This document shows, piece by piece, positions 1 through 64,000 of a stretch of 64,000 nucleotides of DNA. How positions within the stretch are numbered: position 1 is the first letter of the stretch; the number at the start of each line of letters is the position of its first letter. The translations under genes were made by a program, and so were the position numbers. Where the stretch lies: IMG/VR virus record IMGVR_UViG_3300044627_003100, one strand, 5' to 3'. This stretch comes from an uncultured virus (IMG/VR IMGVR_UViG_3300044627_003100) (taxonomy: Duplodnaviria > Heunggongvirae > Uroviricota > Caudoviricetes). The notes under the pieces were generated by a model that did not search any database, was not told the origin of the DNA, and was given only the letters and a program-made list of their open reading frames with translations.

Positions 1-95
1 TTATTTATAAATATATGAAAAACATACACACACTCCCCACTAATAATATACTGAATTTTTTGCAGTGTAAAAAATCAACATATTAAATGTTATTA

Positions 96-314
96 TTAAG
101 ATTTTAAGGTTACATTAATTTCATTTGCTATTTGACTAGATATTTGTTCATTTGTTTGTTCCTGATTAATTGAAACATTACTACTTGATATTACACTTCT
201 TGTTATATTAAACAGTGTCCAATTAAATAGATTTAGAGAAATATAAGTTATTCCTATGTATAAAGCAACCTGCTCACCGTATATCTTTGGTTCTATTTCT
301 TTAAACTTTATCAT
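96..314 (-). CDS. Hypothetical protein (structural module)
   Basis: 72-aa ORF overlapping the stop of the upstream LamG-like gene. Confidence 0.55.
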   Translation of the reverse strand: MIKFKEIEPKIYGEQVALYIGITYISLNLFNWTLFNITRSVISSSNVSINQEQTNEQISSQIANEINVTLKS

Positions 315-1009
315 AATCCAAATCTTGATTTTTGTGCGTTAAAGTTTTGAGTAACCTCAGATGAGTTTAATATTTTATTGTAAATCATTGTTGTCGCAAG
401 ATTACCTCTCATTGAATCAGTATTACCAGTTAGTAGATTCGATCCTAATCTTGTAACTGTTCCTGATACAGAGAATGAAGAAAATGTGGTTGACCCTACA
501 AAAGCTCCATTTTTATAAACTTCAAAAACATTATTAACTTTATCTAATGTACAGGTTATATTCATCCATTGATTAAAATTATTTGTCACAAAAACAGATC
601 TTTCTACATTTAGCGTGTGATTTAAAACAATTCTATTAGATATCCACATAATGCTTGTAAAATTACTGTATTGTTGCCCTGAAAAAAACATTTCTGTATA
701 TCCATTTGGCCCAACTCCTGTCACATATAACCACTGACTAAAAGTTTGATAATTATTCAACAGTCTTGTATCTGTATTTGCAGGAAGACTGACAGAATCA
801 GCAAAACTTCCGGAAAACAAGATACTTCCTCCACCAAGACCAGAATAAGACCCTCCCGATATAGAAGAATTATATCCATTGCCACTTAAATCAGTCCACG
901 TAGCACCACTTCCCGGATATGACAATGGGTTTCCTGCATCAAGATTTAACACAAGGCCGTTTGTTACTATTCCAAGCCTTTGCACGTTATCTACTATACC
1001 TGCTTTCAT
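311..1009 (-). CDS. LamG/concanavalin A-like lectin domain protein (tail-associated)
   Basis: GLVLNLDAGNPLSYPGSGATWTDLSGNG N-terminus and IYNKILNSSEVTQNFNA C-terminus, typical of phage LamG proteins. Confidence 0.8.
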   Translation of the reverse strand: MKAGIVDNVQRLGIVTNGLVLNLDAGNPLSYPGSGATWTDLSGNGYNSSISGGSYSGLGGGSILFSGSFADSVSLPANTDTRLLNNYQTFSQWLYVTGVGPNGYTEMFFSGQQYSNFTSIMWISNRIVLNHTLNVERSVFVTNNFNQWMNITCTLDKVNNVFEVYKNGAFVGSTTFSSFSVSGTVTRLGSNLLTGNTDSMRGNLATTMIYNKILNSSEVTQNFNAQKSRFGL

Positions 1010-1011
1010 TT

Positions 1012-3672
1012 TTAAGCTACTAGATTACCAATACAATACCATTCGTTTGTTCCTATTTTAATAAGAGTTACTGCTGAATATCTCACCCCTATTTTTAAAT
1101 AACCACTTTGACTATTTATTGTTACACCACTTGTTGCTACTATTGTTGTTTGCCCTGCACCATATTGAATTACATCTATTTGTGTTCCTATTGGAAAAGC
1201 TACACTTGAATTTAAAGGAACGGTTAAGTTATTAGCAGAACCTACATTCATTTCAATTAACTTACCATTGTCTCCTAGTACAAGTGTATATGATGCAGTT
1301 TGTCTATTAGCTGTTACAGTTCCTCTAAATAATCCATTAACTGTAAGTATTTTATTTGTATTATCCCATTGATAGTCGTTACTTCCTACTACTGCTGTAG
1401 CACTTGAAAAGTATGCTATTTGATTTGCAGCACCACTTCCTGTTAAAAAAGAAATATCTGTTTGTAAATAAATATCTCCATCTACACCACCTGTTGGAGC
1501 AGAAGCACCTGATGTAATAACCTTATTGGCACCTATAGTGTTGTATGATATTGTTCTTGCTGCCGACCCATCAAAAGTAGTACTAGAAGCTGCACCTGTT
1601 CCACTATTATTAAATGTTACTGCGAATGTAGTAGTTCCTCCACCACCACCACCCGTAGAGCTAATAGTTCCACCTGATATGGTTATACCCGTTCCTGCTG
1701 TTATAACAGAGCCATCTGCTGCAAGTATTTGTGCTGCTGTTCCACCTGTTATTTTTAATGAAGTTGCTATTGCAGAACCGTTAACTTGTAGTTTATCTAC
1801 TCCGTTGTCTGATGTATTTGCTATAACTACATTACCTGATGTTCTAAATACTGTTAACAAATCAGCACTTCCGCTGTAATTTCTAATGCTCATTTTAGTT
1901 GTAGAAGCATCTGTTCTAAAAGAAAAATAAGCTACAGTCCCATCTCCAAATACTATATCGTGCTGACCTCCTAATTTTGTAAACAACACACTTGCTCCTT
2001 GCGTTTCCAATACCGCTCCTGCGCCGGGAGCTATCAACCTAAGAAGTGTGGTATTAAAAGAAGTGGAAGCGTCAACAACAAGTGCTTCTTTGTACGCAGA
2101 ACCATTGCTTGAGTAGTCCAACACAAACCTACCTGATGCTTGTCCAAACGATTCACTTGTGAGGTACATTCTCATGTCAATAGGAACAGAAGATGAACCG
2201 GGATTAGGCCATCCTGTACCCTTAAAGTGTATAGCAGGAGAAAAACCAACATTAGGGAAAACACCTGTTGCTGCTGTTGTATTTTCTAGTAAAATAGCAT
2301 CAGATACGGTGTTAACAGGAATTGCAGCTACTCTCTTGTATAATGGTGCTGTTATAGCTGTTCCATCCCAAGTTAAACTTGCACTTGCTCCAAATGCTCC
2401 ACTATTGTTGTATTGTATTTGTGTATTAGAACCTGCTGGGCTTCCTCCACCTCCACCACCTGCTGGTGCTGCCCAAACTCCATCTGCACGAAGGAAATTA
2501 GTTGTACCACCTACACTAACAGGAACTAAACCTTTTACACTTCCTGCAAATGAATCTAATAGCGTGGTTGCTTGTGTGCCTGTTAAGTCCTCAACATTAC
2601 CTGTGCCTGCGGTTACCCTACCTCTTATTCTTGCAGTTGCTATTTGGGCAAGCATAGCGTTTGTAACTACGTTAGTTCCTATTGTAGTTGTTATAGCAGT
2701 GGTTCCTGAACCTGTTACGTTTCCTGTTAATGTTATAGTTTGGTTGGCAGTGATGTATACACTGGTATCAAACACCCATGTATTAGTACCTGTTCCTGTA
2801 TATCTCAAAAATCCTGCAGATGCTCCTAATGCAGGTAGAGCCACACCTCTTAATGCTACAACAGTTAATGTTGTTGCACCTGTAGCATCACCCGTGTGTG
2901 TAGCATTAGATACCAATCCTGAATATAAAGAGTTTACAGCATTGTCTCCACTATTGGTACCACTTAAGTTAGCTACAGCTCCATTAGCTAACATAGCATT
3001 TGTAATGGCTCCGTTAGCAATAGCTGTTGTAATAGATGTTGTTCCTGATCCTGTCACCACTCCTGTAAGAGTGATTGTTTGGTTAGCTGTGAGGAATGTT
3101 GACGTAAAATATTCTAAAGCTGTACCACCTGCATTAACTCTTATGAGTTGATTTGCTGTACCTAGAGTTCCAAGACCTGTACCTCCTCTTGCCACGGCAA
3201 GTGTACCTGTCCATCCTAATGTCAAAGAAGCTGCTCTAAGTAAAGAAGTAGCTGGAGTTCCACCAAGTGTAATAGTTACGTTAGTGTCATTACTACTAGT
3301 AAGTGCAGCTCCTGTTATATCAGATCCTGCTAATGTTGCCCAAGTTGGAGCAGCAGAAGCAGATCCTGTACCAGTTTGTGATAGAAACTGTTTAGTTGTA
3401 GTGATGTTACCAGCTAGTCTTGTAACAGCACCAGAAGCTCCACCATATATAATGTCACCTAATGCAGTCATTGGGTTTGTTAGTCCAGCCCCAGCTATTG
3501 CTTGCCATAAAGTGGTTGTTCCATTATAATAAAAAAACTGCTTTGATGCATTATTATAATAAATCTGCCCATCCACTCCAGAAGCAGGAGCAGATGATCT
3601 ACTATCTAAAACAGCATTTAATAGCTGATTTTGAACTAAGTCAATATCATGTAGATATTTTTTAGATGGCAT
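1012..3672 (-). CDS. Tail fibre/spike protein
   Basis: 886 aa, G/T/A-rich; repeated ANQTITLTG.VTGSGTT.ITT, GTLAVARGGTG; C-terminal TASYTLVLGDNGKLIEMN...FPIGTQIDVIQYGAGQ domain. Confidence 0.8.
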   Translation of the reverse strand: MPSKKYLHDIDLVQNQLLNAVLDSRSSAPASGVDGQIYYNNASKQFFYYNGTTTLWQAIAGAGLTNPMTALGDIIYGGASGAVTRLAGNITTTKQFLSQTGTGSASAAPTWATLAGSDITGAALTSSNDTNVTITLGGTPATSLLRAASLTLGWTGTLAVARGGTGLGTLGTANQLIRVNAGGTALEYFTSTFLTANQTITLTGVVTGSGTTSITTAIANGAITNAMLANGAVANLSGTNSGDNAVNSLYSGLVSNATHTGDATGATTLTVVALRGVALPALGASAGFLRYTGTGTNTWVFDTSVYITANQTITLTGNVTGSGTTAITTTIGTNVVTNAMLAQIATARIRGRVTAGTGNVEDLTGTQATTLLDSFAGSVKGLVPVSVGGTTNFLRADGVWAAPAGGGGGGSPAGSNTQIQYNNSGAFGASASLTWDGTAITAPLYKRVAAIPVNTVSDAILLENTTAATGVFPNVGFSPAIHFKGTGWPNPGSSSVPIDMRMYLTSESFGQASGRFVLDYSSNGSAYKEALVVDASTSFNTTLLRLIAPGAGAVLETQGASVLFTKLGGQHDIVFGDGTVAYFSFRTDASTTKMSIRNYSGSADLLTVFRTSGNVVIANTSDNGVDKLQVNGSAIATSLKITGGTAAQILAADGSVITAGTGITISGGTISSTGGGGGGTTTFAVTFNNSGTGAASSTTFDGSAARTISYNTIGANKVITSGASAPTGGVDGDIYLQTDISFLTGSGAANQIAYFSSATAVVGSNDYQWDNTNKILTVNGLFRGTVTANRQTASYTLVLGDNGKLIEMNVGSANNLTVPLNSSVAFPIGTQIDVIQYGAGQTTIVATSGVTINSQSGYLKIGVRYSAVTLIKIGTNEWYCIGNLVA

Positions 3673-3673
3673 C

Positions 3674-4264
3674 TTAAGTTAAATATGCTGTTCCAGAAAC
3701 AGATTGAGAAAAAGTTAATACCAATGTTGTTGTTGTAGCAGAGGTTACAGAACCAATAATTTCTACACCAGACCCGTCTAATACAAATACATTTGGAATA
3801 AAACCTAAATTGTGAGTTATATTCCAAGTGGTTGCAGCAACAGATTGTGTATGAATATAATCAGCAGTTCCTCCACCAATATTTACAGTGGGGTTTAGAT
3901 TAATTCTAGTTATACAACCACCACTATTAACATCAATAATATTCTGTGTTCCACCTGGATAGGTATATCCTAAAGATAGTGCTGCAGGAGAACATTGAGA
4001 AGAACCTCCAGACTCAATAGCTCCGGAAGTATTCACTTCATAAGTAACTGGAAGCCAAGTGTTATATTGTATAGAAGCAGTTGTTAAAGCATCATTATCT
4101 TCATTAAGTTGCCAACTAACAATTTGCTTTCTTATAACAGCTTGATCATAAGAAGACTTTGTTTTACAACTATTAATTCCATATCTTATGGACTTAAATA
4201 ATTGTTCCACAGCATTAGCATATGTCTTATTATGCCCTATTACATTAGGAAGTAAATTTCTCAT
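3674..4264 (-). CDS. Putative virion structural protein
   Basis: C-terminal HTQSVAATTWNITHNLGFIPNV motif seen in phage tail proteins; position in structural block. Confidence 0.6.
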   Translation of the reverse strand: MRNLLPNVIGHNKTYANAVEQLFKSIRYGINSCKTKSSYDQAVIRKQIVSWQLNEDNDALTTASIQYNTWLPVTYEVNTSGAIESGGSSQCSPAALSLGYTYPGGTQNIIDVNSGGCITRINLNPTVNIGGGTADYIHTQSVAATTWNITHNLGFIPNVFVLDGSGVEIIGSVTSATTTTLVLTFSQSVSGTAYLT

Positions 4265-4269
4265 TATTA

Positions 4270-4407
4270 TTATTGAGTATTTATATTATTTTGTAATAAT
4301 TGTTCATAAATAGGAACGCAACTAGCACAAAGTTTTGTACCATCTGAGGCAACTCTTATTTGACATGAACAAGTGAAAGGAGATTTGCAATATGAACACT
4401 GTCCCAT
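4270..4407 (-). CDS. Small Cys-rich (Zn-finger-like) protein, not in ORF track
   Basis: MGQCSYCKSPFTCSCQIRVASDGTKLCASCVPIYEQLLQNNINTQ; CxxC, CxC, CxxC; fills the gap between neighbours. Confidence 0.65.
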   Translation of the reverse strand: MGQCSYCKSPFTCSCQIRVASDGTKLCASCVPIYEQLLQNNINTQ

Positions 4408-4423
4408 AAAATTGGTTTTTTTA

Positions 4424-4966
4424 TTAATTACAAGAATCAACTAATTTAAGAAGTCTTTTTTGAGCATATATTAACATATCCATTCCTGTTTCTAAATCAG
4501 CACAATATTCCACCTTTGCTTTGGCACCATCAATAAAATTCTTAATTAAAGAAAGTTCTTTTAATTGTTCTTTTACATCAGCATCTGGTTCACAAGCAGA
4601 CATTTCAAGTTTACACAATTCTTTATAATAAAGATTGTTAGTTTGAGTTATTCTCAAATGATCATACTCAACATAAACTACAGAATTAGGAGAAACAGAA
4701 AAACGAATTGTATACACACCATCTGGTAAAACTTGAGCATTCTCACAACCAGAACTTTGTATACCTAATGTACATGCATTTAATATTAAATTAAAGCCAC
4801 TTTGCACATCTATATTTACAGGTTGACTAAACCCGGGAGAAGTAATTTGTAAAAGACCACAATCTACAGGAATATTATCACTGTAGGTGCTAGTATCAGC
4901 CACTCTAAACACCTTTGTATTATTAGTCTCTAGTATTTCTAAACTTAACTGATGTTTACTAGCCAT
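4424..4966 (-). CDS. Putative virion structural protein
   Basis: 180 aa with LPDGVYTIRFSV motif; position in crAss-like structural block. Confidence 0.55.
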   Translation of the reverse strand: MASKHQLSLEILETNNTKVFRVADTSTYSDNIPVDCGLLQITSPGFSQPVNIDVQSGFNLILNACTLGIQSSGCENAQVLPDGVYTIRFSVSPNSVVYVEYDHLRITQTNNLYYKELCKLEMSACEPDADVKEQLKELSLIKNFIDGAKAKVEYCADLETGMDMLIYAQKRLLKLVDSCN

Positions 4967-5106
4967 TGATATAAACTTTTATAATTTATTATAATTTTAA
5001 ATACAACTCCTCAATATTAATTTACTGAATTTTTACCACTTTTCCAAAAACAAAAAGGGAGGTGCACAACTGTACACTCTCCCTGATTGTTATAGGATTA
5101 AATTGC

Positions 5107-6588
5107 TTAATAAGTTTCTAAAGCAATGGTGTTAGCACCCTGAGCAGCGTTTGCGGCAGTAACGAAATAGTTAGTAATAGCAGTGGTAGCTGTACCGGCC
5201 GTTACATTAAATACTAAAGCATATTGATCATTATCATAAGTTCCGTTAGGATTGTTCCAACGAGGAACGTTATGAAGAACAATTACTTTATCATATAAAG
5301 CACTACGTGTAACTTGAGCTAACATAGGATCTGCTTCAATCTCACGCATACGCAGATGTTCCACTCTAGAACTATCAGGATAGGCATTCTGAAGATAACG
5401 TCCGTCCAAAATCAATTCACGTAATAAGGTTTCACCCAGTCCAGAAACTTGCTGAACAGCTTGAATCTCAATACCATGGCTAGATAAATAAGGATTGGCA
5501 GCAGTGATAGCAGCAGTATTTGCTACAAAAGGAGCAGAAATACATACGTCACCACTCTCGTCAATTACAGAAAGATATGCTACCAAAGGTTCCAGTTCAT
5601 ACTTATCAGTAGGAGTGAAAGTACATGCACCAAAAGTAGTTTCTACAAAACCAAGTGTTAATTCAATATGAGGCTGCTGAGTGTAGGTGAAACTAGCTGC
5701 ATCAGCATCTGCTGAGTAAGCAGTAGAAGTTAAACCAGTTGCTACACTTGTACCAGGAATAAGAGCTACTGTACCAGCTTCAGTGTATACATCACTAAAA
5801 AACTGCATAGATACAGCCGCACCAATAGTAGGAGCTACAGCTTGTGCAGGAAATTTAACAACAATACTTGTATTAGCAGTTACAGTGGTTACAAAGCTAT
5901 TAGCAGGAATACCAGTACCGATAACTTTTTGACCCACTACAACACCAGTGGTACTAGTCATAGGAATAGTAGCCTGAAGAGTAGTTACACCAGTAGCAGC
6001 ACCTGTAGCAGAAAGTACAGTTACATACTTATACACACGAGCCTTAACCATTTGATCAAACAAAGGATAGGTGTTAATTTGATCTTTCCATGCTAACAAA
6101 GCCATCACTGGATCTTTTTTATGTGTAGCAGTAGTTGTATTTACACAACCAGACCAATAATCAACAACTCTATACAATTGATGACTTAAATACCGTAATG
6201 CAGGAGAACCTTTAAGATCTATACGAAGTCTGTAAGTTTCATCAGCTGTAAGACCTACACCATTTGCACTTACACGTACAACTTGGTTAATAGCACTTTT
6301 TGATGGAATTCTAATTACACGACTAATAAACTTAGGGTTTACCAGCTTAGATTTAACGGATTCTTTATATCCGCCATGAACACCAATTTTGTCATTCGTG
6401 AAATAAGATCCTTGAATAACAAAAAAAGGAGTTACACCAGCAGCAACAGTTGCAAGTGTAGAGTTAGTAGCACTAGTGGGAGCATACATACCAAGTTGTC
6501 CTGCAGTGAGGGCATTAGTAGCTACGCCTGATGCTAGAGTACCAGAGGAAACCAAGAAAGATTTCCTAAACGCGTGTGGAAAATACAT
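5107..6588 (-). CDS. Putative structural (auxiliary capsid/tail) protein
   Basis: 493 aa, A/T/V-rich; downstream of the MCP block. Confidence 0.6.
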   Translation of the reverse strand: MYFPHAFRKSFLVSSGTLASGVATNALTAGQLGMYAPTSATNSTLATVAAGVTPFFVIQGSYFTNDKIGVHGGYKESVKSKLVNPKFISRVIRIPSKSAINQVVRVSANGVGLTADETYRLRIDLKGSPALRYLSHQLYRVVDYWSGCVNTTTATHKKDPVMALLAWKDQINTYPLFDQMVKARVYKYVTVLSATGAATGVTTLQATIPMTSTTGVVVGQKVIGTGIPANSFVTTVTANTSIVVKFPAQAVAPTIGAAVSMQFFSDVYTEAGTVALIPGTSVATGLTSTAYSADADAASFTYTQQPHIELTLGFVETTFGACTFTPTDKYELEPLVAYLSVIDESGDVCISAPFVANTAAITAANPYLSSHGIEIQAVQQVSGLGETLLRELILDGRYLQNAYPDSSRVEHLRMREIEADPMLAQVTRSALYDKVIVLHNVPRWNNPNGTYDNDQYALVFNVTAGTATTAITNYFVTAANAAQGANTIALETY

Positions 6589-6630
6589 AGGATTTGAATT
6601 TTTGGGTTATAAAATATACAATAAAAAAAA

Positions 6631-7059
6631 TTATTTAAGAAAAAGTAGTTTATATTTAATACTGTTAATTGTGCTTTTTACATTATCAAGATCATTACTT
6701 ATTTCACTGTAAGGCATAATAGACTGTAAAGAGTTTATCATACTTGTCATAGTTCTTAAATAAGCTAATGCTTCTTGAACTGAGTTTAAATTAGTAGGAG
6801 CTACATCACCGCTATATTCCAAAAGTTTTTCAGAAGCTCCTTGAAAACCCTCAGCAAGTGTATCAGCATGTCCTGGAAGAGCGTCATATAGTTCATTAAG
6901 AGCTTTATGACTAGAAAAAGAACCTACACCTGTCACTTTTAAATGAAGCTTATGAAAACTTGCAGAAGCATTCATAAGTTCAGTTACACAAGCTGCAGTT
7001 TTAGCTTCTACAGATGTTCCTGCTGCATTTGATGTACCAGGTCTTTGTAACTTTTGCAT
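6631..7059 (-). CDS. Ferritin/Dps-like four-helix protein
   Basis: FHKLHLKVTGVGSFSSHKALNELYD...DTLAE Dps-like motif; ends KYKLLFLK. Confidence 0.7.
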   Translation of the reverse strand: MQKLQRPGTSNAAGTSVEAKTAACVTELMNASASFHKLHLKVTGVGSFSSHKALNELYDALPGHADTLAEGFQGASEKLLEYSGDVAPTNLNSVQEALAYLRTMTSMINSLQSIMPYSEISNDLDNVKSTINSIKYKLLFLK

Positions 7060-7760
7060 TAACTATTTTTTACACTATTTTGTAAGTTTCTTTGATATTG
7101 ATTCATACTTTCTATGTCACCAGCAAGTATTGAAGCTGCTTCATCAACAAGTATTTCACAGATGTCCTCTTTAAGTTCACAATCCACATTTGTAGTGTAA
7201 ACAGATCCCGTACTAGGATTTACACAATTTATAAACTGAATATCTTTTGGTTTTCTATAGTAGACAAGACTTACATTTTCTACATCAAATAAATTATTTG
7301 TATAGATTTTTATTTTATCTGCACCCACTGTACAAAAGGTTTCAGCCCATTCAAATGAAGGACCTTTAAAATCATCTGATAAAAGAATATCTACGTTAGC
7401 TTCTTCCACCTGATATATAGAAAGACTCACACTTGGACAACAACTTGTCTTTGCAAAACCACTCACTCTTACAAAATGCAAGTAGTTAGAAGGAATAACT
7501 TCTGTTTCGTAATAGTTATTATTCTCTGTTGATTTTAATGTAACAGTATTTAAAAGAACTTGTAAATCATCTATTGTGTTAATACTCTGTTCAGCTGCTT
7601 CTTTTTTAGAATTTAACCCATGAAGTTGTCTGCGAGTCCATTCAATTTGTGCTTTATTAAAAGCTTCTTGAATTTGCCAACATTCAATGTTATCATAATC
7701 AAGACTAGCAAGTTTATTTAAACGTTGTTTAATTTTAATTTGTAACAGGTTATTATTCAT
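7059..7760 (-). CDS. Conserved crAss-like structural protein (ring/adaptor-like)
   Basis: KQRLNKLASLDYDNI...FNKAQ, VYYRKP, EILVDEAASILAG; gene order. Confidence 0.65.
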   Translation of the reverse strand: MNNNLLQIKIKQRLNKLASLDYDNIECWQIQEAFNKAQIEWTRRQLHGLNSKKEAAEQSINTIDDLQVLLNTVTLKSTENNNYYETEVIPSNYLHFVRVSGFAKTSCCPSVSLSIYQVEEANVDILLSDDFKGPSFEWAETFCTVGADKIKIYTNNLFDVENVSLVYYRKPKDIQFINCVNPSTGSVYTTNVDCELKEDICEILVDEAASILAGDIESMNQYQRNLQNSVKNS

Positions 7761-7765
7761 AGGTC

Positions 7766-8782
7766 TTAAGCATTCCAGTATTTCTCAACCTTCTTAGTGA
7801 GATCTATTAAAATTTCTTCATTAAGAGGGTTTTTAAGATATTCAGCAACATCAGAAAGATTTCTTCCGAGCATTGTTGATGTTTGCATATGATAGATAAA
7901 ACCATCTCCTTTTGTAGCAATAAACTTATAATAAGAACTATCTTTAACTATTGCTTTGATTTTTAAAGACTCCATATCTAAACCTGCAGCGTCTAAAAAT
8001 CTTTGAGCAGTTTTACGTTTATCCTTTTCTATAAGTTCACCATTGATATACTTATCCATATTATCATAGATGATATCATTTGGTGTAGACTTCTTATATT
8101 GAGCACTGTTAGGATCTAACAATTTTGCTACATATAAAAGTTTATTTTGATTTTTGTCAAACAACTTTTGAAGTTCAGATAAAGCTTTGTTACGCAATTT
8201 CTTCACTTCAGTTTGTATAGAAGCTGTTTGTTCAAGTTTATCAAGATAGAATTTAGGAGAAACAGCCATTTTTCTAGCTTCTTCTAAACTTTTTGATACT
8301 ATTGAGAAACCACCTGCTTCTATAGCATATAATCTAATCAGATCATAAGGATCAGTATCAGGTTCTAAATACACAGGTTCATTACCACATCTAATTTTAA
8401 TCTTATCCCAAAACTCAAAATTATCTGGTTTAAGCAGTTTAACCTTATTCCAAAATTGTTCATCACTAGGATCAACTACATTAGAAGCAAGTTCTTTTTC
8501 AAGTTGAGACACAACAACTTTAATCTGTTTAATCTTTGCTTCTTGTTCATCTAAAGGAAGTTCTCTTATATCAGGAGAAAACTCATTAAGACCTGTTACA
8601 TAACGTTTAATACCGTTAATTTCTAAACAAGCTAATTGTTCCTCATGAAAAGCACCATCAAAAAGACTAAGTCCATATTTTTGTAATCCCATATTTTCAA
8701 TAACAGGATTAAAATAAGGACGAATAGCAATACTAGATTTCTTGTTCTGTGGATACTTTTCCACAATAGTCACACTACTCAT
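7766..8782 (-). CDS. Conserved crAss-like protein downstream of MCP
   Basis: 338 aa; position; C-terminal LGRNLSDVAEYLKNPLNEEIL. Confidence 0.6.
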   Translation of the reverse strand: MSSVTIVEKYPQNKKSSIAIRPYFNPVIENMGLQKYGLSLFDGAFHEEQLACLEINGIKRYVTGLNEFSPDIRELPLDEQEAKIKQIKVVVSQLEKELASNVVDPSDEQFWNKVKLLKPDNFEFWDKIKIRCGNEPVYLEPDTDPYDLIRLYAIEAGGFSIVSKSLEEARKMAVSPKFYLDKLEQTASIQTEVKKLRNKALSELQKLFDKNQNKLLYVAKLLDPNSAQYKKSTPNDIIYDNMDKYINGELIEKDKRKTAQRFLDAAGLDMESLKIKAIVKDSSYYKFIATKGDGFIYHMQTSTMLGRNLSDVAEYLKNPLNEEILIDLTKKVEKYWNA

Positions 8783-8924
8783 GTTTGGTTTTTTTTATTT
8801 TAAACTGTCCGTAATTTGCGGACAATTGACCTGGTGAAGAGTTACGAGCTCTTCGTGGACGTATCCACCAGGTTATAATTTTGTAAATTAGAAGAAGTTA
8901 CGGCTTCTTATAATTTACAGGAGA

Positions 8925-10544
8925 TTAGAATGAACCACCAGTTACAGGATTTCTCATAACAATCTTTAACACCTTGGTTGGATCTTTAACCCAAATAGCT
9001 GGCATTGTTTGTGTCATGAATACACGATATCCGTTGAAGTTTCCAGAAGACTGGAATCCTTGACTACGTCCCATGTAATCCATAGTACCATTTTGATAGA
9101 ACCATTTCAATTGATTATCCCAAGATAATTTCAACAAGAAGATGTTGTCATTAGTATTCTCAGTGATATCAAATATGATGAAGTTGTAGCTAGACAGAGG
9201 GAAACCATCTATAATAGGATTCTCAATATCATTAGTATGAATATTATCAAACGCTGGGTTCAATACAAACTTAACATTAGCCAAGAACGGAATAACGTAT
9301 TGAGTGTAAGCAAAACCAAAGTTCAGATCCATACCTTTACCTGTGATGGCACCCACCTCAGAAGCATTAATAACAAGACCTGAGTTGATAGCTTCACGCT
9401 TAATGGCTTCATTTACAAGACGCATACCACCCATACCAGTTTGTACAACCAGTGAACGTTTAGGATCTGGTCCTTTAAATTCAACCTTACCATTAAAGAA
9501 GTTGAAGATTTCAGATTTGAAAAGATCTAAGTTAAAAGAAGCTTTGTTATAAACACGTTTGAAAGAGTTATCAAGTTGTTTCCAAAGACCTACAGATAAT
9601 CTGATATCATCTGGACCATCTTGCTTCACCTTTCCACCCTGTCCCCACATTAAGTAGTTCTCAATGTCATTAGCAATCTTGGTCAGATGTGCAGACTCAA
9701 GAGCAGTGAGGAAAGAACGAGTGAGTTGTCCAGAAGCATAAGCTTTCTTAACATAGTCTTTACCCATTTTAGAAGCAATATCTTCTAAACTATTTAAAGA
9801 AGGATCAACATTTTTGTCAAAGTTTCTCCACAATTCAATAACAGGTACAGTACCATCAGCACGAAGACCACCTTTTAACATCAAGTCTGCACGAGAGCTA
9901 ATAGAATAGTGTACGTGAGCTTCAGCACCACCAACGTAGTTATAAAATTCACGGAAACCACCATTCACACTACCAAGATCAGAAAAACGCTCACCATATT
10001 CACCACGAGCAGAACTCTTACGGAAGAATTTAGTTCCCACTTTTAAGTAACGGTTCTCTAAGAAACGAGTGCTATCACTATTTACAAGTTGTACAGTGTA
10101 AATGAAACCATCACCAGCAGGTATGATATCATCTGCAGTGACATACATTTCAACTCCATTATACTTGTCATAAGTGATAATGTCACCATTACCAAAAGAA
10201 CGTTTGTTAATTTTAATCTTGAAAGATTGACCATCAAGACCTTTAGTGGTGTTTGCAGATTCAACATCTTCTAAAATATAAGGAAGATCTTGAGCAACAG
10301 GAACTTGCCACTTGTATTCACCACGGTTGTTATCAACCATAATGACGTTCTTTCCACCAAAACTGGACATTTGATATAAAGGCATTTCTACCTTCTGTGC
10401 CATAGCCCACAGATCAACAGGACCTAAGTCAGTTGGTTCTGCACTCTTAAGCAGATTTGAAAGGTGATAAGAATCTACGTGAGAGCTAGTTTGGTAGCTG
10501 GTATCCCGTAGGAAAATACCATTGTTTAAACTTGGGGTAGGCAT
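8925..10544 (-). CDS. Major capsid protein
   Basis: 539 aa; gene order TerL-portal-acidic protein-MCP; C-terminal TMPAIWVKDPTKVLKI. Confidence 0.8.
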   Translation of the reverse strand: MPTPSLNNGIFLRDTSYQTSSHVDSYHLSNLLKSAEPTDLGPVDLWAMAQKVEMPLYQMSSFGGKNVIMVDNNRGEYKWQVPVAQDLPYILEDVESANTTKGLDGQSFKIKINKRSFGNGDIITYDKYNGVEMYVTADDIIPAGDGFIYTVQLVNSDSTRFLENRYLKVGTKFFRKSSARGEYGERFSDLGSVNGGFREFYNYVGGAEAHVHYSISSRADLMLKGGLRADGTVPVIELWRNFDKNVDPSLNSLEDIASKMGKDYVKKAYASGQLTRSFLTALESAHLTKIANDIENYLMWGQGGKVKQDGPDDIRLSVGLWKQLDNSFKRVYNKASFNLDLFKSEIFNFFNGKVEFKGPDPKRSLVVQTGMGGMRLVNEAIKREAINSGLVINASEVGAITGKGMDLNFGFAYTQYVIPFLANVKFVLNPAFDNIHTNDIENPIIDGFPLSSYNFIIFDITENTNDNIFLLKLSWDNQLKWFYQNGTMDYMGRSQGFQSSGNFNGYRVFMTQTMPAIWVKDPTKVLKIVMRNPVTGGSF

Positions 10545-10576
10545 AGTAAATCGGATTTTAGATTAAATAAAATATT

Positions 10577-11851
10577 TTAACGTTTAAATATATTTGTAGG
10601 TCTAGCTATTTTTCGTGTTCTTGCTTCTGGTTCTTCTTCTTGGTAGGATGAAGCATTTTTACGACTTTGTTCTGTTTTTAGCTGACGCACTGTTTGTTCA
10701 ACTTGTTGATTCTTACCCTGTTTTTTTAATTCAGAACGATAGTCATCAGGGCTAGATAGTAACCAAAGAGCTTCTGCAATCAATGAGTAGTTTGGTTCTA
10801 CAAACTGATATTTCTCTAAAAGATGTCCTAATAAGTTAGTAGGACGTCCACTTATAGAAGGATATTGAGGCTGAACAAGACCACTGTATAATTGAGCTTG
10901 TGTCTTTTTGTCTAGCTTCAGTCCGTTGATTTCAGCTGGTCTCAAAGCTTCAAATACATTCTGCATGTAAGCTTGAGCAGCTTGCTCTTGTTGTTGTTTT
11001 TTACCTTCCTGTTCTGCAAGTTGAGATTGAACAATCTGTTCTTGCATTTGATCCAGTTTAGGTTTAAACTGTTTAGCTTTCTTTTCTAATACACCAAGAT
11101 CTTTCCAAGTGGTAATTTCTTCTTCAATTTCTTCCTCATTACCAAAACCAGTGGCTTGTAAATATGATTTAACAATACCTTCTTGGTCATTCTCGTCAGT
11201 GGGATTTAAAGATCTCACTTGTTCAACTTGAGCTAGAGCTTGGAACAATCCTTTAAGATCTTGTCCTCCATCCATCACATATTTAGCAGCATATTGAAGT
11301 TCATCTGGTAAAGACTCAAAAAACTCTTTTGGAGTTTTAGCAGCAACTTCTTGCTTAAGGTTTTCTACATTAGCTTGCCAGAGTTCTTCTACGTCTTTTT
11401 CTCCAAGACCAACTAAATAATCATCAAGACTTTGCTTACTTTCATCATAATCATCAAAGGCAAACATCTCTTTAGACTCTATACGTTTCTTTAGAAACTC
11501 AACAAGTCCTGATTTTTCAGTTTTAGGACGACCTGGTTTTGATTTCTTATCATCAAAATCTTCATCATCTTTATTTAACTCATCAAAGATGTTTTCAGTG
11601 GATGTTCCACGTGGAACAGTGTCTTTAGATTTATCAGGAGTGTCACCACCTTCTAAATCATCAGCTGGTTCATCATCAATAAAACTAAGATCTACATCTT
11701 TTTTACTAAAAATACTTGGTTTTGCTTCTGGTTTTTTTGCATCGGTTGATGTAGCTGTCACAATGCTTTCTGCACCAGGAGCACCTAACCAGCTATCAAT
11801 ATCAACATCTACTTGTTGCACATTAGTCTGTACATTTGATTGGGTATCCAT
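10577..11851 (-). CDS. Acidic coiled-coil protein between portal and MCP (scaffold-like)
   Basis: 424 aa, D/E-rich N-terminus; conserved crAss-like position. Confidence 0.6.
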   Translation of the reverse strand: MDTQSNVQTNVQQVDVDIDSWLGAPGAESIVTATSTDAKKPEAKPSIFSKKDVDLSFIDDEPADDLEGGDTPDKSKDTVPRGTSTENIFDELNKDDEDFDDKKSKPGRPKTEKSGLVEFLKKRIESKEMFAFDDYDESKQSLDDYLVGLGEKDVEELWQANVENLKQEVAAKTPKEFFESLPDELQYAAKYVMDGGQDLKGLFQALAQVEQVRSLNPTDENDQEGIVKSYLQATGFGNEEEIEEEITTWKDLGVLEKKAKQFKPKLDQMQEQIVQSQLAEQEGKKQQQEQAAQAYMQNVFEALRPAEINGLKLDKKTQAQLYSGLVQPQYPSISGRPTNLLGHLLEKYQFVEPNYSLIAEALWLLSSPDDYRSELKKQGKNQQVEQTVRQLKTEQSRKNASSYQEEEPEARTRKIARPTNIFKR

Positions 11852-11967
11852 AACTTATTTGGTTTTTTATGGGGAGTTCTTCTACATTAAAAATATACGA
11901 TTTTAAACTCTTAAAATTTAAAATGTATTATAAAAAAATAGCTGAAGTAAGGATAATAGAGCTATAA

Positions 11968-14721
11968 TTATTTACCTGTCTTTTTACTAGATGATTTTAC
12001 ATCATATTTGTTCTTGTTTTCTCTAGCAATTTGTAATTGCTTGTCAGCTATTTCTTTTTGAGCCTGCAACTTTTCTCTATCTAATTGTAGTTTTTGTTGA
12101 TTAGTGCTTGTTTTATTTACTTCTTGCTCACGTTTAAAGTTCATTTGCTCTTGATAATTCTCCTGCTTTCTAATCCCTTCTAAAGCATCTTGATAGTCAG
12201 ACTGCTTATTTTCATTTATATCTACAGCTGAACCATATCCTGCAGCCCGTATTTCAGCCACTGTGATGTCTTTCTGTATCATTTTGTCATCACGATCGGC
12301 CTGAGCTTGAAGATCCATTTGTTTTTGTTTTTCCTGACTAGCCATAAGTTCTTGCTGCATTTGCTGCTGAATTTGCTGCTCTTGTTGTTTTTGAGCAAGC
12401 ATTTTTTCTTCAGCAGCTTTAAGAACACCTGTGAGTTCAGCTATAGATTCAGATTTAATAACATTTCCAAGATCGTATATAGAAGCTCCGGTGGTATTAT
12501 TATTAATAGCTAGTTGTTTAAGCTGCTCCATTACAGCACGGGAATTAGTTTTAGTAGTGCAGAATATATTAAGATCTCTAAGAAGAAGGTCTGTACCGTT
12601 CATCTCAAAGTTCATTTTCTCATCCTTAGACGTGATGTATGTTAGTCTTACACTAGGTTTAGTGGAATGATAATACTGAGCCAGGTCAGTTCTCATCTGA
12701 TGAACTCTAGGCATTAGATTATCACTATGCTGTATAAAGTATTGTTCTGTTTGAGCATAGCTAGCATTCATAGCTTGTTCTACGGCCGTAGCTGTTTGTT
12801 GTTGAGCTATTTGAGCTCCCATACGTTGAGGATTCAAACCAATCACTTCAAATGCTTGATTTTTAAAATATGTAGCAAGTTGAATACGAGATAGTAAACG
12901 ATTTGTTTGCTCAAGATTTAACACTTGATAATGCTGAAAATTTAATGCATTCTCAGTGTTAGTGATGGAAGTGTCTAAGGGCAACATCTGAAAATTCTTC
13001 ATAGCTACATAAGCCTTAGCTAAATTGTTCTTTCCCCAATCTTCACCCATAGAATGACGTGGTAGAGAATTTTGATCCAATAGAATAACTGTTCCAAGCT
13101 CATCTACTAATATATCAGCTATTTGGTTGTTTACAATATTAAAGCTAATTTGGTAGGGTTTCATAAGATCTACCATAGATGTACTACGGGAGTTTCTGTC
13201 TCCAAATACTGCTCCTTCTACAGGAAGCTTACAACCATATAATGTATTATCACCTTTAAACTGAAATGGAATACGTCCTGGTTTACCTCCATTAAGTCCT
13301 AAATAGATAGGATTTATACCTCCTGGATTATTTTGACCCCAGAAAGCTGGTCTATTGGGTCCAATCTTAATGCCTCCCCATGTTTCATTAATCCAAATCC
13401 AATCTATATGCTCACCAAATATTAAGTTATCTTTAGACTTTTGTTTATATAAAGCTGTGTTATACAATGGTTTATCTGTAACCTTGTATTTTTCACTAAT
13501 TATTTCTTGTATAATTTCACCTTCTTCTGTGATTTTAGTAAGATGACCTAGTTTACGTTGAGACTTCCAATAAATAGTGGAAACTCTAAGCATATGAGAT
13601 TTACCAAAATCCACTACATCTTCAGAATCTGAAAGAATCCATTCTACAATATCACCTGTACCAAATTGATTATCATGTATAGACATATGTTGTCTATAAG
13701 CAAGAGAAGGCATTTGTGTATTCCAGTCATGAGATTTTGTAGCGTCATAATAACTTCCATCATTTTGATAACCTGGTATCATATAACCTGAAGAACGGAC
13801 AGGATAAACTGATTCTAAAGACTCTAATTGTTCTTGAGTCATCATCCAACCATACTTATCAATAACGTCTGGTAAAGATAGGAGATCCATCTTACCTACC
13901 CAGTTTCCCTGGGAAATGTAACGTACATCAGGAGATTTATGATAGAATGTTAATAACGGATTCCAAAGTTCTAGCTCATAGTCATCTTCCATCATTCTAA
14001 AATGCCAAAACTCACGATCTGTAATAAGCATGTCACGGAATGCACGTTCTTCAAGTTCTTGCATTTTAAACCTTTCTTCGTCTACACTCATTTGATGAGA
14101 AGCCCACTCCTCAATCATTGATCTATAGTCTTTACGAAAGAATGATTCTATCTCAGGAAGTTGTTTTAAATTATCAGGAGCTGTTGCTTTTTGCATTTCT
14201 TCACTATCTAACTCCACTCCCATATTGAGCATTTGCATCATCATCTTACGTTCAGCATCCTGTAAAAGGACGTTTTCAAGCATAGCTCTTTTTTCTTCTA
14301 ACATCTCGTTATAAGAAATATCATCTACGGCTTTAAACATAATACGAGAAGAACGCTTAGAAAACTCGTTACATAGAACATTTACTACGTTGGGAATAAT
14401 AGGATAGAATTTGAGTTCTAAAGCTGATTCATCCTCTTTAGTTAGAGTGTCTATTAGATCAGCCATCTCATTATCTTCTTCTATAATATAGTCTGTTTTG
14501 TCAATTAGCCCTTTAGAAAGCTTGTAGTTTTTCATTAATCTACGAGCATTACGTCTAAGTTGCTTCATTCCTTGGAACTCTAGCCAGTCAAGATTGTGAG
14601 ACCTCCATTCATCATCTTTCTCTTTTTCTGGCAAAAACTGAATTGGCTGGGTAAGTGTACCCATCTTCTTATGTTCAGCTTTTTTACCAGCTTTTAGATC
14701 TAGAGCATTATATAACTGCAT
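11968..14721 (-). CDS. Portal protein
   Basis: 917 aa; FYPIIPNVVNVLCNEFSKR, SMVDLMKPYQI, Q-rich C-terminal coiled coil; next to TerL. Confidence 0.85.
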   Translation of the reverse strand: MQLYNALDLKAGKKAEHKKMGTLTQPIQFLPEKEKDDEWRSHNLDWLEFQGMKQLRRNARRLMKNYKLSKGLIDKTDYIIEEDNEMADLIDTLTKEDESALELKFYPIIPNVVNVLCNEFSKRSSRIMFKAVDDISYNEMLEEKRAMLENVLLQDAERKMMMQMLNMGVELDSEEMQKATAPDNLKQLPEIESFFRKDYRSMIEEWASHQMSVDEERFKMQELEERAFRDMLITDREFWHFRMMEDDYELELWNPLLTFYHKSPDVRYISQGNWVGKMDLLSLPDVIDKYGWMMTQEQLESLESVYPVRSSGYMIPGYQNDGSYYDATKSHDWNTQMPSLAYRQHMSIHDNQFGTGDIVEWILSDSEDVVDFGKSHMLRVSTIYWKSQRKLGHLTKITEEGEIIQEIISEKYKVTDKPLYNTALYKQKSKDNLIFGEHIDWIWINETWGGIKIGPNRPAFWGQNNPGGINPIYLGLNGGKPGRIPFQFKGDNTLYGCKLPVEGAVFGDRNSRSTSMVDLMKPYQISFNIVNNQIADILVDELGTVILLDQNSLPRHSMGEDWGKNNLAKAYVAMKNFQMLPLDTSITNTENALNFQHYQVLNLEQTNRLLSRIQLATYFKNQAFEVIGLNPQRMGAQIAQQQTATAVEQAMNASYAQTEQYFIQHSDNLMPRVHQMRTDLAQYYHSTKPSVRLTYITSKDEKMNFEMNGTDLLLRDLNIFCTTKTNSRAVMEQLKQLAINNNTTGASIYDLGNVIKSESIAELTGVLKAAEEKMLAQKQQEQQIQQQMQQELMASQEKQKQMDLQAQADRDDKMIQKDITVAEIRAAGYGSAVDINENKQSDYQDALEGIRKQENYQEQMNFKREQEVNKTSTNQQKLQLDREKLQAQKEIADKQLQIARENKNKYDVKSSSKKTGK

Positions 14722-14726
14722 GATTA

Positions 14727-15062
14727 TTAATTATTTAGATCAACTGTAAGAAACGTATTAGTGACAGAAGTTCCTAGATTTGGATTACTAACAGTAGTGC
14801 AAGTTCCTGTACTATCATAAGTATAAATAACTGGTGTTGTACCACTACCAATATTAGTATATGGATTAGGAGTGTTAATTATTGGATTGTTCCAACCAGG
14901 ATAGTATTTAACCGGAGATTCTGCAACAGCTTCTTCTTCTTCTTTCTCTTCTTCTAGATCTTCTTCTTTTAAAAGCAAAAGTGCCTCTTCTAACGTGAGA
15001 GAACTATCTTTTATTAATCTACTTAGAATAGCAACTTTATCTTGATACAGTGAGTTTTCCAT
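14727..15062 (-). CDS. Hypothetical protein
   Basis: 111-aa ORF coupled to the TerL stop. Confidence 0.55.
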   Translation of the reverse strand: MENSLYQDKVAILSRLIKDSSLTLEEALLLLKEEDLEEEKEEEEAVAESPVKYYPGWNNPIINTPNPYTNIGSGTTPVIYTYDSTGTCTTVSNPNLGTSVTNTFLTVDLNN

Positions 15063-17263
15063 TATTTTAAGTTTTTAAAGGGTGAACGAGCTATTTTCAT
15101 ACCATTAGAAGCTCTTCCAGAAGAACCCATGTGTCTGAAAGGTCCCCAATTTAATTTACTAAATTTTTGTGAGTTATCCAATTTTTTATTCCCATACTCT
15201 AAACGCTTAGCAAGACCTCTGTTAGATTGTTGCACCTTTGCAAATGCTATAAGTGCACAAAAAGAAACAAGTCTATCCACGTTTACACCATCTCTGTATG
15301 CTTGCATTTCTTTTAACAACATGATGTCTGGAATACGTTCAACACCATATATTGTTTTAACTATTTCTCCATCAGGCTTAGTTTCATGATCTAGTTCCTC
15401 TCTTAAAAATTCAATTCCATAAGATAGAATTGTGCCCTTAAAAAGTGTACCTACGTTTTTCCAACCATACTCTTGAAAGACATTTCTGTTGGCACCTATA
15501 TCTTTTAAGAACAAAATCATGTCTTTAGGAACTAAATAACGCTGTTTCTTTTTAGAAATCATGTATTGTATGAACAGAGCTACGTTATTTTCCACTATAG
15601 TCCATGCATTATACCATTCTATAAGAAGTTCTAAACGTTCATGTGTTTTATTAATATCATCAAATCTTCCACACCAAGAAGCAACTATACCATCTCTTTC
15701 TATACTGTTCTTCACCTTACCATCTCCGTCATCTCTAATTATTTCTACAGGGTTTTTATAAATATATATAGCACAAAGAGAATCTGAGGTTGTTGTCTTA
15801 CCCTCTCCCACTGGATCTACAGAAGCATAATATGTTCCAAACTGGGGATCTTTCATAGGACGCTCATATACACATATCACTCCCTCTTTGTTTTCTAGTT
15901 TTTTAGAAATTGGAAATTCCATAATAGGAATCTTTCTAGAGGGTTTATCTACAATCTTTCCTTCAGCATCACGAGAAAGTTCCAGATATTCCACTGAATA
16001 CTCTCTATCTTGAATACGTTGCATTTGTTTTGAAACCAAATGTGGGGGAAATACACTTATTTTTCTTGTAGCAAAAGCCTCTTCTATATTACGAGGACTT
16101 TGAGAAAGTTCCAGCTGATATGCTTCAGGCTTTAGTTCACTCTTAGCTTTTTCAAATCTTTTCTCTAAAGCTTCTAAAGCTTCTTTCACCATAGAGTTAC
16201 CAAACTCATCTATGTACGGAGGCATGCTCCACTGTTCAGGAATAAAAAGACCAGTGATACCTATTGTACCATCTTTATCTATTAGATTGGATTTTACACC
16301 ATAAAAACCATTCTCTTCAGGATGAAGAACATATTCTTTTAAAGGTTCACATTGATCAAGATCACCCACAGATCCTGCAGCAATAAATTGACCAGTGATT
16401 ATTTCACCAGATTTTAAAGCTGGTTTAATAAATCCATATGTATCATCCATTTTAGGAGCAATACCTGCTTCTTCATGAAAGAAATAAGTTACGGGACCAC
16501 CTACACCATTTGTTGGATCTTTCTCAAAAGAATAACCATTTATAGTTGATTTAAGACCTTTATAAGTATCTCGGCCGTTAACCCTCACTTTAATTTTTTG
16601 CTCCCAAGCAAATACCTTGTCAGGTTCTGCTGGTCTATACCAAGCAGTGTGTTCATTAATAAAGTTTCTATATTCATTTAGAAACTTCCAAGAACCTTTT
16701 TCATTAATATAATCTTTTAGAGAAGATCCTATTTTACAAATGGAACCTGATTCAAAAACCCATTGATTAATCAGCTTAGCCATGTGAAAATAAGAAGAAG
16801 CAATTTGACGTTTTTTAAGAATAATAGCATGCTTGTAATTAAGCTCTCCTAATAATTCATAAAGAGCCATGTGATATTGAGCATCTCTCACCTTTGCAAA
16901 ATCAAACTTTTTTTCTTCCTTATCATATATGGGAAGAAAGTTAAGCCACATATAGTAGTCACGACTGATATACCATTCACTATTATCATTTTTGACAATA
17001 ATGCCTGATTTACACTTTATTTTCTGGTCATCCCAGTAAATTCTAAAGTCTTTGGATTTAAATGGAGCAGCACAATAAAAACCTTGTTTTCTAAACTTAC
17101 GTCCTTCTGAATTAAATACTAAAGAACTTTCATCAAAATTATATTCACCAGGTTCTTTAAATATAGAAAATATATAATCTGCAAAGTCTTTTCTTGTAAA
17201 AAAAGATGTTGTAGTCCATTGATTATTTTCATATGTAGGAACTTCTATAAACATTTTATTCAT
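15062..17263 (-). CDS. terL: Terminase large subunit
   Basis: ILKKRQIASS (Walker A variant), FFHEEAG (Walker B), YYASVDP nuclease motif, IVENN, NVDR. Confidence 0.9.
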   Translation of the reverse strand: MNKMFIEVPTYENNQWTTTSFFTRKDFADYIFSIFKEPGEYNFDESSLVFNSEGRKFRKQGFYCAAPFKSKDFRIYWDDQKIKCKSGIIVKNDNSEWYISRDYYMWLNFLPIYDKEEKKFDFAKVRDAQYHMALYELLGELNYKHAIILKKRQIASSYFHMAKLINQWVFESGSICKIGSSLKDYINEKGSWKFLNEYRNFINEHTAWYRPAEPDKVFAWEQKIKVRVNGRDTYKGLKSTINGYSFEKDPTNGVGGPVTYFFHEEAGIAPKMDDTYGFIKPALKSGEIITGQFIAAGSVGDLDQCEPLKEYVLHPEENGFYGVKSNLIDKDGTIGITGLFIPEQWSMPPYIDEFGNSMVKEALEALEKRFEKAKSELKPEAYQLELSQSPRNIEEAFATRKISVFPPHLVSKQMQRIQDREYSVEYLELSRDAEGKIVDKPSRKIPIMEFPISKKLENKEGVICVYERPMKDPQFGTYYASVDPVGEGKTTTSDSLCAIYIYKNPVEIIRDDGDGKVKNSIERDGIVASWCGRFDDINKTHERLELLIEWYNAWTIVENNVALFIQYMISKKKQRYLVPKDMILFLKDIGANRNVFQEYGWKNVGTLFKGTILSYGIEFLREELDHETKPDGEIVKTIYGVERIPDIMLLKEMQAYRDGVNVDRLVSFCALIAFAKVQQSNRGLAKRLEYGNKKLDNSQKFSKLNWGPFRHMGSSGRASNGMKIARSPFKNLK

Positions 17264-17286
17264 CCAACCCTATTGGGTTTTTTAAG

Positions 17287-17379
17287 CTGTAAGGGGACGA
17301 TTTGAACGTCCAAGCTTTTATTATTAGTAAAAGCACCACCGAGACAAGGTGGCGTGTCTACCAGTTTCACCACCTTACA
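17287..17379 (-). tRNA. Atypical class II (long variable arm) tRNA with GTC (Asp) anticodon
   Basis: TGTAAGG/CCTTACA acceptor, G73, D arm GTG-AAACTGGTAGA-CAC, CCACC-TTGTCTC-GGTGG, 7-bp variable stem, GGACG-TTCAAAT-CGTCC. Confidence 0.8.
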
Positions 17380-17382
17380 TTG

Positions 17383-17898
17383 TTATTCTTGATCATAACT
17401 TAAACGTTGCCCACCTCTCACTTGGCTTTGTTGTTCCTCTTCCAGATCGCGTAGTGTGCCTTTAAAGCTCTGACGTATTGCTTCAAACTTTGCTGCGGCA
17501 TTAACAAGTGCTGTAATGTTACCGTCTCTACCATGTTCAATTTCTGTGGTCTCCATGTATTTAGCAAACCTATCAAGCATGCTTTTAATACCAGCATATG
17601 CTCTGTACGTTGGTGTTTCGTAGAGCTTTTTACACATTTCAAAAGCATTAAGAATAAGATCTTCTTCAGGCGAAAAGTCAGCTTCAACTTGTTGTAAAAT
17701 GAGTTCTTCTTTTTCTGATTCTGGTACATCAAAAAATGGATTTACGTCCGGACTAGGACATGTCATGTAAAATAAATAGGAATAAATTTTTAAATAATCA
17801 TCTGGATATTCATCCATTATATTTTTTAAAAACTTTAATGTGTAACAGTGTTCTGTTGGAATCACCCTACTATTCTGTATGTCAAATAATTTAACCAT
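17383..17898 (-). CDS. Conserved protein upstream of TerL (possible small terminase); start refined to ATG 17898
   Basis: MVKLFDIQ...; ends VRGGQRLSYDQE; position. Confidence 0.55.
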   Translation of the reverse strand: MVKLFDIQNSRVIPTEHCYTLKFLKNIMDEYPDDYLKIYSYLFYMTCPSPDVNPFFDVPESEKEELILQQVEADFSPEEDLILNAFEMCKKLYETPTYRAYAGIKSMLDRFAKYMETTEIEHGRDGNITALVNAAAKFEAIRQSFKGTLRDLEEEQQSQVRGGQRLSYDQE

Positions 17899-17908
17899 TT
17901 GTTTTTCT

Positions 17909-18163
17909 TTAGAGACACTCCACGTCTTGTTTTGTAACCTGAATACCTTCGGGGTTAAGCTTCTCTCCGGCCGTAGGATTACCATAAACTACTAAATCAT
18001 TTTGGTCCACTGTACGAAGTATGCCTGTTTTATAAAACTTCACTATAAACTGTGGATTAGAATGTATGCTTCCAGCAATCATAAATAATGCCACACCATA
18101 TCCGTGCTTTTTTTCATATACATCAAATGGATTGACTATTTCGTGTATTGTCTGAACTATCAT
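17909..18163 (-). CDS. Hypothetical protein
   Basis: 84-aa coupled ORF. Confidence 0.6.
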   Translation of the reverse strand: MIVQTIHEIVNPFDVYEKKHGYGVALFMIAGSIHSNPQFIVKFYKTGILRTVDQNDLVVYGNPTAGEKLNPEGIQVTKQDVECL

Positions 18164-18993
18164 TAGACTTTTTTTAGTTTATGTCTATTATCTTGTAACC
18201 AGTGAATAAGAGAAATCACTTCTTTTTTTAAATAGGGAATATCATATTGCACTATATCTTTTACAATAGGATCTCCATTAGAATCTAAAGCTGTAATAGG
18301 ATTTCCGTATTTATCTTTACCCACTTCTTCAAATAAAACGTGGTGTATTGTCATACCACCAAATACAAGACGGGGGTTGTGTTTTAAAATCATAAACATG
18401 TACATACTAAGCTGTAATGCATAATGATTTAAATGACAGTCATCTAAATGTGAAACAGGAGCAAACATCTTTTGAGAAACTCCTTCCCAATTAGTATAAC
18501 CTTCTAGCTTAATTTCTTTGTTTGTTTTATAATCAGTTACATACACCTCATTATTAATCACTTCAACCTTATCTGACTGACCACATATTCCAGCTGATTT
18601 TAAATAGACAAAATGTTCTGGATAAATACCGTTGGCAAGCTTTTGGTTAGGAGAATACTTGACACCTTCTTTTTCAATAGGGTTTATAACAGGTAGTTCT
18701 ACACCGTGAACTTCTATTGTTTTTAATTCAGAAAGATCTTTCTCTCTACAATTATGATACCATGTACCTAGTGATGTAGCTCTGTTAGCTTCGTTTTTCC
18801 AAGCTTCTTTAATTTGATCTGGTGTAAGTCCATACCATTTGGATTTTTTACTCCTTGAAGATTTTAAAGCAATAGCATCTGCATCAAAAGGTTGCTTAAA
18901 ATTAGAAATAAAAGAAGTGACACTTAACCAAGAAATATCATCAGGTTCTAAACTATAATATTTGTGGTTTTCAGGAATAAATTTTACTACCAT
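18163..18993 (-). CDS. PD-(D/E)XK family nuclease
   Basis: SVTSFI, GTWYH, ICGQSD, DYKTNK, YALQLSMY motifs. Confidence 0.8.
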   Translation of the reverse strand: MVVKFIPENHKYYSLEPDDISWLSVTSFISNFKQPFDADAIALKSSRSKKSKWYGLTPDQIKEAWKNEANRATSLGTWYHNCREKDLSELKTIEVHGVELPVINPIEKEGVKYSPNQKLANGIYPEHFVYLKSAGICGQSDKVEVINNEVYVTDYKTNKEIKLEGYTNWEGVSQKMFAPVSHLDDCHLNHYALQLSMYMFMILKHNPRLVFGGMTIHHVLFEEVGKDKYGNPITALDSNGDPIVKDIVQYDIPYLKKEVISLIHWLQDNRHKLKKV

Positions 18994-18998
18994 AATAT

Positions 18999-19331
18999 TT
19001 AATTAAGACCTAGCTTTTGATTTAATAAATCCTCTTCTTCTTGTGTCATCTCAGATTTCCAATGTCCCATTGGACATTCAGAACTAAGAGATCTTATTTT
19101 AAACTTTAGTGAACATCCACATCCTCCCATTTTTTCATTGCAGCAAGGAGTGGTTCCAGGAACTAAACAACCATCATCATTTTCTGTATAAAGATCACAA
19201 AAAAGACAAATCTTCATTCTTTCTTCAGCAATATGTTCAACATCTTCACGTTTAAATATGCTATTTGTCACTCCCTCAAGTATCTGCCCTTTAGCTTTCC
19301 AAATTCTGATTATGTTTTCTCGTAGACTCAT
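18999..19331 (-). CDS. Cys-rich Zn-binding protein
   Basis: RMKICLFC...GCGCSLKFKIRSLSSECPMGHW. Confidence 0.65.
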   Translation of the reverse strand: MSLRENIIRIWKAKGQILEGVTNSIFKREDVEHIAEERMKICLFCDLYTENDDGCLVPGTTPCCNEKMGGCGCSLKFKIRSLSSECPMGHWKSEMTQEEEDLLNQKLGLN

Positions 19332-19695
19332 ATGTTGTACGTTTATGCATTTTTACAAAATCTGCTCTTTGTTGTTCCACATCTAACATTGTTTTCATGT
19401 TCTTAAGATCGTATAAATTTTCTGCTGTTTTATAACGAGCTGTTATTTGTTGCATACCTTTTAATCTATTCTTTTCTTCAAATCTCTCAAGCATTTGAAT
19501 CTTATCATCTAGCTTCCAATGCTTAATAACAAAATCTCCTAAATTAGTTAGGTGCACTCTTGTATGTGTAAGTGCACTTAAGTTTTTTCTAACTTCTACC
19601 CAGTGGTAGGAAATAACATCTTCTACAGTTTTTACAGGTAGATTTAGTTCATTTGCTACATCTGGTATAAACTCTTTAGCCTTCTTTGGTCGCAA
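19291..19695 (-). CDS. HU/IHF-like DNA-binding protein
   Basis: VANELNLPVKTVEDVI...RVHLTNLGDF HU-like pattern. Confidence 0.6.
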   Translation of the reverse strand: MRPKKAKEFIPDVANELNLPVKTVEDVISYHWVEVRKNLSALTHTRVHLTNLGDFVIKHWKLDDKIQMLERFEEKNRLKGMQQITARYKTAENLYDLKNMKTMLDVEQQRADFVKMHKRTTYESTRKHNQNLES

Positions 19696-20047
19696 CAGAC
19701 AAGAATTTAAAATCTAATAATATATTACCCTGGGCCATCATTTTTAGATCGGGATGAATGTATATTTTCTTTTTATTCTTTCCTTCTTTCTTAATAAGGT
19801 TTTTCTTTTCTGCTTTTGTAAGACAGTTTCTTACACTTTGTGTACTAGAAAAAATCTTTTTTTCGTAAGCTTTAAAGCAAAAACTTGTCAGCTCCTGTTC
19901 TCCTTCAAGAGCCAGAAATGTTAAACAATCTAAATCAGCATCACTCACTTGTATATTATACAAATAGCAATAAGTGATTAGTTGGTATTTTACAGATTGC
20001 CAAGTGGTGAGTTTCATTCTCTTTTCCACTTGATTAAATAGTGCCAT
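19676..20047 (-). CDS. Putative winged-HTH protein
   Basis: STQSVRNCLTKAEKKNLIKK. Confidence 0.5.
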   Translation of the reverse strand: MALFNQVEKRMKLTTWQSVKYQLITYCYLYNIQVSDADLDCLTFLALEGEQELTSFCFKAYEKKIFSSTQSVRNCLTKAEKKNLIKKEGKNKKKIYIHPDLKMMAQGNILLDFKFLSVATKEG

Positions 20048-20484
20048 TATACAGACAATTTAAAACTCATATAATCTTCTCCTGTGCCGTTCCAGTTTTT
20101 ATGCAGAACAACTGGGGAAGCTCCCAGGTTTTCAAAAATGTGCCAAGAAGCACCTTTTCTAGCTTCCCCTATTAAATGTTCAAACTTCATTTCTTTACAC
20201 CAATCTAAAACGGTGGTGATCATTTCATAACCAAGTCCTTTTCCTCTATGAGCTGGTAGAACAGTGAAACTGTCTATATTAACAACATTATCACTTTGCC
20301 AAGTTAATACACTTTCAGCTACTAATTCCTTACCTAGTTTTAACCACACTCCCTGACATTTGTCATTTTGTGTTAACATATAAAACTTGTATTTAAAATC
20401 CCACCTAAGCTCCAAAGGATGTTCTTTTTCAAAAACCATCGCTTCCTTATAATCACGTAGTTTATAAAGAACAGTTGTTTTCAT
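20047..20484 (-). CDS. GNAT acetyltransferase
   Basis: Motif A FTVLPAHRGKGLG; FENLG. Confidence 0.8.
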   Translation of the reverse strand: MKTTVLYKLRDYKEAMVFEKEHPLELRWDFKYKFYMLTQNDKCQGVWLKLGKELVAESVLTWQSDNVVNIDSFTVLPAHRGKGLGYEMITTVLDWCKEMKFEHLIGEARKGASWHIFENLGASPVVLHKNWNGTGEDYMSFKLSV

Positions 20485-20487
20485 ACG

Positions 20488-20748
20488 CTATTTAACTTTT
20501 TTTAAAGAACGTGGAGCAGATGGCTCTTGGTTTTCATTCTCTTCTTTTTCATCACCTTCTTCCTCCGGGGAATTAGTCATTTGTCCAATAAAGGCAATAG
20601 CTCTAAATTCTTCAGCTCTAGAAACAGCCAGTTCTGTATTAAGCTTCTGAAGTTCTAATTGTACCTTCTTCACCTCAATTTGTTCTTGTAGAAATGTAAT
20701 CACTTCTTCCTTGCTAGGAATGTTTTGTTTTTCTTGTTCTGTGCTCAT
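20488..20748 (-). CDS. Hypothetical coiled-coil protein (start refined)
   Basis: MSTEQEKQ...; A-rich upstream context. Confidence 0.55.
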   Translation of the reverse strand: MSTEQEKQNIPSKEEVITFLQEQIEVKKVQLELQKLNTELAVSRAEEFRAIAFIGQMTNSPEEEGDEKEENENQEPSAPRSLKKVK

Positions 20749-20764
20749 AAAATAAATGTTTGGT

Positions 20765-21070
20765 TTATAATTCAAAATCATTACTTCCACAATCTGAAGA
20801 ATCAGATGATGGGGAAGCTTGATAATATTCTTTAAAAATTTTAGAAAATTCTACAAAGGGAGTGTCAATAATATAACTATCTCCTCCTTCTATAAAAATA
20901 GTGGTGCAGTTGTAAGTGAAGCTTTCTTCATCATCTGAAGCCAGCTTACATGCTAAGACTATTTCTAATAAAAACATATAGGGCATCCATTTACCTCCGT
21001 CTTCTTGTTCTAGCAGTCTAGCACTATCTGCATCTATACTACGGCAATGAATGTTACAATGATGTACCAT
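20765..21070 (-). CDS. Hypothetical protein
   Basis: 101-aa ORF downstream of a promoter-like motif. Confidence 0.55.
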   Translation of the reverse strand: MVHHCNIHCRSIDADSARLLEQEDGGKWMPYMFLLEIVLACKLASDDEESFTYNCTTIFIEGGDSYIIDTPFVEFSKIFKEYYQASPSSDSSDCGSNDFEL

Positions 21071-21181
21071 AATTAGTGTTTGTTTACATTAATAATATAC
21101 TAAATAAGTTTAAACCCTCCAAATTTAGTTTTAACTTCTGTAAGTATATATGTAAATTATTAACACATGTGTATAAGCTAG

Positions 21182-21252
21182 TTTCTCCTTTTGGAATTGA
21201 ACCAAAACTAACAGAGCCAAAATCTGTTGTACTACCGTTATACTAAGAAGAA
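21182..21252 (-). tRNA. tRNA-Gln(TTG)
   Basis: TTCTTCT/AGGAGAA acceptor; ACAGA-TTTTGGC-TCTGT; TTTGG-TTCAATT-CCAAA. Confidence 0.85.
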
Positions 21253-21258
21253 CTATAG

Positions 21259-21329
21259 AGACACCAGACAGAATCAAACTGTCCTTAACTGTTTTGCAAA
21301 CAGCCACCTAATCACTCGGCCATGGTGTC
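21259..21329 (-). tRNA. tRNA-Cys(GCA)
   Basis: GACACCA/TGGTGTC acceptor, U73; GCTGT-TTGCAAA-ACAGT; GACAG-TTTGATT-CTGTC. Confidence 0.88.
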
Positions 21330-21336
21330 TTATATG

Positions 21337-21409
21337 CATGGGTGCCAGGCTACGATCCTGGGACTTCTAGTTTTGGAGACTAGCACTCTACCAACTGAGT
21401 TACACCCAC
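21337..21409 (-). tRNA. tRNA-Trp(CCA)
   Basis: GTGGGTG/CACCCAT acceptor, G73; CTAGT-CTCCAAA-ACTAG; CCAGG-ATCGTAG-CCTGG. Confidence 0.9.
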
Positions 21410-21411
21410 AT

Positions 21412-21448
21412 AAAACAAAAAACCCGGTTAGAGCTATTCTAACCGGGC
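21412..21448 (-). terminator. Intrinsic terminator (attenuator) directly upstream of the tRNA operon
   Basis: GCCCGGTTAGA-ATAGC-TCTAACCGGGT followed by TTTTTGTTTT on the - strand. Confidence 0.85.
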
Positions 21449-21469
21449 TACACTAATTATAATTATTAA

Positions 21470-21544
21470 CTAGACATAATATTCCCGGCTGACAGACTGC
21501 TGCCAGAAACAGAAAACATTACATATAGAAATCATCACCTTCAT
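21470..21544 (-). CDS. Putative leader peptide MKVMISICNVFCFWQQSVSREYYV
   Basis: 24-codon ORF with TGT-TTC-TGG-CAG-CAG just before antiterminator segment AGCCGGG. Confidence 0.7.
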   Translation of the reverse strand: MKVMISICNVFCFWQQSVSREYYV

Positions 21545-21556
21545 AATACAATATAC
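21542..21556 (-). promoter_or_regulatory. Recurrent phage promoter-like motif (GTATATT + AT-rich) abutting the leader ATG
   Basis: GTATATTGTATTATG; similar motif at about 7 other gene-upstream sites. Confidence 0.55.
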
Positions 21557-21566
21557 ATATTTTTTA

Positions 21567-21779
21567 TCACTTTTTACCTTTTTTATTACTAGCCTGTGGA
21601 TAGACACTCCCAAGCTTCACTTGATTCTTTAATTCATCAATATGTATCCAAGCTTCTCTTCCAGGCTGAACAGTGTATTTAAATACAATCTGTTCTAAAG
21701 GAAGATCTCCATTTACATAGAGAGAAACAAGAGATTCTAAATCCGTATATACAATAATATCTTTTTCCATAGAAAACAA
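21567..21779 (-). CDS. Hypothetical protein
   Basis: 70-aa ORF. Confidence 0.45.
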   Translation of the reverse strand: MFSMEKDIIVYTDLESLVSLYVNGDLPLEQIVFKYTVQPGREAWIHIDELKNQVKLGSVYPQASNKKGKK

Positions 21780-21966
21780 AATTATATAAAAAATTTTACA
21801 AATACTTCTATATGTGTATAACTAACCCCGGGGTTGTATTTACATCCCCCCTATGAAAATAGTGTAGTAGAGGATGTAGTTACCTCTCCATTTAAAGTCC
21901 CCCTCCTGACTTCTTTGAGCTCCGCACCCCCCTTAAATTCAGTGTTAACTTAAAACTTAAATCAAA

Positions 21967-22203
21967 ATGAGCACAACTCAATCTACACTCGACAGTATCA
22001 GTTTGCAAGCATTTAAAGACCTAAATGGCATTGCAAACATTAAAGTAAACCAAGGCACAGGTAGAATGTTTGCAGACACAGTTGCAGGCAGACTATACTT
22101 TGCAGAAAAGGTTAATCTTCAAAAGCCATTATTCGTGGCTAAAGGTACTTATGACAGTTACTGGGTATTCAACCAGAACGTGAAAGAAGTAGCTACCCTT
22201 TAA
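21967..22203 (+). CDS. Hypothetical protein, first gene of the + strand block
   Basis: 78 aa; followed by hairpin AGCTACCCTT/AAGGGTGGCT plus T-run. Confidence 0.7.
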   Translation: MSTTQSTLDSISLQAFKDLNGIANIKVNQGTGRMFADTVAGRLYFAEKVNLQKPLFVAKGTYDSYWVFNQNVKEVATL

Positions 22204-22634
22204 GGGTGGCTTTTCTTTAGGACGTTACTAAGGAGGATCGTGAGCACAAAGCCACGGTTCTCCTTTTACATCTACACGTTACATGATTTGTTTATTTATT
22301 CATTCACACATACATGTTTGCTATTACAGCAAGCGGAACTGTGATTCTGGTAGGTAGTATGATGGCTGCCATCAGATTAGCAGAAGAGCTACGTAGTGCG
22401 TAGGCTCTCAATCAGGTTGTAATCCGGATTTCCTGAAGTTCCCTAGAACAAAAAGCCGGAATTCCCTAATGATAATCAATGGTAATGTGTTGATTGTCAA
22501 GGTTTTATGTGTGGTTGTGTGAATGGTAGTAACACAACCACACTTTTTCTCATTTGTTTCTATTACCAATCAAGAAATTTTTGTCGCGGATAAGATGGCT
22601 ATATATTACATTCATTCACCAAAACCCTAATTAT

Positions 22635-23135
22635 ATGGCTCTGTATTTAATTTACCATTGTTATGAACCAAATGGATTTCAGGAAGTTGATGTACAACCT
22701 AGGAAGTATGTTGGTTGTGTAGAAGCTATTTCTTTAGATGAAGCTTACTACCTTTCTCAGAATTTTGATGAGCCTTGGAATCCAATAACTCCTTGTAGAA
22801 GTACATCAGTGGGAGATATTATTCAATCTGATGATGATTTCTTTATGGTGTGTAATTCTGGATTTCAGTTGTTACTTGCTGATGATACACCATTTATTAC
22901 TAACATCTCAGCAAAAATAGAAGATGTTCGTAAGCTTATAAGTGATACATCTGCTGAACTCACTACTGCTCAATATGATTTATGTATTCCTCCTTTTAAT
23001 GTAGAAAATGATTCTGATGCAAAAGAGTATAGTGTTTGGTACACTGAGCAGAAAGAATTAATTCACCAATTAGAAATAGATTTATCTTTCTATAAAGAGA
23101 GATTGAGTGAGTTATTAATTGAACAGAGCCTGTAA
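22635..23135 (+). CDS. YodL-like domain protein (start refined)
   Basis: RSTSVGDII motif; followed by terminator AGAGCCTG/CAGGGCTCT-TTTT. Confidence 0.5.
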   Translation: MALYLIYHCYEPNGFQEVDVQPRKYVGCVEAISLDEAYYLSQNFDEPWNPITPCRSTSVGDIIQSDDDFFMVCNSGFQLLLADDTPFITNISAKIEDVRKLISDTSAELTTAQYDLCIPPFNVENDSDAKEYSVWYTEQKELIHQLEIDLSFYKERLSELLIEQSL

Positions 23136-23244
23136 CAGGGCTCTTTTCTTTTTTTACTAGCAGGTGTTAAGGCTAGTGCGTTGAAACCAGAACTTTCTGG
23201 GAGTAAGGTCACCAAAATGGCTGTATACAGCTAAACAAATTGTT

Positions 23245-23499
23245 ATGAATTTAGATTACTTACAGCCTTTAATGGCTCAATCAGTAGTTAAAGACAGTCC
23301 TCGTGGTACACGTAGGTATTTTCCTATCCAGGCTAAACAAAAGCGTGGTTGGAAATGGCTTTATGAAGCTTTCTATATCATATATGGAAAGCAAGCCAAA
23401 GACAATTTTGAAGTAGGATGTGCTATACTGACCCAATCTCTTGACAAGTATGTTGAGGAGTTTGATGATAAGTTATGGGTTCGTACTATAGCTGTCTAA
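23245..23499 (+). CDS. Hypothetical protein
   Basis: 84-aa ORF. Confidence 0.6.
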   Translation: MNLDYLQPLMAQSVVKDSPRGTRRYFPIQAKQKRGWKWLYEAFYIIYGKQAKDNFEVGCAILTQSLDKYVEEFDDKLWVRTIAV

Positions 23500-23510
23500 C
23501 TAAACGCATT

Positions 23511-23554
23511 ATGGTGAACTGGGCTCTTGAATGAGTCTGGTTCACCATTTCTTT
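23511..23554 (+). terminator. Terminator-like hairpin
   Basis: ATGGTGAACTGGGCTC/GAGTCTGGTTCACCAT plus TTCTTT. Confidence 0.65.
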
Positions 23555-23708
23555 CCAATTCACCAAAACCATTCTTTTAATATATTGTATGTGACCGTGT
23601 AGTGTCTTAATGCATCCGTGATGCATATTTGTAGAGAACAGGCAGTTTTGCTTGGCCAAATAGAGCTTTTATGTTCTTGTGATGCAAATATGTAGGGTGG
23701 ACATACAA

Positions 23709-23871
23709 TTCTAATGCGTCATTCCTGTTTCCCAAGGACAGGCAGTTGTAATAGTGAGATAAAGAGAATGCCTAAACAGCTACGTATTTTATATACGTGA
23801 ACAAAGTCTTGCAGCAAACAGATAACATTTTTGTGTTATTGGCTTGCTATTACAACTGAACGCAGAGGGAA
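23709..23871 (+). ncRNA. Twister-like self-cleaving ribozyme with long P5 extension
   Basis: TAA-TGCGT...CCTG-TTTCCCAAGGA-CAGG...ACGCA-GAGGG; 12-bp P5 CAGTTGTAATAG/CTATTACAACTG. Confidence 0.7.
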
Positions 23872-23894
23872 CAGGGCTCTTTTGTTATATAATT

Positions 23895-24033
23895 CCCGTA
23901 GATTGGCATCACTAATAGAGCGACAGTTCTATTAAGAAAACACTAAACAGTCGGGTTTAGGGGTTTTTACATTATATGTTCTCCTTCTGGAACATATGTA
24001 TGTGTGTAGGTTCGATTCCTGCTTATGGGACCA
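23895..24033 (+). ncRNA. Oversized tRNA-like RNA with encoded CCA
   Basis: CCCGTAG/TTATGGG acceptor plus A-CCA; T arm GTAGG-TTCGATT-CCTGC; three non-canonical internal hairpins. Confidence 0.65.
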
Positions 24034-24139
24034 AATATGTATGCTCTCTGGTAGAAATCCTATTACCATACCTCTAATTTTTAAGAGTCATTTTCTTGAA
24101 AGGGTAAGAAAGTTGGGAAGGTTGAGAGCATACATTATT

Positions 24140-24473
24140 TTCCAATGCACATTCTCACGTGGACACATTTCTTAGCGAAAGTATTAAACAGGAGTTAACT
24201 TGTACCTTGAGCCTTTAAGGTGATGAGAGGTTACTTCATAAGATGTGTGTGTAAGCAGACCTGATTAATCAACAGGTAACGGTGAAACATTAGCCTTAAA
24301 TGTGTAACCAACCTTGGTGGATACTACCTAGTAAAAAAGCCACTAATTAATCAGCTCTCAAGAGGTGAGAAAACAGATGTAATAGTTGATCATAATAATT
24401 TATCTGAACGCCTTACGAGGTAGATACTGAAAGATATAATTATTTACTATTACATCTGTTGTGCAAAGGGGAA
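24140..24473 (+). ncRNA. Divergent twister-scaffold RNA with about 200-nt insertion in P4
   Basis: CAA-TGCAC...GTGCA-AAGGG; P5 CAGATGTAATAG/CTATTACATCTG covaries with copy 1. Confidence 0.55.
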
Positions 24474-24529
24474 TTTATTTAATTATTTTCTTCAAACAAT
24501 ATACACAAACAATTAAAAATCAATCAATT

Positions 24530-24763
24530 ATGAAAATAGAATTCATTTACAACGATGATGAAAAGCGTGTAGGATATAAACTTATAGCTGAAACAGAGGA
24601 TGATTTCAGTAAACTAGGTGCCATTAGAGATATGATATTCTTTGGGATGGATGAAAAAGAAATTGTATACGATGGTAGGGAGATGACACTTTGTGGTGAA
24701 TCAATTCAAGTCCTTAGATGGTGCACTAGAGAACATCAAAAAAAAGATGATAGACGTATATAG
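24530..24763 (+). CDS. Hypothetical protein (start refined)
   Basis: MKIEFIYND...; A-rich upstream context. Confidence 0.6.
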   Translation: MKIEFIYNDDEKRVGYKLIAETEDDFSKLGAIRDMIFFGMDEKEIVYDGREMTLCGESIQVLRWCTREHQKKDDRRI

Positions 24764-24786
24764 CATTAACACATTTTTAACATTAT

Positions 24787-25213
24787 GGGGCCGTATTGGT
24801 TTTGACAGCAAGGGTAATGATAGTATCACATGCAAGGCTTGGGAGAGCCAAACAACTCCTAAACAATAATTGACAACCGTCAATCTGAAGGCGCAGCCAT
24901 TATCAATATGGCTTTCGCTAATGTACGTGTAGCAGTTGCTGCATAATACATCGCCTGACCAGCGTTCATAACGGTCACAAGCACACGTGTCTTCTCTGTT
25001 TGCACGTAATAGAACAGAGTGGTGGAAGGTTATACACCAGTATGACCCCAATACTAATCAGAATAAGTGAACTGTGTGGACTACAGCAGTTTAATGTCTG
25101 GGAGGCAGCTTAAACAGATTAAACTCTTGCTACTGTGTACAGTATAGCTAAGCATGTAAAAATGGTATTATGATTGACTTGTTTGGACAGGGGTTCGACT
25201 CCCCTCGGCTCCA
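24787..25213 (+). ncRNA. ssrA: tmRNA
   Basis: 5' GGGGCCGTATTGGTTTTGAC; 3' GGACAGGGGTTCGACTCCCCTCGGCTCCA with G3-U70; tag frame 24872-24946 DNRQSEGAAIINMAFANVRVAVAA*. Confidence 0.93.
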
Positions 25214-25252
25214 CAGTATTTACTAATTAATAACAATAAAAACACACAAACC

Positions 25253-25633
25253 ATGAAAGATTTATCAATTTTTAAAGACGTTTCAGTTACACCATGTAAT
25301 GCAGAATTATTTGAGTTTTTAGCTAATTATGCTAGAAGTAAAGATGTTCCTGTATATGCAGAAACAGGTAGAGATTCATATAATAAGGGTTTTATTCATC
25401 TTTGGTTTAATGATGGTATGTTTATTGGAGCTAGCTCACTTTATGTTAACAATATAAGTGTAGAAAAATTTATAGCACTTTGTGATGAATGGGCTAATAA
25501 TGATGATGTAAAACTAAATTCTAATTACACTGCTAAAATAGATAGAGTGAATAAAATAGTGCACGTAGGATGTCAAATGTTCACTTTTGAGAGTATTTCC
25601 AATCTACATAGAGCAATTTGCAATAAAGTTTAA
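25253..25633 (+). CDS. Hypothetical protein
   Basis: 126 aa; C-terminal VHVGCQMFTFE motif. Confidence 0.65.
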   Translation: MKDLSIFKDVSVTPCNAELFEFLANYARSKDVPVYAETGRDSYNKGFIHLWFNDGMFIGASSLYVNNISVEKFIALCDEWANNDDVKLNSNYTAKIDRVNKIVHVGCQMFTFESISNLHRAICNKV

Positions 25634-26050
25634 AATAAAAAACACATTAAAACAAACTATTGTGTCAAAATTACAATTATCAAGAAAATTTGTTCAAGAA
25701 GCATATAATGCTGCAGATTGTAATTGGAAAGCTAGAATCACCAAAGAGTTTCCTAAATTACTTCAATCTCTCAGTCTTTCAGAATTACGAAAATACATAA
25801 ATCCTATATCATTTCAAATTTTATAAACACATTTTTGGTGAAGAGAGTCTGGAGATTGCTTAATAGCGTTTCTGGGCTCTCATACCATATTCCTGATCTA
25901 TCTGTAGAGATAGGTATAACATACTATATTATATACTCTCTTATATATACTATGTTATACATGTCTCTAGCGACAGGTCAGAAAGTTGTGTTTTTCCCTT
26001 TTGTATTATTCTTTTTTTATATTTAATGACTATTAAAAAACCTCCTAACC

Positions 26051-27058
26051 ATGAGTGAATTTTCAATTAGCATTCCACAAGAAGTGGTAGCAGCTAAAAT
26101 CAACGAAATTGTGTCTTATAAACTAAGACACGAAAAAATCCAGCAGATGATTAAAACATCTGTTGTAGAAACCAGCCTTGACAGTTTTGCCGAAATCAAG
26201 AAAGAGTTAAAAGATATTCTTGAAAAACAGATTACATCAGATCTCACAGTTACTCGGGATTCTATCATTGAGAGCTTTCTTGAATCTAAACGTATAGACA
26301 TTCACTTAAACAGCGTAAAAATTGCCACTGTTGATGATCCCACTGCTCATAAAGAGCTTACCAAGCTGATTAAGTTTCTTTCTCTGTACAAACAAGCTCT
26401 TATTGTAGGACCAACAGGTTCTGGGAAGTCCACTATGGCTAGCCAAGCTGCTAAAGCTATGAATCTTCCTTTTGGAAGCTTTTCTTGTAATATGGAAGCA
26501 AGTAAGTCTGAATTATTAGGCTTTGCTAACATAAATGGCTACATAGAATCTACATTTCTCAAGTTTTATGAGAATGGTGGTGTGTTTCTTGTAGATGAGT
26601 TTGATGCAATGAGTCCAAATATCAGTGTGGTTTTAAATGCTGCATTTGATCGTTCTGGACAATTAGGTGTACCCAACCGTGTGGAAAAACCTGTAGCAGT
26701 TAAACATCCTGAGTTTTATTGCATCCTTGCAGGTAACACATTTGGTAGTGGCTCTATAGATTACAGTGGACGTGAGATTCAGGATAAGGCTTTTCTAGAC
26801 AGATTTAAAATGTCACGTATAGTTATTAACTATGACGAGGAATTAGAAAAGCATATTGCTGGAAATCACTATGACTGGCTTAACAGAGTGAGAGGTTGGA
26901 TGAAAAAGCACGTAGATAATGAAGAGTTTTCTACTCGTAGTTTCTATGATGCCACTGTTCTTTTAGTTAATTCTTTTACCAAGAAGGATGTTTTATCCCT
27001 TGTTTCTATGCATTGGGATGAAACTTTGAAGGACAAGATTATTGCAGATCTCAAATAA
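26051..27058 (+). CDS. MoxR/CobS-like AAA+ ATPase
   Basis: GPTGSGKS Walker A; FLVDEFD Walker B; AGNTFGSG; DKAFLDRF. Confidence 0.88.
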   Translation: MSEFSISIPQEVVAAKINEIVSYKLRHEKIQQMIKTSVVETSLDSFAEIKKELKDILEKQITSDLTVTRDSIIESFLESKRIDIHLNSVKIATVDDPTAHKELTKLIKFLSLYKQALIVGPTGSGKSTMASQAAKAMNLPFGSFSCNMEASKSELLGFANINGYIESTFLKFYENGGVFLVDEFDAMSPNISVVLNAAFDRSGQLGVPNRVEKPVAVKHPEFYCILAGNTFGSGSIDYSGREIQDKAFLDRFKMSRIVINYDEELEKHIAGNHYDWLNRVRGWMKKHVDNEEFSTRSFYDATVLLVNSFTKKDVLSLVSMHWDETLKDKIIADLK

Positions 27059-27065
27059 TGTCATT

Positions 27066-27111
27066 GAAAAGGTGTACTGAAATGTTCAAATTAGTACACC
27101 TTTTCTTTTTT
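27066..27111 (+). terminator. Terminator-like hairpin between AAA gene and vWA-like partner
   Basis: GAAAAGGTGTACTGA/TTAGTACACCTTTTC plus T-run. Confidence 0.6.
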
Positions 27112-27132
27112 CTAACCAAAAAACTAATTTCT

Positions 27133-27984
27133 ATGAAATCTGTTATAGAAAAAGATACATACATAGTGACATTTGACAATCTTAAAGAATTTATGTCACA
27201 AAGTGTAGATGAAACACCTATTGATACAGGATTTACAAGAAATGACCGTGAGTTTACACAACTAATTACTAAACGTGAATGTGATTTTACCTATGGTAAT
27301 GAAGAAACTCGTGAAAAGTTTCTTGAAGAGAGATGGAATCCTAACAAGGGTAAAACTCTTTGTAAAAATGATATTTCTAAAACCATGGTTTCAAAAGAAT
27401 ATCAAAGTGTTCTTAAACAAGCTCTTACGTATAAAAAACGTAATGTTTTTGTTGAATCAGGTGTTAGATTGAGTGTTCCAAGAGCTATTTCTGGTGAAGA
27501 TAAGTCATTTGTTGTTTTAAGTAAGGGTAATAAACCCACTGTAAAGTTAGCAATTAACATATGTGTTAGTTGTAATGTACCAGATGAGGATATTATAAAA
27601 ATAGCTAAAACAGCTATTCTTACAACATATGCTTTAGAAACAGCGGGTATACCAACAGAGATATGGTTTTGTACTTTTGGAAAAGAAATGTATGAAAATG
27701 TTCCTTTTGATTACGAAGTTTTTCAAGTAAAGATAAAAAGTGCTGAAGAAAGATTTTCATGGACAACATTTGCTCCTGTATTTACTAGTGGTGCTTATAG
27801 ACATAGTTTTTTTATTTCTTGGTTTAAACAACCATATAGAATTAGTGATGGATATGGTTATCCAATAGGTGCAGAAATAATAGAAAAACATAACAACTAT
27901 GGTTATGCTGCTGTTATTGGCCCAAATGGTCCGGGTCCTGTAGATCTTGTAAAAACTTTGTTTGAAAAACTAGTGAAAAAATAA
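27133..27984 (+). CDS. vWA-like partner of MoxR AAA (start refined)
   Basis: LSVPRAISGE; degenerate MIDAS INICVSCNV; ALETAGIPTEIW; GYGYP. Confidence 0.6.
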   Translation: MKSVIEKDTYIVTFDNLKEFMSQSVDETPIDTGFTRNDREFTQLITKRECDFTYGNEETREKFLEERWNPNKGKTLCKNDISKTMVSKEYQSVLKQALTYKKRNVFVESGVRLSVPRAISGEDKSFVVLSKGNKPTVKLAINICVSCNVPDEDIIKIAKTAILTTYALETAGIPTEIWFCTFGKEMYENVPFDYEVFQVKIKSAEERFSWTTFAPVFTSGAYRHSFFISWFKQPYRISDGYGYPIGAEIIEKHNNYGYAAVIGPNGPGPVDLVKTLFEKLVKK

Positions 27985-28306
27985 TTATGGTTAGGGAACC
28001 CTGAAATCTGTAAAGATGTAGGGGTTCTCTTTCTAAAATTACGTTCCATTTCACTAATGGATAGTCCAACTCTGGATGATGAGAAATACACTAGTTATGT
28101 ATATGAGTCTTGTTCACCCTGAATGTGGCTTTAAAGGGTATAGTTAATCACTAGCAGCTACCAAACTGAAAAAGATTTATTCCTAACTCACCGTTATGAC
28201 AATGATGTCTCTAATAAAGCGTCATGTGAGGACAGCCTGAACGTTTGTAGTTGGATAAAATAGAACGTTCAATTTTTTATTTCCTAACCTAAAATCATAT
28301 TAATTT

Positions 28307-28858
28307 ATGAAAAAGTTTTTACAAAGTGTTGTATTGGTATTAGCTCTTATATTGGCTATTATCCTTGAAATACTTACTAAGGTGGTAAAATGGAAACATC
28401 CTGTTTATGAATCTATTTCTTTGACAATTACTGAATGGAAAGAACAAATGAGACATATAGTTAAAAAGATTTATTGGCCTGAAGTGTTTGTATATTTTGC
28501 ATCAATATTTATGATTGTAGCAATATATTATTATTTTATTGATAATCATTTAAAACTGATGATTTCAGCAACTATATCTGTAATGATTTTATCTTTTGCA
28601 TTTGTTCTTGACACACGTCCCACTTATCAAGTTACTGGTGGTTATAAACGATTTATACATATAGGAATAATTCTATTTGTTATAATTATACTATTCAGTT
28701 CTTGTAGTCGTGGACAATGTCCCACTACTAATAAGAATTATTTTATGCGTGGTGTACCTAAATCAAAATCCTTGTACAAAGGACATAGGTCACAAAAAGC
28801 ATACATAGTTCCTTATAAGTATAGACGGAAAATTCCTAATTACGGAAAAATCAAATAA
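28307..28858 (+). CDS. Membrane protein
   Basis: Several hydrophobic segments. Confidence 0.6.
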   Translation: MKKFLQSVVLVLALILAIILEILTKVVKWKHPVYESISLTITEWKEQMRHIVKKIYWPEVFVYFASIFMIVAIYYYFIDNHLKLMISATISVMILSFAFVLDTRPTYQVTGGYKRFIHIGIILFVIIILFSSCSRGQCPTTNKNYFMRGVPKSKSLYKGHRSQKAYIVPYKYRRKIPNYGKIK

Positions 28859-28993
28859 AGAATTGGTACAACCAGAGCATGACTTGGATGGTGACTAATA
28901 AAAATTTTTATGTTTTCTGCTTTCTGTTTTTTTCCTAATGCCCAGTGTGTGTTATATACACTGGGCTATTTTTATTTTAAATAAACATTTTTT

Positions 28994-30151
28994 ATGATAA
29001 CTACTATTTCTGAAAATAACATGAACACTTTTAATGAGTTTTTATCAAGACCTGATGATATCAAAAAAAATATTTATTATCATAAAGATATTAAAGGTCA
29101 AATGGCTTTTGTAAAGGACATTATCAAACACGATGATGGAACAATACATTATCGTGATATTTCTTATAATATTAATCGTGGTAAACATGGTAAGTATTAT
29201 AAAAAACAATATAGAGTTAATGGTTTTACTGTTGATAAATCAGGTAGGATGAAAATGTGGTTTAATCATAACATATCTTCAATTGCACATGATATTAAAA
29301 CTATAATTAAAGTTTTAAATATTGATTGGTTAGAACAATTAGATAATGAATTAACTAATGAAAATAAACCATACTCAATTTTAATAAGTTATTTAGTGCC
29401 TAGTATTTTGGGTAAAGTTATAGTTGGTAAAATTACTAACCAAGAAATGTTATTAAAAAAAATATTGAGTATGTATGGATATAAAGATGCATCTCATAAG
29501 TTTTTTAAAGAAGCTCTTAAAAATAATTTATATAAACATGAATTTTTATCATTTGGTAGTGTAGCCAAAAATATAAATCATTTTTTTTTGTCTAAAGCTT
29601 GGACTAAACAAGACCTACATATATCTGATATGTATACTCAATGTATAACATTAGATCAAAAAATTGACTACAGATGGAGTGATTCTAGAATGAATTTAGA
29701 ACATAAGAGAATGACTGATGAATTAATGTCTTATGAATTAGATTCTCTTAACACTACTGATGTTGAACATGCATTGCCGTTTAAACAACTTGAAACTGAT
29801 AATATTAAGTTATTAGCTTCTGAATTAGATGTTTTTAAAGAAGGTAAACAAATGAAACATTGTGTATACACTAATTATGTTAAAAAAATGATGAGTGGTG
29901 AATGTTTATTGTTTCATTTTAGTAATTCTAATAGTGAAAACAGATATGTTTCTAAACATGGAGCCACTTTATCAGTTAATATAATTGGTAATAAAGCAGT
30001 TTCGGGTCAATTTTTATCTATTAGAAATGAAAGATTTGATACAGAAAAAGAATTTCCTTATTTGAATGATTTTATAGAAGAAGTAAACCAAATTTTAAAA
30101 TCTTTAACTATTAAAAATGAAAAAAACATTTTACATTACGAGTCCTTTTGA
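28994..30151 (+). CDS. PcfJ-like protein
   Basis: EGKQMKHCVYTNY motif. Confidence 0.7.
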   Translation: MITTISENNMNTFNEFLSRPDDIKKNIYYHKDIKGQMAFVKDIIKHDDGTIHYRDISYNINRGKHGKYYKKQYRVNGFTVDKSGRMKMWFNHNISSIAHDIKTIIKVLNIDWLEQLDNELTNENKPYSILISYLVPSILGKVIVGKITNQEMLLKKILSMYGYKDASHKFFKEALKNNLYKHEFLSFGSVAKNINHFFLSKAWTKQDLHISDMYTQCITLDQKIDYRWSDSRMNLEHKRMTDELMSYELDSLNTTDVEHALPFKQLETDNIKLLASELDVFKEGKQMKHCVYTNYVKKMMSGECLLFHFSNSNSENRYVSKHGATLSVNIIGNKAVSGQFLSIRNERFDTEKEFPYLNDFIEEVNQILKSLTIKNEKNILHYESF

Positions 30152-30554
30152 TAAAAAAGTATCAGAAGTGTTAATTAACAAAAGTAAGTATTCTAATGAT
30201 AGAACTTGTTTAGAACTTATTGATGTTGAAGATGGTATTCCTTATGCTGTTGCTTCTGTAAATCTTCCTGATGTTCTTTTGGAAGAAAATGAAATACTTA
30301 TTAAAGATTGCAGTGAAAATCAAGGTGTATTAGATTTTCTTGTAAAGAACAACATTGTTAAACGCACTGAAAAAAGTGTGGAATCAGGTTTTGTATGGAT
30401 ACCAGTGTGTATTCTTAATGATGAATCTGTATGGGGAAATAAAGAAATTAATGTTCAACCAGTCAAAGTCAAGTATGAAATTGACGGATATAAAATTTGG
30501 GCCACTTCTTATGAAGAAGCTCTAAAAATACTTCCTCTAATTCAATCATTATAA
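30117..30554 (+). CDS. Hypothetical protein (DUF4313-like)
   Basis: GIPYAVASVNL...IKDCSENQG...SGFVWIPVC. Confidence 0.55.
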   Translation: MKKTFYITSPFDKKVSEVLINKSKYSNDRTCLELIDVEDGIPYAVASVNLPDVLLEENEILIKDCSENQGVLDFLVKNNIVKRTEKSVESGFVWIPVCILNDESVWGNKEINVQPVKVKYEIDGYKIWATSYEEALKILPLIQSL

Positions 30555-30569
30555 TAAATTGATAAACCT

Positions 30570-31172
30570 ATGGCTAGATTTAATCAACATTATTCTGAAA
30601 AGAAACATAAAACTAGACAGTATGTCTTCGATCAAATTTCAACATTGAATAAACGCAAAATACGTATTTTAAGTCTACCAGCAAATAATTTCATTTTTGA
30701 AAAAATGGTGCTTGAAAAATATCCTGATGCTATTATTGATTGTATGGAAATAAATCAATCACTTTTTGTAGAAGTGAAAAATGATGTTCCTTGTAAGATT
30801 AATTATGAATTTGGTGACATTTTTGATAAGCTACAAGCTAATCCTAATACATATGATGTTGTTTGGTTAGATCTTTGTGGTAATCTATCTGTATCAAATT
30901 TAAACAATCTTATATCCGCTGCACAAACTACTATAAAGAAAAAATCTATTTTTGCATTCACTCTATCTTCAAGTCGTGAGCAAAAAAGTAAAGTTTTTAC
31001 TGAATTGTACAATTGTGCAAACATGGACAATTTTAGATATAAAGTGTTTCCTAAAATGCTTACTAAAATGACTAAAATTGTTCATCCAAATTTCACCCTT
31101 CAAAAAATTCTGAAATACAGAAATAAAGGGTCTCGAGTTCCAATGTCTCTTTATTTATTTACTAACTCATAA
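30570..31172 (+). CDS. SAM-dependent methyltransferase-like fold protein
   Basis: IDCMEIN, GDIFD, YDVVWLDLCG. Confidence 0.55.
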   Translation: MARFNQHYSEKKHKTRQYVFDQISTLNKRKIRILSLPANNFIFEKMVLEKYPDAIIDCMEINQSLFVEVKNDVPCKINYEFGDIFDKLQANPNTYDVVWLDLCGNLSVSNLNNLISAAQTTIKKKSIFAFTLSSSREQKSKVFTELYNCANMDNFRYKVFPKMLTKMTKIVHPNFTLQKILKYRNKGSRVPMSLYLFTNS

Positions 31173-31181
31173 AAATTAATT

Positions 31182-31571
31182 ATGAAAACTATTGCAAACA
31201 GACGTTTTACTAATCAAGAATTAAAAAGTTTTATAATTGATGTTAATTCTGAAAAATTAAATCAAAAAGAATTAATGTCTAAGTATAATCTTAGAACAGT
31301 AGAAGCGTTAAAACAAAGAATTAAAAGACTTAAAGCTGATGGTCTTGTTACAATAACACCAGCAAAAGATGAGCTATCTGCTAGTAGACTTAAAGCATGG
31401 GTAACAAGAAGAAAAAACATGGCTACTAAAAATGAAACTACATCAAGTAGTCAACCATTAAAAGTTGAATACAGAACTGTCTTTTTTAAAGATTTTACTA
31501 TTCAGATTCACAAAAAGTCAATGGCTAAGCTTGTTATTGATCAAAATAACAACATACATCTAAATAGTTAA
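31182..31571 (+). CDS. Putative HTH DNA-binding protein
   Basis: Basic 129 aa; LKAWVTRRKN. Confidence 0.5.
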   Translation: MKTIANRRFTNQELKSFIIDVNSEKLNQKELMSKYNLRTVEALKQRIKRLKADGLVTITPAKDELSASRLKAWVTRRKNMATKNETTSSSQPLKVEYRTVFFKDFTIQIHKKSMAKLVIDQNNNIHLNS

Positions 31572-31882
31572 ACTCGGTGAGGCTAGCATTAACTAGCGTG
31601 GACACTGCTCATGTTCCAAACCTTGGTATCAAGTCTGATCAACTAATGAGATGCTGCAGGAGGAAAAAGCTGATGATGTATTTCATCTTACTTAAATGTT
31701 AAGCAACACTTGCCGTAATTGGGGTGACGAAACTTTTATTTATAAATATATATACGTACAAAATAAGTAGTTATATAACACTGAACCTATCCAGTTTAAC
31801 TGTTTAGATGTAAGAAACCCACACACAACTGGTACGTTAAGCCAGCTTTTTTTTATTTCCTAATCAAATAAATTAATTAAAA

Positions 31883-32503
31883 ATGGAAACTAAATTTATT
31901 TTCAATCATGAAATTACAGCTTTCACTGATGCTATTGGTATTAATGATGATACTAGAATTAAAGCAAGAGAAAAAATATTTTTTTGTGCTTTTTCAAGTG
32001 CTCTTCAAAGATATGACTTATATGGAGAAGATGACGAAAAAGGAATTTGTCCTAGAGAACTAAAAACCTTAACAGGTGATCTAGAAAGAGTAGTAAAATT
32101 AGCTACTAATGAATTAGAACTCTATTCTATGTTAATCTTTTTCAGACAATATGAAGAATTAGCGATTAAGTCTTTTGCTCATTACAAAGTGGAAAAAGAT
32201 TTAAAAAATGATGAAGATGTTGTTAAACTTAAAATATTAGAGTTGATTGAACATGTTCAAAAATTGAAACAAAAAGAAGAAGACAAAGAAGAAAATGATG
32301 AAGAAGACATTGAAATGATTGATAAAATGAGTAAAGAAACAATGTTTAAACGCATTGAGCTTGTTAAGAAATCAAACTATAATGTAGATAGTTATCTTAA
32401 ACTACTCTATAAATGGAGTAATCATCCTTTTGATGACAGTTCTGATAAAGAAATTACGCAACTTTTAAACAATATTGTGAATCAATCTGATGATTCACAA
32501 TAA
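31883..32503 (+). CDS. Hypothetical protein
   Basis: 206-aa ORF. Confidence 0.65.
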   Translation: METKFIFNHEITAFTDAIGINDDTRIKAREKIFFCAFSSALQRYDLYGEDDEKGICPRELKTLTGDLERVVKLATNELELYSMLIFFRQYEELAIKSFAHYKVEKDLKNDEDVVKLKILELIEHVQKLKQKEEDKEENDEEDIEMIDKMSKETMFKRIELVKKSNYNVDSYLKLLYKWSNHPFDDSSDKEITQLLNNIVNQSDDSQ

Positions 32504-32516
32504 ATAAACTAGTATT

Positions 32517-32801
32517 ATGTCTAATCCACGTTTAAAAAAAGGTGGTTTTGGATTTTGTACATGTATTGTAATGAGAGATCCAAACATATGTATACGAGAT
32601 AAAGCAATGTATGCTTACTTATGTACATTTGCAGATAGCGAGAATAATCAGTTAGTAGTTAGTGTGAACACTATTGCTTCTGAATTGAGTATTGCACCTG
32701 TTACAGTAACAAGATCTTTAAAATCATTGGAAAAACAAATGATTATTTCTAGAATTAACAGAGGTAATCGTAAAACAAAGTTGACAATAATAATTAAATA
32801 A
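32517..32801 (+). CDS. Winged-HTH protein
   Basis: DKAMYAYLCTFA...SVNTIASELSIAPVTVTRSLKSL. Confidence 0.75.
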   Translation: MSNPRLKKGGFGFCTCIVMRDPNICIRDKAMYAYLCTFADSENNQLVVSVNTIASELSIAPVTVTRSLKSLEKQMIISRINRGNRKTKLTIIIK

Positions 32802-32817
32802 TCTAAATTACCAAAAA

Positions 32818-34263
32818 ATGAGTAACAAAACCTTACAAGATCGTGTAAATAAATTCATGATTGATGAAGTTAAAGACGAACAAATTTACTTGATGGACAA
32901 AAATAATTTCTCTCCTGACAGAAAAGATGGTACAGAAACCATTTCAATGGAAAACTTGCATAAAGTGGTTATTCCAACTTCAATGAATAAATTGCAAGCT
33001 TCTTATAATTTGTTAAAACAGTTTGAAGAAGAAGAAACAACTCGTGTTTATAAACGTCATTATAAGCATTTTTTCATGAATGATTTTATGGTGGCAATGA
33101 ATGCCATGATAAAAAAGTATTTTGGTATGATTCACGTAAGCCGTCGTGATACAAGTGGTGATGCAGCAGTAAATGATTATATACAAATACCTATTTGTTA
33201 TGGTGCAGATGGTGAATTACAAACTCAACAAGGATATGTTGGTTCTGTATTAGCACCATGTTGGGAAGATGCTATTTTGGATATTTATCCAAATGGAACT
33301 ATTAATGTAAAAGTTAAACTTAAGTATGAGAAAGAAGTCAATTCTTTCTTGGAAGAAGTTGAAAAATACATTATTCAAAACTCAGTTGTTAAATCTTGTG
33401 CTGTTACAATTAGTGAAGTGAGAGGTGGTTTATTAGCTAATCCAATCAATCCTAAAGAAAACAAGAAAATTGTTTTAAGTAATGAGGTTGAACGCATCAT
33501 TGGTAATCTTATCATTCCTTCATTAGCTGATAAAACTAAAACATCTTTGTTATTCACTGGTGATTTTGGCACAGGAAAAACAGAAACAGCTATTCGTATT
33601 GGTATAGCAGGTAAACAATTATACGGCCGTACTTTCTTCTATCTTCATAATGCTGATTTATTTGACAGTCTTATTCCTTACTTAAAGAATTACCAACCTT
33701 GTATGGTATTTGTAGAAGACGTAGATCAAATATCAGCTGGTGATCGTGATAGCCGTATGAATGATCTTTTAAATCAATTAGATGGTAATGAACTTAAAAA
33801 TGTAAACTGTACATTTATTTTCACTACTAATAATCATAAAAAGATCAATCCAGCTATGCGTCGTCCAGGACGTATTGATCAAGTGGTACACTTTGACTAC
33901 TGTGATGATGTAATGATTAGTAAAATCTTTCAATTACATGTTGAAGGTATGCGTGGTTTTGAAAATGTAGATTTTTCTGCAGCTGCAGTTGCTGCTCCTA
34001 AAAATTTACAAGGTGCTGTAGTTGCTGAAATTGGTCGTCGTGCAAGAAAATATGCAGAAAAGCTTCATGGTGGAATTATTTCTACTGATGTATTCTTGGA
34101 TTCTATTGCTTCTATGAGGCATCATATAGAATTTATGCGTGAAGATCAAGTGAAAGACAATACAGTGGATACATTACTTAGTAATGTCATGTATAAATCA
34201 ATAGGTAGAGCTTTTCCTGGTCTTAAAGAAGGCTATGGAACACAAGAATTTACTACCAATTAA
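32818..34263 (+). CDS. AAA+ ATPase (classical AAA clade)
   Basis: GDFGTGKT; VFVEDVD; LLNQLDG; TTNN...AMRRPGRID. Confidence 0.88.
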   Translation: MSNKTLQDRVNKFMIDEVKDEQIYLMDKNNFSPDRKDGTETISMENLHKVVIPTSMNKLQASYNLLKQFEEEETTRVYKRHYKHFFMNDFMVAMNAMIKKYFGMIHVSRRDTSGDAAVNDYIQIPICYGADGELQTQQGYVGSVLAPCWEDAILDIYPNGTINVKVKLKYEKEVNSFLEEVEKYIIQNSVVKSCAVTISEVRGGLLANPINPKENKKIVLSNEVERIIGNLIIPSLADKTKTSLLFTGDFGTGKTETAIRIGIAGKQLYGRTFFYLHNADLFDSLIPYLKNYQPCMVFVEDVDQISAGDRDSRMNDLLNQLDGNELKNVNCTFIFTTNNHKKINPAMRRPGRIDQVVHFDYCDDVMISKIFQLHVEGMRGFENVDFSAAAVAAPKNLQGAVVAEIGRRARKYAEKLHGGIISTDVFLDSIASMRHHIEFMREDQVKDNTVDTLLSNVMYKSIGRAFPGLKEGYGTQEFTTN

Positions 34264-34322
34264 ACTACAAAAATGGGAGAATTATATTAATTCTCCCATT
34301 ACTTTTAATCTATTACACTTTT

Positions 34323-34490
34323 ATGTTAAACAAAATCTTTTTTACTGTATTATTTTTTGCTGTAGGATTCTTTACTACAGTATGGACATTTAATCATGTT
34401 AATCCTTGGTTAGCTTGGGCTATTTTTATAGGATTGACATATTATGCATCAACAAAAATTTTTAAAAACAACAAAAAACAAAATAAATGA
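34323..34490 (+). CDS. Small membrane protein, not in ORF track
   Basis: MLNKIFFTVLFFAVGFFTTVWTFNHVNPWLAWAIFIGL...; ATGA overlap with next gene. Confidence 0.6.
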   Translation: MLNKIFFTVLFFAVGFFTTVWTFNHVNPWLAWAIFIGLTYYASTKIFKNNKKQNK

Positions 34491-35293
34491 AAAAATTAAT
34501 TTTAGTTTTAGCTATTGCAGCTTTTGCTTTTACATCATGTGAAAGAGTAGCACCTAATTGGTATGGTGTTTTAATGGAGAATTATGGTAAATCTGGTAAG
34601 AGTGATTACTCACGCCAACAAGGTAGAGTTCCAACCTGGAGTCCAGGAACAGAATTGTTTCAAGTTCCTGCATGGGAACAAAGAGGTGCTTTTCAAAATG
34701 ATGATGGCACAGACAAGCTGTTAAAACTTAAAGCTTCTGATAACACAGAATTTACTTCTAAACCTGTATATTAATATAAAGCTATTGAAACTAAAGTTGT
34801 TGATCTTGTTTTTCAAAATTCTAGACTTGGATCCGGTGATGGCTTTATGAGAGCATTAGAAGACAATGTATTAGAACCTCGTATTTATGATATTATTAAA
34901 AAAGAAAGCAGAAAATACACTACAGACACTTTAATGGCTCAAGGTGGTTCTTTACTATTTGAACAACGAGTTCAAGAAATAGTTAAAAAATCTTTTGAAC
35001 TTGCTGGTTTGGAACTTATATCTTTTAGTTCTAATTTAGACTTTTCTGAAAAGGTAAAGACTAAAATTGACACTCGTAATGAAGTTAATACTAATATTTC
35101 TGTAATTGATCAACAAATTACTGAACAAAGAAAAAAGAATGAATTAGCTGAATTACAAGCTCAAGAAGATATTATACGCTCTAGAGGTATAACTCCACAA
35201 ATTTTAGAACAAAAAGCCATTGATAAATGGAATGGTGTATTACCTGGAACATGGTCAGGTAGTGGGTTACCTTTTGTCAAAGTGATTAAATAA
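34487..35293 (+). pseudogene. SPFH/band-7 (prohibitin-like) lipoprotein interrupted by one in-frame TAA (34772-34774)
   Basis: Lipobox FTSC; the two ORF-track pieces are in the same frame; C-terminal AIDKWNGVLP. Confidence 0.75.
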
Positions 35294-35424
35294 TTTATAA
35301 TGCAGCGGGGCTTTATGCTATTATCACGTATTAGGTATGAAAAAGTCCTTGCTTTAGGAACACCTCATATGCTAGTGTTGGATAAAAGGTAAAGCCCCCG
35401 CTGTATTTTTAAAACATTTTTACA

Positions 35425-36465
35425 ATGAAAGACTATTTAATTATTAACAGAGCAAAATGGAGAACAGGAGGAATTTACAATAGTAAAAACGAAACAGGAA
35501 TTGGAGGTACGTTTCTTTTAAACTCTGAGGGTTTTATGTGCTGTCTTGGATTTAGGTGCCATCAAATGGGTATTTCTAAGAAAGATTTACTAAACAAACA
35601 AACTCCTGGTAGTATAGCTGCTGATTGGGATATACCAGATTTACTTGCTTCTCCAGGTTATAATTCAGCATTTACAGCTAAAGCTGTAAGAATAAATGAT
35701 GATAGTGTTATTACATCAGAAGAAAGGGAAATAGCCATTACAAAGCATTTTGCCACTATTGGTGTAACAGTGGAGTTTAAAGGTAAATACGTAAAGCCAT
35801 GATAACAATACATTTATATTTAATACCTCTAATAGTCACTCTTCTTCTTGGAATATTAAGTAGTGTAATTGAAGAGGGTGAAATGGGACCAATTGGACTG
35901 TTAACTGGTATATGTTGTTTTTTATCTGTAATATTTTATTGTATTTTGGGAATAATATGGCTATTTGCTCATGTAAGAATTACTTATTAAATAAAAACAC
36001 ATATTATGATTTATTTTATTATTATTTACATTGTTTCTTGTTTGTTGTCTTATGTTGTAATTAGATGGACATATAATAAATTATGGACAAATATTAATCC
36101 AAATGAAAAAGATGTATTTTTAGTTATATTTCCTATACTTAATACATTTACTTTTATAATGATGTATATGTTTACATCTATTGAGTTATATAGTCAAAAT
36201 AAAAAACCATTTACTACTAATAAATTCTTTAACATTAAAAAGAGATAAAATTATGAAATTAGAAGACTTACCTAAAGAAAATGGTTGGTATTGGGTTTTA
36301 ATTTATGGTTATAAAACTCCTACTCCTTGTTTTTATTCTTATGATAAACAAGAACCTAAATGTAGTTATTTTTTACCTGGGGGTGTGGGAGATTCTTCCT
36401 CTGCAGGATTATTTATTGAAGATATAGAAAAAGTAAGTAGTAAAATTACTGTACCTAACTTTTAA
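35425..36465 (+). CDS. Four small hypothetical genes (35425-35802, 35799-35990, 36006-36248, 36253-36465); two membrane-like
   Basis: Tightly packed ATG-start ORFs. Confidence 0.55.
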
Positions 36466-36476
36466 AAACACACATT

Positions 36477-37298
36477 ATGACTGTAGATGAATTTCCAATA
36501 GAAATAAGACATCTTATGATGTATAGACAGCAACAGAAATATGGTAAGAAAGATTGGAGCGTATTTCAAGGATGTAAAACTGCTGGTTTTAGATGGTCTG
36601 ATACACCTGAAGAACATGATTTCTGGGCTGTTGTTATTCATAAAAAAGAGTTTGATGTTTTCTATGATAAATATCCAAAGGTGAATTATCCAAAAGATAT
36701 GCCTGAAGAAATCATTATGTTAGCTCTTGATAGAAGAGTGGAACAAGAATGGCCAAAACGCTATATTCTAGGATTTCTATGGACTAACACACCAGAGAAG
36801 GGTGAGTTTTGGTACGATATAAATCATGGTATATATAAAGTTTATTATGAAAAATATGGTGCTAAACCTTCTCTTTCATATCAAGGAGAAATAGCTGATT
36901 TTCCTCCTGAAATAGTAGAAATGATGCTTCAAAGACAGTTTGAACAAACAGGTGAGCGTGATATATCTGTGTTTGTAGCTGAAAGAGATGCTTGTCTCTC
37001 TGATGGTGGATTTAGTTGGGGATCAACACCAGAAAAACATTATTTCTGGGATGTTGTTATTAGTGATAAAAAGTTTGACGTATTCTTTCAAAAATATCCT
37101 AAAGAGTTTAATTCACATATAAAAACAAAACAAAATGAAAAAGGAAACACAACTAGTAGCACAGCAATTAAAATACAGAGACCTGTTGCAACAATCACAG
37201 AAGGAGAAAGACGAACAGCAAGTGGAGTTTCAGGTAGAAGAAGCTCAACAGCAATTGCAAGCAGACGTATTGGCTACAAAACGGTCATTGGCCTCTAG
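36477..37298 (+). CDS. Three-repeat hypothetical protein
   Basis: Repeats of FP.EI..MM...GF.W..TPE...FW..VI..K.FDVF..KYPK. Confidence 0.7.
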   Translation: MTVDEFPIEIRHLMMYRQQQKYGKKDWSVFQGCKTAGFRWSDTPEEHDFWAVVIHKKEFDVFYDKYPKVNYPKDMPEEIIMLALDRRVEQEWPKRYILGFLWTNTPEKGEFWYDINHGIYKVYYEKYGAKPSLSYQGEIADFPPEIVEMMLQRQFEQTGERDISVFVAERDACLSDGGFSWGSTPEKHYFWDVVISDKKFDVFFQKYPKEFNSHIKTKQNEKGNTTSSTAIKIQRPVATITEGERRTASGVSGRRSSTAIASRRIGYKTVIGL

Positions 37299-37431
37299 TA
37301 AACAAGTGTTACAAGCTGCTAAATCTGCAAGACCGTTTGATTCTCAAGCTGTTATAAATGCACAGCTTCAAATTGAAGGATTGGAAGATGGTCTTAACAG
37401 ATTGAATGGTTTGTTAGCAGAATTGTTCTAA
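37135..37431 (+). CDS. Coiled-coil protein
   Basis: Q/A-rich 98 aa; A-rich start context. Confidence 0.7.
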   Translation: MKKETQLVAQQLKYRDLLQQSQKEKDEQQVEFQVEEAQQQLQADVLATKRSLASSKQVLQAAKSARPFDSQAVINAQLQIEGLEDGLNRLNGLLAELF

Positions 37432-37673
37432 AACTTATAAAACAACCAACTGATAAACACTAGACAGTAACAAGGTTTGTAGGAAGCAGTGCAAAGCTGT
37501 CCTGTTACCTCACAGTTCTAAGATGTGAGTGGTTTAGGTTAATGTATATGATAATTACTAAAAAGGCTGGAAGATTTTAGAATTTGCCTTACTCCAGAAC
37601 ACCTAATGGCTAATTATATCCTACTTAGAAGGCAGTTGGTTGTTTTTTAATCTGTTCTTAACTACTTAAAATT

Positions 37674-37931
37674 ATGACTATTAAAGAATTAAAAGAATTA
37701 ATAACAAATCTTCCTAATGAAATGGAAGTAGTTTTACAAAAAGATAGTGAAGGTAACGGATATAGTCCACTTGCTGGTGTTGACTCTGATTCTGTTTATA
37801 TTCCTGATAACACTTATTCAGGTAATGTTTATTCAATGGGATGGACTTCAGATGATGCTTGTATGTCAGAAGATAAATGGAAAGAAATAAAATCAAAACC
37901 AAGGACATTAATTTTGTATCCTGTTAATTAA
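37674..37931 (+). CDS. Hypothetical protein
   Basis: MTIKELKELI...QKDSEGNGYSPL. Confidence 0.7.
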   Translation: MTIKELKELITNLPNEMEVVLQKDSEGNGYSPLAGVDSDSVYIPDNTYSGNVYSMGWTSDDACMSEDKWKEIKSKPRTLILYPVN

Positions 37932-37942
37932 CACTAACAAAT

Positions 37943-38037
37943 AGTCAGGTGGCGGAATTGGTAAGACGCTCGCTTTAAGGTGCGGTTAGTCAACGAAATG
38001 TAAAGCTAACGTGCAAGCTCGAAACTTGTCCTGACTA
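37943..38037 (+). tRNA. Leu-like class II tRNA or pseudo-tRNA with distorted anticodon arm (TAA?)
   Basis: AGTCAGG/CCTGACT plus A73; D arm GCG-GAATTGGTAAGA-CGC; T arm GCAAG-CTCGAAA-CTTGT; long variable arm. Confidence 0.6.
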
Positions 38038-38054
38038 CTTAAAAATTGAAAGTT

Positions 38055-38313
38055 ATGAAAAATAAAAAAGAACTTATTGATTTACTCAAAAAAAAATGGT
38101 GTAAAAATAATTAAAACAGGTAAGAACTACGATTGGGAAGAAATATATTTTGATAATAGCAACTTAACTGTTGAAAAATTACAAACAATAAGTTTGATTG
38201 TTTGTAATTTCTTTTATGTAGAAGATAGATTTACACACAACTTACCAAAGTTTATTGGAAAAGACAATTATGTGTGTTTAATTTTTGATAGAAAATTACT
38301 AACTGAAATCTAA
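38055..38313 (+). pseudogene. Small gene apparently frameshifted at an A9 run (38088-38096)
   Basis: ATG frame MKNKKELIDLLKK joins NGVKIIKTGK... if one A is removed. Confidence 0.5.
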
Positions 38314-38363
38314 AATATCAATACACCTATCCTGACTACTAATTATTAAAAAATAAAACAAAA

Positions 38364-38786
38364 ATGAAAAAGATTTTATTATTAGCACTACTCTTTCCCT
38401 GCTTACTTTATTCACAGAATAAGTATATAAAACCTGTAGTTATATTTGATGTTCCTATAGAAAAAGCTATGATGAATGGTCTTTCTATGCATGTAGGTGC
38501 TTTATTTGGAGATCAAAAATTTGTGCAAATAGGACTACTTATGGGGTATAGACATCATCAAATTGCATATGAGCCTGTTATACAGACATTTACATATTCA
38601 TTTTTATGGAGGGTACCTATCAAAAAGTTCACTGTAATACCAATGTTTAGTTATGCAAATGAAACCTATCAAGACGTAAGTATTAGAATAGGACGTTCTT
38701 TTGATAAACAAAATATGTCTTTTATACATATATTTGCTTCTACACAATTAGGTTATGGTGTTGGCACTACAATTTTATTAAAATAA
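38364..38786 (+). CDS. Secreted/outer-membrane-like protein
   Basis: Bacteroidota-type signal peptide MKKILLLALLFPCLLYSQ; beta-rich. Confidence 0.6.
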   Translation: MKKILLLALLFPCLLYSQNKYIKPVVIFDVPIEKAMMNGLSMHVGALFGDQKFVQIGLLMGYRHHQIAYEPVIQTFTYSFLWRVPIKKFTVIPMFSYANETYQDVSIRIGRSFDKQNMSFIHIFASTQLGYGVGTTILLK

Positions 38787-38886
38787 AAAATATTATGGCA
38801 TTATTCTTCATTGTAATAGCATTCTTTTTCCTAGCATTGGGAATAGATGTAATCAAACAAGTTAATAAATACAAAAACATAGACAA

Positions 38887-41800
38887 ATGAAACTAACACC
38901 AGAACAAAGACTATTAGTCTACAAGGAATTACTTAAAGTGGTGTGCAAAGACTCTTCAGTAAAACATGGTATGTGCTATTATTTACTTTCTTTATTAGAT
39001 AACAGTAAAAAAATGCCTTTACGATGGGGTTTTTTATTAGGATGTAGTAAAATGACTTATTTGCCTGAGTTAAACAAACATGGAGGAAATCACACAATAT
39101 CTTTTCCATATTGGGCTCCATGCACCAAGAAAGGTTGGGAAACAAGAATTAAATGGATAGAACAAGCTATTATTGACGTTAAAAATAAAATCAAATGAAA
39201 AAAATAAGCGTACACACAAATTGTTCAGACATTGATGGTCCTTTAAAACATGATTATGACATTGTCAGTAAAAGTAATAATTATGGATATAACACTACAG
39301 AGATGTATAGATCTGAATGTAGTGATTGGACTACTCCTAGAGAGAAAATCATTACATGTCAAGAAGATGAACAAAAAGGAGAATATAAATTCACTATTGA
39401 AAAGAAAAAGATTACATTAGACACTGCTCAAGCTTATGAGCTATTTATTCTTCTTGGACTTCTCTATAAAAATGATAGAATAGAATACAGAAAATCTACA
39501 GTGATTAAATCAATTTAGCTATGAAATATCTATTATTGTTCCTTACGATATATTCTGTAGGAATGTACTATATGTTTCTTTTATTTCGTATATTCATTCC
39601 AAAAATAGGTTATAACAACTGGAAAACACCTTTAACTAATATATTAACAGGAATTGGAATATTCCTGTTAATTGGTTGGGCGTTCTTCTTTATTCAATGC
39701 TACAAGTTTTGTAGTAACATCATTATAAAAGAAACTATATGAACATATTAAAACGTATTAAAACAGAACTAAAATACAAGTTACAACAGTTTAGATGGAT
39801 GAAAGCTTTATTTAGCCCATTTAAACGTCCATCTATTAGATGGTATGTAGGAAAGACAGAAGTAGGTGTTCCTTATTTCCTACCAAGAAAATGGGTGAAA
39901 GCCACACCTAAACTAGCTACAAAAGCAGCTTTAGAAGAAATAGAACGTGCAGAAAAATTTAATGCAAAACATCCAAATGTAACGTTTAAACACACTGTAA
40001 GAACATTTAAAGAAGCTTATGATGATAAGATGAAAAACAGCACATTTCCTGTCCCATTAACTATAGGATTTAGCTATTGTGGATTAGGATGGAAAATCAA
40101 ATGGGGTGATCATGATTATAGACATGAATGGAATCCTGTATTCTCATTTGTATTCTTTGGCTATCAAATAGCAGCCACTATTACATTTAAAGAATGTCAT
40201 GATTGTATGTATTGGGAATGTTGGCTATGCTATGAATATTCTACAGATAAAACTAAATCTAAAAAAGAAAGAATAGCTGAATGTAGAAAGTTACTACCCC
40301 AAATATGGACAACACGTAGTAAAGATGATGGCACTTCTATAGAAGAGACAGATTATTATAATATTATTCTTAAACCTAAATACACTTAACATGAACAATA
40401 TATTTACAGCAGAAGAGTTTTTATATAATCAAGGAGTTCCTTTAAAAGAACTACAAAACTTATCTTGGTTTGATTACGGAAACATACTTACTTGGTTAGA
40501 AGTATATTCTAATATAAAAACCAGGTTTCATGTAGAAGCTGCATTAAAAGCTGCTGCTGAAAAAGCTACTGCTGAAATAGAACTTGGAAACCCTTATGAT
40601 CCAGAATCTGGTTATCCTATTGTAAATAAAGAATCTATTTTAAACGCCTATCCACTTGATTTAATTAAATAAATGAAATACATTTTTAGAGGTCACACTG
40701 TGTTTGAATACAAACCAGATGATAAATATGACAAGGTAGTTCAGGGTCAAATTCATGGAACAATTCCAGCATTTGATTTTTGCAGTATGATTCCTGAAGA
40801 CTATAAACTACTATCTGAGTTCTTTGACACTGTATACAGACATATCAGTGGGGAAGATGTAGAACTAAAAGACATTGAAGTATTCTAAACAAATAACTAT
40901 GGAACAAATAGAACCAGCATACGTTACCTTTGAACAAGGTAAAAAGCTTAAAGAAAAAGGATTTAATGTTGAATGCAGAAATTATTATCTTGAAAAAGAT
41001 AAAGCATTACACGAAGGATTTGAAGATGAATATTGGGGAGATTACAGATGTAGAAATTGGAATGCTGATGTTATAGGAATAAAACCATTTCAAGGATTTG
41101 TCTCAGCACCAGAACAATGGCAAATCGTGGAATGGCTAAGGGTTAATCATGGTATTCACATAGAAGTATCTTGTGATGTTTATGGAGAATTATGGTATGC
41201 TAATTTATTTGTATGTTCAAAAGAAGTTTGGGAGGATGAAGATAAACGCCATAATATATTAACTGCCAATCGGAAATTTATAAATGAACATAAGTCAAAG
41301 AAAGAAGCATATAGTGCAGCATTTGAACACACATTAAATAAATTAATATGATATTTATTCCAATTTTTACAGCAATAATTTTAATAGGGCTATTAATTGC
41401 CTCAAGTAATAAAAGAAAGAATAGTGAGTTATTTAAACAATTAGGTAAACATGGTTATGAACCCATTACAGGCCTATCTTTAGAAGAACTTGATAATCTT
41501 CCTTTAGATGATGAGAGAATCATTGAAGAGTATAAAAACATAGCTGATATACTTTTTGAAGAATCTGGAATACTTGTATTACCTCTACAGTTTTTTAAAT
41601 CGGGATGGAGGTATACTATTACTAGTAAATATAAAGGAGACTTCTTAAATTCAGATAAAAACTATTCTACTAGACAAGAAGCATTACGTGCTGCATTTAT
41701 TCACATATTAAAAGAAAAATGGATATGATACAATTTATAAAATATATTCTCCGACGGATTTATTTAATTCTTACTTGTCAACTTCCTTATGATGAAGATA

Positions 41801-42341
41801 TTAGTAACCCTTAAGCTCTTTTATAATGACACCACAAGAAATAGAAAGAAGAAACTCTGACATAGCTTTGATGCTTGGATGGAAAAATTCCTTTGCACAT
41901 AAAGTTGACAGGTATGGATATTACCAAACTGTTGATGGTTATTCTACACCATACAGAAACACACTTGATGAACAAGCAACAGAATATCAAAGTGATAAAA
42001 ATGCTTTTGCGATTGAAGACTTACAATTCCATAAAGATTGGAATTGGCTTATGGAAGCTGTTGAGTTTATAAAGAAAAACATTAAAGTATCATCAGGTGA
42101 TAATACCAAAGATGCAAAAATTGGAGAGTTCTTTATTGATGAGTGGAATTTTAAAGTCAAAAGCTACTACTTACGGGTTATTCAATGGACCGAAAACGGA
42201 TGGAGAATGATGTTAAATAGAAATGAAAACTATGAATTAAGTATGCTTTATATAATCGAGGAGAATTGTGATTCAGAAAAAGAAGCCACATTCCTTATAG
42301 TATCTGATTTTGCTAAACTATATAATGAAAAGAAATTATGA
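38887..42341 (+). CDS. Run of small hypothetical genes (38887-39198, 39195-39518, 39521-39742, 39739-40389, 40391-40672, 40673-40888, 40899-41351, 41348-41728, 41826-42341)
   Basis: Coupled ORFs, many with ATGA overlaps; typical hypervariable early region. Confidence 0.6.
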
Positions 42342-43492
42342 AAAACATACACTTATTACCAACGGATAAAGCAAGTAGGTTATGTTATGTAATATGTACT
42401 GAAAAGAGTACATTAACATTATTTGAGGATGAAATGGAAAAAGGGAAAAGATTTTTTCCTCAAAACATCTACATCACTTCTGATGAAGAAATTAAAGAAA
42501 GAGATTGGTGTTTAGATTCTAAAAAAAATATAATTGTGTCATGGGGGTGGCCTCATACAACTACAACCCCACATTTTAAAAAAATCATTCTAACAACAGA
42601 CCAAGACTTAATCAAAGATGGCATTCAGAGTATTGATGATGAATTCTTGGAATGGTTTGTTAAGAATCCTAATTGTGATAGGGTTGAGATTAAGAAAGGT
42701 AGTTATAATCTTAGTCCAATGGAAGAAATGTTAGAAAAAGAATATGTTCCAAAGGGTACATTTGATACTTACAAAATCATCATTCCACAAGAAGAATATA
42801 ACCCTTGTAAAGATATTGTAATAAATGATAAAGTCACTATAGATGTTACGTTTCATAATAAACATATAAGATTTGAAAACTTAACATCAGAACAAGCTGG
42901 TTATTTAATACAAGTTTCTGAGTTTTATCAGTTAAGTTCTACAAAAAGAAGTGCTGTAGTTCTACAAGAAGAACCAAAACAAGAAACTCTTGAAGCTAAA
43001 AGAAGTTATCAAAAACATTCTTTAACAAAAACTAAAGGTTATAAACTTTGGTGTAATATTATACAAAGGTGTTATAATCCTAAAAACCATTCTTATAAAT
43101 ACTATGGGGGAAAAGGCGTAATCATGGAAGATTATTTTAAAAACTCTTATGAAAACTTTATTGATTGGATAAAAGGACTTGCAAATTATGAGAATTGGTT
43201 AAATTCTTCTGAACTTTCTTTAGATAGGATTGACAATAGTTTAGGTTATATTAGAGGTAATATAAAGTTCTCAACTAAAACAGAACAGGTTGAAAATCAA
43301 AATTTAAGAGTTGATAATAAATCTGGTTACAAAGGTGTTTGCTATCACAACCTTAACAAAAAATATGGAGCAACTATAACTATTAATAAATCAAAAATAT
43401 TTTTAGGTTATTATGACACTGCTTTAGAAGCTGCTTTAGTTTATGATAATTATATATTAAAAACAAATTTAAAAAGAAAAACAAATTTATGA
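42338..43492 (+). mobile_element. Hypothetical N-terminal domain fused to HNH-AP2 homing endonuclease
   Basis: QRCYNPKNHSYKYYGGKG, SLDRIDNSLGYIRGN (HNH), NKSGYKGV...FLGYYDTALEAALVYD (AP2). Confidence 0.8.
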
Positions 43493-45326
43493 AAACAGAA
43501 TTAGAAGAAGCTGCTGAAAGAAGTTGTGAAAGCATAACTCATCCTTATTGTGATAGGGAGAAATCTATGTTTATCAAAGGTGCTAAATGGCAAGCAGAAA
43601 GGAGTTACAACGAGGAAGATATGCACAAATATGCAATTTACATTTTAACACACAAAAGGGTTTTGACTCCTGATGAATGGCGTGAACAATTTAAAAAGAA
43701 ATAACATGAAAATATTTTACGTTAAATTGCTAATTTTTCAAACAATAATTTATGCTTTGTTTTGGTTTATTGGGTATTCAGATGCATTAACAGAAAACGG
43801 TAAAATATTGTTTAAGCCTATATTAATTATAAGTTATTCAATATCAGTTTTATTAACATTTGTTATACCAATGATTAAAGAATATAAAAAGAAATAATAT
43901 GAAAGACTTTACACTATATCAAGAAGCATTAGAACTTAGAGACTTGGGATTTGATGAACCCTGTTTTGGATATTATAAAGATGGTAGAATGTCAGGTGTT
44001 AATAAATGGGATAGAAAAGATTGGGAATTTCATGTTATTTCTAATAAAGATATAACCAACACTACCCATGAAATAGTATTAGCACCAACCTATTCCCAAG
44101 CATTTCGTTTTTTTAGAGAGAAATATGGGTTACACACTTGGGTTGGTTGTAAAACACTAGATAATGGTAAAACGGTTTACATTGGTAATGGAAGAACAAT
44201 ACCAAACACACTTAAAGATGGGTTTATAGTTGACATTATTCCTTATGAACCAAAAGATACTTTCGAAGAAGCAGAACTTGCTTGCCTCAAAAAACTAATT
44301 GAAATAGTAAAACAAAAACAACCATGACACACATTGAACAACTACATTTAGATGCTATCTATGGTTTAAGACTTGTAGGACAAAAAACAATAGAATCAGC
44401 AGAAGCAGCAGCAGAAATAACAGAGAATATAGCCTGTGAGTTTGCTGATTGGTTAGATGATTATCAATTTGGTAATCAGATATATAAATTATTATTCCAA
44501 GAATACTTAAAAACTAAACCATGACACACCCAATAATTAAAACAGAAAAAATGAAACTACAACTTACATACACTAAAAATGAAGATGGTACTGAATACTT
44601 GCTATGTAACGAAAAAGATAATTTTTACCACCTACCACTAAACAATGCACCCATACTTGAAGGAGTGCCTTTGTTGCCACCATTGGAAGATGATGAATCA
44701 ATATGTCCTTATCCCGAAGAAAAGCAAAATGCAGTTGATTGGAATAATGGTTACAACAAAGCCAAAGAGAAATATAAGTACACAGAGGAGGATATGAGAG
44801 ATGCTTATAACTTAGGACTAGATGCAGATTCTAAATTATCACCTAATAAAACATACGACACTCTTATACAATCCTTACAACAACCAAAATATCCTGTTGC
44901 TTTTGAGTGTGAAATGGTAGATAAAGGTGAAGAAGACTGGATTGGGGATGATATTACTGGAGAGCCGTTTTGGAATCAAAAATTAGAACCTAAAATAATC
45001 ACCAACTCACAGGGGGTAACACAAATTGTGGGTAAATACATTTATTAAAACAAACACACACTATGAAAGGAATATACCTAACAGAAGAAGGAAAGAAAGA
45101 GATTGAAGCCAAGATAGATGAATTTGAAAGTTTTGGAATTATCACTGAACTGCATCCAAAATATTCAGTTTGGAAGACTTACAAAGAAATCCTATCCTCA
45201 GCAACAATACTTCCTGTTGAAGATAATTGGGATGAAATAAGATTATTAGATGGAATAGATTCATCTGGAATTGGTAATCTTACTAAAGCTAAATATCCAA
45301 ACGGAGTGATTATTAAATCAAACTAA
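43489..45326 (+). CDS. Run of small hypothetical genes (43489-43704, ~43706-43897, 43899-44327, 44324-44524, 44521-45048, 45063-45326)
   Basis: Coupled ORFs; 43899 resembles 40899 (L...GF...C...AP...Q...R...G.H). Confidence 0.6.
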
Positions 45327-45331
45327 ATAAC

Positions 45332-46284
45332 ATGGCACAACAGACTGCGTTAAGTTGGTATATTGAACAACATAAAATATTATCAAGTAAAACAAACGAT
45401 ATGCCTATTTCAGAACTTCTTGCTAAAATAAAAGATATAGAAATACAAGCCAAAGAAATGGAAAAAGAGCAAAGAAAAAATGATATAACTGATTACAATA
45501 TTAAAGTAACAGAATTTTTACTTAACCCATCATTTAATTTAGAACACAGTAATCATGGAATTGCTTGTGAAAAATTAGCTGATATTAGAAATGAATTTAT
45601 AAAAAATCAATAACCTATGGCACAACAGAATAACAAATACACTCCATTTATACTTTCTACAATAGGTTATATTATTATTGTAATGTTTGTATTAGGTGGT
45701 AAAGAAACAACCGTTGCAGACAGGTCTTTTATTATTTATCTTTGGATAATATGTATGGGCATTACAGGTATTATATTAAACATTAAAAATCTTTAACATG
45801 GCACAACAGACAGCGGTAGACATAATGTTTGAGAAAGCAATATCGGTATTACCATTAGAGTTTTTTTATTCAAAAGGAATTCTTAAAGAAACATACCTAC
45901 AAGCCAAAGAAATGGAAAAGCAGCAGCACGAAGAAACTGCATTATCAATAGCTGAAATTTTACTTGATAAAGTTGAAGGTAAAAATGGCTTACCATCTAA
46001 AGAATTATTTGAACAATACTACACCAAAACCTATAAATCAGAATAACATGGCACAACAGACAGCGGTGGAGTGGTTTGCAGGAATGATTACTGACATGAT
46101 ACACGAAGCGTATCATTCAGAACTTGCAGACTTATTTGAACAAGCCAAAGAAATTGAAAAGCAGGAGCAGGCAAAATGTTGGATAGCATCGGCAAAGTAT
46201 GGACTTAAAATTTTAAATACAGGAGAAAAGGCGGATTTTAAAGCAGCATTTCAACAATACTACACCAAAACCTATGAAAAATGA
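45332..46284 (+). repeat. Four tandem small genes all starting ATGGCACAACAG (45332, 45617, 45798, 46048)
   Basis: Identical starts; three share CAAGCCAAAGAAAT.GAAAA. Confidence 0.8.
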
Positions 46285-47048
46285 AAACAGTTGTAATTGG
46301 TGATACACACGGTCGCTCACTTTGGAAATTAATTACACATCAAGAAAAAGATGCTGATAGAGTTATTTTTATAGGTGACTACTTTGATTCATTTGATATA
46401 TCAGGAGTTGAACAATTACATAACTTTAGAGAAATTATTGAATATAAAGAAACATCAGGTAAAGAAGTGGTATTATTAATAGGTAATCACGATTATCATT
46501 ATTTTCCTGAAATTGGATATAATGGTACAAGTGGTTACCAAACAAGAATAGCACCTTCTATATCACAAGTTGTAGATGAAAATAGACATCATTTACAAAT
46601 GGCTTATGGATTTGGAGAGTATTTATTTACTCACGCTGGTGTAAGTCCAATATTCATGGATGAAGTGTTTGGTTCTAATGGTTGGTCTAAAGAAAATGTT
46701 GTAGCTGATTTAAATGAACTATTTAAACACAAACCTAAAGCTTTTAATTTTAACGGATTTGATCCCACTGGTGATAATATAACTCAAACTCCTATTTGGA
46801 TAAGACCCAGATCATTAATGGCTTCTAATAATATGTCTGTTAATAAAAAAAATCCTAAATTATCTAGTAATAATTCATTAAAAAAAGATTATATACAAAT
46901 AGTAGGACATACTCAAGTAGTTAAACTTGATCTTGATGGAGCTATGAAAGCAATGGGCGGTAGATACTATCTAATTGACTGCCAAGGAACAACAGGAGAA
47001 TATTTAATCATAGAAAATGATAAATTTAAAATAGGTAAAACAAGATAA
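46281..47048 (+). CDS. Calcineurin-like metallophosphoesterase
   Basis: GDTHG, GDYFD, GNHD, THAG, GHT motifs. Confidence 0.9.
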   Translation: MKTVVIGDTHGRSLWKLITHQEKDADRVIFIGDYFDSFDISGVEQLHNFREIIEYKETSGKEVVLLIGNHDYHYFPEIGYNGTSGYQTRIAPSISQVVDENRHHLQMAYGFGEYLFTHAGVSPIFMDEVFGSNGWSKENVVADLNELFKHKPKAFNFNGFDPTGDNITQTPIWIRPRSLMASNNMSVNKKNPKLSSNNSLKKDYIQIVGHTQVVKLDLDGAMKAMGGRYYLIDCQGTTGEYLIIENDKFKIGKTR

Positions 47049-47050
47049 AT

Positions 47051-47578
47051 ATGGAACAATTATATGAAGAATTAGTAGATAGTTATATGAAAAGTATTAA
47101 AGACTACGTAAAAGAGAATGGTAATATATTTCCTCATGTTAATGTATTTGCTAAAAATATAGAAAGCAATAAAACAGGGTGTATAGTTATTCCTTTAACT
47201 AATGATATTCTTGATTCTGAAGAACATAAAGAAGAATTTATAAAAAACATGGTTCCACAAATAGCAAAAAAAATAAAAGAACAATTTGTTATTCATGGTG
47301 TAGCTTGGACTTCTGAAGTGTGGATTAGAAAAACAGATGTAGATAAAAAATTACCAGATAATTGGAAATCTCTTCCAATTACAGGAGAAATGTTATTAAT
47401 TAGTACGCAATTCAATAATAAAAAAGAATTAACCACCTTTAATATTATTAGAAATGGCAAACAAGTGAATGAAGAAGGAGAGTTAGTAGATAGTATAGAA
47501 CTAGAAGAATCTGATATAAAAGGAGGTGAGTTTGGAGGAAGATTTAGTAAACTATATGAAAAGTTTGTAATGGATTAA
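47051..47578 (+). CDS. Hypothetical protein
   Basis: 175-aa ORF. Confidence 0.65.
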   Translation: MEQLYEELVDSYMKSIKDYVKENGNIFPHVNVFAKNIESNKTGCIVIPLTNDILDSEEHKEEFIKNMVPQIAKKIKEQFVIHGVAWTSEVWIRKTDVDKKLPDNWKSLPITGEMLLISTQFNNKKELTTFNIIRNGKQVNEEGELVDSIELEESDIKGGEFGGRFSKLYEKFVMD

Positions 47579-47588
47579 ATTGTAAACT

Positions 47589-47825
47589 ATGCTTACTGAG
47601 ACTAATTGGCAAGATGTAAAAAAATTGATTTATGATATTACATCTTCTGAAAAAGAATGGATAACTGAACAAAAAGCGTGTGACATTCTTGGTATACAAA
47701 AAGCAACATTACTAAAAAGAATTAGTAAAAATAAAATCACAAAAGATATGTATTGCACTACAACAATAAATAAACTTAGATTTTATAATAGAGAAGAAAT
47801 TGAGAAATTAAACAAAAATACTTAA
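47589..47825 (+). CDS. Excisionase/MerR-like HTH protein
   Basis: WITEQKACDILGIQKATL...RFYNREEI. Confidence 0.6.
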   Translation: MLTETNWQDVKKLIYDITSSEKEWITEQKACDILGIQKATLLKRISKNKITKDMYCTTTINKLRFYNREEIEKLNKNT

Positions 47826-48079
47826 ATATATGTTTTTAACGTGGATTAGGAATATTTTTAGTTCAAATAACACTGAACAATTAGAATTAGAAAATAAACA
47901 ATTAAAAGAAAAACTTGTAGAAAAACAAGAGCATATTAATAAGACAAATGCTTATTGGAAAAAAAAGATTTATGAATCAAAAGTAAGAAAGTAGTTATAG
48001 CCCTATTATCCAGATTTGTTATAGATAAGTCTTTGTAAATCAATTAGTACTACTTAGCTTTATAGTAAATATAAAGCAA

Positions 48080-49740
48080 ATGTTATATCAATTGCCCACT
48101 GGTAAAGTGATAGAAATAAGTACAGAACAATTTTTAGATATGAGTGATGAGGAACTCGAGTATCTTATTGCTTATAACTATGGAGATGTACTAGAAAATC
48201 CTTGGTTTGGATCAGTGCTTAATAGTAGAGAATCTGCTAATCAAGAAGAAACTCCTGATATTACACCTGATTTAATCAATATACCTAATGAAGATAAAAT
48301 TAACTGTTCAGATATAGACTATAAATTAGAAGAAGAATAAATTAATAACAATTGATTATCAAGCTCTTAAGAATATTTCTTAAGGGCTTTTTATTTTTAA
48401 ACAAACAATATGAGTAAAGTAGTAATTATGGCTGACAAAAACGGTAACGTTATTGGTCAATCAGAGAACAATCCCGAATACGGTTACGTACGGGTAGAAC
48501 AAGTGGGTACATTTATTAATGACCAAGGTTGGTTACGTAGAAGCAGACGTTCTGCATTAATTAAAGGTCTTGTTAAAGACTTACAAGATTCAAAGTTTAC
48601 TGAAGGTCAAGAACTTGATGGTAAGATTGTTGTTGTAGAATCATTTGTTCCTTTCAATCCTGAAAATCCAGACCGTGATTTGAAGCTTGCAGGAGAAACA
48701 GGTATAATTTGTCGTGTAGATGATCAACCAATCTATCGTCAAAGCTTTTATACACCAAATGTTAATGCTCATGACACATTAATTCCACACACTAATTCAG
48801 ATGAAATCCGTGAAGTTCAGTCAGCACAAAAAACACTGAGTGCTATGACTAATAATATGGATAGAGCAACATTGTAATAAAACATCTACATAAAATAAAA
48901 AGCCCAGGAAAAACCTGGGCTTTTTTCTTGTAGAATTAATATATATTTTATATAATTTCATTAAATTTGTAAATGTATGCCAATAAAGTCAAACAAAACT
49001 ATATCTGCTAATACAAAAGGTATAGTTGTTTCTTTTACAGATGTAAATAGAAATACTTACATACCCTATTCTAATAAGTATGTAATAGAAAAACAATTAG
49101 AGCCTAAACCTAAATACCAACACATTGAACAATCTGTATTTAATGTTCAGCAACAAAAAATATATGCACTGTCTATATATGGATTAAGTGTATTTAGTAA
49201 AGAAGAAGTACAAAAGTTAGCACCTGAAGAAAAAACTAAAATAATCAGGAACTACACTAGAATTCAATCATTTTTAAATAAATGGAAGCAAGAATTAGCA
49301 GAAGCTAAAGTAAATAACCTACTTCTTTCATTATTTCACAATTCAAAAATTATTAAAGATTTTTGTTCTGTAAATGGTTATGATAAAGATCATAAAGATT
49401 TTCATACCTTTAAAGAACTAGGACTTACACAACAAGTTATAGCTAAAAAGTTAGTTGAACAAAAACTTTTACCTAAAAACTTTTTTCAATTAACATAATT
49501 ATAAAATTAAATATGGAAACAATTTTTATTGCAAATGGAGAAGTTCAATTAGTTATTGTACCAAAAAATGAAACAGAAAAGTTATTATTAAAAAGACTTG
49601 TAGAATCAGGACCAATTGAGTTTGAGATTTCATCTAAGCCTCTTAATATATTAACTAAATCAGTTAATGACGTATTAATAATTAAACCAAAAGAAAAACT
49701 ATTTAACATTGAAGAATTTCAAGAACCTGAAGATTTGTAG
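48080..49740 (+). CDS. Hypothetical genes (48080-48340, 48410-48877, 48977-49498, 49513-49740)
   Basis: ATG-start ORFs; the first two are each followed by a terminator-like hairpin. Confidence 0.65.
48898..48927 (+). terminator. Intrinsic terminator
   Basis: AAAAGCCCAGG-AAAAA-CCTGGGCTTTTTT. Confidence 0.75.
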
Positions 49741-50104
49741 TGGATGTAATCTACCCAAACCTATATGGAAATCAGTAGGTAAAAAAGATAAGTATTGTAA
49801 AAATTGTTGGTATGATATAGAAAAACCTAAAGCAATAGCTCCTGTTTCTGAAAAGAAGAAAGAGGAAATTAGTACATATACTAAACTTAGAAGTGCTTTT
49901 CTATTTTTAAAATCACATTGTGAAGCAAAACTTATAGGATGTACAGGTGCAGCTACAGATATTCATCACAAAAAAGGTAGAATTGGTGATAATTATTTAG
50001 CTATAGGAACATGGTTAGCTGTTTGTAGAAACTGTCATTCTTGGATAGAACTCAATCCAGAAGAATCTAAAGAACTTGGTTTATCAGAATCACGCTTAAA
50101 TTAA
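49709..50104 (+). CDS. Zn-finger/HNH-like protein
   Basis: CSGC, CKNC, DIHHKKGR, VCRNCHSWI. Confidence 0.7.
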   Translation: MKNFKNLKICSGCNLPKPIWKSVGKKDKYCKNCWYDIEKPKAIAPVSEKKKEEISTYTKLRSAFLFLKSHCEAKLIGCTGAATDIHHKKGRIGDNYLAIGTWLAVCRNCHSWIELNPEESKELGLSESRLN

Positions 50105-50109
50105 AAATT

Positions 50110-50487
50110 ATGTCACATCCATATCATCATGCACTATCCTCCGCTAAAACTTACGGAGGTAAATGGGAAGATTATATAAAAATCCATAACTGGTTTGATG
50201 AGACAAAAACTCATTATCCAGATATGCGTCATAGAGCTCTTAGACACCATGCAGAAGGTATCTTCTGGTGTGAGCAACTATTTGGGGTTGTAATTATCAA
50301 CTCTGATGGAAAGAATATTCCTGTAAGATTTATTGGTGAACAGCATATAAAAGAAGATATAGGATTTATTCCCACTATTAAACAATACTTAGATTGTATG
50401 TCTACCGAAGGTTGGATGTATAAGCCAGGTGATGGTAGAAAACTGTTACAAGAAATAGCAGATGAAAAACTAGATGTAAAAAAATAA
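50110..50487 (+). CDS. His-rich protein (DUF6915-like)
   Basis: HPYHHALSS, IHNWFDETK, RHRALRHHAEGI, EQHIKED. Confidence 0.7.
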   Translation: MSHPYHHALSSAKTYGGKWEDYIKIHNWFDETKTHYPDMRHRALRHHAEGIFWCEQLFGVVIINSDGKNIPVRFIGEQHIKEDIGFIPTIKQYLDCMSTEGWMYKPGDGRKLLQEIADEKLDVKK

Positions 50488-50497
50488 ACTAAAAAAA

Positions 50498-51196
50498 ATG
50501 AAAAAACAAGAACAACTAGAGATTATTAATTATTTAGATACTTTAGTATCAGAAGGAAATAAAGTTAGCATAAGTTGGGATGGAGGAGGTGACTCAGGAT
50601 GGTGTTGGTTTGCTATAAATGATAAACAAGTATCAGAAAGTTCAGAAAATAATTATATAAGAACACTACTAGATTATATGTATTCTGAATTAGACTATGG
50701 ATCATGGGCTGGTGAATTTCATGCATCTGGAGAAGCTATATATAGTGTAGAAGAAAAAGCTTTTGTAGGTATAGATCATTATTCAGAAGATAGTAATGTT
50801 GACTGTCCTTGTAGTATAAAAATTTGTATTCCAAAAGATTTATGGTTTGATTCTATAGAAATAAATATTGAAGACGATGATCCAATTGTAAATGCTGCTT
50901 TTCATATACGTAATGGATTTTTAAGTAAAGAACATACTGAATTTATAAGTAAATTTGTTGTTAACTTAAAGGAAAAAGTTGAAGTTATTATTAATGAGTA
51001 CACTTCAAATCCAGAAAATGATGAATATAGAAGTATATTTGAAAACTTTACAATTGATCATAATGAATTTGAAGAACAAGGAGATTTTTTAGTTTTTGAA
51101 TTAGACAATCTTTCTATTGGAACTTATCAAAATTTTCCAAAAACTATTTGTTTAAACGTTAAAGAAATAAAAACAATTGAATATGACAAAGAATAA
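50498..51196 (+). CDS. Hypothetical protein (DUF6878-like N-terminus)
   Basis: WDGGGDSG motif. Confidence 0.5.
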   Translation: MKKQEQLEIINYLDTLVSEGNKVSISWDGGGDSGWCWFAINDKQVSESSENNYIRTLLDYMYSELDYGSWAGEFHASGEAIYSVEEKAFVGIDHYSEDSNVDCPCSIKICIPKDLWFDSIEINIEDDDPIVNAAFHIRNGFLSKEHTEFISKFVVNLKEKVEVIINEYTSNPENDEYRSIFENFTIDHNEFEEQGDFLVFELDNLSIGTYQNFPKTICLNVKEIKTIEYDKE

Positions 51197-51923
51197 CTAT
51201 GCAGATGCTGTTTATTTTGTTAACGGTGTTGGTAATTTTAATTTAGGAACAGCATTAAGACTTTGGAAAACTAAATATAATTCTGATTATAAAGAATTTG
51301 TAAAAGAAGTGATTGTAAATGAAAATCTTAATGATTTTGCTGAATTTGTAAAAGAATGTTGGGATGATATAACACTAGTAACAATAGAAGAAGCATTAAA
51401 AATAAAAAATATAGAAGAAAGACGTACTTATTTTGACTCTATTGGTATAGAAGAATTATTTAAAAAGTTTGAACCAATATTAAAAGATAAACAGGTTATT
51501 AAGAAAAAACGTACTCGTTGGGATGATAAAAGTGATCCATACACTTATGAATTTGAAGATGTATATGAATTATATCAAATAGACAGTTCAAAATTATTTG
51601 AATTTGATCGTTGGAATAGACCTGTTACACCAGGAAGTGAGTTTATATATGCTGTACGTTGTTGGTGCACTACAACTAATAGAGAGTATTGGATTTATGT
51701 AAATAGAGAAGCAGCTACGGGTCAACCTTGGTCTATAAGTAATGATGTATATGATGCAATTAGAGCTATAGCTTGGACTATTAGAATAGATATAACACAT
51801 CCTAGTAAAATATATCGTCAAGGAGATATTATTGTAGCTAAGTTTAGTGAAAAATCAGAAATGAGTAATCCTTATCATTTAAATAAAGAACAATATCTTG
51901 AGTTAATGTATTCTGAAACATAA
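51177..51923 (+). CDS. Hypothetical protein (DUF6745-like)
   Basis: NIEERR, VRCWCTTTNREY, AIRAIAWT, RQGD. Confidence 0.55.
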   Translation: MNMTKNNYADAVYFVNGVGNFNLGTALRLWKTKYNSDYKEFVKEVIVNENLNDFAEFVKECWDDITLVTIEEALKIKNIEERRTYFDSIGIEELFKKFEPILKDKQVIKKKRTRWDDKSDPYTYEFEDVYELYQIDSSKLFEFDRWNRPVTPGSEFIYAVRCWCTTTNREYWIYVNREAATGQPWSISNDVYDAIRAIAWTIRIDITHPSKIYRQGDIIVAKFSEKSEMSNPYHLNKEQYLELMYSET

Positions 51924-51940
51924 TAAAAAATAATAAAGTT

Positions 51941-52420
51941 ATGGAAATGAAATTAATAGGACATGTAGGAGTTGATTCAGGTCAACTCCTACTCTGTGAT
52001 CCATGTTATATAGATTCTGAATGGTCTAAAGAAGAATTTACTGATATCAGAATTTACGAACACAAGGACACAAAAGAAAGACTTCAATATAGAGTGGACT
52101 TTCCACACTATGAAGCTGAAATTACAAAGTATGGCAAAAACATGAATGAGTTGCTCAAAACAGGTGAATGGTTAGACGTTCCTGCAACTGATTCTGAATT
52201 TCCATTTAGCTACAATGCTTGCTGCAAAGCAACATTGTCAAACAATGGACATGGTCAATTAAACTATAATGCTGGTCATCCAGGTGTTGGGGTAGCTTTT
52301 ACTACTCAAATTGGTGATGGTTACTATCCTGTATATGCAATATATAATGATAATGGAGATCTTTTAAAGGTAGAAGTATTATTTCAAAGTGATGATGATG
52401 ATGATGATGATGAAAATTAG
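51941..52420 (+). CDS. Hypothetical protein (DUF4241-like)
   Basis: VGVDSGQLLLCDPCY; GDGYYPVY. Confidence 0.55.
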   Translation: MEMKLIGHVGVDSGQLLLCDPCYIDSEWSKEEFTDIRIYEHKDTKERLQYRVDFPHYEAEITKYGKNMNELLKTGEWLDVPATDSEFPFSYNACCKATLSNNGHGQLNYNAGHPGVGVAFTTQIGDGYYPVYAIYNDNGDLLKVEVLFQSDDDDDDDEN

Positions 52421-52446
52421 TTTACAATTAAAAAAAATATAAAACA

Positions 52447-52695
52447 ATGAAAAACAAAGCAAAACGTATTGTCCTCGGAGAAGGAGAAGTAGTAGGTCAC
52501 AAGCATATTCTAGAATCTAAAAAAGATATAGAATATGATAGTACAAAAGATGGCATAACTTTTATGTTAAAAGAAATGGGTATTCTTACTCATGATGAAC
52601 ATGATCGTATGGTGTTTGAAAAAGGTAAATATAGATCTTACAATCAAGTAGAATTTAGTCCTTTTGACCAAACTATACAAAGAGTATTTGATTAA
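52447..52695 (+). CDS. Small His-containing hypothetical protein
   Basis: LGEGEVVGHKH...LTHDEH...QVEF. Confidence 0.65.
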   Translation: MKNKAKRIVLGEGEVVGHKHILESKKDIEYDSTKDGITFMLKEMGILTHDEHDRMVFEKGKYRSYNQVEFSPFDQTIQRVFD

Positions 52696-52954
52696 ACTTT
52701 TTATATTTGCGGTGATGATCCCAGAATGTTTATTATAATACCTTGTACCCTTGCCTCGGGGTTGGTTCAGACATAGATTACTTGACTTTTGTTAAACATA
52801 CTAACTGGGATATGGTTTTATATTCACAATAAAGTAATCAGGGGGGTTTAGCTGTACCAGAACAGCTAATTTTTTTATTATTTAGGAATATCTATGGGAT
52901 TATTTGTAAAATTCAATAAAAATTTGTATATTTATATTGTAAAACATATAACTC

Positions 52955-53617
52955 ATGAATATTCCTAAATCATTTGGTCTTAAAAAATGTGGTATTTATT
53001 GTATAACTAATATTGTAAATAATAAAATTTACATAGGTAGTAGTAAGAATATATATCATCGGTTAAAAAGACATTATTCAGAACTTAAAAGAGGCACCCA
53101 TACTAATAAATATCTACAAAATAGTTATTTAAAGTATGGGTCTTCTAGTTTTAATGTTTCTATACTTGAAGAAGTTTCTTATAAAAATCTTCAGAAAGTA
53201 GAGCAGAATTATATAAATACTTTAAAACCTAATTATAATATTACTATTGAAGTTATTAGAAATACACCTTCTTTAGAGTCTAGAATGAAAATATCAGCTA
53301 CTTTAAAAGAGCAAAAAAGATTAGGTACTCTTAAATATCCTACTCATAATGATAAGAAAAAACCTGTAGTAATTTATGATACAGATTGTAATTGTATTGG
53401 TAATTATGAATCAGAAAGAGCAGCTGCTAAAAAACTAGAAGAACTTTATCCTGGTCTTAATAATTCTCAATCTGTTGTAAATTCTACAGTTAATTTAAAA
53501 AATAAAAGAGTAGTTAAGAGGTATAAAAATCATTTTCTCTTAGCTCCAAATGAAAAATGTATAACTAAAAAACAATTATGTGAAACAAAAACATACAAGA
53601 GACACTATACAAGCTGA
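52955..53617 (+). mobile_element. Free-standing GIY-YIG homing endonuclease
   Basis: CGIYCITNIVNNKIYIGSS...R...E...YN. Confidence 0.9.
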
Positions 53618-54686
53618 TGCTTTAAAAATAGCTCTTATGCATAAAAGATGTGGGTTGGCTTTGAGCATGGGGGTTGGTAAAACATTAATAGGTTTAAAAT
53701 ATATAGATTATTTTCAGAAAGCAAATATGAATAAACTTAGAGTGTTAGTAGTAGCACCTAAACTATCTATATTTGAATCATGGAAAGATGATGCATCTAA
53801 GTTTGGTATATCAATAGATAATATAGAATTTACAACATATCTCTCTATTAATAAAGCTAATCCACATTATTATGATTTAGTAATATTAGACGAATGTCAT
53901 AGCTTATTAGATTCTCATGAAACTTTTTTAGCTAATTATAGAGGCAGAATACTAGGGTTAAGTGGTACACCACCTAGATATGTTACAAGTGAAAAAGGAC
54001 AAATGGTAAGAAAATATTGTCCAGTTGTATATAATTATATTACAGATGATGCAATCAATGATTCAATTCTTAATGATTATAAGATTATTATTCATAAAAT
54101 GCCATTAAGTAATAGTGATAATATACCTGTCACTATAAAGTCTAAGAATTCAGTTTTTTATACATCTGAAAAGAAAAACTATGATTATTGGACAAAACGT
54201 ATATTAGAAGCTCAAAGTAAAAAACAAGAACAAATAGCTTCTGTAATGCGTATGAGAGCAATGATGGATTATAAAACTAAAGAAAAATACACAATTGAGT
54301 TAATAGATGGAATGGAACAAAAGTGTATAATATTTTGTAATAGTCAAGCTCAAGCAGATAAAATTTATCCATACTCAGTACATTCAGAAAATCCAAACTC
54401 AGAAGAAAACCTTGAATTATTTAAACAAGATAAAATAGAAATACTTTCTTGTGTATTACAATTGAATGAAGGTGTAAATATACCTAATTTAAAATGTGGT
54501 ATAATTATGCATGCCTATGGTAATGAACGTAAAACATCTCAACGTATAGGTAGGTTACTAAGACTTAACCCGGAAGAAGTGGCCATTATACACATATTAT
54601 GTTATAAAGACACTGTAGATGAACGTTGGATTAATGAAGCATTGAAAGATCTTGATCAAACTAAAATTAAATATATTGACGTATGA
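53580..54686 (+). CDS. Superfamily 2 (DEXH) helicase
   Basis: MGVGKT, DECH, SGT, LNEGVNIP, QRIGRLLR. Confidence 0.9.
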   Translation: MKQKHTRDTIQADALKIALMHKRCGLALSMGVGKTLIGLKYIDYFQKANMNKLRVLVVAPKLSIFESWKDDASKFGISIDNIEFTTYLSINKANPHYYDLVILDECHSLLDSHETFLANYRGRILGLSGTPPRYVTSEKGQMVRKYCPVVYNYITDDAINDSILNDYKIIIHKMPLSNSDNIPVTIKSKNSVFYTSEKKNYDYWTKRILEAQSKKQEQIASVMRMRAMMDYKTKEKYTIELIDGMEQKCIIFCNSQAQADKIYPYSVHSENPNSEENLELFKQDKIEILSCVLQLNEGVNIPNLKCGIIMHAYGNERKTSQRIGRLLRLNPEEVAIIHILCYKDTVDERWINEALKDLDQTKIKYIDV

Positions 54687-55078
54687 CTAGTCATTTAACA
54701 GGAAAATTTATAAAAAAGAATGGAACACTTGAGTTTATTAATTTAGCAAATGCTAAACAATATGAACTTTATTTATCCAAAATTCCTGAAGGACAAATTG
54801 TAGAATTTTTTTATGAAATAACTCATGATGATGGAACACTTCCTCAATTAGCTAAAATACATGTTATAATTAAACAATTAGCTATGCACATTGGTGAAAC
54901 AGTAGAAAATATGAAGCTGCTAATTAAAGATAGAGCAGGACTTTGCATAGCTAGAGAAGTTTCTGGAAAAGAATACTTTTTAGCTAAAAGCTTTGGTGAA
55001 TGTTCAAAAGAAGAATTATCCTTAGCTATACAAGCTGCAATAGAAATAGGAGAAGAAGTTAACTTTCTGATTTCTTAG
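54683..55078 (+). CDS. Hypothetical protein (possibly NinB-like)
   Basis: QLAKIHVII..LA...G...KS...SKEELS. Confidence 0.5.
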   Translation: MTSHLTGKFIKKNGTLEFINLANAKQYELYLSKIPEGQIVEFFYEITHDDGTLPQLAKIHVIIKQLAMHIGETVENMKLLIKDRAGLCIAREVSGKEYFLAKSFGECSKEELSLAIQAAIEIGEEVNFLIS

Positions 55079-55361
55079 TAATTAAATCAGAATCAGAAAT
55101 ATCTTTTTCAGTATATTGACCTGATTTTTCTATTTCTTGTTCTAAAGCACTTACTAATGCACTAACAGTGAATATATTATCCATCCAAGCTTCAGGTAAT
55201 TCTTCACCTTTTTTAATTAGTTCATTTAAAGTTTTAAGTTCTTCAGGAGTATGTTCTTGACTTAAAGAAACCAATAATGTTTGAAATTTTTGAATAAACA
55301 AAGATCCAACTGTTATAGAAACACTAGCATCAGTTTTAATCATTTTAATTTTCTGATCCAT
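55059..55361 (-). CDS. Hypothetical protein, lone - strand gene
   Basis: 100 aa; upstream TAAATTTG matches the Bacteroidota -7 element. Confidence 0.6.
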   Translation of the reverse strand: MDQKIKMIKTDASVSITVGSLFIQKFQTLLVSLSQEHTPEELKTLNELIKKGEELPEAWMDNIFTVSALVSALEQEIEKSGQYTEKDISDSDLITKKSES

Positions 55362-55393
55362 ATTTTTAATTTACTACAAATTTAAAAAAATTT

Positions 55394-57047
55394 ATGACAC
55401 AAACAATAAATATAGAAGAAATTAAACAAAAAGTTATAGAAAGACTGTCCGCATCAGGTTGGTCTAGAAAGCTAAGAGGTTTTATTATGTCAAGTGATTT
55501 TGATAAAATAATAGAAAATCTAGCTAAAAACAAACAAGATGGTAAAAGATTTACACCACCTTTTAAACACGTATTTAAAGCTTTTGAAGAATGTCCTGAA
55601 AAAGATCTTAAGATTGTTATGATTGGACAGGATTAAATAAATTTGGTCAAGACAATATATTTTAGTATATTATATTATAGAGCAAATCTTTATTTATAAT
55701 TATGAAAAATACATTTTACCCTACTATTGTTGGAAATGATTTAATTAAGTTAGAACAATTTATTAGAGGAAGTTTACTAGGAGATGGTTGTATTCCTAAA
55801 ATTCAAGCAAAAGGTAAAAACTATCGTATGACTTTTGGTCACGGATTAAAACAAACTTGTTATTTAAACTGGAAACATCAGTTTTTAAATGATTTTGATT
55901 TAGCTGGAAAAATAGTTACAAGAACAGCAGTATTAGATAGATATAAAAACGGGTCTTGTACAAGTCTTCATTTTAAATCTAATACTCATCCTATATTTAC
56001 TAAATTTAGACAGCTTTATTATCCAGAAGGAACAAAAATTCTTAATAAAGAGGATGTTATTCTTTTAGATAAACAAGCTTTAGCAATTTGGTTTATGGAT
56101 GATGGTTATATTAATACTCCCAAAAATAAATCATCTTTTGCAGTTTTATGTACTACTTCTTTTACTAAAGAACAAACAGAATTTTTAATAGAACTCTTAT
56201 GGAATAAGTGGAACTTAAAATGTTATTACTATTCTAGTGAAAAAGGAATTAGATTTTCTGTAGATTCTAGTAAAAAACTACTTCAATTAATTAATCCATA
56301 TATAGTAGACTGTCTTAAATATAAAGAGGTCCTGTATAAATCGGGTGAATTGCTGGAACTCCACCAAACTAATAAGGACAATCAGCAGCCAAGCTAACTA
56401 GGGATGGTTAGAAGGTTCAACGACTAGATGTATACCACTAGAACAGTGATGAAACATCCACGAGCTCCCGACAATGTAAAGTGAATTACATTGATGATAT
56501 AGTCTGAGCTTACACAATGGTAAAGTGTAAGAAATAGAAGATAAAGAACTTCTATGATAACAAACTGCCTTATCCACATTTTGGTGTTGCTGACGGAATA
56601 GCTTTTTCTTGTTCATTAACACAAAAGCTTCAACCTAGTCTTAAAAATATATTTGATGCAATAGATGCCACTGTATATGAAGGAGTGCCTCGAAAAGAAC
56701 ATGATTTAGATTTATCTAGATGGTCAAGACAAGGTGTGCTTCTTTTAAACACAGCTCTCACTACACAAATAGATAAAGTGGGAACACATTATGATATATG
56801 GAAAGACTTTATAATGTATACATTAGATATGTTAAGTCTTACAAATTCAGGATTAATATTTATACTACTTGGTGCTAAAGCACAAGAGTTAGAATCAGTG
56901 ATAACACCTGCACACTATGTTCTCAAAGCTAGTCATCCTGCTTCTGCAGCATATACTAAAACAACATGGGATTGTAATGATGTATTTAATAAAGCTAACG
57001 AACTATTAGCTAAAAACAATGGTCCTGAATATAAAATTGAATGGTAA
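55394..57047 (+). CDS. ung: Uracil-DNA glycosylase (family 1), spliced: exon 1 55394-55633, exon 2 56568-57047
   Basis: Joined reading gives VMIGQD|PYPHFGVADGIAFS...QGVLLLNTALT...SHP, 239 aa in frame. Confidence 0.9.
55634..56567 (+). mobile_element. Group I intron in ung
   Basis: P1 GAU|UAAA-UAAA-UUUG-GUC with U-G splice pair; core AATTGCTGGAA, AATCAGCAGCC, GTTCAACGACTA, GATATAGTCTG; terminal G. Confidence 0.9.
55702..56397 (+). CDS. Intron-encoded LAGLIDADG homing endonuclease
   Basis: GSLLGDG and LAIWFMDDG motifs. Confidence 0.9.
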   Translation: MKNTFYPTIVGNDLIKLEQFIRGSLLGDGCIPKIQAKGKNYRMTFGHGLKQTCYLNWKHQFLNDFDLAGKIVTRTAVLDRYKNGSCTSLHFKSNTHPIFTKFRQLYYPEGTKILNKEDVILLDKQALAIWFMDDGYINTPKNKSSFAVLCTTSFTKEQTEFLIELLWNKWNLKCYYYSSEKGIRFSVDSSKKLLQLINPYIVDCLKYKEVLYKSGELLELHQTNKDNQQPS

Positions 57048-57072
57048 TAATAAATTAAAAAAAAACAAAACT

Positions 57073-57387
57073 ATGGCAGTAAACAAAGTGGATCTTTATG
57101 TATCCCAAATTTTAGAAGATTTGAACAATGGTATTACATGGCTTAAGCGTGATGATGTTGGATATGGCTCTATCCAAGAAAAATACAATGCTAAAGACCA
57201 GCAAATTGCAATGATTAGAAAGCATCCTAAATTAAAAGATGCAGAAACTAATGTCACTGTATTTAATGTAATAGATGATACTGCATCTGTAAAAGAAAAG
57301 CAAACTATTAACACACCAGTAGCTGTAAAAAAAGAGTTAGAAACTGCTACTGAAGAAACATCAGCAGAAGCATTTGCTAATTTATAA
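57073..57387 (+). CDS. Hypothetical protein (start refined to MAVNKVD)
   Basis: A-rich upstream context. Confidence 0.6.
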   Translation: MAVNKVDLYVSQILEDLNNGITWLKRDDVGYGSIQEKYNAKDQQIAMIRKHPKLKDAETNVTVFNVIDDTASVKEKQTINTPVAVKKELETATEETSAEAFANL

Positions 57388-57397
57388 TTAGTACATT

Positions 57398-58966
57398 ATG
57401 GTAAATAAATTAAGACCTAGTCCTTCAGATAGTGCCACAATGTATAATGAAGGATATGAATTAGTAGGTAATAATGGAGATATATGGAAAGTAGTATGTT
57501 ATAATAATGGTACTGGAAAATCTATTAAAAAATGGCATAATACAAAAATTAAACAATCTAAATCTACAATATATCATAAATTTAAAGTAGGTGATATTGT
57601 AAAAGTTGTAGAATCTGGTTATGGAGCTAGTAAAGATGATATGTACCAATTAGTAACAATTGTAGAATGTGGTATATATAGTAATAATTACCCAGGTTAT
57701 AAAGTACATCCAGCAATAGGAAATACAAAAGCTGGTTTTTATAATGGGATTATAAGAGAAGAATCATTTACACTAATCACTGCATCTGCAGAAATAACAT
57801 TAAACAAAATAAAAACAATGGCAAAGTCAACAAAATCAATTACAAAAAAAACTGCACAAGAAGTTCGTACTATTGAAACTTCTTTAATTAACAAAGAAGA
57901 AGTATTTAAAATGTTAGCTTTAGCTGAATCAACAGGTCTTCCTTGCTTATTAGTAGGAGATCCTGGTGTTGCTAAAACAAAAACAATTATAGAGTATGCA
58001 AAAGCATGGCTTAACAAAGATGGTAAAATGACTGCAGAAGATTTCATTAATAAAATATATATTTTAGAAACAGACGAAGGAACTAAAGCTTCAGAAATTA
58101 AGGGTATGCCTGATCTTTCTGTATTATTTACAGAAAATAAATATAAAGTTAATGCTCCTATTGCAGATGCTGAAATTGTTATTATTAATGAAGTGGACAA
58201 AGCAAGCTCAGCTATTCGTAATGCCATGTTAGGCGTAATGAATGAGAAGTTTCTTTTTAATGGTAAAGATAAAATTCCATGTAAATGGAAGCTTTTTATA
58301 GCCACTTGTAATGAAATTCCTAAAGATGAAGCTAATTCACCTTTCTGGGATAGATTTATGCTTAAAATGAAAGTGAGTAGAGTGAGTGCTGGTGAACTTG
58401 TTAAATATTATAACAAGGGAGGAAGAAACTATCGTGAAGTATTTAATATTTCTATACCTTCTACATCAGAAATTGAAAGCATTAATATTCATACAAAAAA
58501 GTTAGAAAAATATCTAGAAGTTGGTTATCAATCTAGTTCAGATCGTACATTAACATTTGTACCTAAACTTGCAAAAGCTGTTTCTTTTATATGGGATTTC
58601 TCTATAGATAAAGCTCTTGTAAAAACAGCACAAATAATGATTGATCAAAAGGCAGGTTCAGAACTTCAGAATAAACTAATGTCTAGTGAGGTGAAATCAG
58701 TTATGTCTAAAGTAGAAATGCTTCAAAGCTACACTACAAATGATGAACTTGAATTAGCTATTGCAGATATAGAAAGTCTTATCAACACTTATGTTAGTAG
58801 AAATATCATGGACGAAACACAAGTGGAAGAATTAGAACTTTCTATGCAGTATATTTTACAAAATCATCCTGCAAGAGTAGTCACTGATATTAACGTAGAT
58901 GAAAACTCTATGATGGCTCAGAGTGATGATTCTGTTTTAGTAGAAAGACCTGTTTCTGTAATGTAA
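57398..58966 (+). CDS. RavA/MoxR-like AAA+ ATPase with N-terminal extension (internal ATG 57818)
   Basis: GDPGVAKT; IINEVDKASSAIRNAML; ATCNEIP; FWDRF. Confidence 0.85.
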   Translation: MVNKLRPSPSDSATMYNEGYELVGNNGDIWKVVCYNNGTGKSIKKWHNTKIKQSKSTIYHKFKVGDIVKVVESGYGASKDDMYQLVTIVECGIYSNNYPGYKVHPAIGNTKAGFYNGIIREESFTLITASAEITLNKIKTMAKSTKSITKKTAQEVRTIETSLINKEEVFKMLALAESTGLPCLLVGDPGVAKTKTIIEYAKAWLNKDGKMTAEDFINKIYILETDEGTKASEIKGMPDLSVLFTENKYKVNAPIADAEIVIINEVDKASSAIRNAMLGVMNEKFLFNGKDKIPCKWKLFIATCNEIPKDEANSPFWDRFMLKMKVSRVSAGELVKYYNKGGRNYREVFNISIPSTSEIESINIHTKKLEKYLEVGYQSSSDRTLTFVPKLAKAVSFIWDFSIDKALVKTAQIMIDQKAGSELQNKLMSSEVKSVMSKVEMLQSYTTNDELELAIADIESLINTYVSRNIMDETQVEELELSMQYILQNHPARVVTDINVDENSMMAQSDDSVLVERPVSVM

Positions 58967-59023
58967 TACTTATAAATAGGGTGGAGAATTCTCCACCCTA
59001 TTTTAATACAAATAAATAGATAT

Positions 59024-60526
59024 ATGAAAAAAAACTATTACACAAATCCTTATACTATTCTTGAAAAGGTAAGAAAAGGAGAAATAAAAACTCATTATAG
59101 AAGTGAAGATGGTTTATTTGGAAGACTTGATTTTTATAAAAAACCAGATCTAGTAAAACCATATATACATTATATAGATGAAATAAGAATTAAAGAAATG
59201 ATGACTGAGTATTTATCAGGAGATTCATTAAAAAATAAAGCATATGATTATTTTAATTCTATTAAACAATTTTTACCTGCAGAAAAGAAAGTTGATCTTG
59301 ATAAGTTTATAAGTGAAGTTAGAGACGTATATCAATATTTTCCTAAACATCTTAATTACGATGTATTTAAAATGTATTATTCTAAAATAGAAAAGCTTGA
59401 ATTTGAAGAAAGAAATTATAAGAACTTCACTAAATATAAACTTTTAGAAAGATCAAATAATCCTGTAGGTAAAATCATGTCTGAAGGAAGTCATCTTAAA
59501 TCAGCTATATACACAAGAAATACAATTGGATACTTTCTTTTTGAAATGGCTCGTTTAGAATTTGTAGATCCTGATAAAGCTAGAGAACTTAAAAAGTCTT
59601 TAAGTGATGCTGGTTCTGAAGCTGGTAATCAAAATAAATTAGAAGAAATTCTTAAAGATATGTTTGATAATTCTAAACAGCATTATGAAAAACAAATGAA
59701 AGATGCACAAGAGATTTGTAAAAATCTTGATGAGAATGTAAGTGAAGATATTCAAGAAGATATTTACGCAAATCCAGATCAGAGAACAAACATGTCTGCA
59801 GGAAAGATGACAACTGATTTTATTGCTGCAGTTACTGCTCAAATTGATAATATAAAATTATCAATGGGTTCACTTAAAAATAGTCTTAAAAAAATACTTG
59901 ATAAAAGTATTAGTTATTTTTCAGCAAGAAAAGTGCCAGTGTATGATGATTTATTCAATGCTCAAGATATATCAGGATTAGAAGATTATGAGCTTTTACA
60001 TCCAAATCTTCGTAAGATATTTGCTGAAGATGTTCAAGTGAAAGATCATATAAATGTTGGTAAAATTAATATTTATATAGATGTATCAGGATCAATGGGT
60101 CATAGTTGTGGTGTTGTTAATGAAAAAGGAGATACTATATCACGAATGGATTTTGGAAAATCTATGATGGCTAAGTTAAAAGAAATGGGTATTTTGAACC
60201 AGATTTATCCTTTTACCAATCATGTTAAAAGTGGAGGAATTAAAACTGATATTATAAGTATTGCTACATTACAAGCTAATGGAGGAACAGACCTTAATCA
60301 AGTGGTAAAACATATAGAAAAAGGTGATAAAAATGCAATAATTGTAACAGATGCTGAAGATGGATGTCAGATTTATAGTAAAAAAGCCTTTTTTATTGGT
60401 GTAAAAGGTTCTTCTTTTCATAGATTTTCAAATGATGTTATGAAACAATATGCACAAAATGAACAAGTTATTCTATTTGATGGTCAAAAAATATCAAAAG
60501 TAAATGAAAAAGGATATGTAAGCTAA
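59024..60526 (+). CDS. ViaA-like vWA domain protein
   Basis: MIDAS YIDVSGSMG; NGGTD; IIVTDAED. Confidence 0.85.
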   Translation: MKKNYYTNPYTILEKVRKGEIKTHYRSEDGLFGRLDFYKKPDLVKPYIHYIDEIRIKEMMTEYLSGDSLKNKAYDYFNSIKQFLPAEKKVDLDKFISEVRDVYQYFPKHLNYDVFKMYYSKIEKLEFEERNYKNFTKYKLLERSNNPVGKIMSEGSHLKSAIYTRNTIGYFLFEMARLEFVDPDKARELKKSLSDAGSEAGNQNKLEEILKDMFDNSKQHYEKQMKDAQEICKNLDENVSEDIQEDIYANPDQRTNMSAGKMTTDFIAAVTAQIDNIKLSMGSLKNSLKKILDKSISYFSARKVPVYDDLFNAQDISGLEDYELLHPNLRKIFAEDVQVKDHINVGKINIYIDVSGSMGHSCGVVNEKGDTISRMDFGKSMMAKLKEMGILNQIYPFTNHVKSGGIKTDIISIATLQANGGTDLNQVVKHIEKGDKNAIIVTDAEDGCQIYSKKAFFIGVKGSSFHRFSNDVMKQYAQNEQVILFDGQKISKVNEKGYVS

Positions 60527-60529
60527 ATA

Positions 60530-60562
60530 AAAAAACCGGTGTATTTTATGTACACCGGTTTT
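60530..60562. terminator. Bidirectional terminator between convergent units
   Basis: AAAACCGGTGTA/TACACCGGTTTT. Confidence 0.75.
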
Positions 60563-60683
60563 ACTTTCCTTGTCCTCTATATTTAGAGACAGCTTTATCT
60601 TTAGGTCCTTTTGTTTTACGAGCTCTACGTCCTTTACGTTTTCCAAAAATTACTTTACGAGAGTCACTACTTCCTTTTTTCAT
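60561..60683 (-). CDS. Small basic protein, not in ORF track
   Basis: MKKGSSDSRKVIFGKRKGRRARKTKGPKDKAVSKYRGQGK; overlaps the amidase stop. Confidence 0.65.
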   Translation of the reverse strand: MKKGSSDSRKVIFGKRKGRRARKTKGPKDKAVSKYRGQGK

Positions 60684-61216
60684 TTGCTATATTGATTTAA
60701 TGTTAAAGCTATTTTACGAGCAATTCCTTGTTTATTAGCTTGATAGAGTTTCATATCTATTACATTTGATAAAAAACATGCTTCAAGAAGAATATTTTCA
60801 GCTCCAGGTCTCATCCAACCAAGAGTTTTTCTTGCACTCTGAGATTCAGGTTTTACACCTCTACTTTTAAAACCAAATATTGTAAAGCATTTAAGAATTT
60901 CTAATGCTAATGTTTGTTCAAAGCTAGAAGACTGGTCAGGAATGAATACTTCTGTTCCTTTTGCATCTGGTGTTGCACTGTTCCAATGTATGTCTAAAAG
61001 AATATCACCTGTGGTGAATTTACCTCTGAGCCATAAAAGAGTTTGTTTAAGAGCATTCTTATCATCATCTACTAAAGCATTGATTCCCAAGATTTTAAGC
61101 TCAGCTACAATTAAGTTTCTGAGTTCTATTGCTAGGTCACGTTCAATGTAGCCATTTCCTGAAGCTCCAGGATCTACACCACCGTGTCCAGCAGATATGA
61201 TGATTTTTCTAGCCAT
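60680..61216 (-). CDS. N-acetylmuramoyl-L-alanine amidase (Amidase_3 endolysin); start refined
   Basis: ISAGHGGVDPGA, E, DIHWNS, GTEV, LLEACF. Confidence 0.9.
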   Translation of the reverse strand: MARKIIISAGHGGVDPGASGNGYIERDLAIELRNLIVAELKILGINALVDDDKNALKQTLLWLRGKFTTGDILLDIHWNSATPDAKGTEVFIPDQSSSFEQTLALEILKCFTIFGFKSRGVKPESQSARKTLGWMRPGAENILLEACFLSNVIDMKLYQANKQGIARKIALTLNQYSK

Positions 61217-61415
61217 TGTCTTCAGGAGTTTCACTAAAGAAGTTAGAAATAAACTTACCAACTATAGCAACAATCATTACAATAGTTCCTGCAACAGGAT
61301 GTCCATTGAGTACAATTATAGTGCCGCCAAATGTTCCTGCAGCAGCTAAACTATCACCCAACACTCTAAGTCTCTTAGGAGTGGGTTCAAAATAGTGTTT
61401 CCAACCAAATTCCAT
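61209..61415 (-). CDS. Putative holin
   Basis: 68 aa with two hydrophobic segments; next to endolysin. Confidence 0.6.
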   Translation of the reverse strand: MEFGWKHYFEPTPKRLRVLGDSLAAAGTFGGTIIVLNGHPVAGTIVMIVAIVGKFISNFFSETPEDNG

Positions 61416-61416
61416 A

Positions 61417-62034
61417 TTATTTAATTTTAAGTTTCCAATAAGAGTCTATTCCGTAAACTACTGTTCCTTGTGTGGATATTCCTATATTAGCTCCAAAAAG
61501 CTGATCTTTCTTTGTTTTAAATAAAGCACCTATTCTAACTTGATTAACTGCAGCATTTTGACTAGCACCTATTCCACCACCTATATAAAGCTGATTTTTA
61601 GGCTGTTGGTGAATTGTTATAGTTTCTTTTATAACAGGATATTTAAGCTTCACCTCTGTGGTTCTACCTATAATTAGGTTCTTTTGAACTGTATCAGTTA
61701 TTTTTACGTATCCGTTTGTATCAATACGTATGGAATCTGAATGTATGTTCTTTGCTAACAGTTCTTTTACAATCTCCTGATACTGTCTTACTAATTTATT
61801 GTAATTGGTATCTGGTATGTAGTGGTTTATAATAGTGTCATGTGATGTTATCTGTATTGTATTAGTCAATCTTGGCTTACTAGCTATCAAGGAATCCTTG
61901 ACAACCCATATTGTATCTCTTTTAATAGAAGGAGGGATTGTATCTTGCTTACCACCCCCACATCTCTGTAACAAAATCACTGCTAATAAAATAAGAACAA
62001 TGAAATTGAGAACGTTAGATTTTATAAAATCCAT
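61417..62034 (-). CDS. Membrane-anchored protein in lysis cassette (spanin-like)
   Basis: N-terminal TM with Cys; C-terminal beta-strands ending in YWKLKIK. Confidence 0.55.
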   Translation of the reverse strand: MDFIKSNVLNFIVLILLAVILLQRCGGGKQDTIPPSIKRDTIWVVKDSLIASKPRLTNTIQITSHDTIINHYIPDTNYNKLVRQYQEIVKELLAKNIHSDSIRIDTNGYVKITDTVQKNLIIGRTTEVKLKYPVIKETITIHQQPKNQLYIGGGIGASQNAAVNQVRIGALFKTKKDQLFGANIGISTQGTVVYGIDSYWKLKIK

Positions 62035-62035
62035 A

Positions 62036-62383
62036 TTATTTCTTAATTGTTGTATACACTCTCAAAATAAACTCGGCTGCCATTACAATAAATCCTAAAA
62101 GAGCAAGCCCCCAGTACACTTTCTTCTTAAATTCTTCAAGTTCTGCCACCTTTTTATCAAGAACATGAATTCTAGTCTTTTCAATATGTGTAATCTTTTC
62201 ATCAAAAGATTCTAAAAGTTTAACAAATCCACCCTGTTTTGTCAAAGCATTACCTAAAATAGCATCGACCACTTGTGTAAGCTTTGTATCCATGGAAGTG
62301 AGTTTTTCCTCCATATCTGTAAGACGTTGGTCCATACTTTTAAGTTCATCTTTTACTTGTTCTTCAAAATGTGTTGGTTCCAT
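62036..62383 (-). CDS. Coiled-coil protein with C-terminal TM (lysis accessory)
   Basis: Heptad pattern followed by WGLALLGFIVMAAEF. Confidence 0.55.
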   Translation of the reverse strand: MEPTHFEEQVKDELKSMDQRLTDMEEKLTSMDTKLTQVVDAILGNALTKQGGFVKLLESFDEKITHIEKTRIHVLDKKVAELEEFKKKVYWGLALLGFIVMAAEFILRVYTTIKK

Positions 62384-62405
62384 GATATTAAACTATTTTA
62401 ATATA

Positions 62406-62669
62406 TTAAGGTAGTTTAAACTCTAATACGCGACCATCAGAAGGTCTATGTAGTGTAATCATCAATGAGTTAGGTATAATCTTATTTTGATGATCAAGTC
62501 TAACAAAATACCTAAAACCATTACGATTGTTAGTATTTCCAGTGGTTGTTGGAATCTCAATTGTATTTGGAGGTATTGTGTTACTAAAATTAATACCCAT
62601 CATGGTTCCTGGAATAGGCCAACCATTTGAGTCTTTCTGAGCATAATACTTACTAATAGGATTAGACAT
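62406..62669 (-). CDS. Hypothetical protein
   Basis: 87 aa with two weak internal repeats. Confidence 0.55.
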   Translation of the reverse strand: MSNPISKYYAQKDSNGWPIPGTMMGINFSNTIPPNTIEIPTTTGNTNNRNGFRYFVRLDHQNKIIPNSLMITLHRPSDGRVLEFKLP

Positions 62670-62781
62670 GTTAAAATATTTTAATAAATTTAAAATATGT
62701 AAGAATAAAATAATCCCTACAATATAATATACAAAATATTCCAGAAGAAACCTATATTTGTAAGCAAAATTTTAAAAATAT

Positions 62782-63252
62782 ATGAATACTAAAACTTATG
62801 CTTTTATGTTAGAAAAAAAGTTAACTACTGAATTTAAAGAGAAATTCTGTGAAAAACTAGGTTACTATCCTATTGTAGTGACTAATGTAACCACAGATGC
62901 TAATGGAAACACCATTCCTATACTATCACTTGAAGATCTTGAAAACGTATTCACTCCTTTTTTACCACAACGAGGACACACTACTATTAGTTTAAAAGTA
63001 AAAAGAAGATTTAGAGAAGTGGTAGAACTTAGAAATATGTTTTGTCTTATGGCAAAAACAATGGGTTACACTCTTGATAAAATAGGACAATATTTAGGAA
63101 AAAGAGATCATACAACAGTGATACACAACATTAAAACATGTAAGATTCTTTTAGAGAATAATGCTCCTTTTCAAGAAACATATAAAAAAATAATTAAATT
63201 AATAAAAGAAACTTATGAGCCAGCAACTTTGGAACTCACTGATCAAGTATAA
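62782..63252 (+). CDS. DnaA C-terminal (domain IV)-like DNA-binding protein
   Basis: KRRFREVVELRNMF...IGQYLGKRDHTTVIHN. Confidence 0.8.
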   Translation: MNTKTYAFMLEKKLTTEFKEKFCEKLGYYPIVVTNVTTDANGNTIPILSLEDLENVFTPFLPQRGHTTISLKVKRRFREVVELRNMFCLMAKTMGYTLDKIGQYLGKRDHTTVIHNIKTCKILLENNAPFQETYKKIIKLIKETYEPATLELTDQV

Positions 63253-63793
63253 TATAAGCCCTAATCAACTTTATTTCCTTGACTGCCGTAGACATAAAAT
63301 AAAAACATGTAGTATTATAGATGATGAAAAAGAAAAAGAAATTGCAATAAAAAGAGGTCATTTAGATGAAAAAAATAATCTAAGTCACGGAGCTTTATTT
63401 ATACTTGATGAGTTTCAAACTTATCTTGTAAAATCAAAAAAGAAAGTGTCCTCAGAAGTATTAGGCGAAGATTCAGTAAAAAATATAAATACTTATAGAG
63501 AAATGTTTCCTGCTATAAGAATAGGTAAGGTGGGATTGCTTAGACAAACTGTACAAGAATTAAAAGATAAGTTTGTTTGGTTCTTTAAAACTTATCCAGA
63601 ATATGACTGGACCTTAGTATTAGATGCAACTGACTATTACATTTATATGAAACAAAAGGAGAATATGGAATATATAACTACCAGTAGTTATTTTATTCAG
63701 AGAACTGATGCAAGTACAAGAATAAATAGGTCACTCTTGGCAGATCATTGCCAAATGATTCTAGATAATCCTGAGATTTTATCTCAAAATTAA
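63215..63793 (+). CDS. Hypothetical replication-region protein
   Basis: YREMFP...FFKTYPEY...VLDATDYY; directly upstream of helicase. Confidence 0.55.
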   Translation: MSQQLWNSLIKYNISPNQLYFLDCRRHKIKTCSIIDDEKEKEIAIKRGHLDEKNNLSHGALFILDEFQTYLVKSKKKVSSEVLGEDSVKNINTYREMFPAIRIGKVGLLRQTVQELKDKFVWFFKTYPEYDWTLVLDATDYYIYMKQKENMEYITTSSYFIQRTDASTRINRSLLADHCQMILDNPEILSQN

Positions 63794-63851
63794 TTTATAA
63801 AATTATTTGATTTTAAATTTTATTTTGTATTTTTACAAACATATTATTAAT

Positions 63852-64000
63852 ATGAGCGAAGAACAAGAATACACGTCTAAGTTTAAACCTTTCTCTCAAG
63901 TTTTAGAAAAAGGTTTAAAATATGTACAGAAGAGAAAATCAGGAGAAATAAAAAGTTTAAGAACACCTTGGCCAAGCTTTAATAAAGCAGGTGTTGCAGG
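63852..64000 (+). CDS. DnaB-like helicase, 5' part (truncated by window)
   Basis: RKSGEIKSLRTPWPSFNKAGVAG resembles the segment preceding Walker A. Confidence 0.55.
   Translation, partial: MSEEQEYTSKFKPFSQVLEKGLKYVQKRKSGEIKSLRTPWPSFNKAGVA

Follow-up and report, generated by a model that had tools for sequence, protein, structure and literature searches.

On the minus strand of the window, i.e. the whole analysed stretch of 64,000 nucleotides, a short leader region precedes a cluster of three phage tRNA genes. This region is probably a ribosome-mediated (leader-peptide) transcription attenuator of the trp/ilv type, which gates the tRNA cluster. An attenuator tied to the tRNA cluster had already been proposed in a sequence-only reading of this DNA, and the comparison with related phages supports the proposal in every comparative test that could be run: four lineages, which represent three deep branches and form the comparative base of the attenuator reading, retain the ORF in its frame together with the terminator and the alternative pairing, while their sequences change. 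The ORF, the codon run, the box, the terminator and the genes for tRNA-Trp, tRNA-Cys and tRNA-Gln were all located on the minus strand at the positions assigned to them in that reading. The features of the locus are the following.

21567 to 21770, minus strand: orf70 (67 aa from the ATG at 21770), first gene of the leftward arm, taken from the ORF list.
21545 to 21556, minus strand: motif GTATATTGTATT adjoining the leader ATG, with GTATATT invariant in four lineages.
21470 to 21544, minus strand: leader ORF of 24 codons plus stop, MKVMISICNVFCFWQQSVSREYYV, supported by the sequence, the ORF list and the relatives.
21470 to 21528, minus strand: leader hairpin (segments 1:2) from folding, with CTGGCAG (21506-21500) and CTGTCAG (21495-21489) paired apically.
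21497 to 21523, minus strand: control-codon stretch, read from the sequence, with TGT (21523-21521) and TTC TGT TTC TGG CAG CAG (21514-21497).
21484 to 21490, minus strand: antiterminator box AGCCGGG (segment 2), predicted from duplex energy and the fold of the truncated transcript to pair with CCCGGTT (21447-21441).
21453 to 21473, minus strand: spacer hairpin from the stop codon to the terminator, the inner helix of the antiterminator structure, from folding.
21410 to 21449, minus strand: intrinsic terminator (segments 3:4), stem 21449-21421 and T-tract 21420-21410, from scan and folding.
21336 to 21409, minus strand: tRNA-Trp (CCA), ARAGORN; Rfam 58.8 bits.
21258 to 21329, minus strand: tRNA-Cys (GCA), ARAGORN; Rfam 50.9 bits.
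21181 to 21252, minus strand: tRNA-Gln (UUG), ARAGORN; Rfam 60.7 bits.
21087 to 21126, minus strand: repeated promoter-like box 3' of the tRNAs and 5' of orf101, from repeat comparison.

The window is phage DNA: PHROG profiles identified, on the minus strand from position 1 to 17300, a portal protein, a large terminase, a major head protein and proteins of the tail and virion. The gene arms diverge, with leftward genes from about 21800 and rightward genes from about 21970, and the sign of the GC skew flips there. The divergent gene arms and the flip of the GC skew place the attenuator locus near the start of the leftward arm, right after orf70. The nearest related record, a viral contig of 109,819 bp rated 84% complete, carries the same three tRNAs. 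A crAss-like affiliation of the phage is only hinted at by two tRNA-level matches. One freshwater metatranscriptome run, searched as contigs, covers the window only at 21983-22155 and 22455-22592.

For the identification of relatives among metagenome contigs we used orf101, orf70 and later the terminase as anchors. The anchor for the leader locus was orf70, whose family comprises 10 proteins with identities of 46-76% across the family; a Pfam domain was found in none of the 10 proteins, and a search of orf70 against PHROG gave no match. Four lineages with a Trp-Cys cluster were obtained.

Lineage A: the window and the near-identical contigs L001-L003; tRNAs Trp, Cys and Gln.
Lineage B: L012 and L150, orf70 about 72% identical; tRNAs Trp, Cys, a decayed Phe remnant and Gln.
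Lineage C: L008, orf70 about 54% and orf101 47% identical; tRNAs Trp, Cys, Phe and Thr.
Lineage D: L154, orf70 about 50% identical; tRNAs Trp and Cys.

The flanking genes of the four lineages diverge to about 50-70% identity, while the layout of the locus is kept. Each of the four lineages that carry the Trp-Cys cluster has the module of leader and terminator, and the module directly follows orf70 in 0 of the 7 orf70-bearing lineages without this cluster (L004, L175, L177, L179, L187, L228 and L231). This count of 7 leaves out the weak orf70 matches L221 (25 aa) and L151, and L005, L007 and L180 were taken as the same lineages as L004 and L177. Within 330 nt of the orf70 stop, no terminator-like hairpin was found in L004, L175, L177, L187 and L228. 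The only candidate in L179 is a weak hairpin of 6 bp, 249 nt downstream of orf70, and in L231 a lone tRNA-Cys directly follows orf70, with a terminator after the tRNA-Cys. An HxlR-type gene is located downstream in L004, C and D. It follows the tRNAs in C and D, and in the tRNA-less L004 it comes after orf70 with neither leader nor terminator. The linkage pattern together with the common HxlR-type gene indicates that the leader-terminator-tRNA unit behaves as a single insertion or deletion between orf70 and the HxlR-type gene.

This distribution bears on the question whether the hairpin is an ordinary leaky terminator of the early orf70 transcript, with the tRNAs expressed by constitutive readthrough and with the ORF and the complementarity arising by chance. 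Stem and T-tract are indeed canonical, and an ORF of at least the length of the leader occurred by chance in 624 to 1819 of 5000 shuffles. We nevertheless consider this explanation quite unlikely, because such a terminator is lacking directly after all 7 orf70 homologues without the Trp-Cys cluster, and because in lineage C an extra 45-codon ORF intervenes between orf70 and the leader, yet leader and terminator are still attached to the tRNAs. Furthermore, the codon enrichment and the fit of the box to the terminator arm described below are seen again in C and D, where the sequences differ.

Additional searches returned only the lineages already known or chance matches. The 14-mer TTCTGTTTCTGGCA was too unspecific in viral contigs, with at least 118 stretches; a gapped pattern gave 18 stretches, 5 of them true and from known lineages and 13 of them chance matches in unrelated GC-rich DNA. 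For the start motif common to C and D there were 10 stretches, of which only L154 and L008 were true. Scans of viral contigs with the orf70 profile found known lineages only, and a metagenome scan with orf70 yielded one B-like contig (L150) and one false match (L151). No relative was detected in genome contigs by protein search, and a pattern search of these contigs gave at least 120 stretches, with 0 of the 6 flagged by the screen being a relative. GenBank phages provided tRNA-level matches or nothing. Among the loci of TerL relatives, 1 of 80 (L154) carries a Trp-Cys cluster; many of these loci end short of the upstream region.

A translatable leader ORF, as known from leader-peptide attenuators, is predicted in all four lineages. 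It starts with ATG in each of them and comprises 24, 24, 22 and 25 codons in A, B, C and D, respectively. The corresponding leader peptides are MKVMISICNVFCFWQQSVSREYYV in A, MKVVISICNVFCFWQQSVSREYYV in B, MRHTCTTTFFCFWHRSAGEGVS in C and MKHTSTTCPIFTCWCPAGGCMCCTE in D, and the single UGG of the leader is codon 14, 14, 13 and 14. In the window the ORF (21544-21470) sits within a longer TTG-started frame (21613-21470); in lineages C and D there is no start codon upstream of the leader ATG in that frame. The core TTCTGTTTCTGG is in frame in both A and C despite differing upstream sequence: the nucleotides TTCTGTTTCTGGCA are common to A and C in the same frame, and the stretch from the ATG to the core is unrelated. 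Comparison of A with B revealed identity at 74 of 75 nt in the leader, 163 of 201 (81%) in orf70, 226 of 317 (71%) in orf101 and 90-97% in the tRNAs. Judged by the higher identity of the leader than of the two flanking genes, the leader is conserved like an RNA gene, synonymous positions included.

The conservation of the ORF could also be explained by a functional Cys/Trp-rich micropeptide with its own terminator, whose position before the tRNAs would be incidental. A core F-C-(F)-W is common to the leader peptides, and C and D have the start M-(K/R)-H-T in common. Outside the core, however, the peptides are unrelated, and, with the conserved nucleotides as reference, A and C differ in their frame after the Trp codon. 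The conservation between A and B is at the nucleotide level and the ORF is embedded in the switch structure, so that we regard a micropeptide as very improbable.

The attenuator reading requires control codons, and a cluster of them is found in the leaders of A, C and D. In the window, the run TGT-TTC-TGG-CAG-CAG at 21511-21497 (minus strand) is preceded by an additional TTC (21514-21512) and an extra TGT (21523-21521), and the middle of the lineage A leader accordingly reads F-C-F-W-Q-Q, plus one earlier C. To assess enrichment we used the residue frequencies in the long ORFs of the window as background (W 1.3%, C 1.2%, Q 3.9%, F 4.4% and T 6.3%) and 5000 shuffles each with preserved dinucleotide content. 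Residues cognate to the tRNAs of the same lineage account for 5 of 23 in the leader frame of A (binomial 0.014), compared with 0 and 4 in the other frames, and 96 of 5000 shuffles reach 5. In C, with the run TCTTTFFCFW and tRNAs for Trp, Cys, Phe and Thr, the count is 10 of 21 (binomial 1.5e-4; other frames 2 and 3; 26 of 5000 shuffles reach 10). The leader of D contains six Cys codons and one Trp codon next to tRNAs for Trp and Cys, i.e. 7 cognate residues of 24 (binomial 1.7e-6; other frames 1 and 0; 4 of 5000 shuffles reach 7). Since the hypothesis was derived from A before C and D were analysed, these two lineages serve as tests of it.

The sequence-only reading had related the leader codons to the Trp, Cys and Gln tRNAs. 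Of these, the link to Gln is weak, and a link to Phe had been overlooked. Gln is encoded by CAA in 80% and by CAG in 20% of the cases in the phage, and both Gln codons of the leader are CAG and lie within the apical stem. CAG is a rare codon that does not match the UUG anticodon by Watson-Crick pairing, which weakens the Gln link, and because of the location of the two codons in that stem, structure alone could explain them. For Phe, all 6 leader codons are TTC, compared with 15% genome-wide; TTC matches the GAA anticodon by Watson-Crick pairing, and it also suits the helix.

The expectation that the control codons co-vary with the identity of the tRNAs was borne out in part. Two Gln codons are present in A and B and none in C or D, in agreement with tRNA-Gln in A and B only. 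Phe codons (3 in C, 2 in A and B, 1 in D) follow as a trend the tRNA-Phe, which is intact in C and decayed in B. Thr codons do not fit in D: C has 4, D has 5, and A and B have none, whereas tRNA-Thr is present in C only. Phe codons also occur in A and D without an intact tRNA-Phe. In B, the spacer between tRNA-Cys and tRNA-Gln aligns with the tRNA-Phe(GAA) of C, the anticodon loop CTGAAAA being the same in both; the remnant lacks part of the D arm and falls short of a tRNA score at E<=1. More of it is lost in L150 and all of it is lost in the window. Because of this decayed homologue in B, the Phe (TTC) codons of A and B can be read as a lagging trace. The co-variation between codons and tRNAs across the lineages is real but partial and, with three deep branches, is without formal significance. 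A further observation counts against the attenuator reading: lineage D contains four further Cys codons (CMCC) downstream of the box, and a stall at these codons should favour termination.

The intrinsic terminator in front of tRNA-Trp has a stem of 12 pairs (21449-21421) and not of 11 bp as noted before, with 6 G-C pairs, a 5-nt loop and the tail TTTTGTTTTA. Between 20000 and 23000, 5 terminator-like sites were found versus 1.3 expected from shuffles. Such a terminator, which leader-peptide attenuators possess, is also present in B, C and D; in C the stem is bulged and was detected only by folding. Between the end of the T-tract and tRNA-Trp there are 1-11 nt, too few for a separate promoter of the tRNAs.

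The complementarity of the box AGCCGGG to the 5' arm of the terminator, which was part of the original proposal, was confirmed with 7 pairs to CCCGGTT, one of them G.U, and in all four lineages the box is complementary to the terminator 5' arm of the same lineage. The AGCCGGG / CCCGGUU duplex of A has an energy of -13.3 kcal/mol, and a duplex as good was found in 14 of 300 shuffled leaders. The values are -16.8 kcal/mol for UCAGCCGGG / CCCGGUUGG in B (3 of 300), -19.4 kcal/mol for GCCGGGG / CCCCGGC in C (0 of 300) and -17.8 kcal/mol for GGGGUUGUA / UACAGCCCC in D (3 of 300). A single A-to-G change in the arm of B keeps the terminator via a G.U pair and lengthens the antiterminator.

The leader hairpin carries the control codons on its 5' strand and the box on its 3' strand. 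Its energies are -18.2, -18.2, -21.5 and -23.6 kcal/mol in A, B, C and D (z -1.75, -1.60, -2.30 and -2.02), and in all four lineages the UGG is located in the 5' strand of the apical stem of this long hairpin. Both an antiterminator and a 1:2 helix are thereby present in the predicted folds of the four lineages. The distance from the box to the stop codon of the leader is 11-14 nt in A, C and D, and in A the stop codon precedes the terminator by 20 nt. With this spacing, a ribosome at the stop codon would occlude the box and not the terminator.

Folding was analysed with transcripts truncated just before the 3' arm of the terminator, with a modelled ribosome as a mask. The helix between box and arm is part of the minimum-energy fold of the truncated transcripts in all four lineages. 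When the Trp codon was placed in the A site of the modelled ribosome, the predicted probability that the arm is paired upstream was 0.58-0.87, i.e. the antiterminator persists, and it fell to 0.00-0.26 when the ribosome covered the box. Without ribosome the antiterminator is also favoured in the truncated RNA (P 0.46-0.89). Full-length equilibrium folds with the ribosome mask always kept the terminator, except for a partial loss in D, and do not discriminate between the explanations. The overall pairing of the 5' arm with upstream sequence was reached by 213 of 300 shuffles for A, by 42 for C and by 44 for D, and is thus not above the shuffled background in these lineages; only B stands out (5 of 300). 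Since the equilibrium folds keep the terminator and the shuffles pair similarly, the case for the attenuator depends on the order of folding and on the position of the ribosome. RNAalifold on a MAFFT alignment of the four divergent sequences misaligned the terminator.

A dependence on structure is also the basis of a different explanation, namely a conditional terminator or riboregulator that senses a protein, a tRNA or another ligand without a ribosome, the ORF being a by-product of a U/G-rich helix strand. Such a switch, which we judge unlikely, would be consistent with the conserved structures of hairpin, box and terminator, with the conservation of synonymous sites in the leader, and with the rare codons TTC and CAG, which suit helix pairing. 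It would not account for the ATG, the ORF length, the stop position and the frame, which survive indels, nor for cognate codons that are enriched in one frame only and beyond composition. Moreover, Rfam searches revealed no family beyond tRNA and tmRNA, and the T-box (RF00230) had no match in 21100-21900 at E<=10. The best other candidate, the trpB motif RF04312, reached 28.8 bits versus a gathering score of 59, a match to the generic shape of a hairpin plus terminator.

According to the mechanism which we propose for the leader-peptide attenuator, the leading ribosome would slow down at the Cys, Phe, Trp (or Gln) codons when the charged tRNA is short, and would thereby hold segment 1. The box would then be free to pair with the 5' arm of the terminator as the arm emerges, and with the arm sequestered the RNA polymerase would read into the Trp-Cys-Gln tRNA genes. 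During fast translation the ribosome would cross the box and reach the stop codon, 12 nt further on, the terminator would fold and the tRNAs would be off. New charged tRNAs would relieve the stalling, so that supply would track demand by negative feedback. Candidates for a depletion of tRNAs are heavy late translation, host shut-off and a tRNA-cleaving defence; that starvation or anticodon nucleases might be the trigger is pure inference.

In addition to the leader structures, the locus contains promoter-like motifs. A promoter-like motif had been noted ahead of the leader; the sigma-70-type match at 21570-21543 on the minus strand scores 9/12 and is no better than chance, as 10 such matches were found versus 11.6 expected. 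What is conserved at this place is the motif GTATATT..TT(G)TATG next to the leader ATG in all four lineages. The motif GTATATTGTATT resembles the 3' part of a promoter-like box which is repeated in the phage (minus strand, 21126-21087, 11918-11885 and 60-38), and it may be a promoter or a start-site context. The copy of the repeated box preceding orf101 is conserved in L008, L154, L004, L012 and L231, which suggests that the following genes may have their own promoter.

This box is relevant to a variant in which the same attenuator has its main target in the genes beyond the tRNAs and acts as a check on translation capacity before late expression. No terminator was found after tRNA-Gln in the window by the terminator scan, and the genes beyond the tRNAs are an HxlR-type regulator in C and D and orf101 with the structural arm in A. 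The promoter-like box before orf101 is, however, conserved in all lineages, and the tRNA-less L004 has orf70 followed by the HxlR-type gene without leader or terminator. For these reasons we assign only a marginal probability to a main target downstream of the tRNAs.

With the tRNA cluster as the target of the attenuator, a broader generalization appears to us slightly more plausible than its opposite: leader, terminator and tRNAs may form a portable module, in which a leader for several amino acids ties tRNA transcription to a shortage of the respective charged tRNAs, with control codons drifting along as tRNA cargo is gained or lost. If true, the module would provide an autoregulated, demand-driven supply of tRNAs, and possibly a sensor that answers depletion or cleavage of host tRNAs. 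An attenuator of the tRNA cluster would mean that phage tRNA genes can be regulated and are not simply expressed, and would be a natural sensor of compact size that responds to several charged tRNAs together. It also bears on the debate why phages carry tRNAs, either for codon supplementation or to replace host tRNAs that have been depleted or cleaved. Phage-borne tRNAs have been described as supplement or replacement for host tRNAs against tRNA-targeting defence (PMC10264068, PMC11555353, PMC12409363). The accessible parts of these papers offer a possible rationale for the module and describe no regulatory leader for phage tRNA genes. The statement of the sequence-only reading that no attenuator with tRNA genes as output is known agrees with our literature search: in the accessible portions of publications, mainly from non-subscription journals, on attenuators or leader peptides before tRNA genes and on crAss-like phages, none is described.

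The first genes after the terminator are three tRNAs and not the biosynthesis, transport or synthetase genes that are the usual output of this class, and this tRNA-gene output is the point of departure from known leader-peptide attenuators. To our knowledge the outputs of such attenuators are biosynthetic, transport, synthetase or resistance genes. The circuit itself appears to be a classic leader-peptide circuit, in which the tRNA-gene output appears to be the new part. T-box riboswitches, which sense tRNA charging, likewise choose between terminator and antiterminator; they do so by direct binding of the tRNA, with no ribosome involved, and are characterized by a conserved Stem I and T-box sequence. 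The Rfam trpB motif and the Bacteroid-trp leader are putative amino-acid attenuators, some of them in Bacteroidota; the trpB motif (RF04312) has a large hairpin plus terminator as found here, in a different gene context. The trp attenuator of E. coli (trpL) consists of a leader ORF with control codons in segment 1 and of exclusive 1:2, 2:3 and 3:4 helices. The phage locus is similar in its control codons in segment 1, its exclusive helices, a stop codon that blocks segment 2 and a terminator directly before the genes, and differs from trpL in that it is phage-borne, senses several amino acids and has tRNA genes instead of enzymes as output. Control codons for several amino acids are mixed in one leader in the ilv attenuators (ilvGMEDA, ilvBN), and in the pheST (pheM) attenuator a leader peptide regulates a component of the translation apparatus by charged tRNA-Phe. 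The phage leader has mixed control codons in common with the former and the tie to the translation apparatus with the latter. In contrast to both, where enzymes or a synthetase are the output, the leader here would control the genes of the tRNAs by which its control codons are read, a direct feedback loop and the shortest possible one on translation capacity.

Between the tRNA-Cys and tRNA-Gln genes of L012 and L150, the two related loci that make up one of the lineages with the leader-terminator-tRNA layout, lie the remains of a further tRNA gene:

L012 2000-2076: decaying tRNA-Phe(GAA)
L150 1475-1530: decaying tRNA-Phe(GAA)

In both loci the anticodon loop is intact and the D arm is shortened; in L150 the T arm is deleted as well, and the remnant is absent from the window. 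L012, L150 and the window, in this order, form a small series of stepwise tRNA gene loss.

A tRNA call in the window is located directly upstream of the terminase gene:

17286-17379, - strand: 94-nt 'tRNA-Asp (GTC)' called by ARAGORN

For this segment Rfam gave no report at the gathering threshold. Calls of 94 to 96 nt resembling it precede the terminase gene in the relatives L152, L169, L170, L205, L209 and L210, and the call may represent an insertion-bearing tRNA or a tRNA-like element. Several terminase relatives (L198, L199 and L218-L224) contain a long tRNA-like sequence upstream of tRNA-Cys. This sequence is interrupted past its anticodon region by a large insertion and is similar to the 94-nt call of the window.

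Inspection of the intergenic gaps in the leftward structural arm of the window revealed a repeated promoter-like box:

21126-21087, - strand: promoter-like box
11918-11885, - strand: promoter-like box
60-38, - strand: promoter-like box

The box reads AAATTTg.AG.GTTTAAA...GTATATTaTTAaTG and is kept upstream of the homologues of orf101, the gene downstream of the tRNAs, in L008, L154, L004, L012 and L231. It is probably the promoter of the structural genes in this phage group. Its 3' part is similar to the motif abutting the ATG of the leader ORF.

The relatives also carry an HxlR-type helix-turn-helix gene:

L154 1629-2003: HxlR-type gene (Pfam PF01638, E 1.5e-18)
L008 about 2199-2606: HxlR-type gene
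L004 about 2164-2598: HxlR-type gene

It follows the tRNA cluster in L008 and L154; in L004, which is without tRNAs, it comes after orf70, the small gene that precedes the leader in the window. At the corresponding place the window lacks an HxlR-type gene.

In the rightward arm, contigs from one run of a freshwater metatranscriptome match two short + strand stretches: 21983-22155, with 0 differences and inside a 78-aa ORF (21967-22203), and 22455-22592. These matches indicate presence in an RNA library only.

The same window encodes a full-length tmRNA:

24787-25216, + strand: tmRNA gene (match to positions 1-374 of the Rfam model RF00023 with 88.9 bits and E 3.7e-33)

ARAGORN called the gene as well, and the tag peptide predicted there is odd. 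The occurrence of a ribosome-rescue RNA together with a putative stalling-based switch in one phage may merit attention.

Follow-up and report, generated by a model that had tools for sequence, protein, structure and literature searches.

Organization of the locus

The window, that is the whole stretch of 64,000 nucleotides that was analysed, derives from an uncultured virus of the Caudoviricetes (IMG/VR IMGVR_UViG_3300044627_003100). Between 23.5 and 24.5 kb it holds a gap of approximately 1 kb without genes, in which a string of small folded RNAs lies on the plus strand in the order module M, short-form twister-like unit 1, a tRNA-like RNA, an orphan hairpin domain and long-form unit 2. These RNAs form an array of independent modules that heads the rightward gene arm of the phage; the features of the gap and its surroundings are as follows:

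23511..23548, plus strand: hairpin of 16 pairs resembling a terminator, closing off the upstream ORF 23245-23499; T-rich tail, with TTCTTTCC after the last pair
23559..23586, plus strand: promoter-like TTCACC-16 nt-TATATT, 9 of 12 matches; a weak candidate for the start of the RNA array
23584..23711, plus strand: module M, a small structured RNA that is conserved, with closing stem UUGUAUGU/ACAUACAA; terminal hairpin expanded in this phage
23712..23869, plus strand: unit 1, a short-form (type A) twister-like element with twister layout and family covariation
23895..24033, plus strand: tRNA-like RNA with a 7-bp acceptor stem CCCGUAG/UUAUGGG, T arm GUAGG-UUCGAUU-CCUGC and 3' ACCA
24037..24135, plus strand: second upstream domain, with a perfect 12 bp stem ATGTATGCTCTC/GAGAGCATACAT at 24037-24048/24124-24135
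24143..24471, plus strand: unit 2, a divergent long-form (type B) twister-like element (alignments A2 and A5)
24530..24763, plus strand: small ORF of 77 aa belonging to no family, directly 3' of the array
24787..25216, plus strand: phage-encoded tmRNA (RF00023, 88.9 bits)

The terminator-like hairpin (MFE -25.4 kcal/mol, z -6.1) shares 96% identity with that of a relative, L003, in which the tRNA-like RNA is preceded by the same stretch as the promoter-like sequence; a promoter scan of positions 23200-25400 gave no excess of sites over chance (10 against 8.9 expected). The earlier note had described tandem bipartite units; in one relative the modules are shuffled independently and not duplicated as a fixed pair. 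A large RNA of the GOLLD or ROOL type was also considered and dropped, as Rfam gave no match and the region splits into separately conserved modules.

Against the phage records of GenBank, blastn with the 1-kb region returned no match. At 100% identity across the region, the nearest record (G001) contributes no covariation, and a search by neighbouring proteins returned two loci, one being this same record. Matches were found in five public RNA runs (each with 4% of words), and these are assembled contigs of relatives, in which molecule ends do not show; they are confined to P5 of unit 2 and the tmRNA 3' end and are uninformative on expression or cleavage of this locus. In the X4/X5 contig a short-form element is joined directly to a unit-2-like start, whilst the X1 and X2 contigs (136 and 131 nt, from two studies) hold a relative whose P4 loop is of the plain UUCG type, both beginning 9 nt 5' of that relative's UAAUGCAC.

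Module M, the orphan domain and the tRNA-like RNA

Module M, in which a TGTATG/CATACA stem closes 23584-23709, has a fold z of -2.3 and shows covariation in the sequences collected by blastn (alignment A6), with GAC/GUC exchanged for GGC/GCC and with CAUCC/GGRUG. It is present in 13 IMG/VR contigs and in 11 of these is tied to a twister-like element, being located upstream in seven cases and inside P5 in four. The second upstream domain also folds (z -3.5) and found no blastn match among the loci, and a pattern scan returned only the window's own record and five coding-looking matches, which we take as chance. When the two upstream domains were compared with each other, blastn detected nothing above 5-mers. 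Of the bipartite layout of domain plus twister described in the earlier note, the arrangement of unit 1 recurs in other phages, but on their sequences no homology links the two upstream domains, and the second is without relatives.

The tRNA-like RNA resembles a tRNA in its acceptor stem, its T arm (loop UUCGAUU) and its 3' ACCA; in contrast to the tRNA cloverleaf it has neither a D nor an anticodon arm, and three hairpins stand in their place (fold z -4.15). Neither ARAGORN nor the Rfam tRNA (RF00005) and tmRNA models called it at 23895-24033. Homologs are found in L118 (83% over 140 nt) and in L003 and L137 (83% over 106 nt); by eye, acceptor pair 4 varies between G-U and A-U among the three sequences and pair 5 changes on both sides in L118, from U-A to C-G. 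An acceptor stem, T arm and 3' ACCA are elements of RNase P and RNase Z substrates, and the RNA described here may be processed likewise.

Structure of the twister-like units

Reading of the sequence and a repeat finder located both units and all of the stems named in the earlier note. The parts of unit 1 are:

23715-19/23860-64, plus strand: P2, TGCGT/ACGCA, paired 5/5
23724-28/23738-42, plus strand: P4, CCUGU/ACAGG, capped with L4 UUCCCAAGG at 23729-37
23743-54/23847-58, plus strand: P5, CAGTTGTAATAG/CTATTACAACTG, a perfect 12 bp helix with a distal part of 92 nt
23865-69, plus strand: GAGGG, the first G being G23865
C23731-33 with G23867-69, plus strand: CCC:GGG pseudoknot

A cleavage-site triplet N-A-A, here U23712-A-A, lies directly 5' of P2, so that the twister core ascribed to copy 1 is indeed present, with UAA at 23712-14, the loop UUCCCAAGG and GAGGG. 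The earlier remark that P1 is weak in copy 1 is borne out: unit 1 has no P1, the flanks AAUUC and AACAG being unpaired, and the closing stem of module M stops 2 nt before U23712. Against the family model R1 unit 1 scores 113 bits, a value to be read in the knowledge that unit 1 is one of the training rows of R1, and its homolog in L003 scores 101 bits. We read unit 1 as a twister variant and not as a catalogued member. Self-cleavage would be expected between U23712 and A23713, the same site that had been predicted earlier and that the twister register sets.

Unit 2 is built from the following parts:

24146-50/24461-65, plus strand: P2, TGCAC/GTGCA, paired 5/5, behind the start C24143-AA
24154-58/24365-69, plus strand: P4
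24159-24354, plus strand: insert of about 196 nt within L4, with CUGAUUAAU/AUUAAUCAG
24355-64, plus strand: L4 core CUCUCAAGAG, behind the insert
24374-85/24447-58, plus strand: P5, CAGATGTAATAG/CTATTACATCTG
24466-71, plus strand: AAGGGG

Only P5 of unit 2 matches the family model R1 (32.6 bits). The position of the general base is occupied by A24466 and not by G, and the U-CCCAAG loop is present in part, as the core CUCUCAAGAG. The insert of about 200 nt that the long form carries in L4 is itself conserved and covarying, and across 15 long-form sequences pairing stands at 94.7%, with double changes at 18 pairs.

A large phage-borne RNA family

Units 1 and 2 are members of one large phage-borne RNA family with twister architecture. 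A pattern describing only the 3' side, derived from both copies, occurs in at least 94 IMG/VR stretches, and in 72 of 81 unique matches a CCCAAG-type hairpin, which was no part of the pattern, is found directly 5' of P5. Conversely, a pattern describing only the 5' side occurs in at least 120 stretches, and the complementary P2 strand followed by GAGGG, again absent from the pattern, was recovered in 102 of the 113 unique matches listed. Recurrence of the motif is far beyond chance.

The family alignment comprises 88 elements retrieved with the 5'-only pattern, taken from the matches listed. Bases pair in 92.1% of its cells as opposed to 80.8% in shuffles (0 of 500 reaching this value), G-U pairs being common, and double changes are found in all five pairs of P4, 10 of 12 in P5 and two of five in P2. 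P2 pairs in 99.5% of cells; its pair 4 changes from AU to GC in 8/88 and its pair 5 from CG to UA in 11/88, and pair 4 of P5 changes from UA to AU in 8/88. The compensatory changes which the earlier note had seen between the two copies (TGCGT/ACGCA against TGCAC/GTGCA, and likewise in P5) sit at positions that covary throughout these 88 elements.

Unpaired positions are still more constant. In the cleavage triplet the first base is U in 86/88 (C in two) and both A+1 and A+2 are found in 88/88; the first G of GAGGG is kept in 85 rows (two A, one gap) and the A that follows in 87 (one gap), and the U-CCCAAG of the P4 loop is invariant. The CCC:GGG pseudoknot is complementary in 99.6% of cells, with one copy having CAC and a matching U, although its covariation support is thin as these positions are mostly invariant. 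When placed in the exact twister register, P1 pairs in 63.7% of cells compared with 48.9 +/- 2.0% after shuffling (0 of 500), and in slid registers pairing lies between 38 and 59%.

The canonical GC/GC 2-bp pseudoknot of twister (T2, or PK1 of McKinley) is absent. C34-G53 pairs in 87/88, and a second pair would need either an A-G mismatch or a CC/GG pairing that sacrifices the fifth pair of P2; covariation of column pair 33-330 favours the fifth P2 pair over CC/GG. Among members defined by the 3' motif, seven of 79 informative ones are missing the CCCAAG-type loop, and at least three of those seven (L018, L046 and L064) keep GAGGG and have a short plain P4 loop, which makes the pseudoknot impossible. 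For what would be an accessory helix only, P5 is unusually constant in sequence over its first 8 bp.

With regard to genomic context, 55 of 56 elements have an ATG-initiated ORF of at least 50 aa on the same strand within 600 nt downstream (22 within 60 nt), compared with 19 of 56 in the antisense direction, and elements are sometimes arranged in tandem or back to back. Rfam searches of 20 loci identified tRNAs, a hatchet at 81 bits and, below threshold, a twister-P1 at 52 bits and a hammerhead that abuts a family element. A canonical twister-P1 match in L040 carries the CAC/GUG variant of the pseudoknot that one family copy also shows. Only seven of 48 pattern matches in bacterial genomes are real by the family model. 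All seven are in metagenome bins (two of Sediminibacterium and one each of Bacteroidia, Ca. Saccharibacteria, Phycisphaerales, Alphaproteobacteria and an unclassified bin), none being an isolate genome, and they are too few for a host to be named.

Comparison with twister ribozymes

The earlier note had offered a match to an Rfam twister covariance model as its own test of the twister reading, and neither unit gave one: no model of the twister clan matched at gathering score, or at E<=10 on positions 23400-24600. RF03160 was likewise without a match at E<=10 over the whole of a near-identical 110-kb sister record, and the twister models run at E<=1 over 20 and 6 loci gave none overlapping family members.

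The likeness to twister type P1 (RF03160, clan CL00120; PMC6154101, PMC11662667) is one of order and register. Both run P1 (weak or absent in the family), UAA, P2, P4 with U-CCCAAG, the 3' strand of P2, GAGGG and the 3' strand of P1, and both have the CCC:GGG pseudoknot; set beside the Rfam twister-P1 consensus, the core reads as twister-like and its helices covary. On the 3' side of L2, P5 takes the position that an accessory P5 has in twisters, and unit 1 has a hairpin directly upstream as do twisters with an accessory P0. We take G45 of the rice ribozyme to be the first G of GAGGG, from an alignment of the rice sequence to the Rfam consensus. This G45 is the general base of twister (PMC6154101).

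The differences are several. The P2 of twister has 4 bp and that of the family 5 bp (UGCAC/GUGCA); where twister has the junction GC(C), from which the 2-bp pseudoknot forms, the family has an invariant C-A and two to four variable bases, and in place of UAAA it has CAG-P5-CUG-A. Compared with twister-P1, L4 (UUCCCAAGG) is one base shorter, P3 is missing and P1 is weak. Whereas only 1% of twisters carry a P5 (PMC6154101), in the family it is always present, is long (about 40-300 nt) and has its first 8 bp conserved in sequence. Unlike catalogued twisters, the long form has a conserved and structured insert of some 200 nt in L4.

Many of these departures are within the range that twister accepts. 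In McKinley et al. 2024 (PMC11662667) P1 is dispensable, L2 is highly variable, any base is accepted at -1 and all tested twisters bearing a P5 cleaved above 0.8; the 2-bp PK1 is the element most sensitive to imperfection, and an upstream hairpin of the P0 type lowered cleavage from 0.85 to 0.40. A permuted, non-circular twister was considered and dropped, the order being that of an ordinary type P1; PMC10085705 reports having found no such permutations. Literature searches turned up no description of the variant, though environmental sequences in the supplements to Roth et al. 2014 and to McKinley et al. 2024 could include members. Taken together, the twister reading of the earlier note is partly supported.

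Discussion

The best explanation of the locus, to which we give a probability of about 60%, is a module array in which unit 1 is an active twister-class ribozyme and unit 2 a weakened or dead copy. Unit 1 would cut between U23712 and A23713, with A23713 acting as the general acid and G23865 as the general base, thereby freeing module M as an RNA of ~120 nt with a 2',3'-cyclic phosphate end. The body of the ribozyme would stay on the downstream RNA as a structured 5'-OH end, and on this RNA, RNase P and RNase Z would probably make further cuts at the tRNA-like element.

Self-cleaving ribozymes are known to cluster near phage genes and near each other (PMC10085705, introduction), and that literature assigns such clusters no function. 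Like those clusters, the elements described here are intergenic in phages, co-oriented with genes and sometimes near hatchet, twister-P1 or hammerhead motifs; in this phage the units flank defined RNA modules, module M and a tRNA-like RNA, and not genes alone. It is possible, and put forward tentatively, that the twister-like element is a modular cassette with two cargo slots, the first directly 5' of the cut and the second at the P5 tip, and that phages exchange small structured RNAs through these slots, the scaffold making or displaying defined small RNAs from early transcripts and the long form representing a second, possibly regulated or protein-dependent class. Module M occupies both slots, 5' of the predicted cut and inside P5.

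A less probable alternative to an active unit 1 is that the family descends from twister and no longer cleaves, its rigid, pseudoknotted fold serving mRNA leaders as a scaffold. The 2-bp pseudoknot, sensitive in twister, is altered, some members keep a short and plain P4 loop (including those in the X1 and X2 RNA contigs), the base of P5 is conserved in sequence beyond what pairing alone would call for, the P5 inserts are very diverse with module M among them, and the Rfam models are blind to the element. However, A+1, A+2 and the G that opens GAGGG, unpaired bases which in twister matter for catalysis only, vary little or not at all, P1 covaries in the register bracketing the cleavage site, bona fide self-cleaving ribozymes lie nearby, and known twisters accept many such imperfections (PMC11662667). 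A scaffold of this type might act as a protective structured 5' or intercistronic block, or as a frame that presents to a protein either module M or the hypervariable insert of P5.

Returning to the module array with an active unit 1, the fate of its second copy has to be considered. The claim that there are two twister-like copies stands in so far as both belong to one family, but copy 2 departs at the general-base G and at several other conserved positions. Judged from its sequence and the alignment against the family column frequencies (88 rows), unit 2 has at least six departures at positions that are 97-100% conserved: C34 is lost, a C is changed to U inside CCC, L4 has an additional A, the linker is UU where the family has A, an A stands at the general-base position, and the insert helix GYRG/CYRC is unformed. 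Cleavage is reported to drop as imperfections of PK1 and PK2 accumulate (PMC11662667), and unit 2 is probably a weakened or inactive copy. That it is still active despite these deviations, with both units processing the transcript, appears unlikely, although in McKinley et al. (PMC11662667) a change of the general base from G to A reduced mean cleavage only from 0.76 to 0.54 and any base at -1 as well as wobbles in the pseudoknots were tolerated, and the long-form architecture is itself conserved and covarying.

That the inverted repeats act as DNA, i.e., as a recombination site, homing site or operator with an incidental RNA fold, is highly improbable. In its favour are the strong sequence conservation of the 12-bp arms, the shuffling of modules between relatives and the score that the antisense strand of P5, its arms being near-palindromic, also reaches with the model. 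Against it, pairing is maintained via G-U pairs, which are non-functional on the complementary strand, covariation extends to the pseudoknot and to P2 and P4, both long-range, and the elements are co-oriented with genes in 55/56 against 19/56.

If the elements do not cleave, a ribozyme fold has been re-used as a structural scaffold. If they do, they would be among the most abundant natural twister subclasses, with hundreds of copies in freshwater phage contigs, and one that neither Rfam nor published descriptors include; the twister fold would then tolerate changes to the 2-bp pseudoknot, a long P5 that is obligatory and a structured 200-nt insert in L4. Cleavage would also give phage ribozymes a concrete job, that of setting the ends of small structured RNAs, such as module M and the tRNA-like RNA, and of early mRNAs.

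Genomic setting

The window comes from an uncultured tailed phage. It encodes the terminase, the portal and major head proteins at 8.9-17.3 kb on the minus strand; on the plus strand, genes for a helicase, for AAA ATPases and for an HNH endonuclease follow from about 26 kb. It also carries three tRNAs and one tmRNA. The RNA array occupies roughly 1 kb devoid of ORFs (23500-24529) near the beginning of the rightward gene arm, bordered upstream by an ORF at 23245-23499 and downstream by a 77-codon ORF starting at 24530. A 100% identical copy of the region is present in a 109.8-kb IMG/VR record (G001), and GenBank phage records gave no match to it. The tmRNA follows the array on the same strand, with the 77-codon ORF between them.

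RNA features of the array and its flank
23584-23711: first upstream domain (M)
23712-23869 (+): unit 1, short-form twister-like element
23895-24033: tRNA-like RNA
24037-24135: second upstream domain
24143-24471 (+): unit 2, long-form twister-like element
24787-25216 (+): phage-encoded tmRNA (RF00023, 88.9 bits; ARAGORN tag VNLKAQPLSIWLSLMYV*)

In contigs from RNA libraries (four runs) the tmRNA is covered only over its last 35-45 nt, and sequencing-adaptor letters follow at 25216 or 25204. A 94-nt tRNA-Asp called by ARAGORN at 17286-17379 (-) is unlisted by the Rfam tRNA model at gathering score, and may bear an insert or be a false call. Another ORF-free stretch of about 420 nt (22204-22625, +), nearly identical in the relative L003, has, at about 22509-22549, a terminal hairpin GTGTGGTTGTGTG...CACAACCACAC with a T-run; the probable start codon of the neighbouring ORF is ATG 22626 rather than TTG 22554.

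A family of twister-like elements

Every stem listed in the earlier note was found, position for position. A pattern taken from the 3' side common to both window copies (CTATTACANCTG, 1-2 nt, RYGCARAGGG) recovered 94 stretches from IMG/VR, 81 of them unique, and in 72 of these 81 a CCCAAG-type hairpin, which lay outside what the pattern specified, stands directly 5' of the long stem's 5' arm; seven others have a different loop, one is a GC-rich chance match and one is truncated where its contig stops. The converse pattern, from the 5' side only, found at least 120 stretches. Among the matches listed there were 113 unique 5' halves, 107 of which are followed within 330 nt by a sequence exactly complementary to their own P2 strand, and behind this complement stands GAGGG in 102 cases, AAGGG in two and GAAGG in one, two being spurious. 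The sequence family is real and abundant. We found no description of the variant in the literature; the supplements of the original twister work and of McKinley et al. may hold environmental members.

The consensus is (weak P1)-UAA-UGCAC-CA-N2-4-[5-bp P4]-UUCCCAAGG-[P4']-CAG..P5..CUG-A-GUGCA-GAGGG-(weak P1'). An alignment of 37 short-form elements including unit 1 (A1) was used to build a model (R1), and all family pair counts were taken from a second alignment (A4) of 88 full-length matches (E<=1e-16), drawn from 82 loci that the 5' pattern had recovered independently.

Pairing and covariation in the short form (A4) and long form (A5, 15 sequences with a common core)
P2, short form: 99.5% of cells paired; both-side changes in 2/5 pairs
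P4, short form: 99.5% of cells paired; both-side changes in 5/5 pairs
P5, short form: 95.5% of cells paired; both-side changes in 10/12 pairs
Whole structure, short form: 92.1% of cells paired; both-side changes in 23/31 pairs
Long-range P4, long form: 5/5 covarying pairs
GYRG/CYRC helix, long form: 2/4 covarying pairs
CUGAUUAAU helix, long form: 4/8 covarying pairs
Inner helix, long form: 4/5 covarying pairs

For the whole short-form structure, shuffles gave 80.8% (0/500) and slid registers 30-54%. The two compensatory changes between copies that had been taken as support for real structure fall exactly on positions which covary across the family. The CCC of the loop is complementary to the GGG of GAGGG in 99.6% of cells; in one copy the loop reads CAC and its downstream partner has the U to match, and the identical CAC/GUG variant occurs in the canonical twister-P1 match of locus L040.

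A minimal member, L119 305-411 (+; 77.6 bits to R1), has P5 shrunk to CAG-UAUUACAA-CUG, so the long P5 is dispensable. Some members (L018, L046, L064 and contigs from the public RNA runs X1/X2) carry a plain short P4 loop of AAAU, AAUC, GUAA or UUCG type in place of UUCCCAAGG; they retain P2, P5 and GAGGG, and the twister pseudoknot is impossible in them.

Comparison with twister

The Rfam twister-P1 consensus is ccuu-UAA-cgCc-GC-[P3]-cCG-GUCCCAAGCC-CGg-gUAAA-gGcg-GAGGG-aagg; the family agrees with it in the order of elements, in all three conserved single-stranded blocks and in the partner of the pseudoknot. P1 was scored in twister's register, that is, 5 bp ending beside the U before AA and beginning directly after GAGGG; 63.7% of cells were paired, compared with 48.9 +/- 2.0% in shuffles (0/500) and 38-59% in slid registers, with a covariation score of 0.452 vs 0.239. 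Positions whose bases serve chemistry rather than pairing in twister hardly vary in A4: A+1 and A+2 are each present in 88/88 rows, the first G of GAGGG in 85/88 (two A, one gap) and the following A in 87/88 (one gap). In twister the general acid is the A 3' of the scissile bond and the general base a conserved G (G45 in rice), P1 is reported as dispensable, and accessory helices occur at 21% (P0), 78% (P3) and 1% (P5) (PMC6154101). In the assays of McKinley et al. (2024, PMC11662667), P1 imperfections were without effect on cleavage, L2 was highly variable, and every P5-bearing twister cleaved above 0.8.

The family differs, however, in the 2-bp pseudoknot, where twister's GC is replaced by an invariant C-A. 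The loop's last G is complementary to this C (C34) in 87/88 elements. A second pair could form only as an A-G mismatch or in competition with the fifth pair of P2, itself a covarying pair (CG 76, UA 11, UG 1); this pseudoknot is the twister element most sensitive to imperfection (PMC11662667). The match to Rfam twister models that the earlier note had looked to did not appear: the twister-clan models matched neither window unit, nor the family relatives in 26 loci. Because of this and the altered pseudoknot we do not file the family as a catalogued twister; on balance we read it as a variant of the twister class, one that probably cleaves. We would put the probability that unit 1 cleaves at roughly 0.6, and hold common ancestry of the two folds to be much more probable than that.

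The long form and unit 2

In all 15 sequences of A5 the long-form insert follows P4's 5' strand and precedes the CCCAAG block, and its conserved part reads GURGAUAUAAAGACUUCUUAG ... CUAAGAUGUGAAAC-YRC-CUGAUUAAU ... UUAAUCAG-CUCCCAAGG; 94.7% of cells are paired, with both-side changes in 18 pairs. Unit 2 retains this layout and deviates at several positions which are 97-100% conserved elsewhere. It lacks the C after P2, its loop is CUCUCAAGAG (a C-to-U change plus an extra A), its linker has UU where the family has A, the GYRG/CYRC helix is unformed, and AAGGGG in place of GAGGG puts an A at the general-base position, a change reported to lower mean cleavage only from 0.76 to 0.54 (PMC11662667). 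The C in place of U at -1 is harmless, any base being tolerated there in twister (PMC11662667). As it departs at several near-invariant positions, unit 2 is expected to be weakened or inactive.

Upstream domains and module shuffling

M (23584-23711) is a conserved module: its two ends share 84-95% identity with five other loci (blastn), and compensatory changes (alignment A6) link GAC/GUC with GGC/GCC, and CAUCC/GGGUG with CAUCC/GGAUG and UAUCC/GGAUA. An expanded terminal hairpin sets the window's copy apart. Scanning with its invariant core gave 13 contigs, the window's own record included, and R1 placed M directly upstream of a twister-like element in four, upstream at a distance of about 137 nt in three (these have identical scores and may be redundant) and inside P5 in four; it overlaps a weak R1 match in one, and one has no R1 match. 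This tight linkage supports the proposal that the upstream RNA belongs with the ribozyme as one unit. Of 137 unique short-form elements, 26% contain an unbroken helix of 10 bp or more that ends no further than 8 nt from the cut-site base; the share is 7% when sequences are shuffled and 9.5% when they are reversed. Such helices resemble the accessory P0 hairpin of twister. The second domain (24037-24135) is stable (fold z -3.5), with no similarity to M by blastn and no relatives in a pattern scan.

The tRNA-like RNA (fold z -4.15) has a 3' ACCA and an acceptor stem of 7 bp; its T arm carries the loop UUCGAUU, and the D and anticodon arms give way to three hairpins. Neither ARAGORN nor Rfam calls it as a tRNA. 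It has homologs in L118 and L003; acceptor pair 4 varies between G-U and A-U (read by eye in the window and homologs), and pair 5 is changed on both sides in L118 (U-A to C-G).

In L003, a relative in which the protein of a neighbouring gene is 89% identical, the order is ORF84 homolog, terminator, the same promoter-like stretch, tRNA-like RNA, 8 nt, a unit-1 homolog (101 bits) and ORF193 homolog; the locus lacks M, the second domain and unit 2. L118 has a twister-like element, about 80 nt, the tRNA-like RNA and a gene leader resembling window 24490-24520. As these relatives combine the modules differently, the 'tandem bipartite' layout first described does not hold as a duplicated two-part gene, and reads instead as one arrangement of independent cassettes. 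A motif, ATTCA(C/T)CAAAAC, sits exactly at the module joins that differ between window (22612-22624, 23557-23569) and L003 (3740-3752, 4063-4075), and may mark a recombination junction or else be a piece of leader or promoter common to both.

RNA-level context and proposed mechanism

Within 600 nt downstream of 55/56 unique elements (1.5-kb flanks) lies an ATG ORF of 50 codons or more on the same strand, for 22 of these 55 within 60 nt, compared with only 19/56 on the antisense side, and there is evidence that the family acts as RNA within transcripts. Two full same-strand copies occur in at least 6/82 short loci; in L211 and L135 the copies are back to back, the next UAAUGCAC lying 2-4 nt past the previous GAGGG. 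Rfam models found a hatchet, a sub-threshold twister-P1 (52.1 bits, cut-off 67.2), a sub-threshold hammerhead and tRNAs in 20 loci, and ARAGORN called tRNAs in 7/60. The full hatchet ribozyme (L009 354-516, +; RF02678, 81.1 bits, cut-off 51) lies about 900 nt upstream of the twister-like element on the same strand. The hammerhead-like core CUGAUGAG...CGAAAC (L030 1503-1588, +; RAGATH-1-hammerhead 35.5 bits, cut-off 56.3) begins a few bases from the GAGGG of its twister-like element.

The modules, their folds and their linkage are the observed basis of the mechanism that we propose. Transcription might begin near 23590, as a promoter-like site hints, and unit 1 would then cleave itself at U23712/A23713, freeing M with a cyclic-phosphate end and giving the downstream RNA a structured 5'-OH end. 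The tRNA-like element could be trimmed in the manner of RNase P/Z, unit 2 would contribute reduced activity or none, and transcription would continue into the small ORF and might reach the tmRNA.
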